A stretch of 64,000 nt of DNA. It comes from Eledone cirrhosa (taxonomy: Eukaryota). The notes below the pieces were generated by a model. That model was given only the letters and a program-made list of their open reading frames with translations, did no database searches and was not told the DNA's origin. The stretch lies in contig OZ024746.1 in the NCBI GenBank assembly GCA_964016885.1, positions 53,816,001 to 53,880,000 on the forward strand, in the 5' to 3' direction. Position numbers and translations under genes: made by a program. Numbering within the stretch: position 1 is the stretch's first letter; each line of letters opens with the position of its first letter. Positions 1-64,000 of the stretch are shown here, piece by piece.

Positions 1-149
1 CAGTCCGAATTGGTGTGGTAGAGACAGGTACACATGTTGTTGAAGTGTTTTACTCCGTCAATACTCCGACATGTCCAGCATTTGGTTGGGTTGTTATTTA
101 TCCGAGGAACTGGAATCACTGGGGTTTCTGTAAACAACCAACATATACT

Positions 150-177
<28 letters not shown>

Positions 178-183
<6 letters not shown>

Positions 184-712
184 TAATAAAAATAATGAAT
201 AAAAACAAAGAAACAGTTCCTTATATTAAAAAATTCATCATTTTACGATCGTTTCTAGGATATATATGTTTGAGTTGGTATGTATATCATATAGATCTAT
301 GTAAAATTTTTACAAACTATCAGAGGGAATATACATACCTACACATATATATGCTGTCTTCAGAAATAATCATTATTTCTGAAGACAGCATATATATGTG
401 TAGGTATGTATATTCCCTCTGATAGTTTGTAAAAATTTTACATAGATCTATATGATATACATACCAACACAAACATATATATCCTAGAAACGATCGTAAA
501 ATGATGAATTTTTTAATATAAGGAACTGTTTCTTTGTTTTTATTCATTATTTTTATTAATTTATCTTGACTCTGTTTTCCTGTATTTTTCATCGGAAAAA
601 AAAAAAAAAACAACATTTTTGAATACATCTTCTCTTTTCATGATATTCGGATTACATTGAGTTCTTCATACGGATTGGACACTACCGTACATTTTGGTAG
701 ATTTATCTATCT
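178..712. mobile_element. Fold-back (inverted-duplicated) PLE pseudo-LTR-like insertion between (TA)n tracts
   Basis: Near-perfect palindrome ~178-564 centred at 371 (gaaataat-c-attatttc). The right arm continues ~150 bp to the next (TA)n. Each arm carries a hammerhead motif. Confidence 0.75.
370..507 (+). ncRNA. Type I hammerhead ribozyme motif with extended stem II (mirror copy on - strand ~235-372)
   Basis: tcattattt-CTGAAGA(379-385)-~100 nt hairpin-GAAA(487-490)-cgatcg-TA-aaatgatga. Stem I strands pair; loop III is palindromic; the base of stem II is imperfect. Confidence 0.7.
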
Positions 713-743
<31 letters not shown>

Positions 744-831
744 TACATATACAAACACTTCTGTCAACTACGTCTTGTGTATTGGGCAAGGTATTCTTGA
801 CCCACTTTCTGTTGTATAATAATGTCAATAA

Positions 832-1975
832 TGTAGTAGTAGTAGTAGTAGTAGTAGTAGTAATAGTAGTGTTGGTTGTAGTATTAGTAGTAGTAGTAGC
901 GTTGGGAGTAGTAGCAGTAGTAGTGGTTTTGGTAGTAGTAGTGGTGTTGGAAGTGGTAGTAGTAGTAGTAGTGGTGTTAGCAGTGGTAGTAGTAGTAGTA
1001 GTGGTAGTAGTTGAAGTAGTATTAGTGTGGGGGTGTTGGTAGTAGTAGTAGTAGTGTGGGGGGGGGGGGGGGGGTTGATAGGTATGGTGGTTAAAGGATG
1101 GTAGTAGTAATGGAAATGACTGTCATCAGTTCGACATTTCATAGGTAGTTCACCTACCACCATCTACCTATACTATCATCACCACTACAATAAACCAGCT
1201 CCACAATACCACTACCTACACCACCACCACCACCAACACCTCCATCGGCACCACATTACAGTTACCACGAGCACAATCACCAACACTACCATCACTACCA
1301 CCGCCATCACCATCTGCACCATCACCATCTCCACCACCATCACCACAAGTACTAGCAACACTACCACCACCACCTCCATCGCCACCACATTACAGTTACC
1401 ACGATCACAACCACCAACACTACCACCACTACCACCACCACTACCACTACCAACAGCAACACCACCACCTTCACCACCACTACTACCACCACCACAACCA
1501 CCACCAAATCACAGTTACCACGACCACCACCACCACATCACAGTTACCAGGACCCCCACTACGACCTCGACCCCCACCACTACCATTACCACCCCATCAC
1601 TACCATTACCACCAGCACCACCACCACCATCACCAACACTACCTCCTCCATCACTACCACATCACAGTTACCATACTCACCACCACGACTAATGCCACCA
1701 CCATTATCACAATCACAAGCAGGATCACCACCATCGTCAGCATCACCGCCACCACCACCACTAACACCACCATCATCACCACTACCACCACCACCATCAC
1801 CACTACCGCCACTACCACCACCACCACCACTACAACGCCCACTGCCATCAGGATTACCAGCACCTCAACCACCACTACGACCCCCCCATCACCACCACCA
1901 CCACGGCCCCCACACTACCACCACCATCACCACCATCAACACCACCACCACCACCACCACTATCACCCCCCACAC
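832..1975. repeat. Degenerate (GTA/GTG)n followed by (CAC/TAC)n low-complexity region
   Basis: Trinucleotide-like runs with recurring cacatYacagttaccac subunits; source of the poly-Val/Thr/Pro ORFs. Confidence 0.85.
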
Positions 1976-2283
1976 CTATTACTACTACTTACCCAGATAC
2001 GTAATATTGTTAATAAAAGAATCCCTGGCACAGTTTACACACACAAAAGCACTCGCACACATAAATACACACATAAACACGCACATAAATACACACATAA
2101 ATACACACATAAACACACACATAAATATACACACATAAACACACACATAAACAGACGTACCCTAACCATTTTCCTCCTTGGATACTTGAGACGTACTAGT
2201 TAGAGATTTAGAGGTCACCAAGACAGACAGACGCACATACACACACATACATATATATACACGCACACACGTGTGTGTGTGTT

Positions 2284-2360
<77 letters not shown>

Positions 2361-2407
2361 ATGTATATATATACATATACATATGTGTATATATAAATAT
2401 ATATATA

Positions 2408-2848
2408 TATTAATTCAAAATATTAATAAATGTAGACATACACGTAATCAAAATATATTTTTTATTATATATATTTCGGAGGTACTGTGTTGTTTTTTCA
2501 GTACGTCCTCATCAGATAAAATATATAAATTGATGTATGACATACCTCAACTGTGCTGATGGTTCAATTCCAGTTTTGGCAGCCAATACTGGAATTGAAC
2601 CATCAGCACAGTTGAGGTATGTCATACATCAATTTATATATTTTATCTGATGAGGACGTACTGAAAAAACAGCACAGTACCTCCGAAATATATATAATAA
2701 AAAATATATTTTGATTACGTGTATGTCTACATTTATTAATATTTTGAATTAATATTAATAACTCCAGAAAACTTTTACAGTTGAGTGCTTCTAATCTATT
2801 GTAAAACTATATTAATTGATTAATCAATGAACCTTGTTTAACTTTTGG

Positions 2849-2850
<2 letters not shown>
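2408..2850. mobile_element. Fold-back PLE pseudo-LTR-like insertion in (TA)n
   Basis: Palindrome 2408-2754 centred at 2581 (ttggc-a-gccaa), then a ~95 bp tail to (TA)n at 2850. Confidence 0.75.
2636..2709 (+). ncRNA. Minimal type I hammerhead ribozyme (mirror copy on - strand ~2453-2526)
   Basis: atatattttat-CTGATGA(2647-2653)-ggacgtactg/cagtacctcc-GAAA(2685-2688)-tatata-TA-ataaaaaatatat. Confidence 0.8.
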
Positions 2851-2884
<34 letters not shown>

Positions 2885-3090
2885 ACAGGGAGAAAGAGAC
2901 GATTATTAGGAAGAAAAATATTTTTTTTTTCCTTTTTTGTTTTTCTCTCCCTTTTTTCTGGGTTAGAAAATGATTAAAACGAAATGTTTTACTTTGTGTG
3001 AAGTGTTAAGGTATTAGTTGATTTATTTATTATTTAACAATGGCATTTATTTATCTATTTATATATTTAATTGTCTATATATATATATAT

Positions 3091-3650
3091 AAGTTATTCC
3101 AGGTTCAATCGAGGGTAACCACAGTAAGTAAGGTACTCAATACATAATAGAGTATAAATGTTTAATATAGAAAAGCTTCTACAGGACTAGAACTGTTTCA
3201 TTAGTGAGAAATCATCAGGAAGCTAACTGTCCAAGTAAATATGGTGGTATTTATATTTTTTCTAGTGGTAGGAGAAGGTGGTGATTGGGATGGGTGGGGG
3301 AGGTCATTGGTTGATGGGTTTAAAGAAAATGGAATTCTTTAAATGCTAATTCTTTAAAGCTATAATTTATATTTAGAGTGACAAAGGCAGAAAGAATACT
3401 ATAAACAAGTTCAGATTGGAGTACCACTCCTTAATTTTAAGTTTCTCTTAAGCTAACAATACCTATATTGCAGGTGTCTACAGGATGGGTGGAGGTCATT
3501 GATTTAAACAAAGGGGAATTCTTTAAAAGCTAATTCTTTAAAGCTGTATTTAGAGTGACAAAGGCAGAAAGAATTTGGGTTGCTTCTCCTTATTGTTAAG
3601 TTTCTCATAAGTTATTTTTCAGGTGTCTACAAACACCCCCCCCCCCACAC
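3091..3650 (-). mobile_element. PLE pseudo-LTR-like fragment with internal ~195-bp tandem duplication
   Basis: 3091-3223 is the reverse complement of the 35190-35320 tail. Blocks starting ggatgggtgg at ~3289 and ~3483 are duplicates. Ends at (TA)n. Confidence 0.6.
3175..3223 (-). ncRNA. Type I hammerhead ribozyme motif
   Basis: Reverse complement reads gcttc-CTGATGA-tttctcactaat-GAAA-cag ttctagtc ctg-TA-gaagc. Stems I and III pair; stem II is decayed relative to the 35142 copy. Confidence 0.65.
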
Positions 3651-3653
3651 ACT

Positions 3654-4432
3654 ATTCCTCATTGAGCCACACCGGGAATGGTTGCCAAAAACATATATAT
3701 GTATCTATGACTTTGTCTAATTTATATATACCCTTTAAATTTAATATATACTCCCGTAAGGTTGAGTAAAACTTTAGGCAGTATTCGACTGCGATTTCTA
3801 GCAACCAGCCTACTCACCGACAGGCACCAATCACAACGTTCTGTCTTGACCACTGGCCACGTGATGGTTCTTAGCCATTTTGAATTCATTTTTGGTGGGG
3901 ATCATGCTAGAAAAATCTTAGTCCAATTAAGGTATCACCTGATGAGTTCTGAGCCTTGTGGATTTATCCAAGACCGGATATATCCCAAAAATGGAACGAA
4001 ACCGCCAGGTGGTAGAGATTATGAAGATTCTGGTAAAGTTTATGTACATTGTTTTCTTCTAATTTCGATTTTGTACCTAATTACGTGTAATTAATTATAT
4101 GTCTAGTCAATTTCTACAGGCTAGTAGAAATATTAAGTAAATATCATGTAGTTGTATGTCGCGGAAAAGAAGCTATGTCATTTGTCTATTATTTCTTCAT
4201 AAGAACATTTTAAACTGATAGCCGCGTTTAAATGATTTTTGTATGGATGATTTATACTGATTGGAAGAGGAAATACTGTATATATTTTATCTACTGATTC
4301 TTTGGACTTACTTTTTATATATTGCGCTGATTATTAATTATTTAATTAATTCTTCATTGAGCCACACCGTGAATGGTTGCCAAAAACATATATGTATCTA
4401 TGACTTTGTCTAATTTATATATACCCTTTAAA

Positions 4433-4443
<11 letters not shown>
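3654..4443 (+). mobile_element. ORF-less hammerhead-containing monomer (695-bp period) with ~95-bp terminal direct repeats
   Basis: cattgagccacaccg...ccctttaaatttaatata occurs at 3660-3750 and 4355-4443, with a single hammerhead inside; ends in (TA)n. Confidence 0.65.
3934..4019 (+). ncRNA. Type I hammerhead ribozyme motif
   Basis: atcac-CTGATGA(3939-3945)-gttct...ggaac-GAAA(3998-4001)-ccgccaggtgg-TA-gagat; one mismatch in stem I. Confidence 0.65.
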
Positions 4444-4483
<40 letters not shown>

Positions 4484-4486
<3 letters not shown>

Positions 4487-5497
4487 GTATATATATAAAA
4501 TTAAGTATGTTTGTGTGTGTCTGTGTGTCTGTGTATTACCTATAGGGGCCTACATCTTACGACCGATTTTCATGAAACTTTACAGGCTCATAGATTCGTC
4601 ATCGGGCAGTGTTTTCTATATATCAACGTATCGCTTTTTTTTTTATTCCGGGGTCATTCTGCAGATAGAAATCGATAGGGGTCACCTTTTTTTAGGTATC
4701 AAAAAATAAGACTTTTGTCTCTAGCTCCCACATTTTGCCACCGATTTCGTTCAAATTTTAAAGCAAAATAGAATTTATCATTGCACATCTTGTAATGGCT
4801 TCATATTTTGTATTTGTTGTTCAGGGATGGCGTGGCAGCCGCTTAAATATTCAAAAATACCACTTTTAGACTCACATTTCCACTTTTTCGGCTCTAACTC
4901 CCACATTAATCAACCTACTTTGTTCAAATTTTACACTACGCTAGATCTGATTATTTCACGTCTTAAAGTGGCTTTACATTTTGGATTTTTTAAATTCAGG
5001 AACGGCGTGGCAGACGCTTAAATATTCGAAAATACCACATTTTCGCTCAAATTTCCGCCTTTTCGGCTCTAGCTCCCGCATTTTTCAACCGATTTCGTTC
5101 AAATTCGAAACTTCGGCTCCACCTCACACATAAATCAATTTATTTGGTTCAACTTTTATACTGCGATAGAACCTATAATTGCACATCTTATAGATGGTCA
5201 AAGGCAAAACGATGGTCACTGACGTCGTCTGAGCTTTTAGTTGTGTATTTGAGAATTCATCGGTTTGCAATCAAGTAGCGTGAGGAAATTTGGCATAGTG
5301 TTAGAGGTCATTACCTCCCTCCTCCAGCATGCCCCTTTCGTCAGTCACCCGCGTTTCTCAGTGATAGAGGTCATCACTACCCTCCCCCGCATGGTCTGTG
5401 TGTGGCCATAGATGAGTCATCGAGAAGCAGTCGCTAAGATCTTCATGAAAGCAGATATTATTTTACCTACCCAGGCAACGCTGGGTACTGCTGCTAG
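4484..5497 (+). mobile_element. Non-autonomous Helitron
   Basis: 5' TC after A; subterminal hairpin cccaggcaacgctggg; CTAG end followed by T; internal ~180-bp subrepeats (ttttcggctctaRctccc...ttcaaatt). Confidence 0.75.
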
Positions 5498-5574
5498 TAT
5501 ATATATATATATATATAAAACCTTTTACTCCCACACATTCGCAAAAAACCACACTCTTATAACCATATATGTAG

Positions 5575-5621
<47 letters not shown>

Positions 5622-5773
5622 CACATACACCCGCACGTATATATATGTATATTTATATATACACACACGTTCACACATACATATACACACATACATACAG
5701 ACATATATATATATATACATATATACACACATACATATATAAGAAACATATATGCATATATATATATATACAC

Positions 5774-5804
<31 letters not shown>

Positions 5805-6249
5805 CTCACACACACATAGATATATATATATATACTAACATATACAGTCAGTCACATACACACACAGCTGACAGAGATTACAATAAAACGTAAGAGATTT
5901 TTTTATTATATTTTAATTCATTTATGATTTTACTATCTAATGATGATGGATCCTCCGTCGGTTTCAGCGATGGACATTGAGTTGTTCGATCAACTGGACG
6001 TCGTACCCATGAATTTACTAATAGAAAGTGAACAGAAATGAAATAAAAATTACATGTGGTCCCCTGTGAATTTGTATCTCATTGGTGATTTCTTGGTGTT
6101 TGAATGATAGATGCCCCGCTTCTATCTTGAAAAGTAACGCGAAATGAACGTATTCCTCAATTGAACAACACATCACCCGTTCCAGGAATGGAACCCTAGA
6201 TCCTATGATCATGAGTCCAACACTCTAATCATGAAGCTATTTGGTTGTG

Positions 6250-6470
6250 TATCAATATCGGTCACTCTCCGACAGGTTTGCAGCCGAGTGCGTATTATTG
6301 GAGGCTTCTGGTGTACGTGGGCCTAGGGCCACCTCCCCACTCCCTACCTTATGCATAGAGTTGGTTACCCGCAGGTGTGAGCCTCGTGAACTGGAATGGC
6401 TCTTCCAGCGCGTCTTCCTCACCAGCTCACTGGAAAATGACTTCTTTATTCTGTGCACCGGGGTAACGCA
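6250..6470 (+). pseudogene. 3' fragment of CRE-like non-LTR retrotransposon (restriction-like endonuclease C-terminus)
   Basis: Translation YRSLSDRF...EASGVRGP...RRCEPRELEWLFQRV resembles the CRE-clade ending ETxGxxGP...EPRExxxLFQRIS. Confidence 0.5.
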
Positions 6471-7114
6471 TGGGCCCCAATTGCTCATATAGTGAGAGAT
6501 GTAGAGATCGGGAGAGACAGAGGCAGTGACAGTGGGAGTTTGGTTCCTTTTTGTTCGGACCTGGTTCATGTGTATATGCTTCACAGACACATATTTACGC
6601 TGTTGTCATTCTGTCGTTATACAAATTACTATTTCTCAGATACAGTCACATTACCCTTAAATTAATTCCCAGAACGAATCACCATGACACAGCATGTGAC
6701 AAATCTGGATCTATGAATTACAAAGGCAATCCAACCGACGGGTTTCTACAAAAGTGGTGTCTACCCATTTTCCCTCACTAGGCTTGGGTTAATCCGCGGT
6801 TATATTAAAGACACTGGCTCAGGTTGTCACGCAGTGGGATCAAACTCAAACCACCATGAATGCGAAGCAAACTTTTCAACCCCTAAACCAAGCATGTGTC
6901 AACTATATGCAAGGGATGTGTTCATTTTGGCTTCATGCTCTGAGATCAAACACCGCCACGGTCAATTTGTCTTTCCTTCTGGGATCGACCAGATTATTTA
7001 TTTAGTTGTTTCTTTGAAATTTACTCCTTCCAACTGGCACTTAGTGATGGCACAGATATTAACAGACATTTGTTGAGCTTACTGGTGTTTTTCCTTTTGT
7101 TGTTACTGTTGTTA

Positions 7115-7870
7115 AGCGTCGGACACCATGCTTTGCAGCATAGAGTTATGGCCCTTTATGATCTGTGTTCAAATCCCGCTGAGGTTAGCTTTGCCTTTCA
7201 TCCTTACGGGGTCGATAAAATAAAGCACCAGTAATGCACTGGGGTAATTGCAGCCCTTGTGCCAAAAATAGAACAATTATTTTTGTTATCACGGTGGTGG
7301 ATTAGCAACATCACTAGAGCGTTGGACAACAAGCATTGTGGCATATAGTCACGTCCCTTTATTTTCTGAGCTCAAATCCCGCCAATAAAGTACCAGTCAC
7401 ACACTGGAATCAATTTAATCAATTTTCCCTCATCCCAAAACGGTTGGCTTTATACTTAAATCAGAAACAGTTATTGTTGCTGTTATTGCTATAGATTTAT
7501 TTTGTTATTGTTGCTATCACTTTGTTGATTTTTGTTGTTGTTGTTGGCACTGTTAAAGTTGATGTTGTTGTCCCTATCTCCGCTGCACCTGTTGTTGTTG
7601 TTGTTGTCACTGTCGCTGTTGTTGCTGCTGCTGTTGTTGCTGTTGATGATGTGCCTGTTATTTTTGGTTTCTTATATAGGCACACAAGGCCAACAATTTT
7701 TGATTAAATCGACCCCATTGCGTGACTGGTACTTTATTTTATCGACCCCGTAAGGATGATAGGCAAATTTAACCTCGGGAGGATTTGAACTCAGATCATA
7801 AAAGGCCGTAACACTATGCTTCTAAGCATGGTGTCCGACCCTCTACCGATACTGCCAATCCACCGCCTTA
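7115..7870. mobile_element. Cluster of tRNA-derived SINE copies (family A; Meta-like core): ~7115-7282 +, ~7292-7475 +, ~7680-7870 -
   Basis: A box tggcagtatcgg, B box gagttcaaatcc, core gcctttcatccttacggggtcgataaaataaagtaccag, tail ccttgtgccaaaagtagaaacaattatt. Confidence 0.85.
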
Positions 7871-8073
7871 TATTATTGGTAGTGATATATATAGCTGTAG
7901 CTGTGTCACTGTTGCTGCTGTTGTTGTTGTCGTTGTCGTCATAATCATCATCCTCTTCATTGTTTGGCGTTCCATGTTATTCCTTCTAACCTAATACCTA
8001 CTAATTTGGGTCAGCAGTTCATACTCTTAATAAAATTACGCTCCATCAAAACAATACACCAACACACGCACAC

Positions 8074-8870
<797 letters not shown>

Positions 8871-9108
8871 TAATGCATATTACATGTACACACACTCATA
8901 CGTTTAATATTCAGCTTAACCTGTAAATAAGACAGATTAACATTGATCTAACAGGATTAAATCGGACACTGGGGCGAATAACAAAATATGCATTATATAT
9001 ATGTATGTATATATGTCATACTTATATACATGCATATACACCAAATAAATATATAAATATATACATAAACATTTATGTTTTTATATACACACACACACAC
9101 ACAAACAT

Positions 9109-9218
<110 letters not shown>

Positions 9219-9647
9219 CATATATATTATATATAATATTATATATATATGTATATAATATATATATATAATATATATAGATATAGATACACACGCATAC
9301 ACACCTACACACATACACACATATATATATATATATATGAACATATATATATGCATACACATACTTACATATACGCGAATATATAAATGTAAACCAAAAA
9401 GTCAGAAAAAGACAAGTAACAGTTGATAAGCTGGATTATAACCATCCTTATATATAAATACACATAAGTTTCCTTGTCTGGTAGTAGGGTTTTAAGCCGT
9501 ATTATATTGATCCTAGTCCTGGCAGTGAAGGTTTAGCTTTAGATATTTGAAAGTTTAACAAAGTCCTATGTGTGCTGGGAGAACTACGATTAATGCAGCA
9601 TTGCCAAATTTCATATTGAAACTTTTTTTTTCAGCCGTTGTTTAACA

Positions 9648-9990
9648 CAGGGGCGTGCAACAGGAGGCTCGTGAGCCACGATCTGGCCCGCCTGACCAGT
9701 CAGAGTGGACCTTTTTTAATTTTTAACTTGTAGGCTTATTTAGAATTTTTTTCGTAACCGTAATACAATTTTCTGTTACTTGACCTAAACCAAATACTAA
9801 GTCTCACATTAATAAAACTAAATTATATTTTATTTGTCTTTATTGTTTAAAAATGTATTTACAATGTATTTATGACTCAATTGACTGGTTTACATTAGAT
9901 TACACATTTTTGACAGTGGCTGGTCCTAATAGTTGTTCCAATATTCAAACTATAAAGACTATCATAAAGCCCGCAGGGGTAACTTTTGCT
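9648..9990. mobile_element. Possible hAT-type MITE relic
   Basis: Begins caggggcgtgcaac...gagccacgatctggcccgcc, resembling hAT/Charlie non-autonomous ends; no clear partner TIR. Confidence 0.3.
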
Positions 9991-10337
9991 TTAATAGAGA
10001 AAAATGATCATAAAATGCTTTTTGTATTTCTATAATCGTAAGCAGGTGATAGAGTGGTTAGGTTTGGGTTCACGATTGTAAATTCCCGTTTTGTTCTTAA
10101 CACTTTATTTTACGTTGCTGCAGTACTCATAACTCGAAAAAATATGTTGTATCCATACTCCAATATGGCGGCCTTATAGCACGCGTTAAGTGTTCACTTG
10201 TCAGTGGAGTGCTCAATAATATGTACATTAATTTCACGAGCAGGCTGTTCCATTGTTTGAACAACTGGAACACTCATCGTCGTAACCGAGGCTGGTAAAA
10301 AACACTTTTTCTATATTAATTTTTATATTGCCATTAG

Positions 10338-13160
10338 AGGGTGGTGTATTGGCAGTATCGGTAGAGCGTCGGACAATATGCATCGAGGCATAGTTATGTC
10401 CTTTTACGTTCTGAGTTCAAAACCTGCCGGGGTTAACTTTACCCTTTATCCTTAAAACCTGCCGGGGTTAACTTTGCCTTTTATCCTTAAAATAAAGTAC
10501 CAGTGATGTACTGGAGTCATTTAATCAACTTTTCCCTCCCCTTCAAATTGCTGGCCTTGTGCCTAAAATAGAAACAATTATTATTATTATTATTGGATTG
10601 GCAGAATCAGTAGAGCGTCGGACAACATGCTTAGTGACACAGAGTTATGTCCCTTTACGTTTTGAGGTCAAAACTCGCCGAGGTTAGCTTTGCCTTTCAT
10701 CTACGGAGTCGATAAAACAAAGTACCATTCACGCACTGCGGTCGATTATAATCGACTTTCCCTCTCCTTCAAATTGCTGGCCTTGTGCCTAAATCAGGAA
10801 CAATTATTATATTGTCATTACGAACTTCCGGTTTGCTGGTAGAAAACTTAAAAACAAACTCATTCCGGCGACCCCCTTTCTTCACACCCCTCACCAAGAT
10901 TTTCCTTCCATCAAAGTCTGCTTGTTGTAGTGGAGGTTGCTTGGAAGGAGATAGGAACAGATGGTTTTGTGAATAATACCTTGAAGAGATTTTCAATAAT
11001 TAGGGAAGGGTGGGATGGGCGCCTAACACACTTCACGGGGTGGTAGTGGTGTTGTGAATAATATTTACAGAAACATGGTGGGGGAGAGACAATTCTAGAG
11101 GGTGTAAAATATGGACCTGGTAGTACTTGATGGGGTTGTAATGATAGAGGTGGTAGTGTCTGAGGTTGTAATGGTGGCGGCGGTGGTGGTGGTGGTGGTG
11201 ATGGTAGTAGTAGTCGAGTTAGTGTTGGTGATGGTGATAGTTGTGATAGTGATATTCTTGCAGATGTTGTCGTTTGAGGTGGTGATGGTTGTGGTGGTTG
11301 TGGTAGTTGTAGAGGTAGAGGTATTGCTGGAAATAGCAGATGGAGGAGTAGTCTTTGTGGTGGCAGTTGAGGTAGTGATGTTGTTGCTGTTGGTAATAGG
11401 TATGCTGGTAGTGGTGGTATTTGAGATAGTGATGTTTGTTTTGGTCTTTGTGATAGTGGCAGTAATAATTGTTTCTACTTTTGGCACACGGCCAACAATT
11501 ACCCAATGTATTACTGGTACTTTATTTTATCGACCCCATAAGGATGAAAAGCAAAGTTAACCTCGGCAGGATTTGAACTCAGAATGGCAAGGGCCGTACC
11601 TCTATGCGTCAAAGGATGGCGTCCGACTCTCTACCGATACTGCCAATCCACCGTCCTGTAGGTTTTAATTTAGGCATTTGGCCAACAATTTGGTGGTAGG
11701 TAGATGTCGATTATATTAACACCAGTACTTTACTGGTATTTTATTGAGTTCAGAAAAGTGAAAAGCAAAGCTAAGTTCGGTAGAATTCGAGCACATATTG
11801 TTAAACCCGGATCTAATATCACTTGGCATTTTACCCGATTCTTCAATGATTTAAGTGATCCACTACTCTGATATACACTTTGATAATTGTTTCTACTTTT
11901 GGCACAAGGTCAACAATTACGCCAGTGTATATTTGGCACTTTATTTTATCGATCCCGTATGGATGAAAGGCAAAGTTAACCATGATGGGATTTGAACTCA
12001 GAACGTAAATGGCCATAATTTTATTCTGCAAATCATGATGTTTGACGCTTTACCAGTACTGCCAATCTATAATAATTTTAAATAATGATTTCTAATTTAG
12101 AAACAAGGTGAGCAGTTTGAGAAGAAGGAAAGTCAGTTATACCGAACTTAGTATTAAAAAAAGTTAAAACTTGCCCCAAGTCATCAGGCTTATCAAGCTA
12201 GTGTTTATCCTAGGTTTCATTTTCACCCGCGTTAAGCGACTGAGAGTACAAAATTCACCCTTGGATCGGACGCCATTCCATCGCAGGTTCACCGTCCCTA
12301 GTACTTCACTGATATTTTATTTTATTGACCCCAGAATCATTAATGACAAATTTGACATCAGAACCTAAAGAGTCGAAATGAATAACCCAAAGCATTTCTT
12401 CCAACACGCTAATCGCTCTGTACATTTTTGTACATTTTATAATTATTTCTACTTTTGGAACAAGGCCAGCAATTACCCAGTGCATTACTGGTACTTTATT
12501 TTATCGACTCCGTAAGGATGAAAGGCAAAGTTAACCTCGACGGGATTTGAACTCAGACCGTAAAGGGACGTAACTATGCTGGAAAGCATGGCGTCCGACC
12601 CTCTACCGATACTGCCAATTCACCACCCTTTATACATTTTATAATGATTTATAATTATTTTTGACGTGTTTCTGTATTCCAGCTGCTAAGAAGCTTGGTT
12701 GGCCGGTTTGAAAATTAGAGCTCTCGTAGTTGGTCATCAAAGGCAATCGGATGTCTGCTCTAAGCTCGGCAACAATATGATGCCGGTGATAGAGCTTACT
12801 AGAACTAGCATATACTTTATAATTGTTTCAGAAGTAGACATAATACCAGCAATTTGAGGGGAGTGGAAAGTAGATTATATAACCCCAAGTACTTCACAGG
12901 TACAATATTTTATCGACCCCAAACGATAGAAGTCAAATATGACCTCAACGCGATTTGAACTCAGATCGTAAGGGGCCGTAACTAAACGCTACAATTCATT
13001 TTGTCCAATGCTCTAACGATCTACCGATACTGCATATCCATCGCCCTCAGTCCATTATAATAATTATTTCTAATTTTAACACAAGGGTAGTAATTTGAAG
13101 GGAAGAGGTAAGCCGATTAAATCGACCTTCTGGACATTACTGGTATATTATTTTATCGAC
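10338..13160. mobile_element. SINE family A copies: ~10338-10590 +, ~10593-10810 +, ~11465-11654 -, ~11885-12068 -, ~12440-12628 -, ~12818-13045 - and older fragments
   Basis: Same A/B boxes, core and gaaacaattatt tail; consecutive copies are joined through (TTA)n. Confidence 0.85.
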
Positions 13161-13429
13161 TCCAGAAGAATTTCTACTTATTTTTGGCTTGGTTGGCCGG
13201 TTTGAAAGTTAGAGCCTTGATAAATTGTCCCTCATATTACAATTTCATCCTTTCTAAGACATGTAAACAAGTACTTGAGAATATATGTAAACAAACGATT
13301 TCATCCCAACGTTGCAGAACTAGGAGAATCGATCTCAGTCTATTTAGAATATTTTTTTAGAGTTTTCACGGGAAAATAGGTATCAGATGGACCATAACGC
13401 ACCAGATGGACCATAACGCACCAGAGTAC

Positions 13430-13567
13430 TCAATACTTAGGGTAGTAGAGTGGGTAATAGGAAAAGATATGACCTCGACGGCATGGCTCAAGCCGTTACG
13501 ACGGCTATTTCAGTCCAGAAATAGCCGTCGTAACGGCTTGAGCTCTGCCGTCGTGGTCATACCTTTT

Positions 13568-13572
<5 letters not shown>
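13430..13572. mobile_element. Fold-back half-hammerhead element (sister of 34332-34480)
   Basis: Arms ~13457-13511 and ~13518-13572. Each carries stem II 3' strand-GTAA(for GAAA)-cggc...gccg-TC. Abuts (TA)n. Confidence 0.65.
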
Positions 13573-13600
<28 letters not shown>

Positions 13601-13603
<3 letters not shown>

Positions 13604-14054
13604 CGGAAAAAATGAAACGAAATTTCATTTATCACTCTTAGTACGGCTGTTACTTAAATATAAGTATGTATACGTACATACATATATGTATACAGACGTA
13701 CAGTAGTATGTATATATATATACATACATGCACACATATATATATGTACGTATGGATTCACCGAACATTTATTATAATGCTGGGTGTTCCTTTGTCAGTG
13801 TTGAACAAATGAGCAACGATGGTTGCTAGACACTGTACGGCTTAATTCGGGATGTTTGTTTACAAACACACCGAGCATTATAATAAATGTTCGGTGAATC
13901 CATACGTACATATATATATATATGTGCATGTATGTATATATATATATACATACTACTGTACGTCTGTATACATATATGTATGTACGTGTACATACTTATA
14001 TTTAAGTAACAGCCGTACTAAGAGTGGGAAATGAAATTTCGTTTCATTTTTTCC

Positions 14055-14058
<4 letters not shown>
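13601..14058. mobile_element. Inverted-duplicated copy of the 439-bp hammerhead unit, flanked by (TA)n on both sides
   Basis: 13786-14056 matches 45550-45824; 13602-13787 is an inverted copy of its 3' ~185 bp. Confidence 0.8.
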
Positions 14059-14112
<54 letters not shown>

Positions 14113-14136
14113 AAATGGCTTCTACATGCTTCTACA

Positions 14137-14570
14137 TACGAGGTGTGTGAGAAAGATAACAGGACTTAGTGTGCTGTGTGATATATGAGTGGGGTAACGA
14201 TTAGCAGAATGTGTCACCGTGTGACGTAATATCCGGTATATAGAGACGATCTTAGCTTTCTGCAACCATTGTATATTTTTTCACATATTTTTGTCAACAG
14301 CTCCTCAAGTTTAGGCCGTGAAGCGATGGTCTTAGAGCAACGAAACAACCTGAAGTTTCTGGTTCGGCTGGGAATAACTCCGCCAGAAGTTGTTGGAATG
14401 CACGGACACTGGACGAATGCGTGCAGAACGGTTTCGTTATGGAAGTTATCCACAGTCTTCGGTTTGAAGGTCCTACGGAACAGACTGGTCAGTTCGATCT
14501 CGTCGACGCCCAGAACCTTTCCGAGAGCGTCGTCGCACCTTCTTAACAATGGAACCTGTCTCTTCCACAA
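14137..14570 (+). mobile_element. Internally deleted mariner-like transposon relic
   Basis: tacgaggtgtg...aaa TIR-like start; translation MVLEQRNNLKFLVRLGITPPEVVGM resembles the mariner transposase N-terminal HTH. Confidence 0.55.
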
Positions 14571-14899
14571 GAAATTAATGATAATAGGTGATCCTATTTA
14601 GTGAGGTGCGAATGGAGGCAAGGCACAACGGTCAGGCGGTATTAGATGCCAGACGTGATGTTTGCGTTCGCCACCTCCACCTGACTTTTCAGGGATAGCT
14701 TCCTCTCGACCCATTTTTTGGTGAGAGTGGCCACACTACTGGCTGTTTCAATTGATGAAATTGTAAGTACTTGAACATTTTCATATGTTAATTTGTCGTT
14801 AAAATAATTACATCGTCTTCATAGCTTAGGCTTCTGGCTGGGAATGTTGAATTACAATTAATCTAATACCTGTGCTCCAAATGATATCGATCTCACCCT

Positions 14900-14952
<53 letters not shown>

Positions 14953-14954
<2 letters not shown>

Positions 14955-15662
14955 GGCTGCGCAGGAGCAGGCCCTCAAAACGAAATGGTTGAAACACCAC
15001 ATTTACAAGGAGGAGGCTAGCCCACTGTGCAGGATCTGTGGAGAGAGAGAGGAGACTGTGGCTCACATTGTATCCGAGTGTAAACACCTAGCCCAGACTC
15101 ACTATAAGGGCTGGAGACATGATGTGATGGGCAGGGTGATCCACTGGCACCTATGCAAAGTAAACAATTTACCACATTCTGAGAAGTGGTATGAGCATAA
15201 GCCAAAGGCGGTGATAGAAAACGATCAGGTGAAGGTGCTGTGGGATTTTAGGATACAGACGGACAAGAAACTGGAACACAATAGACCTGACCTGGTGGTT
15301 TTGGACAAAGAAAAAAGATCATGCCTGATTGTGGATGTGGCCTGCCCATTCGACACGAGAGTGCAAGAGAAGGAGAGGGAGAAAATTAACCGATACCAGG
15401 ACTTAAAGTGGGAGGTAAAAAGGATCTGGAACTGCCATGAAGTCAAAGTGATCCCGATTGTCATAGGCGCACTAGGGACTATCTCAAAAAGTTTCCAGGG
15501 ATGGTTAAAGAAAATTGGCCCCTTCACGCTTTTTGGAACGCTTCAAAAGGCATGCTTGCTGGGAACAGCAAGAACCCTCCGATACGTCCTGAATATCTGA
15601 GGCTGCAAGTAGTGGCTTGATATTCATCTCAACAAACTTTCCAGTTAACTAACATCAATGAG
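14953..15662 (+). mobile_element. 5'-truncated R4/Dong-type non-LTR retrotransposon (CCHC finger + REL endonuclease; ORF remnant 14953-15600)
   Basis: AAQEQAL...CRICGEREETVAHIVSEC...RHD...LWDF...RPDLV...IVDVACP...GALG; flanked by (TAA)n on both sides. Confidence 0.9.
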
Positions 15663-15711
15663 TAATAACAATAATAATAATAATTATCATTATTATTACT
15701 ATTATTACTGT

Positions 15712-16299
15712 TGTTTGAGTCTCAGTCATTGATGTTATTTAACTGGAAAGTTTGTTGAAATGAATATCAAGCCGCTTCCTGCAGCCTCAGATATTCAGGA
15801 CGTATCGGAGGGTCCTTGCTGTTCCCAGCAAGCATACCCTTTGAAGTGTTCCAAAAAGCGGAGCTGGACTAATCTTCTTTAACCATCCCTGGAAACTCTT
15901 TGAGATAGTACCTAGTGCTCCTGTGACAATCGGGACGACCTTGATTTCATGGCAGTTCCAAATCCTTTTAAACTCCCACTTTAAATCCTGGTATCGGTTA
16001 ATTTTCTCCCTCTCCTTTTCTTGCACTCTCGTGTCAAATGAGCAGGCTACATCTATAATCAGGTACGATCTTTTTTCCTTGTCCAAAACCACCAGGTCAG
16101 GCCTATTGTGTTCTAATTTCTTGTCCGCCTGTATCCTAAAATCCCATAGCACCTTCACCTGATCGTTTTCTATCACCGTCTCTGGCTTATGCTCATACAA
16201 CTTCTCCGAATGTGGTAAATTGTTTACTTTGCATAGATGCCAGTGGATCACCTGCCTATCACACCATGTCTCCAGCCTTTATAGTGAGTCTGGGCTAGG
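15712..16299 (-). mobile_element. Second 5'-truncated copy of the same Dong-type element (ORF remnant 15787-16251)
   Basis: Near-identical protein (LWDFRIQADKKLEHNRPDL...LRYVLNI) and 3' UTR on the - strand; (TAA)n-type flanks. Confidence 0.9.
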
Positions 16300-16324
16300 T
16301 ATTATTATTATTATTATTGTTTTT

Positions 16325-17978
16325 ATTTTCTTTCATTATTGTTTCTGAGATATATGCCGAGTGTCTTCCCGACACCTAGGGTAAATAAATTGACAGTGTG
16401 CAATGGTAAGCCAGTTAATACAGCACATTGATTATAATAAAAAAACAACCTGCATACATATATACTCATGTGCATATGCATATGTAAATACAAGGATATA
16501 AATCTTACAGAGATAGTGCTCTTCTCAATACGTGTGCAGTACCAGTCAAAACAATCTTTTGCACCTCGTGCAGAGAGGGAAAACCAGGAATCATTCGCAA
16601 ATATTGTTCTGTCCCTTTCTTGATCATACCCAGTCCTTCCACAATCACTGGTATTGTAATGGCCTTGAGGTGCCACATTTTCTCAATTTCAATAAGCAGA
16701 TCTTTATATTTCGTAGCTTCTCAAACTCTTTTGCCGCGATATTGTGATCACATGGGATGCTCATATCTATCAACAAACAGACCTTGTTATGTTGATCTTT
16801 TATAATGATGTCAGGTCTATTTGCTTTTATGGTCCTGTCAGAATGTACAGGAAAGTCCCAGGGAATTGTTACTTTTTCTCCTTCAGTTACAGCCTCAGGG
16901 TGATGATTGTTCCACTTGTCTTCACCTTTGATTTTGTAATGCCGACATATTACCCAGTGTAGATATTGGCCAACTCTGTCATGTCTATATTTGTATTCTA
17001 CTGGTGCTAAAACTTTACATCCAGAGACTAAGTGATCCACTGTTTCAACACCAGCATTGCAGAATCGGCACTTTGGGTTTATTCTGATTCTCATCACATT
17101 GGCCTGGTAATTACGAGTCAATAAGCTTTGATCTTGGGCAGCTAAGATGAAGCCTTCACTCTCTGCCTTTAGCCCTGAACTACGTAGCCACTGATGGGTG
17201 TGCTTTTGGTCAACATCAGCTTGTTTGCTACGGGCCACATATTTGCCATGCAGAGGTTTCTGCTCCCAATTTGATGCTAATTGTCCTTGCCCTTTTGCTT
17301 TTGCCAGTGATTTTATGTGCCTAGCAGCATCAGTTGCATTAGTTTCTTTAGTCTGTCCAGCCTGGGTATCAAGCATGAAATCAGTAGCATATTTTTTGCT
17401 CTCCTTCAAGATAGAATGAAGTTTCTTACTTCTCTCATGCTTTTCAACAAGTTTCAGCATACAGTCGTTAGTTGTTTCAAGGTATTTGGCCAGTCCAATG
17501 ATGGTGGTCTTGTAGGCCAGTTCAAATTGGATCAGGCCACGGCCTCCCTGAGCTCTAGGAAGGTAAAGACGACCCACATCTGCTTTTGGGTGGTGCATCT
17601 TATTACAGGTCGGACTTTGGTGTGAATTCCTTTGATTTCACTCATATTCCAGTTCAACACACCGAAGCTATAAGTGACAACTGGGACTCCCAAGGAATTT
17701 ATGGCTAGCACCTTGTTACGAGCGTTTAGTTCTGATCTCAGAAGTGCACGCACTCTCCTGTAACATTCTTTCCTTATCCTCTCTTTCATACTTGCATGCT
17801 GTATGCCAGAGCGCTCATTAATCCCTAAGTATTTATAGGTTTGTTCCTGCTCAAGTTCCTTTATGATTGTTTCAGCATCCAATTCAACTGAGTCTAAGTT
17901 GACAAGCTTGCCCTTCTTGAAAGTGGCTTTTGCACACTTGTCAAGTTCAAACTCCATCCTGATGTCATCGCTAAACGT
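16325..17978 (-). mobile_element. Different R4/Dong-type LINE, 5'-truncated and frameshifted (RT C-terminus to REL)
   Basis: MEFELDKCA, YKYLG, RLYLPRAQGGRGL, LHGKY, AAQDQSL, CRFC..H..SGC, RHD, RPDIII, IDMSIP motifs; stop near 16505. Confidence 0.88.
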
Positions 17979-18218
17979 TTATTATTATTATTATTTTTAT
18001 TGAATGCTATGGTTGACGGAGGCTCGGCTCTGTAAGGTATTGTAAATTTTGAACGCTATAACAATTGTAAATTGTTTAAAACTTTAACGAACTTGTAGAC
18101 AAAAACACCCTCCTCCTCGTGAGAGGGGTCTTTCTGCCCGTTATTTGGCCCTTCGGGGTTAAATAACTGCTTATTGGGGTTTTGTACCCAATATTTATTT
18201 TAAACAAAAAAAAACAAC

Positions 18219-19985
18219 ATGGCTACGAAAAAGAAATTTCATAGGTCACTCTCAGTCATTCCGTCTTCTTCTTCCTCAATCATCACTACAGCAGAGAGAA
18301 GATTGTCTCTCTACCTCCCTTCTTTGAATGTGTCTTTCTCCCTCCCTTCTCTTTCGCAAGCGACGAAAGAAAAGAAAAGTCTCGTGCAAAGCGTGCAAGG
18401 TTTCTCCACGACGGCGACGACAGCGACGAAACAGGTCTGCGGGAAATACGAAAACCCCGTTCATTCGTCTGACGTCAGGAATAATAGCAGTAGCAGCCGT
18501 AATAACAACAGCAACAGTGACAATGAAAACAACAGTAGCAGCCGCAACAGCATCACCAGCAGCATAAACAACAACAGCATTAGCAGCAGCAACACCAACA
18601 ACAACCACAGCAACAGCGGCGGAGGCAGTAGTCGTAGTACCTGCAGCAACAACAAAAGTAACAGCAGCTCTGACGACGACAACAACAACAACAGCAGCAA
18701 AGAAAAACCAATCTCATTTGCAGGTATTGCGAAAAACTTGGAAACAATCCTCATAACAAATGAGGAATTAGAGGAAGCGAAGAAGATGGTGACAAAGACA
18801 GGACACCGAGCAATCTGCAAGGTAGCGGAAACATTTTTCGAAACCCAACAGCACTGTACGGTCACGTACCGTACAGTAAGTACAAAATCCCGTAGGGTGG
18901 AAAGAGCCACAGAGGCTCAAATACAAAATGCCTTAGGGTCTATGTGGTAGCGGAAAACGCACATCACCCGAGGAAAAAAATATGCCACCGTAGACGTACT
19001 TTTTGCCACACCCCAGGAGGCAAAGGCCCAATCCGTAGTGACCCTAAGGAGCGAGGAAATGGTGTTGGTGCCCTCCTACTGCGGGCAAAACATTGTGAGG
19101 GTTAAACTGACCCACATCCCCCCCGGGATGGCCCCTTCTTGGCTGGCCGCGTCTGTCCTCGTCGGAATCGAGGACAAAACAACTGTACTGCAAGTACAGA
19201 AAAAAGTAAGAGAAGATTGGGTCGGCACCTCAATTGAGATGCTAATCCAAACCAACCAGGAGTGCATCGAAGCTATCCCGGATGTGATAGACTTCGATAA
19301 CGGCACTCAACTGCCCATAAGTGTTGAGGGAAAACGCCTGAAATGCTTTCGCTGTGGATCGAAGACTCACCTCAGGGCCTTCTGCAACGAGAAGACCCCG
19401 AGAAAGGAGAACCCCCCCCCCCCTCCTTCCGAAACCGGCTCCACGGCTACCAGCAACAGGACAAGCGGCAACCAGGAACGATAGGTCCGTGGCACCCATA
19501 CCCACGCCACGGAAATCAAAAACAGCAGCAGCAGTGGAAATATCAACAACAACAACAGCAATACCAAATGCAGCTGCAACAGAGACTCCAGTGCAAACAT
19601 CACCAACAACAACAAGTGAAAGAGTGGAGCTGGTACCCTCCCCGACCTCACAGAATCAGACATGGAGTGTGAGGTGGGAGAGGGATGGCAAAAGGTCGTA
19701 AGAAGGCACAAACGCAGAAGCAGCGCATCGTCGCCTTTGAAAAGGGAGGAAAGAAATGAGAAAAGGGTAAAGTCTACTGCAAAGAGACCCACAGCAGCAA
19801 CACCACCAACACCATCACCACCCACACTAGCACCACCATCACCACCGGCGACAACCCCACCGCCAACAACACCTTCAACACCACCACCACAAGCATCAAC
19901 ATCGCAAACACAACAACAAAACACACCCACCCAGCAACAACGACAAGAAAATAGCAGAACCACACCCCACCCCCAGAAAAACTAA
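18219..19985 (+). pseudogene. LINE ORF1 (Gag-like, zinc knuckle), disrupted
   Basis: Pieces 18219-18950, 19038-19484, 19354-19701, 19662-19985; CFRCGSKTHLRAFC = CX2CX4HX4C. The stop at 18948 is CAG in copy 2. Confidence 0.8.
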
Positions 19986-20018
19986 TGCACGGCAATAAAT
20001 ACACACAACAAGAAACTA

Positions 20019-20327
20019 ATGACTTACATAATTGAACACACAGACATTTCACAACACGACTACATAATACCAGTACCAATCAAAACGCCAACTAACATAA
20101 GACTGCTAAAAATAGCACAGAAACAACACACAAACATTAAAACGAAATTCCCCAACGCAGTTGGTGATTTCAGGGACCTAGGAGGAACTATCAATCGAAG
20201 AGTATATTCAGACATTGTCATAGAAGAGCCGACGACCAGCCGAAGGGACGATTCAACGGTCCCTTCTCCAGACGATCAAGTGAAAAGGGATGTAAAAACC
20301 ATCCCTCCTCTACCAAAAGTACGGTAA
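20019..20327 (+). CDS. 102-aa ORF between ORF1 and ORF2 (unknown function)
   Basis: Same ATG, length and stop in copy 2 (29814-30122 -), with many synonymous differences. Confidence 0.6.
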   Translation: MTYIIEHTDISQHDYIIPVPIKTPTNIRLLKIAQKQHTNIKTKFPNAVGDFRDLGGTINRRVYSDIVIEEPTTSRRDDSTVPSPDDQVKRDVKTIPPLPKVR

Positions 20328-20362
20328 GTGGTCTTTCCCATCTTTTCCACTCTATTTTAAAC

Positions 20363-23300
20363 ATGACCTCACTCAGAATAGGCAGCATAAATGCGCGTGG
20401 CTTGGGGTCGTCATGGAAGCAGGGTCACCTGCTCAACGACCTCAGGTCACTAAACATAGATGTAGTGGCCATCAGCGAGACCAAAATCTCCGAAGCACGG
20501 GCCTTCACACCGATCTTCGGCGGCTACAATGTGTACGCATCTCCCAGCCGTCTTGGATCGGGTGGAGGAGTTGCTGTGCTTTTTCGGAGAGGTTTGGATC
20601 TCGCCATACGGGCCATCTTCCTGGACCCAGAGGGTAAGCTGGTGGTGCTGGACGTGACCAGCGGAGAAGGGCAAGCTTTCAGGCTAGTGGCCGTCTATGC
20701 CCCGACAGGAGCAGGGCGGCCTGATTTCTTCCGGCGTCTGGAGACCTTTCTTGGAACGTCCCGCTCTTTAGTGTTAGTGGGCGACTGGAACAGGATCTTA
20801 GATGCACGCTGGGACTGTGTGGGATTAGCGGATAGGGGTGGAGGGTGCAAGAGCCTCACCAACCTGCTCAGGCGTTTTGAACTGTCTGACAGGTACCGAT
20901 TGGATTTCCCGAATGTGCCAATGTGGACTTGGACAAATCGCATAGGGTCATCCAGATCATATCTAGATAGAGTAATTTGTAGGGAAGTAGATAGGTCTAG
21001 CATAGGCTGTCCACAATTCAAGATAGTCAGCTACACGGACCACAAATTCGTGATCTGTGTGCTTGACTTAGATAGGCTTCATAGACGAGGACCCGGCTAC
21101 TGGAAGCTAAACGCGTCCTTACCAGCGCACAAGGCCTACAGAGACCGGATTAGCGAACTAGTTAAGCGGGCGTTGACGGGGGCCATCGTCAACAACAGGT
21201 GGTGGTTTGCTCTGAAAAGAGCGATTAGAATAGAATCGATTAGGTTTAGTAAGGCTTTAGCAATAGAGAAAAATAGAGCAGAGGGAGAACTAGTTAGAAA
21301 ATTAGACGAGGCGCTTAGCAAAGGCATTGCGACCGACGTGCTTGCGGCGAAATTGGCCCTTGACCAATTCTTCAATGCAAAGCACGAAGGCTGCGTTGTC
21401 AGAGCAAGGGTGCGTGCTCTCAGATACGAGGGGACGAAAGCCGTTCAATGGGCCCGAGTGGCGGAGGCGCGTCGTGGCAACAAAGCCACGATCCGGTCTT
21501 TGGTGGACCACGACGGGCGCATGCTACTCGATCCCGGGAAAATGTGTGAAGCTTTTCAGCGACACTTCGCTCAGCTGTTCGGAGGCAGCGGTGGGCCGGG
21601 TCGAGGGATGGACTTTAGTGTCTACCTCGACGGACTGACGCGGCTCTTGGCCACTGAGGCGGAGTGTTGCGAAAAGCCGATAGCAGCCGCTGAAGTAAGG
21701 GAGGCAATGACTGGCTGCACAAGGGGTAAATCGCCTGGTTTGGATGGTCTGCCCTATGAACTTTACGTACAGATGCCAGACTTGTTCGGAGGCCTCTTGG
21801 CGGACGTCTACTGCAACTGGCAACAGAACGGGAGAATTCCCAGTTCTGTGAGCCGAGGAGCGGTGGCAGTGCTGAGAAAGGATCCAAACAAGGGGGATAA
21901 CATAGATAATTTCTAGCCCATAACTCTGCTAAACACAGAGTTCAAGATTTTGGCCAAGGAGCTAGCAAAGAGGTTGGCGCTTGTCGTTGGTGGTCTGGTG
22001 GGAGAGGCGCAGACATGAGCCATTCCCGACAGATCCATCCACGACAACCTCCACCTCATGCGATACATCATAGAGAGGGTAGCTAAGGAACCTGGCACGG
22101 GTGGGTCCTTGATCAATTTAGATCAGTCGAAAGCTTTCGATAGAGTCGACCATCGTTACCTAGCGGCAGTCCTGAGGGCGGCTGGCTTTGGTTCCGTCTT
22201 CAGAGGCTGGATCGCTGCCATGCACAGCGACATCTGCTCTGTGGTGAGAGTGAACGGTCACCTGTCGGAACCGTTCAACATCATGCGCTCGGTCCGCCAA
22301 GGATGTCCCCTCTCGTCCCTCTTGTACGTATTGACTCTCGAGCCATTACTGCACAAACTGGAGACGTTGAGGGGCGTGCCGCGCGAACTAGGATGCGGAA
22401 GATCCGTGTCAGCATATGCCGACGATGTCACCGTAGTTGTGTCGAACGCCAAACACATCGAGGCGATCGGCACTACACTAAGAGAATACGAAGCGGTGAC
22501 AGGAGCAATGATCAACCAGGAAAAGTCAGTGGGCCTGCAGCTCGGCACCTGGAGAGGCAGGTCCATGCCGTCCAACAGCGTCGTCGGGCGCTGGACGGAC
22601 GGACCGGTTAAATTGCTAGGGGTCTGGTTCGGTCCGGACCTCCAGACGGACAAAAACTGGGACGAGGTGACGAGCAGGGTGGCTTCTCTCACCCAGAAAT
22701 GAGCGGAGAGGAAGCTATCCCTGAAAGGTCGAGCGGAGGTGGCTAACGCGTACATCGCGTCTGTCATCTGCTACCGCCTGACCGTCGTACCTTGTCCTAA
22801 GCCTCGCCTGACTGCGCTAGAGCGTTTGCTCTTTCGCTTTTTGTGGAAGGGACGTGCTCCGATGGTCAGGCGGTCCATCTGTTGTCAACACCCGCTACGT
22901 GGAGGGCTGGGCATGCCGTGGCTGATGATGCGCAGGCACGCGCTCAGGCTACGACATCTCCACCTCTTCCTCGACGGTGATCAGGTGTGGTCGCCGTTTG
23001 CTAGACACGTATTTCCCCAGCTCGTTTCCTTGACGGAGCTGCAGTCCTGGGTCAAGCGAAGACCGAGAGGGAGCGCCTGGAGACTGGAATGTCTTCAGGC
23101 GCTCACAGCCCTCGACCAATCGGGCAATGTGATCGGTGGAAACTCCACCTCGGCGTTCTATAGAGGATTAGTGGAGGGGAAGAGCGACGACGTACTTGGG
23201 GAAACTCTAGGCGTCGACGAAAATCAACTAGCCAATCTCTTCGGAAGAACTTTCGGGCCGGGGCTTATGGACAACTTCCAGAAATCCCTGGCCTGGCAGT

Positions 23301-23782
23301 GCTACCGAGGAACTTTGCCAGTTCGGGATAAACTCTACAGGCATGGAGGTGCCGTCAGCCGGGCATGTCCGAGATGCGCGCAGGGCGACGAAACCGTCCT
23401 GCACACACTCGTCCAGTGTCCGAAAATTGCTGACTTGTGGGTTTATGTCGAACACCTGCTGTCGCGTTTAGGACGGATCCGGCTATCATCTGAGTCCATC
23501 GTGAGGATTTCCCCGCCCTCCTCCTTTAGCCGGGAAGGGCAGGCAGTTTTTATCTGTCTGGTGGCCATGGTGAAAGAGATAGTATGGTGGACACGTTTGA
23601 AAGGGCTGAAGACGAGCACTTACCTCTTCGGTGATGCTCTGATTGACTTTTTCAAATTTCATTTGAAAAGGAAAATCAGAGTAGAGAGGGAAGTGCTCTC
23701 TTCCCAGCATTTTGTTGAAAGATGGGTGAGAGAAGCAAGAATGGCCCGAGTGAATGGGCCTACTCTGAGTATATATCTGTAA
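20363..23782 (+). pseudogene. LINE ORF2 (AP endonuclease + reverse transcriptase + CCHC finger), one frame with three nonsense codons
   Basis: SINARGL, VYAP, GDWN, YLDR, TDH; KSPGLDG, DQSKAFDRV, RQGCPLS, YADD; CPRC..ETVLH...C. Stops at ~21914, ~22017 and ~22700. Confidence 0.92.
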
Positions 23783-24043
23783 ATTAAAGGTAGAAAACTG
23801 GGAGAGGGCACTTGCCTTGGTGGTCAGGGTCATTGTGGCTTTTTACTGGGCTTTCTCCACAAATGTCCCTCCGAAGTCTCCCCCCTATTGGGGAATTTAT
23901 CATTGTTATTTTTTGTTACATCCTCTGTTTTTGTTTTTTTACACGCAGAAATGCCCATTTGTACCGTCCTGCATTGTCCTGCACTGTCCTTAATGTCTAC
24001 TTTATGTAAACCCTTGTGGTTAATAAAGAAATCATTATTATTA

Positions 24044-24074
<31 letters not shown>

Positions 24075-25554
24075 ACGATCTGAGTTCAAATCCCGCCGAG
24101 GTTGACTTTGCCTTTCTTCCTTACGGGGTCGATAAAATAAAGTACCAGTAATGCACCGGGTAATTGCTGCCCTTGTGCCTAAAGTAGAAGCAATTATTAT
24201 TATTAATATTATACACATATGTATGTATTTATACGCATATATATATATGCGTATATATATATATATATATGCATATATATTTAACTTCGAATTAATTTCA
24301 GCTTGACCGGAGGGTTTACACGCATTAAATAATTAGTGCACACAAGTAACACACATATACACACATATATATGTATGTGTGTGTGTGCATATTATTTAAT
24401 ATATGTAAAACTTATGGTCAATTCAAAGCCAATTCGAAGGTTGAATGAAAGTTATATATGTATGCATATAAATATGGGTATGAAATATCTATAAATATAT
24501 AGATATAATATATATATGTATGTGAATGCATATATGTATTTGTATATATGTGTTTATATGCATGTGTATATATGTATGTATATTTATATATACAAATATA
24601 TATACAAAGAGAGTGAGAGAGACAGTGAGAGTGAAAGAGGAAGAAAGAGAGAGAGAGAGAAGGAGAGGGAGAGAAAGAGAGAGAGGGGGGGGGAGAAAGA
24701 GAGAGAGAGAGAGAGAGATAGGAGATAGATAATTGTTTCTACTTTAGGCACAAGGCCAGCAATTACTCAGTGCATTACTGGTACTTTATTTTATCGACCC
24801 CGTAAGGATGAAAGGCAAAGTCAACCTCGGCGGGATTTGAACTCAGATCGTAAAGGTACGTAACTATGCTGGAAAGCATGGCGTCCGACTCTCTACCGAT
24901 ACTGCCAATCCACCGTAGATAATGATAATTAATGATAGATTGCGTTTTGTATAGAGAGTAGCAATAATATGGAGTAACGTTTAGAGGTTATTTATCTCTC
25001 TAAAATCAATGTATCTGCCCCAGATTCTCTCCTTATATATCCATCAATATAGACACTTGTTCTATGACTATGCACCCCCGGGACCCCAAATCGTTGTAAC
25101 ATTGGAATTCTAAACTCTATATATTTCATAAGTGATACTTTAACTTCTTGAAAAGATATTGGGATGTGTGGTGGTGGTGTTGGTGGTCGTGGTGGTGTTA
25201 GTGGTGGTGGCGTTGGTGGTAGTGTGGTTATGATGGTAGTAGTGGTGGTGGTGGTGGTGTTGGTGATGGTGGTGGTGGTGTTGGTGGTGGTGGTAGAATA
25301 TGTGTGTTTGTAACGAATGTACATTAATAGATATAATTGTTTATATATATATATATATATGTTATATATATGTCTGTGTGTGTGTGCGCATATGTGTGCG
25401 CACGTGTTTGTGAATATGTGTGCGTGTGTATGTTTGTGTGAATGCTTCTTATATATCTATATCAATATCGATACATGTATGTAAAAGTATATATATATAT
25501 ACATAAATCAACTGCCTTCTAGTTGAGAGATGTTTAGGTTACATCCCATTGTCT

Positions 25555-25612
<58 letters not shown>

Positions 25613-25795
25613 TGCGTGTGTGTGCGTGTGCGTGTCTGTGTGTACATACGTACATACAGGCACACCCACACAAAGGCACATACACAGAGATACATACATA
25701 TATAGACAGAGAAAAGTAGAAAGAGTCAGGTCTGTGTGTGAAGTGAAAAGATGTGTCAAGTGTCCTAGTTGAGGAAGAACAAGAATTAGAACACG

Positions 25796-25826
<31 letters not shown>

Positions 25827-26107
25827 TAACGATAATTATTATTTCTACTTTTGGCACAAGGCCGGCAATTATCCCAGTGCATTACTGGTACTTTATTTTA
25901 TCGACCTCGTAAGGATGAAAGGAAAAGTTAACCTCGGCGGGATTTGAACTCAGATCACAAAGGGCCGTACCTCTTTGCTGCAAATAATAATATAGTAATA
26001 ATTGTTTCTATTTTAGGCACAAGGCCAGCAATTAACCAGTACATTACTGGTACTTTATTTTATCGAGCCCGTAAGGATGAAAGGCAAAGTTAACCTCGGC
26101 GGGATTT
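24075..26107. mobile_element. SINE family A copies in the spacer between the LINEs: ~24075-24205 +, ~24729-24915 -, ~25834-25983 -, ~25998-26107 -
   Basis: Match to the family A core and tail. Confidence 0.85.
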
Positions 26108-26118
26108 ATAGTAATAAT

Positions 26119-29100
26119 GCTTTCTTTATTAACCACAAATGTTTACATAAAGTAGACATTAAGGACAGTACAGGACAATACAGGACGGTACAAATGGGCA
26201 TATCTGCGTGTAAAAAAACAAAAATAGAGGATGTAATAAAAAAATAACAATGAAAAATTCCCCAATAAGGGGGAGACTTCCGAGGGACATTTGTGGAGAA
26301 AGCCCATTAAAAAGCCACAGTGACCCTGACCACCAGGGCAAGTGCCCTCTCCCAGTTTTCCACCTTTAATTTACAGACACATACTCAGAGTGGGTCCATT
26401 CACTCGGGCCATACTTGCTTCTCTCACCCATCTTTCAACAAAATGTTGGTAAGAGGGCACTTCCCTCTCTACCCTGATTTTCCTTTTCAAATGAAATTTG
26501 AAAAAGTTAATCAGGGCATCACCGAAGTGGTAAGTGCTCGTCTTCAGCCCTTTCAAACGTGTCCACCATACTATCTCTTTCGCCATGGCCACCAGACAGA
26601 TAAAAACTGCCTGCCCTTCCCGGCTAAAGGAAGAGGGCGGGGCAATCCTCACGATGGACTCAGTTGATAGCTGGATCCGTGCCACACGCGACAGCAGGTG
26701 TTCGACATAAACCCACAAGTCAGCAATTTTCGGACACTGGACGAGTGTGTGCAGAACGGTTTCGTCGCCCTGCGCGCATCTCGGACATGCCCGGCTGACG
26801 GCACTTCCATGCCTGTAGAGTTTATCCCGAACTGGCAAAGTTCCTCGGTAGCACTGCCAGGCCAGGGATTTCTGGAAGTTGTCCATAAGCCCCGGCCCGA
26901 ATGTTCTTCCGAAGAGATTGGCTAGTTGATTTTCGTCGACGCCTAGAGTTTCTGCAAGTACGGCGTCGCTCTTCCCCTCCACTAATCCTCTATAGAACGC
27001 CAAGGTGGAGTTTCCACCGATCACATTGCCCGATTGGCCGAGTGCTGTGAGCGCCTGAAGACATTCCAGTCTCCAAGCGCTCCTTCTCGGTCTTCGCTTG
27101 ACCCAGGACTGCAGCTCCGTCAGGGAGACGAGCTGGGGAAAGACGCATCTAGCAAACGGCGACCACACCTGATCACCGTCGAGGAAAAGGTGGAGATGTC
27201 GTAGCCTGAGCGCGTGTCTGCGCATCATCAGCCACGGCATTCCCAGCCCTCCACGTAGCGGGTGTTGACAACAGATGGACCGCCTGACCATCGGAGCGCG
27301 TCCCTTCCACAAAAAAGCGAAAGAGCAAACGCTCCAGGCGGGGCTTAGGACAAGGTACGACGGTCAGGCGGTAGCAGATGACGGACGCGATGTACGCGTT
27401 CGCCACCTCCGCTCGACCTTTCAGGGATAGCTTCCTCTCCGCCCATTTCTGGGTGAGAGAAGCCACCCTGCTCGTCACCTTGTCTCAGTTTTTGTCCGTC
27501 TGAAGGTCCGGACCGAAACAGACCTCGAGCAATTTAACCGTCCGTCCGTCCAGCGCCCGACGACGCTGTTGGGCGGCATGGACCTGACTCTCCAGGTGCC
27601 GTGCTGCAGGCCCACTGACTTTTCCTGGTTGATCATTGCTCCTGTCACCGCTTCCTATTCTCTTAGTGTAGAGCCGATCACCTCGATGTGTTTGGCTTTC
27701 GACACCACTACGGTGACATCGTCCGCATATGCTGACACGGATCTTCCGCATCCTAGTTCGCGCGGGACGCCGCTCAACGATTCCAGTTTGTGCAGTAATG
27801 GCTCGAGAGTGAATATGTACAAGAGGGAGGAGAGGGGACATCCTTCGCGGACCGAGTGCATGATGTTGAACGGTTCCGAAAGGTGACCGTTCACTCTCAC
27901 CACAGAGCAGATGTCGCTGTGCATGGCAGCGATCCAACTTCTGAAGACGGTCTCAAAGCCAGCCGCCTTCAGGACTGCCGCTAGGTAACGATGGTCGACC
28001 CTATCGAAAGCTTTCGACTGATCTAAATTGATCAAGGACCCACCCGTGCCAGGTTCCCTAGCTACCCTCTCTACGATGTATCGCATGAGGTGGAGGTTGT
28101 CGTGGATGGATCTGTCGGGCTTGGTGCACGTCTGCGCCTCTCCCACCAGGCCACCAATGACAAGCGCCAACCTATTTGCTAGCACCTTGGCCAAAATCTT
28201 GAACTCTGTGTTTAGCAGAGTTATGGGCCTGAAATTATCTATGTTATTCCTCTTGTTTGGGTCCTTTCTCAGCAGCGCCACCGCTCCTCGTCTCACAGAG
28301 CTGGGAATTCTCCCGTTCTGTTGCCAGTTGAAGTAGACGTCTGCCAAGAGGCCTCCGAACAAGTCTGGCATCTGTACGTAAAGTTCATAGGCAAACCATC
28401 CAAACCAGGCGATTTACCCCTTGTGCAGTCAGTCATTGCCTCCCATATTTCAGCGGCTGTTATCGGCTTTTCGCAACACTCCGCCTCAGTGGCCAAGAGC
28501 CGCGTCAGTCCGTCGAGGTAGACACTAAAGTCCATCCCTCGACCCGGCCCACCGCTGCCCCCGAACAGCTGTGCGAAGTGTCGCTGAAAAGCTTCACACA
28601 TTTTCCCGGATCGAGTAGCATGCGCCCGTCGTGGTCCACCAAAGACCGGATCGAGGCTGTGTTGCCACGACGCGTCTCCGCCACTCGGGCCCATTGAACG
28701 GCTTTCGTCCCTTCGTGTCTGAGAGCACGCACCCTAGCTCTGACAACGCAGCCTTCGTGCTTTGCATTGAAGAATTGGTCAAGGGCCAATTTCACCGCAA
28801 GTACGTCGGTCGCGATGCCTTTGCTAAGAGCCTCGACTAATTTTCTAACTAGTTCTCCCTCTGCTCTATTTTTCTCTATTGCTAAAGCCTTACTAAACCT
28901 AATGGACTCTATTCTAATCGCTCTTTTCAGAGCAAACCACCACTTGTTGTTGACGATGGCCCCCGTCAACGCCTGCTTAACAAGTTCGCTAATCCGGTCT
29001 CTGTAGGCCTTGCGCGCTGGTAAGGACGCGTTTAGCTTCCAGTAGCCTGGTCCTCGTCTATGAAGCCTATCTAAGTCATGCACACAGATCACGAATTTGT

Positions 29101-31512
29101 GGTCCGTGTAGTTGACTATCTTGATTTGTGGACAGCCTATGCTAGACCTATTTATTTCCCGACAAAATAACCTATCTAGATATGATCTGGATGACCCTAT
29201 GCGGTTTGTCCAAGTCCACATTGGCATATTCGGGAAATCCAATCGGTAACTGTCAGACAGTTCAAAACGCCTGAGCAGGTTGGTGAGGCTCTTGCACCCT
29301 CCTCCCCTATCTGCTAATTCCACACAGTCCCAGCGTGCATCTAAGATCCAGTTCCAGTCGCCCACTAACACTAAAGAGCGGGACGTTCCTAGAAAGGTCT
29401 CCAGACGCCGGAAGAAATCAGGCCGCCCTGCTCCTGTCGGGGCATAGACGGCCACTAACCTGAAAGCTTGCCTGTCTCCGCTGGTCACGTCCAGCACCAC
29501 CAAGTTACCTTCTGAGTCCAGGAAGATGGCCCGTATGGCGAGATCCAAACCTCTCCAAAAAAGCACAGTAACTCCTCTCCCCGATCCAGGACGGCTGGAA
29601 GATGCGTACACATCGTAGCCGCCGAAGATCAGTGCGGAGGCCCGTGCTACGGAGATTCTGGTCCCGCTGATGGCCACTACATCTATGTTTAGTGACCTAA
29701 GGTCGTTGAGCAGGAGGCCCTGCTTCCATGACGACCCCAAGCCACGCGCATTTAAGCTGCCTATTCTGAGTGAGGTCATGTTGAAATGGAGTGGAAAAGA
29801 TGGGAAAGACCACTTACCTTACTTCTCGTAGAGGAAGGATGGTTTCTCCATCCCTTTTCACTTGATCGTCTGGTGAAGGGACCGTTGAATCGTCCCTTCG
29901 GCAGGTCGTCGGCTCTTCTGTGAGTATATCCGAATATACTCTCCGGTTGAGTGTCCCTCCTAGGTCTCTGAAATCACCAACTGTGTTGGGGAATTTCGTT
30001 TTAATGTTTGTGTATTGCTTCTGTGCTATTCTTACCAGTCTTATGTTCGTTGGTGTTTTGATTGGTGCTGGTATTATGTAGTCGTGCGGTGAAATGTCTG
30101 TGTGTTCAATTATGTAAGTCATTAGTTTCTTGTTGTGTGTATTTATTGCTGTGCATTAGTTTTTCTGGGGGTGGGGTGTGGTTCTGCTATTTTCTTGTCG
30201 TTGTTGCAGGGTGTGTGTTTTGTTGTGTTTGCGATGTTGGTGCTTGTGGTGCTGGTGTTGAAGGTGTTGTTGTTGTTTGGAGTGGGGTTGCTGCCGGTGG
30301 TGATGGTGGTGCTAGTGTGGGTGGTGATGGTGTTGGTGTTGTTGCTGCTGTAGGTCTCTTTGCAGTAGCCTTTACCCTTTTTTCATTTCTTTCCTCCCTT
30401 TTCAAAGGCGACGATACGCTGCTTCTGCGTTTGTGCCTTCTTGTGACCTTTTGCCATACTCTCCCACCTCACACACCATGTCCGATTCTGTGAGGTCGGG
30501 GAGGGATACCAGCTCCACTCTTTCACTTGTTGTTGTTGGTGATGTTTGCAGTGGAGTCTCTGTTGCAGCTGCAGTTGGTATTGCTGTTGTTGTTGTTAAT
30601 ACTTCCACTGCTGCTGCTGTTCTTGATTTCCGTGGCGTGGGTATGGGTGCCACGGACCTATCCTTCCTGGTTGCCGCCTGTCCTGTTGCTGGTAGTGGAG
30701 CCGGTTTCGGAAGGAGGGGGCTTTTCTCCTTTCTCAGAGTCTTCTCATTGCAGAAGGCCCTGAGGTGAGTCTTCGATCCACAGCGAAAGCATTTCAGGCG
30801 TTTGCCCTCAACACTTATGGGCAGTTGAGTGCCGTTATCGAAGTCTATCACATCCGGGATAGCTTCGATGTACCTCTGGTTGGTTTGGATTAACATCTCA
30901 ATGGAGGTGCCGACCCAATCTTCTCGTACTTTTTTCTGTACTTGCAGTACAGTTGTTTTGTCCGCGAAGGGGCCATCCCGGGGCGGGGGGAACGACGACG
31001 ACGTGGGTCAGTTTGACCCTCACAATTTTTGTCTGCAGTAGGAGGGCACCAACAGCATTTCCTCGCTCCTTAGGGTCACTAATGATTGAGCCTTTGCCTC
31101 CCGTCGTGTGGCAAAAAGCACGTCCACGGTGGCATATTTCTTGCCTCGGGTGATATGCGTTTTCCGCTGCCACACAGACCCCAAGGCTTTTTGTATTTGA
31201 GCCTCTGTGGCTCTTTCAACCCTACGGGATTTTGTGCTTACTGTACGGTACGTGACCGTACATTGCTGTTGGGTTTCGAAAAATTTTTCTGCTGCCTTTC
31301 AGATTGCTCGGTGTCCGGTTTTCGTCACCATCTTCTTTGCTTCCTGTAATTCCTCATATGTTATAAGGATGGTTTCAGGTTCTTTGCGATACTTGCAAAC
31401 GAGATTGCTTTTTCTTTCTTGTTGTTGTTGTAGTCGTCGTCAGAGCTGCTGTTACCTTTGTTGTTACTGCTGTTACTACGATTGCCGCCGCCGCTGTTGC
31501 TGTGGTTGTTGG

Positions 31513-31567
<55 letters not shown>

Positions 31568-32163
31568 TATGCTGCTGCTGATGCTGTTGGGGCTGCTACT
31601 AGTGTTTTCCTTGTCACTGTTGCTGCTGCTGCTGTTATTACGGCTGCTACTGCTATTATTCATGACGTCAGACGAACGAAATGGCTTTCCGTATTTACCG
31701 CACGAATTTTTCGTCGTTGTCGTCGTCGTGGAGAAATGTTCCACGTTTTGCACGTGCTCTTGAAAAATATCAGAAACTATATTTTTATTTTTATTTACTG
31801 GCGTCGCTTGCGAAAGAGAAGGGAGGGAGAGATACATATTTAGAGAAGGGAGGGAGAGAGACAATCTTCTCTCTGATGTAGTGACGATTGAGGAAGAAGA
31901 AGACGGAATGAGTGGGAGTGACTTGTGAAAATTCTTTTTTGTAGCCATGTTTCTTTTTGGTTTAAAATGAATATTGGGCACAAAACCCCAATAAGCGGTT
32001 ATTTAACCCCGAAGGGCCAAATAACGGACGGAAAGGCCCCTCTCACGAGGAGGAGGGTGTTTTTATCTACAATTTGGTTAAAGTTTTAAAGAATTTACAA
32101 TTGTTATAGCGGTTAAAAATTACTGTACCTTACAGAGCCGAGCCTCCGTCAACCATGGCATTC

Positions 32164-32164
<1 letters not shown>
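26119..32164 (-). mobile_element. Near full-length L1/Tx1-clade LINE, copy 2 (frameshifted)
   Basis: Reverse-complement homolog of 18001-24033 along its length. ORF1 starts ~31948; ORF2 is 29779-26371 in several frames. Confidence 0.92.
29814..30122 (-). CDS. 102-aa inter-ORF ORF, copy 2
   Basis: MTYIIEHTDISPHDYIIPAPIK... colinear with 20019-20327. Confidence 0.6.
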   Translation of the reverse strand: MTYIIEHTDISPHDYIIPAPIKTPTNIRLVRIAQKQYTNIKTKFPNTVGDFRDLGGTLNRRVYSDILTEEPTTCRRDDSTVPSPDDQVKRDGETILPLREVR

Positions 32165-32209
<45 letters not shown>

Positions 32210-32214
<5 letters not shown>

Positions 32215-32311
32215 TGTTTCTACTTTTGGCACAAGGCCATCAATTACCCAGTGCATTACTGGTACTTTATTTTATCGACCCCGTAAGGATGAAAGGCAAA
32301 GTTAACCTCGG

Positions 32312-32347
<36 letters not shown>

Positions 32348-32945
32348 TTTCCTTTATTAACCACGAGGGTTGACATAAAGTATAACATTAAGGACAGCAC
32401 AGGACGGTACAAATGGGCATTTCTGCGTGTAAAGAAAATGACAAAAAAAGAAGAAACAAAGGGAAATTCTCCAATAGGTGGGGGGGGGGGGGGGGACTTC
32501 CGGGGGACACTCGTGGAGAAAGCCCATTAAAACAGCCACGGTGACCATCTTCAATAATAATAACAATAATAAAAATGGCAATATCAGTAGATAGAGATAT
32601 GGCCCTTTACATTCTGAATTCAAATCCCGCCGAGGTTAACTTTGCCTGGTCCGATAAAATAAAGTACCAGTCACGCACTGGGGTCGATTTAATCGACTTT
32701 CCCCTTCACCCAAAATTACTGGCCTTGTGCCTATATAAGAAACCATTATTATCAATAATAATTGGTTGTACTTTTGGCACAAGGCCAGCAATTATCCTAG
32801 TGCATTACTGGTACTTTATTTTATCGTCCCCGTAAGGATGAAAGGCAAAGTTATCCTCAGCGGGATTTGAACTCAGACCGTAAAGGGCCGTAACTCTACG
32901 CTTTAAAGCATGGCATCAGTGCCTCTATCGATACTGCCAACCCAA
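32210..32945. mobile_element. SINE family A copies (~32210-32311 -, ~32576-32750 +, ~32760-32945 -) around a LINE 3' UTR fragment
   Basis: Family A core and tail. Confidence 0.8.
32347..32547 (-). mobile_element. 3' UTR-only fragment of the Tx1 family (copy 3)
   Basis: Homologous to 23828-24033; (TAA)n on both sides on the + strand. Confidence 0.85.
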
Positions 32946-33373
32946 CACTAATAATATGATGATCATGATCATGGTCATGATAATGTGATTGCCGTTGAAT
33001 TGTAGATGTAACGTTTGAGACAACAGTTAGTATTGATAACACAGCTAATCGATAACAGAACATATAGAAGAGAAAAAAAACAAAATAAAAAAAAAATGAA
33101 AACGATAAATAAATCGTAGATCGATGAAAGGTATTTGAATATGTGAGACGTAACTAGTCGATATCCTCTCATGTCAACAGTTACCTACGCACATTCATAG
33201 ACATATGTATGGATGGATGGATGCATGGATGTGTTTCTTTCTTTCTCTCTCTCTCTCTCTCAATATATATATATATAGTAATAATAATAATAATAAATGC
33301 GAAGACTAAAATCCAAGGGTGAAAGCAGCAATTCTTTGCTTAAACTTTAATTTATTATTTTAATATATATATA

Positions 33374-33413
<40 letters not shown>

Positions 33414-33416
33414 TAT

Positions 33417-33469
<53 letters not shown>

Positions 33470-33834
33470 ATTGAGAGGGACGAGGTTACATGGTTACTGA
33501 TAACGAGTGTTAGAAAGTTAAGGGAACACAAACAAGAAATAGACATTTTCCCTTCATCAGTTGTCTACTATGAGTCACGGATGTTTCAGCACATTACAGA
33601 CAATACAACTATCCGTAGCGTGCCCATTACTTTTAATCAATAAGTTAAGAGGGGCAGAAGAGGGGCAGAAGAGACAAATAAGTGGCGATACCGAAAAGAA
33701 AAAAAATGAGAGAAAAAATGAGAAAAAAAAACAAAAACATATCTATAGAAGGGGGAAACACAGGACAATGGCACATGTAAGTAAGTAACAAAGGGGAGAA
33801 TGAGGAAGAAGTTAAAAAAAGGCATATGTACTCC

Positions 33835-34060
33835 CTCGTCTTTGCCCACTTATTCTGGAGAGGGTCGTGGGGCCGAGCGCATAAGCCAATTGATCCGGCT
33901 GGATCCCCAAACGAGAACAGCAGAGCTCATGGTAGTTATCCTTCCATAATGAGTTTATCCCTGGGTCACCTGCAGGTTAGTTTAGCCCTCAATATCTTTC
34001 CAGCGATTCTTTCCTGTGCCATTCTCACCACATATCCGTAATATCGGAGCTGTGATCTCT
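33835..34060 (-). pseudogene. RTE-clade LINE 3' relic
   Basis: Reverse translation LRYYGYVVRMAQERIAGKILRAK..R*PR resembles the RTE C-terminal LRWxGHVxRM...GRPR. Confidence 0.6.
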
Positions 34061-34267
34061 CAATTCCTATACCTATCCCCGAAAACGGTTCCGGAAGGAG
34101 GAAAACGTTCACAAATTAGTAACTTGAACATTACAAACCTTAGAGGCAAGGAGGAGGAACTAGAGGAGGGAGACAAATGACACCAAAAATATATAGTTGG
34201 TGTTCCGTGACACCGATACTGTAGATTGGTATAGAAGATCGAAACTCCATTATTCATATACATACTC

Positions 34268-34314
<47 letters not shown>

Positions 34315-34331
34315 GAGAGAGAGAGAGAGAG

Positions 34332-34480
34332 AGGAAAAAGTATGACCCCGACGGCACAGCTCAAGCCGTTTCGACGGCTATTTCTGGCTATTTCTGGAAT
34401 AGCCGTCGAAACGGCTTGAGCTCTGCCGTCGGGGTCATACTTTTTCCTATTTCTCACTCTACTACAATCCCTAAACTGTA
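34332..34480. mobile_element. Fold-back half-hammerhead element
   Basis: Arms 34332-34384 and 34396-34448; gaatagccgtc-GAAA(34408)-cggc ttgagctct gccg-TC-ggggtcatac; no CUGAnGA. Confidence 0.65.
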
Positions 34481-34496
34481 TATATGTTTTTCTATT

Positions 34497-34750
34497 TATT
34501 TACATAATAAATAACACAATATAATTATTCCACTACCAAAGTTTCAGGAAACTAGACGATCCTTACAGAAACGTCCAGCTCGTCCATCAGATGAAATAGT
34601 TATAAATACATTCCTGTAAGGATCATCTAGTTTCCTGAAACTTTGGTAATGGAATGATTATATTGTGTTGTTTACTATGTAATTAAATGGCTCTGTACAA
34701 TAGTACAGAGCCATTTAATTCGTTTACCTTGTCTACAGAAATACTTAACA
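34497..34750. mobile_element. Inverted-duplicated element with degenerate hammerhead on - strand (34527-34597)
   Basis: Arms ~34497-34575 and ~34607-34684. Reverse complement reads atttcat-CTGATGG-long stem II-GAAA-ctttgg-TA-gtggaat. Confidence 0.6.
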
Positions 34751-34764
34751 CACGCGCGCGCGTG

Positions 34765-34829
<65 letters not shown>

Positions 34830-34987
34830 TATCATTATTATTGAAATTACTTCTCCGGGACTAGAACATTTTCGTTTGTAAGATGATCCCTTACGAATAA
34901 CAGTTCTATTCCCCTTAAAAAAATGTATTGTGTACATATTTCCAATTGTCGTCTCCTCTCAATATAAATCGAGAATCCACATGTGTG

Positions 34988-35047
<60 letters not shown>

Positions 35048-35112
35048 GTTTTGCGAGGTTTTTGATATGAAATCGTGTGTCGAAACAAATATTGTTATAT
35101 ATATATATATAT

Positions 35113-35320
35113 TTACTATAGAAAGGCTTAATATAGAAACGCTTCTACAGGACTAGAACTGTTTCATTCCAGAGAAATCATCAGGAAGTTTCTTAATGAT
35201 TTCTCCGGAATGAAACAGTTCTAGTCCTGTAGAAGCCTTTCTAAATTAAATATTTATACTCTGCTTTGTATTGAGTACCTTACTTACTGTGGTTACCCCC
35301 GATTGAACCTGGGATAAACC
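35113..35320. mobile_element. Fold-back insertion in (TA)n with hammerhead (- strand 35142-35188)
   Basis: cttc-CTGATGA-tttc tctg gaat-GAAA-cag ttctagtc ctg-TA-gaag. The mirror arm has a mutated core (ttaatga). Same family as 3091-3223. Confidence 0.75.
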
Positions 35321-35532
35321 TATATATATATATATATATATATATATGCAGAGATTATATTTAATTTGTTGGGATTCAACAAGCTTAAACATTTTTATAA
35401 CTGATATAAAGCACTCAACAAGTTAGTGGAGTAAATACACATATAACATATTATCTCCACTATCCAGGAAGCTCCAACCGTAAGGTTGTCTTTTTTCCGT
35501 GTATGTCAATATTTATTTATAAAACAAATCTG

Positions 35533-35598
35533 TATTTTATCTGATGAAAGCGCACCATAATTTGCCTTGGTTGCCCTTGAAATATATATAATAAAATA
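35533..35598 (+). ncRNA. Minimal type I hammerhead ribozyme in a ~290-bp unit between (TA)n tracts
   Basis: tattttat-CTGATGA(35541)-aagcgcacca...tggttgccctt-GAAA-tatata-TA-ataaaata; perfect 8-bp stem I. Confidence 0.8.
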
Positions 35599-35651
35599 AA
35601 TATGGTTTTATAAATATAGTTTCCATTTATTAATATATTGTATATATATAT

Positions 35652-35682
<31 letters not shown>

Positions 35683-37322
35683 ATGGAAAAATTTGAACAG
35701 GGACAAAACAGAGAGGCAGTACAATAAATGTTTATTAATTTCACGCTCAGGAGAGTGGCGTGTAGGTGGGGGACGACGTTTCGGGCATAAGCCCTTCCTC
35801 GGGTGAGAAGTGTGTGGGAACAGAGTTCAAAAGGTGTGTAGAGGAGTGGTGCAGAGACATATAGCGAAAGGAAACGGTGCGAATGAAAAAATAACAAATA
35901 AAGATAAAAATAAAAATAAAGCATGATCAAAATACAAGGAATGAGATAAATTTAAAAATAAAGGCATGATCAAAATAAACTGAAATTAAAAGGGGGGTAA
36001 ACAGGTGGTGGAAGGGTGTGGGGTGAGTAGGGGTGGTGGCGGGTGGAGTGGGGAGAGGGAGACGGGGTGTCCGAGCGGGGAGGGCTGAAGGTGGTTTGTA
36101 TGTGTAGGTGTGCGTGTGTGTGTGTGTGTGTATGTGAAAGTAAGGGTTGGGGGAAGAACGGGGTTGCATGTTCAGGAAGAGGTGTGTGTGGGGGGTGTTT
36201 ATGTGGGTCGGAGTGTCTGTGCGTGTGTGGATAGGGGGGTGGGGGGGGGAGAGGAATCAGGAGGCTGAGGGTGTAAATATGTGGTGGAAAGCACGTGTGT
36301 GTGGGGTTTAAGCGTGTTGTGGGTGTGGGTGGCGTGTGGAGAAAAAATGTTTTGGGGGGTGTGTGTGTGGGTGAGTTATATAGGTGATTACGTAAGAGGA
36401 TGGTTGAAAAGTTGGTAAATTCCAAGGATGTTTAGTGGATTGGTTGTAAGTCAATTTCTGCGTGTGGGTAATCCATGAAGCGGTGGTCGGAAGAGGAGAG
36501 ATGTGGGGTGCGCGCGTAACAGGAAGTGGTCAGCAGTGGGAGTGCTGTGGTCTGTTAGTGCTGGGAGGTGGTCAGAAGGCATAGCAGCAGTCGGTGGAAT
36601 GGTAAGGGGGCGAGGATGGGTAGGTGTGAAAGTTGGAGTGAGGAGGGTGTGTGTATGTGTGTGTGTATTAGTAGGTGTGTGTGGGATGAGTGAGTGTGGA
36701 GCGAGGGTGTGGGTGGAGCGGGGAGAGAAGGGTGTGTGTGGTTCTATGGAGGGAGTGGGGTTTACTGGTGTGTGTGTAGTTTGATGAAGAGGTGTTTGTT
36801 GGTGTTAGTATACGGGAGGTGGGGAGGGGTTGAATCAGGTGTGAGTGGGGGTTAGTGGTAGTAGGGTGTGTAGAGTTGGTGGTGTACGAGGGTGTGTGGG
36901 TACGTGTGCGTGGGGTTGGGGGGTGTTAGTGATGTTAGTTGCGTGTCGGGTGGGTGGTGTAAGTGGGTGCGGGTGTTCGTGTGCGTGGGGTTAGGGGGTG
37001 TTAGTGAGGTTAGTTGCGGGGTGGTGGGATGGAGGTGTGGGGGTGAGACGTGTGGGGGTGAGGGTTAGTGGTGGTAGTAGGGTGTGTGGTGTGTTTAGTG
37101 TGAGCGCGTGTATATATGTGCCGGTGGGTGTGTGCGTGTGATAAGGAGGGGGAGGAGAAGAGGGTAGGGAAGGGATGTTAGTATGTTAGTTGGGGAAGGG
37201 TGGTCAGATGAGGGGTGGAGTGGAGGTGTTAGTATTGTTAGTATGGGGTGGGCGGTGAAAAGGAGGGGTGTGTTAGTGGTGTTAGTGGGGGATAAGTGTG
37301 GGGGGAGGGGGGCGGTCGAACG

Positions 37323-40130
37323 CTAAAGGAATAAGGGTGGGGAGTTCAGGCCGGGGGGAGTGTGGGTCTGTAAGATGAAGATAGTTCGTTGTTCGACCGT
37401 AAGGCGATGGGCGGGTGTTCCGTGGCACTGGAGTAAGCCACAGACTGTGAGATGGCGTGCGGAGTGTCCAGGACCACCAAAATGGCGGGCGATGGGGGAA
37501 CTGCCCCCGAGACGAATATCCCGGAGGTGCCCCGTGACTCGGTCCGCCAGGCGACGTCCCGTCTGTCCGACATAAGTCGCGCTGCACTCCGTGGAGCGAA
37601 GTCCGTAGACTAGGTTGGAGGAGGTGCAGCGGAAGGCATGCCGGACCGAGAGAGAGTGGCCGTTGGGACCCTGGAAGGTGGTGGTGTTGGTGATGTGGGG
37701 ACAGGTGTTGCAGCGGGGCCTAGAACAGGAAAAGGAACCGGGGGGGGGGGACAGAGCGTGGGTTGGGGGGTAGGGAGCTGTGGACGAGGAGGGTGCGGAG
37801 ATTGCGTGCGCGTTTGAAGGAGGGGAGTGGTGGGGTTGGGAAGATGTGGGAGGTGGAGGGGTCGGACTGGAGGCGTCGGAAGAGGCGGCGGATGGTGCGG
37901 TGGAGGGGTAAGGTGGAGGGGTGGTAGGTGATGGGGAAGGGGAGACGGTGGGTGGGTGTGCGGTGGCGTGGGGTGAGGGTGGTGGAGCGGGGGACAGCAC
38001 GGGCGCGGGTGAGAGTGGTGTAGACGAGAGAGGGGGGGTAACCTCTGCGGATGAAATGGCTGACTAGGGAAAGGGCCTGGGACTCGAAGTCAGCATCACG
38101 GCTACAGAGGCGGCGGATCCTGAGAAGTTGGGAGTAGGGAATGGAGTGTTTAGTGTGGGTGGGGTGGGAAGAGGTGAAGTCGAGGTAAGAGTGGGAGTCG
38201 GTAGGTTTGAAGAAGGCGGAGGTGACGAGGGAGTGGTGGGAGGGGTCGAAGGCGACGGAGATGTCTAAGAAGTGGACGTGGGTGGTGGAGATAGAGGTGG
38301 TGAAGTGGAGGGAGGGGTGGAAGGAGCAGAAGAAGGAGAGAAAGGAGTCTAGCTGTTCTCGTGTGAGGGTCGTGGCTCCGATTCAATCATCAATGTAACG
38401 ACCGTACAGTTCGGGCGTGGGGCCGGTGTACTGGGCAAAGATTTGGGCCTCAACATGGCCAACAAAAAGGTTGGCATAGTTCGGGCCCATTCTTGTGCCC
38501 ATGGCTACCCCCGTGACCTGTTGGTAAAACTCACCCGAGAAAGAGAAACAATTTAGGGTGAGGACCAGCTCGGCGAGGCGAAGGAGGGTGGGGTGGAGGG
38601 ATTGGGGGAGGGGCGAAGGTCGAGGTAGTGTTTGAGGGCGCGAAGGCCGTCGGCGTGGGGGATGACTGTATAGAGGGACTTGATGTCTAGGGTGAAGAGG
38701 AAGGGCTGTGGGCCGGGTAGGTAGGTGAAGGAGTCGAAAAGGCGCAGGGCGTGGTTGGTGTCGGAGATGTGGGAGGGGAGGGTGGTGACAAGGGGGGCGA
38801 GGAGGGAGTCGAGAAAGGCGGAGATGAGTTCGGTGGGGCAGTTGCAAGCGGAGACGATGGGGCGGCCGGGGTTGTCCGGTTTATAGAGTTTGGGGAGGAA
38901 GTAGATGGTGGGGGTGCGGGGGGTGCGGACGATGAGGTGGGAAGCGGTGGGGGGAGGAGGGAGGAGGCGATAAGGTCTTTGATGGTGGAAGAGACTTGTT
39001 GTTGGTAGAGGGGGGTGGGATCGGAGGGTAGAGGGCGGTAAAAGAGGGGGTTACAGAGCTGCCTGAGGGCTTCGGCCGTGTAGAGGTCCGCGCGCCATAC
39101 CACTACGGCTCCTCCCTTGTCCGCCGGTTTGATGACGATGTCATCTCGGCTACGGAGGGAGCGGAGAGCGAGGAGTTCGCCCCGTGAGATGTTGTGCCGT
39201 TTGGAACGGTGGCGGAAGTCGAAACGATTTACTGCGCTACGGCTGGCATCGACGAAGGCGTCCAGGGTGCTAAATTGCCCTGGGGCCGGCGTCCAAGAAG
39301 ATGGTCGTCGGCCCAGGGCGAGAAACGGGTCTGGGGCGTCCGGAGCCGGTGGCGTTCGGCCGAAATGTGCCTGTAGCTTAGTGCGTCGCACGAATCGCTC
39401 GACTTCCGTTCGTGTGCGGAACTCGTCGCTGTGCGGAGTGTGGGGTATGAAGCGAAGGCCTCTACTAAGGAGTGAGCGCTCAGGTGCGGAGAGGGGGAGG
39501 TCAGGGGGTATGGTGACAACAAGGGGTGGGGTTTGGATGTTTGGGGGGGAAGGGAGGGTGTGGTGAGTGGTGAGGTGGGGGGTCGAGATTGGGTAGGGGT
39601 GTGGGTCGAGGGAGAGGTGGAAAGTGGTGGGCGCATGGGGATGGGCGGGTGGTGGTGGATGTGGGGGGGAAGGAGTGAGTGTAGCTTGCGGGCTTTGGTG
39701 GAGCTGAGGAACGAGAAGAGGTTGTAGTTGAGGTTATGGATGAAGGAGAGGATGGCTTGGGCGAGGAGGGGGTGGCAGGTGGAGTAAAGGCGGAGGAGGG
39801 TGGGGGTCAGTTGGTGGTCAAGTAGGCGGAGGGTGGAACGGGAGGCGCGGATGGAGTTGCGCATCAGGAGGCGTGAGGATCGGGTGAGGATACGTTGCGT
39901 GGAGGGGGAAGCGGCGGGGGAGGGGTAGAAGTGTAGACGGAAGCCGAGGGGGATAAGGTGGAGGCGGAGGCAGAGGCTGAGGAAATGGATGTGGCTGGAG
40001 TGCCGGGTTTTGGCGAAGAGAAGGTAGGAGAGTTGAAGGGCAGAGGGGAGATAGCAGGGTGGGAGGAGGGGGTGAGGAAAAGTTTGAGGCGATTGTGTAG
40101 TTGGTGGAGAAAGGATCTCAGGTTGGGCAT
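37323..40130 (-). pseudogene. PLE reverse transcriptase + C-terminal GIY-YIG endonuclease, frameshifted
   Basis: IVIKPADKGGAVVVW, GVAMGTRMGPNYANLF, YGRYIDD, CSRPRCNTC linker, NLVY...YVGQTGRRL..R...H. Confidence 0.9.
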
Positions 40131-40680
40131 GATGGGCGTTGGGTGAAAGCAGGGGGAGGGATGAGAGGGCAGGGGTGTGAAGCGGGGTGGAGTGAATGAA
40201 GGGGTGAGTGCGAAGGATAGGCAGAGACGGGGAAGGGAAAATGAAACAGAAAAACGTAGGGAGGGGGGAGTAAACAGGAAAATTAAAGACAAAAAATCAT
40301 AAAGGTAAAAACACAGGCGATCGTGAACAAAAAATCATAAAGGTAAAAACATAGGCAACCGTGAACAAAAAATCATAGAAATACAATTGTAAGAACACAG
40401 GCAAAGAATCTTATACGGAAAAAAACAAGTACGGTAACAAAATCAAACAGAGGTAATGCGTGGAAGGAAAGACCAAGTGTGGGAAGGTGTGTAAAGTTCG
40501 GAGAAAGGTCACGGCGGATTAGATCGGGGTTGAGCCGGTAGTTAAGTTATGTTCCAAGGAATGGAAGCGGTGTGAGCGTGTGTTATATATAATGGAAAAA
40601 TTTGAGCAGGGTCAAAACAGAGAAGCAGTACAATAAATGTTTATTAATTTCACGCTCAGGAGAGTGGGGTGTAGGTGGGG

Positions 40681-40715
40681 GACGACGTTTCGGGCATAAG
40701 CCCTTCCTCAGGTGA
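40681..40715 (-). ncRNA. Minimal hammerhead motif in PLE pseudo-LTR (second copy 35772-35806 has CCGAGGA)
   Basis: Reverse complement reads CTGAGGA-a-gggc ttat gccc-GAAA-cg-TC; stem I is weak. Confidence 0.6.
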
Positions 40716-42484
40716 GAAGTGTGTGGGAACAGAGTTCAAAAGGTGTGTAGGGGAGTGGTGAAGAGACATATAGCGAAAGGAAACGGTGCGATGAAAAAAT
40801 AACAAATAAAGATAAAAATAAAAATAAAGCATGATCAAAATACAAGGAATGAGATAAATTTAAAAATAAAGGCATGATCAAAATAAACTGAAATTAAAAG
40901 GGGGGTAAACAGGTGGTGGAAGGGTGTGGGGTGAGTAGGGGTGGTGGCGGGTGGAGTGGGGAGAGGGAGACGTGTGTCCGAGCGGGGAGGGCTGAAGGTG
41001 GTGTGTGTGTGTAGGTGTGCGTGTGTGTGTGTGTGTGTATGTGAAAGTAAGGGTTGGGGGAAGAACGGGGTTGCATGTTCAGGAAGAGGTGTGTGTGGGG
41101 GGTGTTTTTGTGGGTCGGAGTGTCTGTGCGTGTGTGGATAGGGGGTGGGGGGAGAGGAATCAGGAGGCTGAGGGTGTAAATATGTGGTGGAAAGCACGTG
41201 TGTGTGGGGTTTAAGCGTGTTGTGGGTGTGGGTGGCGTGTGGAGAAAAAATGTTTTGGAGGGTGTGTGTGCGTGAGTTATATAGGTGATTACGTAAGAGG
41301 ATGGTTGAAAAGTTGGTAAATTCCAAGGATGTTTAGTGGATTGGTTGTAAGTCAATTTCTGCGTGTGGGTAATCCATGAAGCGGTGGTCGTAAGAGAGAT
41401 GCGGGGTGCGCGCGCAACAGGAAGTGGTCAGCAGTGGGAGTGCTGTGGTCTGTTAGTGCTGGGAGGTGGTCAGAGGGCATAGCAGCAGTCGGTGGAATGG
41501 TAAGGGGGCGAGTATGGGTAGGTGTGAAAGTTGGAGTTAGGAGGGTGTGTGTGTGTGTATTAGTAGGGGTGTGTGGGATGAGTGAGTGTGGAGCGAGGAT
41601 GTGGGTGGAGCGGGGAGAGAAGGGTGTGTGTGGTTCTATGGAGGGAGTGGAGTGTACTGGTGTGTGTGTAGTTTGATGAAGAGGTGCTAGTGGGTGTTAG
41701 TATACGGGAGGTGGGGAGGGGTTGAATGCAGGTGTGAGTGGGGGTTAGTGGTGGTAGGGTGTGTAGAGTTGGTGGTGTACGAGGGTGTGTGGGTACGTGT
41801 GCGTGGGGTTGGGGGGTGTTAGTGATGTTAGTTGCGTGTGGGGTGGGTGGTGTAAGTGGGTGCGTGTGTTCGTGTGCTTGTGGTTAGGGGGTGTTAGTGA
41901 GGTTAGTTGCGGGGTGGTGGGATGGAGGTGTGGGGGTGAGACGTGAGGGTTAGTGGTGGTAGTAGGGTGTGTGTTTAGTGTGAGCGCGTGTATATATGTG
42001 CCGGTGGGTGTGTGCGTGTGATAAGGAGGGGGGAGGAGGAGAAGAGGGTAGGCAAGGGATGTTAGTATGTTAGTTGGGGAAGGGTGGTCAGATGAGGGGT
42101 GGAGTGGAGGTGTTAGTATTGTTAGTGTGGGGTGGGCGGTGAAAAGGAGGGGTGTGTTAGTGGTGTTAGTGGGGGATAAGTGTGGGGGGAGAGGGGCGGT
42201 CGAACGCTAAAGGAATAAGGGTGGGGAGTTCAGGCCGTGGGGGAGTGTGGGTCTGTAAGATGAAGATAGTTCGTTGTTCGACCATATGTACATTATATAT
42301 ATATTCGTATATTGTAATAGTTTGGTAAATATATCAAAGGTGTAGAGCACAGTCCATGACATGAGTTTTAATATATTATTATTAAATTGAATTCCACAGG
42401 GAAGACATAACACGAAGAAACTCAAGGACACACGCTTCTGCATGTTATGTGTTTTTAGTTGTAGTATTGAATTTAATATTAATA

Positions 42485-42523
<39 letters not shown>

Positions 42524-42636
42524 CACACACACACTCACACACATATATATATATATAGTTGATAAATGAACAAACAAAACACAGGAGGCAATTTTACAAT
42601 TATATTAGGTTCACGCTTGTTCTGGAAGGAGAGGAG

Positions 42637-42737
<101 letters not shown>

Positions 42738-42813
42738 CACCCCACTCTCAAGAGCGTGAAACTAATAAACCTTTGTTCGTACTGCCTCTCTGTTTTGTTC
42801 CCGTTCAATTGTT

Positions 42814-42850
<37 letters not shown>

Positions 42851-42855
<5 letters not shown>

Positions 42856-43005
42856 CACAATCTTGAGGTTGTGAGTTCGATTCCTGGACCAGGCGATGCG
42901 TTGTGTCATTCTACCTGGAGTTGCGACCGATAGATAGTATTAGCAACTGGAAAGACCAACGGAAACATTGTTTCCTCGGTCCGATTTAACGAAAGTCGAT
43001 CGATC
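42851..43005 (+). mobile_element. tRNA-derived SINE family B (fuller copy at 50126-50340 -)
   Basis: B box gagttcgattcc; shared tail ctacctggagttgcgaccgatag...gaaagtcgatcg. Confidence 0.7.
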
Positions 43006-44384
43006 CTTTTTTATATATATATATATATATATATGACCAAAGATTAATATGGTTCATTGATTACTCAATGAATACAGTTTTACAATAGATTAAAAGCCCC
43101 CCCCCCCCCCACACACACACATATATATATATACACATACACACATACATACACACACATACACACACATACACACACATACACACAGAGGAAAGCACAC
43201 ATACATAAATGTATACACGACGCGCTTCCGACTACCAAATTTCATGTATGATATATATGTGTGTATGCGTGAGTATGTGCAGGTGTAGGAAATGCACATA
43301 TACATGTATGTATGTATGTATGTATGTATGTATGTATGTATGTATGTATGTATGTATGTATGTATGTATGTATGTATGTATGCATGTATGCTCGGGAGAG
43401 ATGACCCCTTAGCCTTTGTCAAGGCAGAATTCTAGGAGAAGGAAAACTCTGATATAACACCTGCAACCCTGGAGGTATCCAATGATGTTGACTTGTTCTT
43501 CTTTTTGGTAAATATTATCTTGTTTAAGAGAGTGGGACTGGCTTTGTGCAGTGCCTTTGCTCACTATAAAAGCTTCACGGCACAAGCATCGCTTTATATC
43601 TGGAGATCTCTCTGCACTTGTCATCACATGGTACCATGGGCCCTGCACTATGTGTCAATAATTGTCACAGGTGTAGTGTTTGTACCAGAGTTTTCAAGTC
43701 GCTGGCTGGACTAAAAAGTCACACTCGTTCAGCGCATCGGTAGGGTTTCTCCTACATGGATATAATGTAGTGACCGTACTCGAAAACGAGTTGGCAGCCA
43801 CCATGCATGTATGTATGTATGTATGTATGTATGTATGTATGTATGTATGTATGTATGTATGTATGTATGTATGTATGTATGTATGCATGTATGTCCGTAT
43901 GTATATATGTATGTATGTATTTATGTATATATGTACGTATGCACGTATGTATGCATGTGTGTATACATTGTTTAAATACTAACATCTGTTCTGTGGTACC
44001 AAATACAAAGTAATATCTTTATGATAACAGGCTAATGCGACTAATCTGCTTTTCATAAAACAATTTACCCTCCACCGTATCATGCCTGTGTAAAGGACTC
44101 AGATACAGTTGCATGAGGAGGTGGACATATTCTCTGAATATTTTCTGCCCGCCATCCAGCTCTCAGTGAGGTTTCTTACTACCTGAATGATTCAATGAAC
44201 AAATATTACCCTGTTTTGAATGACGAATTGGCCGGGGGTGACTGGCCAGCCAATGGCCCAAAAATATAGAGTCGTCAAGTATGAAATTTGTAGAAATTTC
44301 AAGAACAAAAACAAATTTCTACACATTTCATACTTGACGACTCAATATTGAAAGATTCCTAATTTTCCTTTCTTGCAACAAAAA

Positions 44385-44750
44385 TAATTGTTTCTACTTT
44401 TGGCACAAGTCATCAATTATACCAGTACATTACTGGTACTTTATTTTATCGACCCCGTAAGGATGAAAGGCAAAGTGAACCTCAGCGGGATTTGAACCCA
44501 GACCGTAAAGGGCCGTAACTCTATGTTGCAAAGCATTGCGTCTGAACTTCTACCGATACTGCCAATCCAGCACCACTATTACTACTATTCGGACGCCATG
44601 CTTTGACGCACAGAGTTACGACCCTTGCCATTCTGAGTTCAAATCCCGCCGAGGTTAACTTTACCTTTCATCGTTACGGGGTCGATAAAATAATGTACCA
44701 GTAATGTACTGGGGTAATTGCTGGCCTTGTGCCAAAAGTAGAAACAACTA
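44385..44750. mobile_element. Head-to-head pair of SINE family A copies (44385-44574 -, 44589-44750 +)
   Basis: Two copies in opposite orientation about 14 nt apart. Confidence 0.85.
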
Positions 44751-44890
44751 TTACTATTATAAATAATAAGTTAGGGACCCCCTGAAAACTTAATCTCTCT
44801 TGTTTGCTTTTAACAAACGCCATGATATTCTGGTCGTACTAGGGTACAATGTATGCCCCCTTGTTGTGGACTAATGCTTGAAAGCGTGTG

Positions 44891-45090
44891 NNNNNNNNNN
44901 NNNNNNNNNNNNNNNNNNNNNNNNNNNNNNNNNNNNNNNNNNNNNNNNNNNNNNNNNNNNNNNNNNNNNNNNNNNNNNNNNNNNNNNNNNNNNNNNNNNN
45001 NNNNNNNNNNNNNNNNNNNNNNNNNNNNNNNNNNNNNNNNNNNNNNNNNNNNNNNNNNNNNNNNNNNNNNNNNNNNNNNNNNNNNNNNNN
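44891..45090. other. Assembly gap
   Basis: 200 N. Confidence 1.
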
Positions 45091-45289
45091 GCATTTCGGC
45101 GGGTAGAAATTAGCGAAACACAACTTCTGTATTGTGCAGACAAGCGCTCCATGGATATGAAGACACCAGAGCTATAAACATAAGTTAAAATGCTCATACA
45201 CACTGAGACGATGGTTAAGAAGCCATTAACCACCGTAGCCAAAAAAGCGAACAAGCTAAACGGGTCAAACAAAATAGAATATGATTGAA

Positions 45290-45826
45290 ACGTCTGTATA
45301 CATATATGTAAGTACGTATACATACTTATATTTAAGTAACAGCCGTACTAAGAGTGAGAAATGAAATTTCGTTTCATTTTTTCCGCTTATCGTTTTCGGT
45401 ACCCCCGACCGATTAACTCACTGGATATGCAAATTAGGCTGTTCAACCGTTAATATGCATAAGGAAAGTATATACTTTCAGACGTTCAACCATCTGGCAG
45501 GAAGGTATACGTTGCTGACGATAGCTAATAAGCTTGAAACTAGTACAGCGTTCCTTTGTCAGTGTTGAACAAATGAGCAACGATGGTTACTAGACGGCTT
45601 AATTCGGGATGTTTGTTTACAAACACACCGAGCATTATAATAAATGTTCGGTGAATCCATACGTACATATATATATGTGTGCATGTATGTATATATGTAT
45701 ATATATATATATATATGCATACTACTGTACGTCTGTATACATATATGTATGTACGTATACATGCTTATATTTAAGTAACAGCCGTACTAAGAGTGAGAAA
45801 TGAAATCTCGTTTCATTTTTTCCGTT
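45290..45826 (+). mobile_element. ORF-less hammerhead monomer, 439-bp period, 96-bp terminal direct repeats
   Basis: 45290-45385 closely matches 45729-45824; hammerhead in the middle; ends in (TA)n. Confidence 0.75.
45509..45551 (+). ncRNA. Minimal type I hammerhead ribozyme
   Basis: acgttg-CTGACGA(45515-45521)-t agct aata agct t-GAAA(45536-45539)-ctag-TA-cagcgt. Predicted cleavage after 45545. Confidence 0.85.
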
Positions 45827-45846
45827 TATATATATATATATATATA

Positions 45847-46283
45847 TTGTTATACTTTGGGAGGGCCATGTTGCCAATAAGAAACACACGCACCAGTTGT
45901 TTCACTCCAATTTATTATAAATTAAATTTATAAATTTAAGAAATTTATAAATTTCCGGTTGGTTGGTTGGTTCCACAACCAGACGGTTGTTCCTATATTG
46001 TCAAAGTTCTTTTGTCACACATTCTGTGACCTCTTCAGTGACTGGGGATTCTTTTCTTTGCTTTGTGCCTCTCCTTTGTTCTGTCCTCCGACATCTTGTC
46101 TCTCTGTGTGTGCACTGTGATATAAATATTATGAGATATTATTTTACTATTAAAATCTTAGGCACTCGGGTTGGCATTATTTATGAATTTGGAGATTTAT
46201 AGAGTATTTGATAGTTGTTACATGTAAAGTGGGTGAATTTTCTGTATGCAGGGGCCAGTGTGTTTGCATTTATGTCTGATGTG

Positions 46284-46317
<34 letters not shown>

Positions 46318-46565
46318 ATAAACAAGATGGCGTAGGACAGAACAAAGGAGAGGCACAAAACAAATAAAAGAATCACCAGTCACTGAAGAGGTCACAGAAT
46401 GTGTGACGAAAGAACATTGACAATATATGAACAATCGTCCGTTTGTGGAACCAACCAACCGGAAATTTATAAATTTCTTAAATTTATAAATTTAATTTAT
46501 AATAAATTGGAGTGAAACAACTGGTGCGTGTGTTTCTTATTGGCAACATGACCCTCCCAAAGTAT

Positions 46566-46570
<5 letters not shown>
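45847..46570. mobile_element. Inverted-duplicated element in (TA)n with degenerate hammerheads (46379-46421 +, mirror in left arm)
   Basis: ~250-bp arms (45847-46100, 46322-46570); gtca-CTGAAGA-ggtcac...gtgac-GAAA-gaacat-tgac. Relatives at 46688-46740 and 55430-55745. Confidence 0.65.
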
Positions 46571-46615
<45 letters not shown>

Positions 46616-46767
46616 CACAAGCACACACATTCTCTCTCTCTCTCAAACACACACACTCATATATAGGAACGTGGGATTTAGAAAGTTTTGACCCTCCTAA
46701 AGTATAACAATATTGGTTTCAACACACGTTTTCAGATAAAGAATCTTGCTAAAGAAATTCAGAAACG

Positions 46768-46859
<92 letters not shown>

Positions 46860-47704
46860 TAACTTTGCCCTTCATCCTTACGGGGTCGATAAAATAAAGT
46901 ACCAGTAATACACTGGGATAATTGTTGGCCTTGTGCCAAAAGTAGAAACAATTATAATATATATATAATAAATGAAGAATTAAAAATTCTTAATTCTTAA
47001 AACAACACAGCTCGCCATTTTTCATTATTATATATACATATAAACAATTATATATATATATATATATATATATTCCATTTCTCTAGTGGGTAAGTCATTA
47101 AAATCATCTAGATTTAGTTGATCATATTGACCCAGTACATATTATTTGCAAATCTGGTTCATTATTAACCGATCTCTTGTTTGTCGAACAGTTAGTTTAC
47201 ACAAGGTCGTAGTAGCAATAGTGTTAACAATGGTGGTGTAGGCGATGTTGGTTAGCAGTTGTTGGGATAGGAACAGAGAGTTGTGGGAAGGGAAGGGAAA
47301 TTGTGAAGGAAGAGGTAACAACAGTGAAAATAACACTGTCGCCAAGGTGTAAACCTGGGTTGTTGTCTATAGGAAAACGTCTTGACATTACAGGGAAAGG
47401 GGAAATCTACCTGCGTAAGGACTCACCTAGTGTGAATGGTAGTGGTAACATACATAGTTACCTGCCTACCTACCTACCTACCAACATACCTACATACCTA
47501 CCTACCTACATACATACATTCATACATACATGCATAGAGACAGACAGAGACATACTCTCGCAACATATATATGCACACGTATGTGTATGTATGTACAAAT
47601 ATGGGTGTATTTAAATTCGCGTATTTTTTACCTGTGGAACCTATTTCTCACAACTGACATTTCAAATTGGGGACAGCAAAGTTTAACATGTGTTTACATG
47701 TATA

Positions 47705-47839
<135 letters not shown>

Positions 47840-49176
47840 ACCGAAGCACTCACACACACATATATAAACCTATGTATATTGTGTAGATGATTCAACGAAT
47901 TAACGATGCACAGGCAAAGTATATATAATAATAAGAAAAACAAAGCGGTGAAGTTTGTTTACATATATGTTTTTATTGAGTCTCTGCCTGTTACGTGCGT
48001 TTCGCAGATGATTGGCTCAAGGTCACATGCGGAAGCTATGGTCCGGACTCCATCATCGATCTGTTGATCAGACTGGTGATTCAACAAAAACACTTTATCC
48101 CCACAAACATAACGTACCTCATACGTTATTCTTGGTCTTAATAATATCAGTATGTATATATTATTATATACATGCTGATGTATATAATAATTTTCTATTA
48201 ATGTATCTATTATTTGAGTGGCTGAGATCGTGTAAGTAACTTGTAAGTGAAAAGAAAAGATCCTTCTTTGGTCATGCATTGCAATGGGTTTTGCATCGAT
48301 GACTGATTATGATTTTGCTTATCTGAGACAAAAGAGATCACAGGGTTTTTTTTTATTGAAAATTAGCAGTCACCCATAGAAATCTCTTTCTATGACACCA
48401 ACGATGTCCAAGGAAAATGCAAAGTCTGACACAGCTTGGTGTACTGGAGCAACGTGAAATAAAGAGTCTTGCTCAAGGACATAATGCGTTACACCGTCCA
48501 AGATTCGTGCTCTTGTCCTTACGATTGTGAACCTAGCAAACTATGTCACGTACTTGGAAATGGTTTTTCGTAAAAGAATAAAATGGCTTGTGGCATTTAA
48601 ATTAACTTACTCATCTGAGACGCCTCAAGTTGTTACAATTTCTGATGAGGACGTCTCGTCGTTTTAGTCCTTCGAACAAGCTTCTCGTAAACAAGAATGT
48701 GTTAGACCTCCGACGGTTGAGGCAAAGTGTCTTGCAGTGGTTCGAACAACGGAACACTCTGCTCGGGAGATTAAAATACAAAGAGCAGAGAATTCTACAC
48801 ACATATTTTCCCTCACCTTAGCCCTCAGGGAGAATCAGCGACACACAGTGCGTGACAAGGTTGGTCAATTTTGCCATGTGAGTTGAGTAGAGCAACGTTA
48901 AATAAAGTGTTTCGCTTAAGAACACATATCACCACCGCGAATCGAACTCATGGCATTACTAATATAGGTGGAACACTTTAATCACTAAGCCAGGCGTCTT
49001 CACACCACGTCATTCTTCTGTAATGCCACACGTATCGAGACTTTATTAAGTGAATACCTCATCGCTTCGGCCATAAACCTTGATGCCGTCACCCGAAACT
49101 CAGCGGAACGAATAAAGCCAAGCACTGACTATCCGATTCCTTTATGTGTGGGTTACAATTTAAACATCCTATATTT

Positions 49177-49710
49177 CTGGTCCCTGGACTGCTGGTCTCT
49201 GGACTGCTGGTCCCTGGACTGCTGGTCTCTGGACTGCTGGTCCCTGGACTGCTGGTCCCTGGACTGCTGGTCTCTGGACTGCTGGTCCCTGGACTGCTGG
49301 TCTCTGGACTGCTGGTCCCTGGACTGCTGGTCTCTGGACTGCTGGTCCCTGGACTGCTGGTCCCTGGACTGCTGGTCTCTGGACTGCTGGTCCCTGGACT
49401 GCTGGTCTCTGGACTGCTCGTCCCTGGACTGCTGGTCTCTGGACTGCTGGTCCCTGGACTGCTGGTCTCTGGACTGCTGGTCCCTGGACTGCTGGTCTCT
49501 GGACTGCTGGTCCCTGGACTGCTGGTCTCTGGACTGCTGGTCCCTGGACTGCTGGTCTCTGGACTGCTGGTCCCTGGACTGCTGGTCTCTGGACTGCTGG
49601 TCCCTGGACTGCTGGTCTCTGGACTGCTGGTCCCTGGACTGCTGGTCTCTGGACTGCTGGTCTCTGGACTGCTGGTCTCTGGACTGCTGGTCCCTGGACT
49701 GCTGGTCTCT
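49177..49710. repeat. 15-bp minisatellite (ctggtcYctggactg) x ~35
   Basis: Highly homogeneous; C/T variants mostly alternate, giving a 30-bp higher-order period. Confidence 0.97.
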
Positions 49711-50016
49711 GTCGCCAAATCGAGCGGAAGGCATCACACACGAGGTAGGAGCCCGGGAGGTGGAATAGTTGATGCCGTATATATCGCTGTCTGTTCTCTG
49801 CTCAAATGTTTTCGCTATCTTGTCCGTGGGGTGCAGCTTTAATCGTCGAACGATGTGTGTGTATGTGTGTGTGTGTACACATATACACACATTATCTATG
49901 CCGTGATATAGATTATAGTTATTATATAGTGATCGAAAACTATGATAGTCCTTTGCATTGGGAAACACACGCTTCAACTTTCAAATGTATCGCCATGCTT
50001 CCCGAATCAACCGCTT

Positions 50017-50123
<107 letters not shown>

Positions 50124-50125
50124 TG

Positions 50126-50339
50126 AGACGATCGACTTTCGTCAAATCGGACCGAGGGAACAATGTTTCCGTTGGTCTTTCCAATTGCTAATAATATCTA
50201 TCGGTCGCAACTCCAGGTAGAAGGCGCAACGTGAAATAAAGTGTCTTGCTCAAGGACATAACTCATCACCTCGTCCAGGAATCGAACTCACAACCTTACG
50301 ATTGCGAATCCAATTCAGCTAACCACTCAGCCAAACGCC

Positions 50340-50340
<1 letters not shown>
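50126..50340 (-). mobile_element. tRNA-derived SINE family B
   Basis: A box tggctgagtgg, B box gagttcgattcc, then tgtccttgagcaagacactttatttcacgttgc. Older relatives near 10045, 48440 and 48890. Confidence 0.75.
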
Positions 50341-51900
<1,560 letters not shown>

Positions 51901-53313
51901 ATATTTATATATTTATATAAACCAGTATTCGTCTGGCTCCATTTCTATGTTTTTGCACCGTTTACCTTCGGTATAATGCGATGCAACCCAATACCTATTG
52001 CGTGTGTAAGTTTATACATACACACCTATACACATATACATCATTATGATGGCTGCAAACTCTGCTAAGAATATTGCAATCACTTGTAGATTTTGATGTA
52101 CTTTTAAGATACCGCCAGCCACACAAACCTGTAACATATATCCTGAACAAGCAATGCCTGGGCTTTGAAGGTAATTTTTTAGTGGGGAAATGCTTTGCAC
52201 TCGACCAATCCCACTCTCTGAGCATCGAAAACACTACTCGAAAAGGAGAACTTGTCAACATCATCGGATGCTTCCGAAGCTACAGGTTATTTTTTTCAGA
52301 GTTTCCCCTCTCCTAGAAAGGTGTTGTGACAACAACTGGAGGCCTTTCACTCCCGCAGGGTGTCCAAATGCCACCCTCCTCACCAAACTAGCTGGGTGGG
52401 CTTGCCGGTTTAGTCGCTTATGACCCGACCATGAGACATGTTGTACTGGGCTACATGTTACCAGTAGCACTCGAGAGCGACCTGACATATACATCATTAT
52501 ACATACGTACATCATTATACATACATAATACTTACTTACTTTCTTATATATATATACATACACACTCCCATACATACATACAAACATACATATATACATA
52601 TACAACAGGTAAAAATATTACAGGTTACACACCAGTATATTTGTTGCTTTCAATTTATTCCCAAATCTACCGCCCATTTTGCATTGTCGTAGACAGGAGT
52701 CCTAGTTAAGTTTACTTGGACGGTACTTAACAGGTCCAGATCTTATAACAACGGTACCAAGAGATGTTATCTCTTCCTCGGTGGAAAATTTAAGATATTA
52801 CAAAGATTGTCCTCTCCGAACTATAATTATTTAAACTCTAAGAAAGTATATTTTAGGGGATGTCTACATCTCGAAGGCCAACACCTTGGTAAGTCGTAGT
52901 ACTCAATGATTTCAACTGGTATTCAACCACTTTAACGATTTCTATACTTTCTTAATAACGAAGTTTCTTTTTCCACATTTACATAATACGGTACATCTTC
53001 TATATTACTGAACTCCTTAGCATAATATATAGAAACATCTCTCTCTTACATACCACCACACAATACCAAACATCTGCTATATTGCGCACACGCTAACACA
53101 CGTACAATTACATTGACATTTCAAATTTTACATCTTTGAGTTATTCCCCTTTGATATACTGCGTTTTCATAACGAAACATTTAACACGTTATATTTTCAA
53201 CAGTATCTTCTAACTCGTCCAAGGTCAGAAATTTTATCGCTCTTACAATCTGGGGAGATGGTCAAAATTAGGCCTTGAAACCTTCGGTAGAGCTTTTGTT
53301 TCATTTATGATCA

Positions 53314-54236
53314 TCTACTTATATATATAACCAGAAATTTCTCTGTCTGTCTGTCCGACAGTGGAAACACGTGCGTAGAGAGAGAGTGAGAGTGAAAGAA
53401 AGAGACAGACTACGAGAGGGGTATAGCGGGAGGGAGAGAGGGAGAGAGAGAGAGTGAATAGACGCTAAAACACGTGCTACAGAAATATTACCTTCTCCTC
53501 TCCACTGACTTTGGTCACCGAGGCCGAGGGAATCACTGGTTGCTATAGAGACACCTTGCACAAGCCAGAAGTAACCAGTTCGAGGCGGTTCTGACTTGAC
53601 ACCATGCGAAGAAGGTTGCCATTGAATTTGTGGTTTGAAGAAGGTTGCCATTGAATTTGTGGTTGTTGCTGCTGATAATAAGGACCATTTGAAGAAGGTT
53701 GCTGCTGATGAGGTAATTTATTAATCAGATTGCGCAGTTCCATAACCTACGTTTGATTTGTTCAATTTTTTTCTTCAATTATTTTTGTTGTTTTTTTTTT
53801 ATTTCTTATTGAAAAAATATAAATAATAAAATAAGGTTAGAAATTTAAATACAATTAAATACGATTTAATTTCCATTTCCAGCAGCCAATGTCCAGTGTT
53901 CAATTTCATGAAAAAATTGGAAATAATTAAAAAAATTGAAGTTTAACTTTTGAACATTTGTTTTGACAATAAAAAAACCTAATTCACACCTAATGGTATG
54001 ATTAAAATTTCATAGGAATATTTTTTTCTAACCGCCAGTTATTTATTTTCTCCTTTTTCGTTTTAACATATATTTATTTCAAATATTTCACCGTATAGAT
54101 AACATATATATTTATACATGCATAAAAGACACACCGAGAGACGGTGAACATGTGGTGCCGAAAACATTTCTCATCCAAATCTCAACAATATCAGTATATA
54201 CACTAGATTTGCTAGCAGAAAACCATTTTCTGCTAG
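53314..54236 (+). mobile_element. Non-autonomous Helitron-like element
   Basis: TC start followed by tatatataa...ctgtctgtctgtcc; ends in hairpin ctagcagaaaa-cca-ttttctgCTAG. Confidence 0.55.
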
Positions 54237-54708
54237 TCTATATATATAAAACTGAGGATGTCTATCTGTGTGTGTGTCTGTGAATTTGAATCCCTAAAAC
54301 TCGAGAAGTACCCAACCGAATTTTTTCAAACTTTACATAAAAAATTCAACTTTTAGATCCTCTAGGGCCCGCATTAGGTGAAAACTGCATTTTTCAGCTT
54401 TTTAGGGGTCTTTTGAGGCGTTACGTCAGACCAATTTCCTTGAAATTGTAACTATGTATTAGTCAGTCTCTTCTTCATACCGTAAGCAAAGAAAATCCAG
54501 CTTTTTTATGACCTAGGGCCCACATTAGGTGAAAACCTGCATTTTTCCTGCTTCATCGAGGAAAATCTTGAAGATTACCCAGCCATCAGATTATTCGGTT
54601 TATTTTCTTTACATATTTTCCAGGCTTGCAATTTTTCCACGATTAGGTCTGTTGGCGGCCCGCGTTCCAAAATACCTTATTCCGTGCAACGCCGAGTACC
54701 ACAGCTAG
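54237..54708 (+). mobile_element. Non-autonomous Helitron related to 4484-5497
   Basis: tctatatatataaaa start, ccgaattttttcaaacttt, hairpin ccgtgcaacgccga, CTAG end. Confidence 0.7.
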
Positions 54709-55120
54709 GAAATAATATAATTGTTTCTACTTTTGGCACAAAGCCAGCAATTACCCAGTGCATTACTGGTACTTTATCGACCCCGTAAGGATGAAAGACA
54801 AAGTTAACCTCGGCGGGATTTGAACTGCTAGTAAATAATATAATATAATATAATATAATATAATATAATATAATATAATATATATATATATATATATATA
54901 AATATATATAAATATATATATATATCTTTGTATATATATGTATATATACATATGTTTACACACACAAACACACACACACATATATATATATGCATTTATA
55001 CAATATGTGTCTCTATATGTATATATGTATTTGTATATATATGTATTTCTGTGTATATGTGTTTATCAAAGAATGTTTTCTTCTCTTTTCAACATTTTAT
55101 ATTTTCTGTTGAAGAATTAT

Positions 55121-55230
<110 letters not shown>

Positions 55231-55374
55231 ATGCATATATACATACATATATGCATACATACATACATACATACATATCCCACACAGTCACGTATACATG
55301 AATATGCAACGCCGGGTACCACTGCTAGTAAATAATATAATATAATATAATATAATATAATATAATATAATATA

Positions 55375-55429
<55 letters not shown>

Positions 55430-55430
<1 letters not shown>

Positions 55431-55745
55431 GTTATACTTTGAAAGGGTCATGCTATCAATAAAAAGATACGCATATGTTGGTTTTCACTTCAATTTATAA
55501 TAAATTTCTGGTTGGTTATTTGGTTCTATAACCTGATGGTTGTTTATATATTGTCAAAGCTCTTTGGTCACACATTTTGTGACCTCCTCAGTGACTGGGT
55601 TTTTATTTTGTGTGCCTCCTTTGTTATGTCCTACACCTTGTTTTATAATAAATTGAAGTGAAAACTAACAGGTGCATGTATTTTTATTGGCAACATGACC
55701 CTCCTAAATATAGCAATATCTGTTTCAACACACGTTTTCAGATAA
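55430..55745. mobile_element. Older inverted-duplicated copy of the 45847 family with degenerate hammerhead (- strand ~55553-55595)
   Basis: Homology to 45847-46095; the short opposite arm 55644-55715 continues into the tail seen at 46688-46740. Confidence 0.6.
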
Positions 55746-55790
55746 GAGATAAACAAATTCAAATACGAAGTATATATATATATACTTCGT

Positions 55791-55826
<36 letters not shown>

Positions 55827-56211
55827 TTCGTGTTTATGTATATTTATATATATATAAACAACTATATCGATGGTAAAATTAGCTTTTATCTTTTGAAAGC
55901 ATATTTATTACCTTACATATGTTTCAAGGGAGTTGTCCATCCAATTGAAATGTTATGAAATATTTCACACAATCCCTATCGATATACAGGAAATGATATA
56001 TAGGCATGTTCGAACGTTCCCTCTCTTCGGACGAGTAATAAAAATTTGCTCGGTTTTTATGTTTAGATCTCCAAATATTTCTCACAAAAAAACTATTATA
56101 TATAAACACATCGAGCTAATTCTGAAAAGACGTGGCAATTATATACTATCATATATAATTCTCTACTCTCCTTCCAGCATTTTATATATAGCTTTAATTT
56201 TGCAATGTATA

Positions 56212-56326
<115 letters not shown>

Positions 56327-56610
56327 ATAAACACACACATACACACTTATATGACTTGTCTTGTTCATTTAGTAGTTTAGATGTTTGTTTCACATATTTA
56401 CCTAGCCTTAATTATGTGTTAGTGAGAGTAGAAAAAGAAGGAGGATGAGGGGGAAGAGAAAGACGGCGGCGGTGACGACGACGTTTTAAATAAAATCTTT
56501 TAAAAAACATAAAAAAAAACACATTTATTATGGCATAGAAATAAAACTGGTTACAAACGTATCTTATTATTCTCACAGCAGGTTTTTGTATCATTTCTCT
56601 CACATACTGC

Positions 56611-57670
56611 ACAGGGCTGCTCAGATTTTGAGAACACGTTTTGTAATAGATCTAACATTTTTCTGACTTGTTCTGATTACAATTTCTTTTCAAATAAATG
56701 ATGAAAGATATTGAAATATGTCAGCAAATGAATGGCTGAGCATTGTGATTTAGACATTACTCACTTGCTGAACGTTTGTTTGTTGTCAAAGTTCAGAAAG
56801 AGCTGGAAGGCACTGATTTTACAGCTATAACCAAACGTAAAACGCTAAGGTTCCTAATATCTAGATTTGTACGAATGGTGCAGTAAGTCAAGTAGAGCCA
56901 TTGCTTAGGGGCTCAAAGTTTCAAAGCACACTATGGGTATACGCATGTGGACCTTCGATACAAGTTATATGGGATGCAGAGACGCTAATTCATGTCTGCA
57001 AAGACAAAATATTAACGTCTGATCTGCGCAAAGCACTCGTTGAGTAAACTAAAGCATCAAAAGTCTCGATTGCTTTGGTCTTTTGTCTGATGAGAAAAAC
57101 GTTGATCAGGACCAAAGAGTCAACCAAAGGAATGAGAGATGGTTATGCACAGACACTAAAGATATTTCAACCGTCATGCACACAAAGATTCCACCATCTG
57201 TGATGGTTCTCAGAGTCGAGAGCAGCGAGGGCGATGTCATGCCTCCTCACTCCTTTTCTCAGGTCTAAAAGGTCAATGCTGCTGACTATAATGAGGTATT
57301 GGAGAGTGTTGTGAAGCCATGGATAGAGCGCGTGAACAAAGAAAGAAAATACACCTACCAACTCATACGGCCGAGACGACCCAAGAATATATGAACTACA
57401 CTCTCCATAATCACGTCAACCTAAACATATGTCCTCCTAGCTCTCCACACCTGAATCTGTTGGACTACTATATATGGGTGTGTAGACTTCTCTGAAGTCT
57501 ACACAATGTTCAAAAATAGATAAAGGTAATCTGATCCGGGCATGTCAAAGTTTCAGGCTTCTTATTGAAGCAGATTCATTGAGTAGATGTCTCTAGAAGA
57601 GTCTCAAGTTTATTCATGCCAATTTTTTTCTCAAATGAAGCTCTCCTTTCATGACTTATGCAACCCTGTA
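56611..57670 (+). mobile_element. Degenerate Tc1/mariner-superfamily transposon (DD37D maT-like)
   Basis: SDEK..QDQ..N.RN.RWL, HTKIPPSVMV..V.SSEG.VMPPH.F, VVKPW and PPSSPHLNLLDYYIW motifs; weak cagggYtgc terminal repeats. Confidence 0.7.
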
Positions 57671-58704
57671 GATATTCATCTACACAGCAAAATGACATGG
57701 GAAACCGTTTAATTTTTAAGTGTCCGGCGGTGTTTCAAATCTTAAACCAAACCAGGCAATTTAGAGTGCCGCTGTGAATTGATTAATCATTGATTAATGT
57801 TAGTGAATTAATTCGTCTGCACATCCCGATAATCTGTATGGCATATTTTTTAAATCGATCTTGTAAGAGAGGAAATGCAAAACCCCATTGTGTTGTCGGA
57901 AATTGTCGGGACTAATTATCACAATATATTTTGTTCGGCGCACAATATTTCATTAAAAATTTGCTCGCTATACATCGCGAGTATTCATGCATTACGAAAG
58001 CTTAAGATTATCATAAAACTAACTTAAATTTTATTTGATATATACTCTCTCCCTCTCTCTCCGACAACCTTCAGAACATGTTAGAGTTGTCATTGCGGGC
58101 GAGAATGTCAGGCACCTCTGCTGCAAGGTTTTGTTAATATTTCATCAGTGACATTCACTCAACCAGTCCTAACATTGTGCTAGACTAGAGTCTATATAGA
58201 ATTTTGCAGAAATGTTCAGTTGGAAATAGCAAATAGAAAACATCGACATCGACTGGAAATCGTCATTTGCAGATAATGCGAATTTTGTTGGTTGTAATTA
58301 ACTGACAGTAGGACTAATACAGCGTTTAAGCACAATATGGATGTAAATGAAAACATATACCACACGTTTATATACAATTCAAAGAAACCTACTGTATGTA
58401 TGTATGTATGTTTTTTTTTTCTCTTTCTCTTAATTTCGAGTATATTTTTTTGACCGGCCACCTTCCTGGTGGCAAGGTTGTAAAAGAAAAAATATTGTCA
58501 TCCCTTGAATCGCAAGAATGTTTTGCAAATTTTGAAGGTGCCAGCTATCGCAGCCATTTGTAGACTATGAATTATGTATGTATGTATGTATGTATGTATG
58601 TATGTATGTATGTATGTATGTATGTATGTATGTATGTATGTATGTATGTATGTATGTATGTATGTATGTATGTATGTATGCATGCATGCATGCATGCATG
58701 CATG

Positions 58705-58818
<114 letters not shown>

Positions 58819-59075
58819 TATATATATAGATATATATATATCAAAGTGAACGAGATATCATTTTGGGTTACCTTAGCTCAGGTTACCAGTAATCTGTACC
58901 GAGGATAAGAAATAAAATACCAATTTAGTACTGGGGTCGATTCTTTCTTTCTCCGGAAGGAATCAGCTGTACTCAGGCGTGGAGAGGCATGGGCTCCACC
59001 AAGATTAAAATGTCCAAGAAACGCCGTACGTCACGTCAATACGGTGCGTCTACGACTTTATCAGGAGTTACGGGA

Positions 59076-59159
<84 letters not shown>

Positions 59160-60354
59160 GTATAATATATATATAATATATATAAATATATATATATATA
59201 TAATGTACATATACAGTTTATATATTGACACATGCACACATATATAAAGAAAACATTATAACTGTATTAATACAGATGTAAAGTGTTCGCAATAGTACTC
59301 AATGCATATTTATGTACAGAGTTGGTATATGATTTAATAATTTCAATGGAGTCCCTACTACGTTTAAGCTTGCCAGTAAGCTTGTAAGCCAGTCAAAACA
59401 TAAAGGTTCCTCCATTGGGAGCGACTGATATCCTTGTTTATTAGTTTACTTTCGCTTCTTCGTATGATAACCTCCGTTTGGTTTTTAAATAAGTTTATTT
59501 TTATTTACATTTTCAACCTCATTTCGTGGTATTTAAATATATATACGCGTAGTTATACACACAAACATTCCCAATAACCGCTTAGTTTAATTACTTTACG
59601 AAAGAAAATGTAAGAAATGAATTCTTCACACACGTTCATAAACACAAACCATATGGCTGAGCAATATGGTTTAGTAATTAAATTTCTATCTGATAACTAG
59701 CCACAGAATCCCATGGCTCTGATGTTAATAGTTTATTTATTCGCTTTCAAGCGAATACATTACTATTTGACTTATCTGACATACAAGACGATCCACGGAA
59801 CACTATATTCTGAAATGGTAATGCAAATGTCGAAATTTCGTACAATGAAATCAGATAGACCACTGAAAATTTTGGATATCAGTGGTGCTAACAGCCAAAT
59901 TCATTATTTCGCTACTGATACTTACATAATCAATATAAATTGGAAGCCATTCACAAGGGCTTATAAAGGCACAAAAGTTATGAAATGCAAAGAAAAAAGA
60001 AAAGAAGAAAGTAATATAAAATAAAAATAAAAATCCTAATTATTTTTAGCATTCCTAATCCATAATTTAGAATATTTCGAAGCTGAAAGTGTCTCTGATC
60101 AGTCAGGCAGACAGAAAATGTTTTGCAAGACATTACGAATTCCTCTTCCTGTTAGCACATTTACATTTTCGAACATAACCTCGATCCTTTCTCCAGCTGC
60201 ATCAATATCTATACTGCATTTTGTGGTGTTGTGTCTCCTCCTTGGCAGACGTTGGCTTCTCTGTGACGCCTCGGGACAGATATTACCGGCTTATGTGTTT
60301 ATTCCCACAAGAAGCTATGACGTCCAAGCTAGAGCTAAAGACACTACTTCTCCA

Positions 60355-60575
60355 GCATGCTGTTAAAATGTCTCAGGAAAGAAACGCTGGACAGATTTTT
60401 CGGAGAAAACCAGCCGGCAGGAGACCCAGTGGTAGATGTTTGGATAACAGCCATAAACTCGGTTGGTCTCGCTTGGAGATCAAGCTGTATTAGTTACTAC
60501 GGTTGCTTATCATAAGGGCTGCTTGAGCACTTTGCCCCTACGACCTTCTCAGGAATAAGTGAGTGAAGAAGAAAA
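60355..60575 (+). pseudogene. RTE-clade LINE 3' relic
   Basis: MSQERNAGQIFRRKPAGRRPSGR..LDN..KLGWSRLEI; related to 33835-34060. Confidence 0.55.
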
Positions 60576-61325
60576 TATATGCAAATTAGATATATATATA
60601 TAGTATAGAGACAGAGAGGGAGGGAACATTGAGAAAGAAAGTTTGACAGAAAGACAGTTAAACAGAGAGATACCGAGAGAGAGAGAGAGTGAGAAATAGA
60701 TCGCGATCTAATTCACATTAAAAATATACGTACATACATTGAACATGTGTTAAAAAAGAAAGCATTCAGATGAATGTTGATATAGACAGAAACGTTTCTT
60801 CCCGGATCGTCATGAGGTCTCGGGTTTCACGGAGGCGTACACTCGTCAGCGAGGCGGAAATAATTTGGTGCGCTGACAAATGTATTTGCCAAATCTATTT
60901 GGTTTGGTTGGAAGCATCTAAGTTACCAAGAACGATAGGGTCCTCGGGTTAAAAATACACCCCCTAACAGTGGAACACAACGGATAAAATGGCAATTGCA
61001 CTCATCTGATCCAACATTAAAATGTTCCACGGGAGCCTAGATCGTAATTTATATTTACATTATTTGGAAATATATCAGAGATTATTCATGTTTACAAGCT
61101 ACTTACAAATGTTCTTAATACATACAAGAAGTACTGTTTATAACATTCATTTGGTAGCTGAAATGTATACAAATTATAAGTACTGAATTGTCTGAGGAAT
61201 CGGGGATAAAACACTCGCTGATGTGAAAGTTGTGAAGAGGTTTTAGCTTCAAAACAAAAAGAAACCTATATAGAGTACTTAGAACAAGAGTCATGTGTGT
61301 GTGTGTGTTTGGGTATGAATGTATG

Positions 61326-61404
<79 letters not shown>

Positions 61405-61412
<8 letters not shown>

Positions 61413-61790
61413 CATAAAACATGTCTATATCATAAAACAAAACATGTTTTGCGGACGAAACCATGGTAGAGGTAAATAAATGTATTCTCTTTTCTCCTAG
61501 TTTATTTTACACCTAATTCTGTTTAATTGACTGTATCTGGGCGATTACGCTGTCGAAATATTCGATAAATATTCCGTCGCGAAGGGCTAGTTTCGGTTAT
61601 TTGTTGGAGATTTCTTCATAGAAGCCTTATTCTTATAGCCTGGTCTATTCGATTTTTTATATAGTTAATTATGCTAATTGGGAGAGGAAATGGTATATAT
61701 TTTATCTGGTGATTCTATAGACATGTTTTATGATATATAGCTCTGATTATTTAATTTATTAACTTTTCATTGAGCCAGATTAAAGTTTAA
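61405..61790 (+). mobile_element. Truncated relative of the 3654-4443 unit with half hammerhead and short inverted arm
   Basis: ggac-GAAA(61457)-ccatgg-TA-gagg. 61679-61778 aligns to 4261-4365. The first ~24 nt are the reverse complement of 61717-61740. Confidence 0.55.
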
Positions 61791-61939
61791 GCAAAGAATC
61801 GTTGCTTTCACCCTTAATGGGATCTTCTGAAACTAACAAAGTCAATCTGTAAACGCAGAAGTGGATATTTCAAAAAACGTTGCAACCGGAGGAACACGGG
61901 AAGACGATACTTTGGTTCGTGGAAACGTTCCCTGGCAAA

Positions 61940-62190
61940 GAACGGGAAAAAACGAATATAATACGTCATTAATAGGAGCGGTGAAAAACAATTACGCGCA
62001 AAGACAGAACCACGTTTATGGTATAAAAGAAGTCGTAGACTAATGTTCTCTTAGGTGGTTCATACAGACGTTCTCTGGCAATGAACGGGAAAAAACTAAG
62101 ATAATACGTCGTATGTGGAGCGTGGTGAACAATTGCACGCAAAGACAAAACCACGTAAATGGTATAGCTGAAGTCGTAGACTAAAATTCT
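61940..62190. repeat. ~142-bp tandem duplication downstream of the PLE ORF
   Basis: gaacgggaaaaaac...aatacgtc...cgcaaagaca...gaagtcgtagactaa occurs twice. Confidence 0.75.
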
Positions 62191-62777
62191 AACTAGGAAA
62201 CCGAATGAATCTCCGCTTCAGAGTTAAGAATAAAGTAAATAAAATACAATACAGAGGTAATAGAAATTAAATAAATACATACACGCATGCAAATACGTAC
62301 ATACACAAGCATACGCGAAAACACTTCCCATTGGTATACAAAACCACGGACATATAAATATGTGTGTGTGTGTGTGCGTGTATACAAATAAATAAATAAT
62401 TAAATAAACGTATATAAATAAATAAATACGTATATAACAAGCGCACACACATACCTACATGTAAATACACAAATGTTCGGAGACATAAGTCAACCAAAAC
62501 ATGAAGTACACATATACACACACCCAACATACGTACGAACCTGCATACTCACACAGACGCAAAACTCCCGTATACACATAACCAAACCATATGTACCAGA
62601 ATATATAAAAAATTATACGCCATAACATATACAATCAAATATACGTACGAGAAAGTATACGTACTTTCACAAAATATACAGGTAATATAAACTTACCTAT
62701 GCAAATAAGTAATGGTATAAACAAAACATATACTTAGCTACCACATCATGACGTAAAATATCCACGTATAGATCGTA

Positions 62778-64000
62778 CTATCCGTTAGGGTATAACGTGG
62801 GGCTGTAATACAGGAAAGTTTTGTGCAATTTATGTTTACAAGCCGAAATTGCCTCAGATTTTTTGTTAAGGATGTGGTCTGTGGAGTAGAGTATTTCCAG
62901 GGCCTCAGCGGTGCAGAGGTCACATGGTCTTTTATTTCCGTTATACGATCTAGCCCTAGCTAGGATCTCCCAGTGTAACTTATATTGGGTGTGGTTGTCT
63001 TTTAGACTCCAGATATAAGCTGAAAGTGACGTCATATTCCTTCTTAGAGGGTAACGAAAAGAATGGGAATGCATGTAAAGACGTGGCTTGAATCTATTGG
63101 CGGTTAACCCTATATAGGCCCTACAGGACGTGGGTGTTTCAACCTTACATTTGTAGACAATATTACTAGAGAGGCATTTCCCGGATAGGGGGCAATCAAC
63201 CCGATTCCTACAATTACAGTTAGTACTAACTACAGGGTTGCATGTGTTCCTACGGCTAGGTAGTTTAGCTAAATTTGAAGCTGCGATGTTATGTGCAAGG
63301 TTAGGAGTCGTAGAGTAAGAAATTTTAATAATATTTCTATTAAAAATGTTACTATATTTATGTGTAGGGGGAAAATGCTTCGTAATAAGGGATAGAAAGA
63401 TCTTAGCTAATGGTGTGGCCACCTCCATATTATATGGTGGGTTATACCATATAATGCGTCGGGATCTATTTCTTCTAGGTCTATTTTCGTACTCAGTATA
63501 TGCTACCTTATCGACAAATCCACTCCGAGCAAGAGCTTCATTGTAATAAGTGGAATGGTCGTTGAAAATATGCTCGTTCGTAGATAGACGGGAAAGCCTC
63601 AACGAAACGTTTCTTACCAGGTTCTTGGTTATGCTGGCAGGATGGTTGGAATGCTTACTTATGTAATTAAGCGTAACATTCGGCTTTCTATACGGGTAAT
63701 ATAACCCATTCGATAAATTGAGGGTAACATCGAGGTAATTAACGACCGAGAGATTGACTTCAACCTGTATAGAGAGGTTGAAACATTTAAAGAAGGCTGT
63801 GAGTTCTTTTCTGAACCTGTCGCAAGCACGAGGTCCGCACTTAGTCATGGTCAAAAGACCATCATCACGGTACAAACCACCTCCCGCGTTGGGGAATTCG
63901 TCCTTGATAGAGAAAAGAAGGAAAAGGCCGATAAGATCAGTAACCTCCGCAGAATCGCTGGCGCCCATACTCACGTCGAATGGGGTACTATTGGATTTTT
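62778..64000 (-). CDS. PLE reverse transcriptase + GIY-YIG endonuclease (probably Nematis-like), 5' part outside window
   Basis: Open for 398+ aa: MGASDSAE, YRDDG, YLDVT, HSNHP, WYNPPY, CNCR..CPL.GKC, NIVYKC...YIGLT, CDLC. Confidence 0.9.
   Translation of the reverse strand, partial: KSNSTPFDVSMGASDSAEVTDLIGLFLLFSIKDEFPNAGGGLYRDDGLLTMTKCGPRACDRFRKELTAFFKCFNLSIQVEVNLSVVNYLDVTLNLSNGLYYPYRKPNVTLNYISKHSNHPASITKNLVRNVSLRLSRLSTNEHIFNDHSTYYNEALARSGFVDKVAYTEYENRPRRNRSRRIIWYNPPYNMEVATPLAKIFLSLITKHFPPTHKYSNIFNRNIIKISYSTTPNLAHNIAASNLAKLPSRRNTCNPVVSTNCNCRNRVDCPLSGKCLSSNIVYKCKVETPTSCRAYIGLTANRFKPRLYMHSHSFRYPLRRNMTSLSAYIWSLKDNHTQYKLHWEILARARSYNGNKRPCDLCTAEALEILYSTDHILNKKSEAISACKHKLHKTFLYYSPTLYPNG

What the first reader, a model, noticed from the sequence alone, without database searches (positions are those of the whole stretch)
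13601..14058. Copy whose 5' end falls 4 nt from the predicted ribozyme cut site
The + arm starts at gttcctttgtcagtg (13786), which corresponds to 45550 in the complete unit; the hammerhead there is predicted to cut after 45545 (UA/cagcgttcc). This is what insertion of a self-cleaved RNA would leave, so it may be a genomic record of in vivo cleavage. The junction with the inverted arm uses a 2-nt GT microhomology.
Basis: partly seen in the sequence, partly recalled or inferred. Interest (0 to 1): 0.75.

Follow-up and report, generated by a model that had tools for sequence, protein, structure and literature searches.

The report
Two-armed retrozyme copy near ribozyme cut
This is one back-to-back copy of a small non-coding jumping element with a predicted self-cutting RNA; its start near the predicted cut is likely chance, since copies of its family start all along that stretch, but a younger sister family shows a threefold jump in starts just past its own predicted cut, which may be a footprint of the ribozyme.

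Summary
Observation confirmed: 13601-14058 is a head-to-head pair of 5'-truncated arms in a (TA)n tract; the + arm starts 4-6 nt past the predicted hammerhead cut, joined by a 2-nt GT overlap. The element is a ~430-nt non-coding unit (at least 2,345 arms) with a covarying type I hammerhead and Penelope-like insertion marks. The decisive test fails for this family: 76 sampled 5' ends are flat across the cut (chi-square p=0.98; 3 at the cut, 1.6 expected), so at most ~1.4% of arms stop there. Only a weak step remains (1.3-1.75x; p=0.009-0.16). The single copy is therefore no record of cleavage. However, a younger 468-nt sister family shows a clear step at its own predicted cut (1.1 to 3.15 ends per nt, p=2e-6), with stuttered copying 6-7 nt downstream; cleavage and stalling on the folded helix are not separated. 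In 81 of 86 two-armed inserts one arm uses each of two fixed 3' start sites; this copy is the only long/long exception. The scan noted a similar offset pattern on another genome (e1-9589730). Verdict: new member of a known kind.

The parts
13601..13787 (-). Inverted 5'-truncated arm (unit positions about 241-424), ending at the long 3' site
13786..14058 (+). Forward 5'-truncated arm (unit positions 159/161-427), starts 4-6 nt past the predicted cut, ends at the long 3' site; has no hammerhead core
13786..13787 (.). 2-nt GT overlap shared by both arms (head-to-head junction)
   Evidence: sequence; gap -2
13570..13600 (.). (TA)n target tract, left
14058..14110 (.). (TA)n target tract, right
14002..14058 (+). 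About 59-nt optional tail between the short (unit 366-371) and long (unit 424-427) 3' end sites
   Evidence: 96 ends at unit 368, 19 at 371, 82 at 427
45290..45829 (+). Second copy in the window: partial tandem (101-nt truncated unit plus one full unit), long 3' end in (TA)n
45509..45551 (+). Predicted type I hammerhead: helix I 45509-14/45546-51, core 45515-21 and 45536-39, helix II 45523-26/45531-34 over a U-U mismatch, palindromic helix III 45539-44; predicted cut after 45545
45484..45570 (+). Predicted long extension of helix I that encloses the hammerhead
   Evidence: z=-2.5 for 45480-45580; weaker for a wider stretch (z=-1.7)

Best explanation
The 13601-14058 insert is a head-to-head, two-armed copy of a ~430-nt non-coding tandem element with a predicted type I hammerhead, likely moved by a Penelope-like reverse transcriptase/endonuclease in trans, and its + arm most likely starts 4-6 nt from the predicted cut through ordinary incomplete copying and microhomology joining, not through run-off at a cleaved RNA end. 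Shown: the arms, the (TA)n target, two fixed 3' end sites 59 nt apart, scattered 5' ends, one short and one long 3' end in nearly all two-armed inserts, and shared variants between arms of one insert. Inferred: the enzyme nicks both strands of the (TA)n tract, starts one cDNA at each of the two internal sites of one multimeric or circular RNA, both cDNAs stop early at near-random places, and the two ends are joined head to head through 1-9 shared bases or a short filler. The hammerhead region is likely a mild barrier in this family and a stronger one in the sister family.
For: Flat ends: 76 ends over unit 120-167, mean 1.58 per nt, 3 at the cut, 10 in the 6 nt from the cut against 9.5 expected. 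Merged with 32 further ends read by eye: 3 at the cut against 2.5 expected. Sample not chosen by 5' end: 3 of 101 arms stop within unit 153-160. Upper bound on arms that stop at the cut about 1.4% (rests on a computed filter pass rate). Positive control: the same loci give sharp 3' end peaks. A near-identical junction (unit 159 joined to inverted unit 238) recurs at L174, which points to microhomology choice. Short/long pairing 81 of 86 (p=1e-18) and 40 of 41 in the sister family. Rare variants are matched in 90 of 1,282 calls between opposite arms and 94 of 1,048 between tandem units, against 6,470 of 635,366 between loci. In vitro a Penelope-like protein cut and extended both strands, started at two internal RNA sites, and did not need hammerhead cleavage (PMC11167929).
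Against: The merged family-1 set has 43 ends in 13 nt from the cut downstream against 34 in 18 nt upstream (p=0.0096, window chosen after seeing the data; best change points 154-160), and a dip at unit 140-151 (9 against 19 expected, p=0.004 post hoc). Partner arms in L001-L116 show 1 end in unit 130-154 and 5 in 155-174 (3.2 expected, p=0.23). The sister family has a clear step at its cut, and its step does not differ significantly from family 1's (Fisher p=0.075). No autonomous partner was found, so the mobilising enzyme is inferred. This copy has two long ends, which the one-RNA-two-sites model does not explain.
Confidence: 0.72

Rival explanations
1. A minority of templates are self-cleaved linear RNAs. 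Reverse transcriptase nears the 5'-OH end, lets go or stutters 4-10 nt short of it, or the cDNA end is trimmed on joining; this copy would be one such product.
For: Sister family: 28 ends in 25 nt upstream against 63 in 20 nt downstream of the cut, p=1.6e-6, best change points v90 and v92 (cut product starts at v92); still 20 against 45 after removing AT-repeat flanks and fold-back pairs, p=5e-5; not explained by filter pass rate or microhomology supply. Five ends carry repeats of v99-103. L283 has three junctions at v92, one a clean loss of the ribozyme core up to the cut; L376 has inverted pieces ending exactly at v92. Family 1 leans the same way. R2 elements give a precedent for cleavage site shaping 5' junctions (PMC3774820, abstract).
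Against: No spike at the exact cut in either family. In family 1 the density at unit 120-136 (31 ends in 17 nt) equals that at 155-167 (25 in 13 nt; input). The sister subfamily with the GUC triplet shows no stronger step (6 downstream, 5 upstream; small numbers). The core-deleted junction was found once among 14 candidates scored. Hammerhead mutants did not change insertion in vitro and no RNA reads ended at the cut for an anole element (PMC11167929).
Confidence: 0.13
2. The folded helix I, not cleavage, stalls the enzyme. The cut lies by anatomy at the top of the helix's 3' strand, so stalling while unwinding it would raise ends just downstream of the cut and lower them just upstream; this copy would be a stall product.
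For: The sister family has the more stable helix (-45.1 kcal/mol, z=-4.5, against -30.6, z=-1.7) and the stronger step. The excess is a plateau over at least 20 nt (36 ends in v92-101, 27 in v102-111), inside the predicted 3' strand v92-121.
Against: Exact v92 joints at L283 and L376 fit a hard template end better. Density beyond v111 was not measured directly. In family 1 the excess is not established.
Confidence: 0.12
3. The palindrome arose after insertion (fold-back repair, gene conversion or assembly error) from a single arm, so the junction says nothing about the RNA.
For: It is the only long/long pair among 86 classifiable inserts.
Against: The arms differ at 5 substitutions and 2 small gaps over 190 columns, as for old independent arms; 83 nt of the + arm have no mirror; the head-to-head form is the rule in the family (127 junctions).
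Confidence: 0.03

Closest known systems
Animal non-LTR retrozymes (Cervera and de la Pena 2020, PMC7229834: passages and part 3 of 6 read; Li, Clavereau, Pollet preprint 10.64898/2026.07.22.740005: part 1 of 5 and passages read)
   Same: Short non-coding tandem unit, one type I hammerhead per unit, low GC, thousands of copies, short palindromic helix III; a U-U mismatch at the base of helix II is reported for axolotl HHR_Amex2.
   Different: Unit is a little longer (427-433 nt; sister 468) than the 170-400 nt described; circular RNA not shown here. The passages I read do not describe head-to-head arms or two fixed 3' sites for retrozymes.
Endonuclease-bearing Penelope-like elements (PMC8557442 and PMC3846280: passages; PMC4209133: part 1 of 4; PMC11167929: parts 1-2 of 4)
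   Same: Partial tandems, adjacent inverted 5'-truncated copy, optional tail usually at one end only, AT-rich or (TA)n targets, hammerhead in the repeat, two internal start sites, microhomology at 5' junctions.
   Different: No RT-GIY-YIG ORF in the unit; tail is about 59 nt (69 in the sister family) rather than 30-40; no autonomous partner found.
R2 retrotransposon with a 5' HDV-like ribozyme (PMC3774820: abstract and outline only)
   Same: Precedent that a ribozyme cut defines the template's 5' end and shapes genomic 5' junctions, with chance microhomology priming where the cut is at the element's end.
   Different: Here the cut lies inside a tandem unit, about 99% of family-1 passes read through it, and there is no sharp class of junctions at the cut.

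Membership tests
Type I hammerhead ribozyme | Core CUGANGA, GAAA and NUH in type I order | tested here: met
   Invariant in 4 aligned sequences from both families apart from N7 and H17
Type I hammerhead ribozyme | Helices I-III with covariation | tested here: met
   47 of 48 cells paired, 5 of 12 pairs change on both sides, slid controls 25-41%; only three lineages, and family 1 has U-U where the sister has G-C at the base of helix II
Type I hammerhead ribozyme | Match to a curated Rfam hammerhead model | tested here: not met
   No hit at gathering score and none among 10 hits to E=10; minimal forms were defined by descriptor in PMC4209133, so this weighs little
Type I hammerhead ribozyme | Self-cleavage at the predicted site | not testable with these tools
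   Needs an in vitro assay
Non-LTR retrozyme | Non-coding tandem repeats with a hammerhead in each unit | tested here: met
   L003 holds three units with three motifs; no unit-derived long ORF; sister arrays of many identical units
Non-LTR retrozyme | Expressed as circular and linear monomer RNA | not testable with these tools
   No usable RNA run (see Tried and rejected)
Penelope-like element (autonomous) | Single ORF with RT and GIY-YIG endonuclease | tested here: not met
   No such ORF in or continuous with the unit in 214 loci scanned; so it works like a PLE passenger but is not filed as an autonomous PLE
Penelope-like element (insertion signature) | Partial tandem plus inverted 5'-truncated copy | tested here: met
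   127 head-to-head junctions in L001-L214 and the window
Penelope-like element (insertion signature) | Optional tail at one end, from two start sites | tested here: met
   Two 3' end peaks 59 nt apart; 81 of 86 short/long pairs; length exceeds the published 30-40 nt
Non-autonomous derivative of a PLE | Homology to the pLTR of an autonomous element in the same genome | tested here: inconclusive
   Only flanks of fetched loci were scanned; no genome-wide protein search was run
Element whose 5' end is set by ribozyme cleavage (R2-like) | Excess of 5' junctions at the cut | tested here: not met
   Family 1: 3 of 76 at the cut, 1.6 expected. Sister family: step but no spike

The most novel reading that the evidence does not exclude
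Retrozyme insertions keep a genomic footprint of in vivo hammerhead cleavage: in the younger sister family about 3% of passes (roughly 175 arms) stop or stutter in the 20 nt just inside the cut because the template ends there, family 1 does the same more weakly because its ribozyme is weaker, and each two-armed insert is made by one enzyme dimer from one RNA using one start site per target strand.
Probability: 0.33. Interest if true: 0.65.

Novelty: new member of a known kind. Interest (0 to 1): 0.4.

Why it matters
What the hammerhead does in Penelope-like elements and animal retrozymes is open: PMC8557442 calls its function unclear and PMC11167929 found cleavage unnecessary in vitro. The single copy does not bear on this. 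The family-wide counts do: they bound cleaved-template run-off at about 1% of arms in this family, show a measurable step at the cut in a sister family, and put a number (94-98%) on the short/long pairing of the two arms. Both give sharp predictions for an in vitro Penelope-type reaction. I found no paper that maps 5' ends against the hammerhead cut in genomic copies (searches, judged mostly from listings; supplements were not read and subscription papers are not held).

Tried and rejected
Rfam: nothing at gathering score, only AT-repeat microRNA noise at E up to 10. RNA evidence: no RNA holder listed; this is no evidence either way. Contigs laid cannot show ends; they listed no variant in the core nucleotides, with frequent changes at N7, loop II and both sides of one helix I pair (not phased). 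The repeat finder was swamped by microsatellites. Gapped extension overran into inverted arms across the AT-palindromic stretch at unit 262-345, so ends there are unreliable and an ungapped call was used near the cut. The pattern had two letters that were not true exclusions, so it let many 1-nt-deletion read-throughs pass; its rows were read by eye, not by script. The partner-arm hazard (p=0.001 for unit 155-174) was contaminated by arms chosen for their 5' end and is rejected; the corrected figures are p=0.23 (L001-L116, 65 arms) and p=0.024 (partners of chosen arms, 69 arms, coupled through fold-back pairs). The first pair count used a misregistered structure and one wrong row; alignments A1 and A2 each had a wrong row; redone. 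My hammerhead scan of the window missed even the known motif and is uninformative. Autonomous partner: ORFs with PLE-like motifs beside arms at L002, L077, L093 lie on the opposite strand, share no DNA likeness with the unit and differ from one another, so they are not taken as the partner. Subfamily test of GUC against GUU triplets was inconclusive. A target-site duplication cannot be read inside (TA)n. The organism was not identified; one search term was a guess from repeat style.

Full report
The observation. The stretch 13601-14058 is two 5'-truncated arms of one repeat joined head to head inside a (TA)n tract. The + arm aligns from window 45550 and the - arm from 45625; G13786-T13787 fits both, so the + arm starts 4-6 nt past the predicted cut after A45545. 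I number the unit from window 45391 using the natural second unit of L003 (427 nt): the first base after the cut is u155 and this arm starts at u159-161.

The ribozyme. The core and three helices are present. A pattern search for the same core with another helix II found a sister family, 5,457 matches against 9 for the reversed control, with a 468-nt unit that is 71% alike over the 167-column tail region. Across four sequences of the two families the core is invariant but for N7 and H17, 47 of 48 helix cells pair and 5 of 12 pairs change on both sides. Helix III is a six-base palindrome, the form that works as a dimer in PMC4209133 (part 1 of 4 read). Family 1 has U-U at the base of helix II, as in a weak axolotl motif (PMC7229834, part 3 of 6). 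Cleavage itself is untested.

The family. A 27-nt motif just past the cut occurs 2,345 times. I fetched the first 100 places. The 3' ends fall at two sharp sites 59 nt apart (96 at u368, 19 at u371, 82 at u427), mostly into (AT)n. Of 127 head-to-head junctions, 125 were away from locus edges and 86 had both 3' ends classifiable: 81 short/long, 4 short/short, 1 long/long, the last being this copy (a few duplicated loci remain in the count). The sister family gives 40 short/long of 41 classifiable, out of 48. Arms of one insert share rare variants 7 times more often than different loci do, which shows a common source lineage but not a single molecule. These marks match the Penelope-like signature (PMC8557442, PMC3846280, passages), and the two sites match the two internal start sites shown in vitro (PMC11167929, parts 1-2 of 4). 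The unit has no long ORF and I found no autonomous partner in the flanks.

The decisive test in family 1. In the sample not chosen by 5' end, 3 of 101 arms stop within u153-160. To sample ends genome-wide I searched for the downstream motif preceded, 49-58 nt upstream, by non-consensus letters: 146 matches, 100 listed and all fetched. Of 101 rows (with the window copy) I dropped 14 internal indels or jumps, 5 duplicates, 5 rows at the filter boundary u119 and the finding itself, leaving 76 ends over u120-167. They are flat: mean 1.58 per nt, chi-square p=0.98, 3 at u155, 8 at u152-155 (6.3 expected), 10 at u155-160 (9.5 expected). A second pattern (128 matches, 100 listed, read by eye) added 32 new ends; the merged 77 over u137-167 give p=0.26 and 3 at the cut. 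Scaled up, at most about 1.4% of arms stop at the cut. Against my reading: the merged set has more ends downstream than upstream of the cut (3.3 against 1.9 per nt, p=0.0096, post hoc), the first set alone gives p=0.07-0.16, and there is a dip at u140-151 (p=0.004, post hoc). Unchosen partner arms lean the same way without significance. So there is no spike, and at most a weak step.

The sister family as a replicate. The same design gave 137 matches, 100 listed; I skipped 6 that were read-throughs by eye, scored 94, and dropped 2 outside the window and 1 duplicate. The 91 ends are not uniform (p=0.002): 28 in the 25 nt upstream of the cut, 63 in the 20 nt downstream (p=1.6e-6), with best change points v90 and v92, where v92 is the first base after the cut. 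One of the 63 (L283, v99) is an internal stutter, not a true end. The step holds without AT-repeat flanks and fold-back pairs (20 against 45, p=5e-5), and simulated pass rates and microhomology supply are equal or lower downstream. The exact cut is not a spike (4 ends); v98-102 holds 22. Five rows carry one to six extra copies of v99-103, as if the enzyme stalled and slipped back. L283 has three joints at v92, one a clean loss of the core; this junction was unique among 14 candidates scored. L376 shows stutter and inverted pieces ending exactly at v92. One array has identical units in both arms (10 units read, one sequence), as a circular monomer template or a very young insertion would give. 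Two causes fit the step: a cut template end, or stalling on the helix whose 3' strand begins at the cut and which is more stable in this family. I could not separate them; the GUC subfamily showed no stronger step.

Mechanism. Shown: arms, target, end distributions, pairing of 3' sites. Inferred: a Penelope-type enzyme in trans nicks both strands of (TA)n, primes one cDNA at each start site on a multimeric or circular RNA, both stop early, and the ends are joined through short overlaps (58 of 127 junctions overlap by 1-9 nt, 49 have filler). Read-through of the cut does not show that the ribozyme is idle, since a religated circle is read through as well. For this copy I put chance truncation at about 0.72, a cleaved template at 0.13 and helix stalling at 0.12.

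Earlier notes. None lay near this place. Note e1-9589730, on another genome, reports the same form with no excess at the exact cut and an excess 6-8 nt further on; I saw it after my counts, and it is an unchecked AI note. It agrees with the sister-family pattern and is not counted as evidence.

Verdict. Observation confirmed; interpretation not supported for this copy and only weakly for its family, but partly borne out in a sister family. New member of a known kind; interest 0.4.

Noticed in passing
L245-L376 (G000, many contigs); unit numbering from L272:505: Sister 468-nt hammerhead family, 5,457 core matches, younger, with a threefold step in 5' ends at its predicted cut and stuttered copying at +6 to +7.
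   Followed up: yes
L262-L274 (G000:C1:30.83-30.84 Mb): Head-to-head arrays of at least 7 and at least 13 units; the 10 units read are identical across both arms, as rolling-circle copying of one monomer would give.
   Followed up: partly
L283 and L376: Units with the hammerhead core lost exactly up to the cut, and stutter plus fold-back pieces ending exactly at the cut; the v92/v101 junction recurs at L371 on another contig.
   Followed up: partly
window 13601-14058: Only long/long pair among 86 classifiable two-armed inserts; unexplained.
   Followed up: partly
G000:C4:100269244 and C4:170406378 (rows): Two family-1 copies share a 7-nt deletion spanning the predicted cut; another at C2:83771740 lacks the whole hammerhead.
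   Followed up: no
L077:1914-2790 and L093:178-1113: Family-1 arms joined head to head, with no (TA)n between, to ends of unrelated elements with GIY-YIG-like ORFs (weak Pfam hit for L077, E=9e-4); possibly mixed-template inserts.
   Followed up: partly
window 2407-2755: Near-perfect 349-nt palindrome in an AT tract; by eye each arm carries a minimal hammerhead core with a long helix II, likely another Penelope-type head-to-head insert.
   Followed up: no
window 178-564: Near-perfect 387-nt palindrome beside (AT)n.
   Followed up: no
window 17979-24212 and 25984-32186: 6.3-kb inverted pair, 91% alike, each with an AP-endonuclease (PF03372) and RT-like frames: two LINE copies facing each other.
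   Followed up: partly
window 15083-16303: 1.2-kb palindrome (89%) within LINE-like coding sequence.
   Followed up: no
window 13457-13570: 114-nt fold-back element with terminal inverted repeats (MITE-like) directly left of the (TA)n target; a relative lies at 34280-34465.
   Followed up: no
window 11465-11650, 12439-12624, 24729-24914 and about ten more: About 190-nt dispersed repeat often beside (AAT)n; ARAGORN finds no tRNA in the window.
   Followed up: no
window 45091-45190; L099, L112: Another repeat sits just upstream of single-armed family-1 copies at three loci.
   Followed up: partly
window 62781-63998 (-) and 37723-38382 (-): 406-aa and 220-aa open frames that look RT-like by eye but have no Pfam hit at 1e-3.
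   Followed up: partly
window 49177-49711: 15-nt tandem array, about 36 copies, 93% matched.
   Followed up: no
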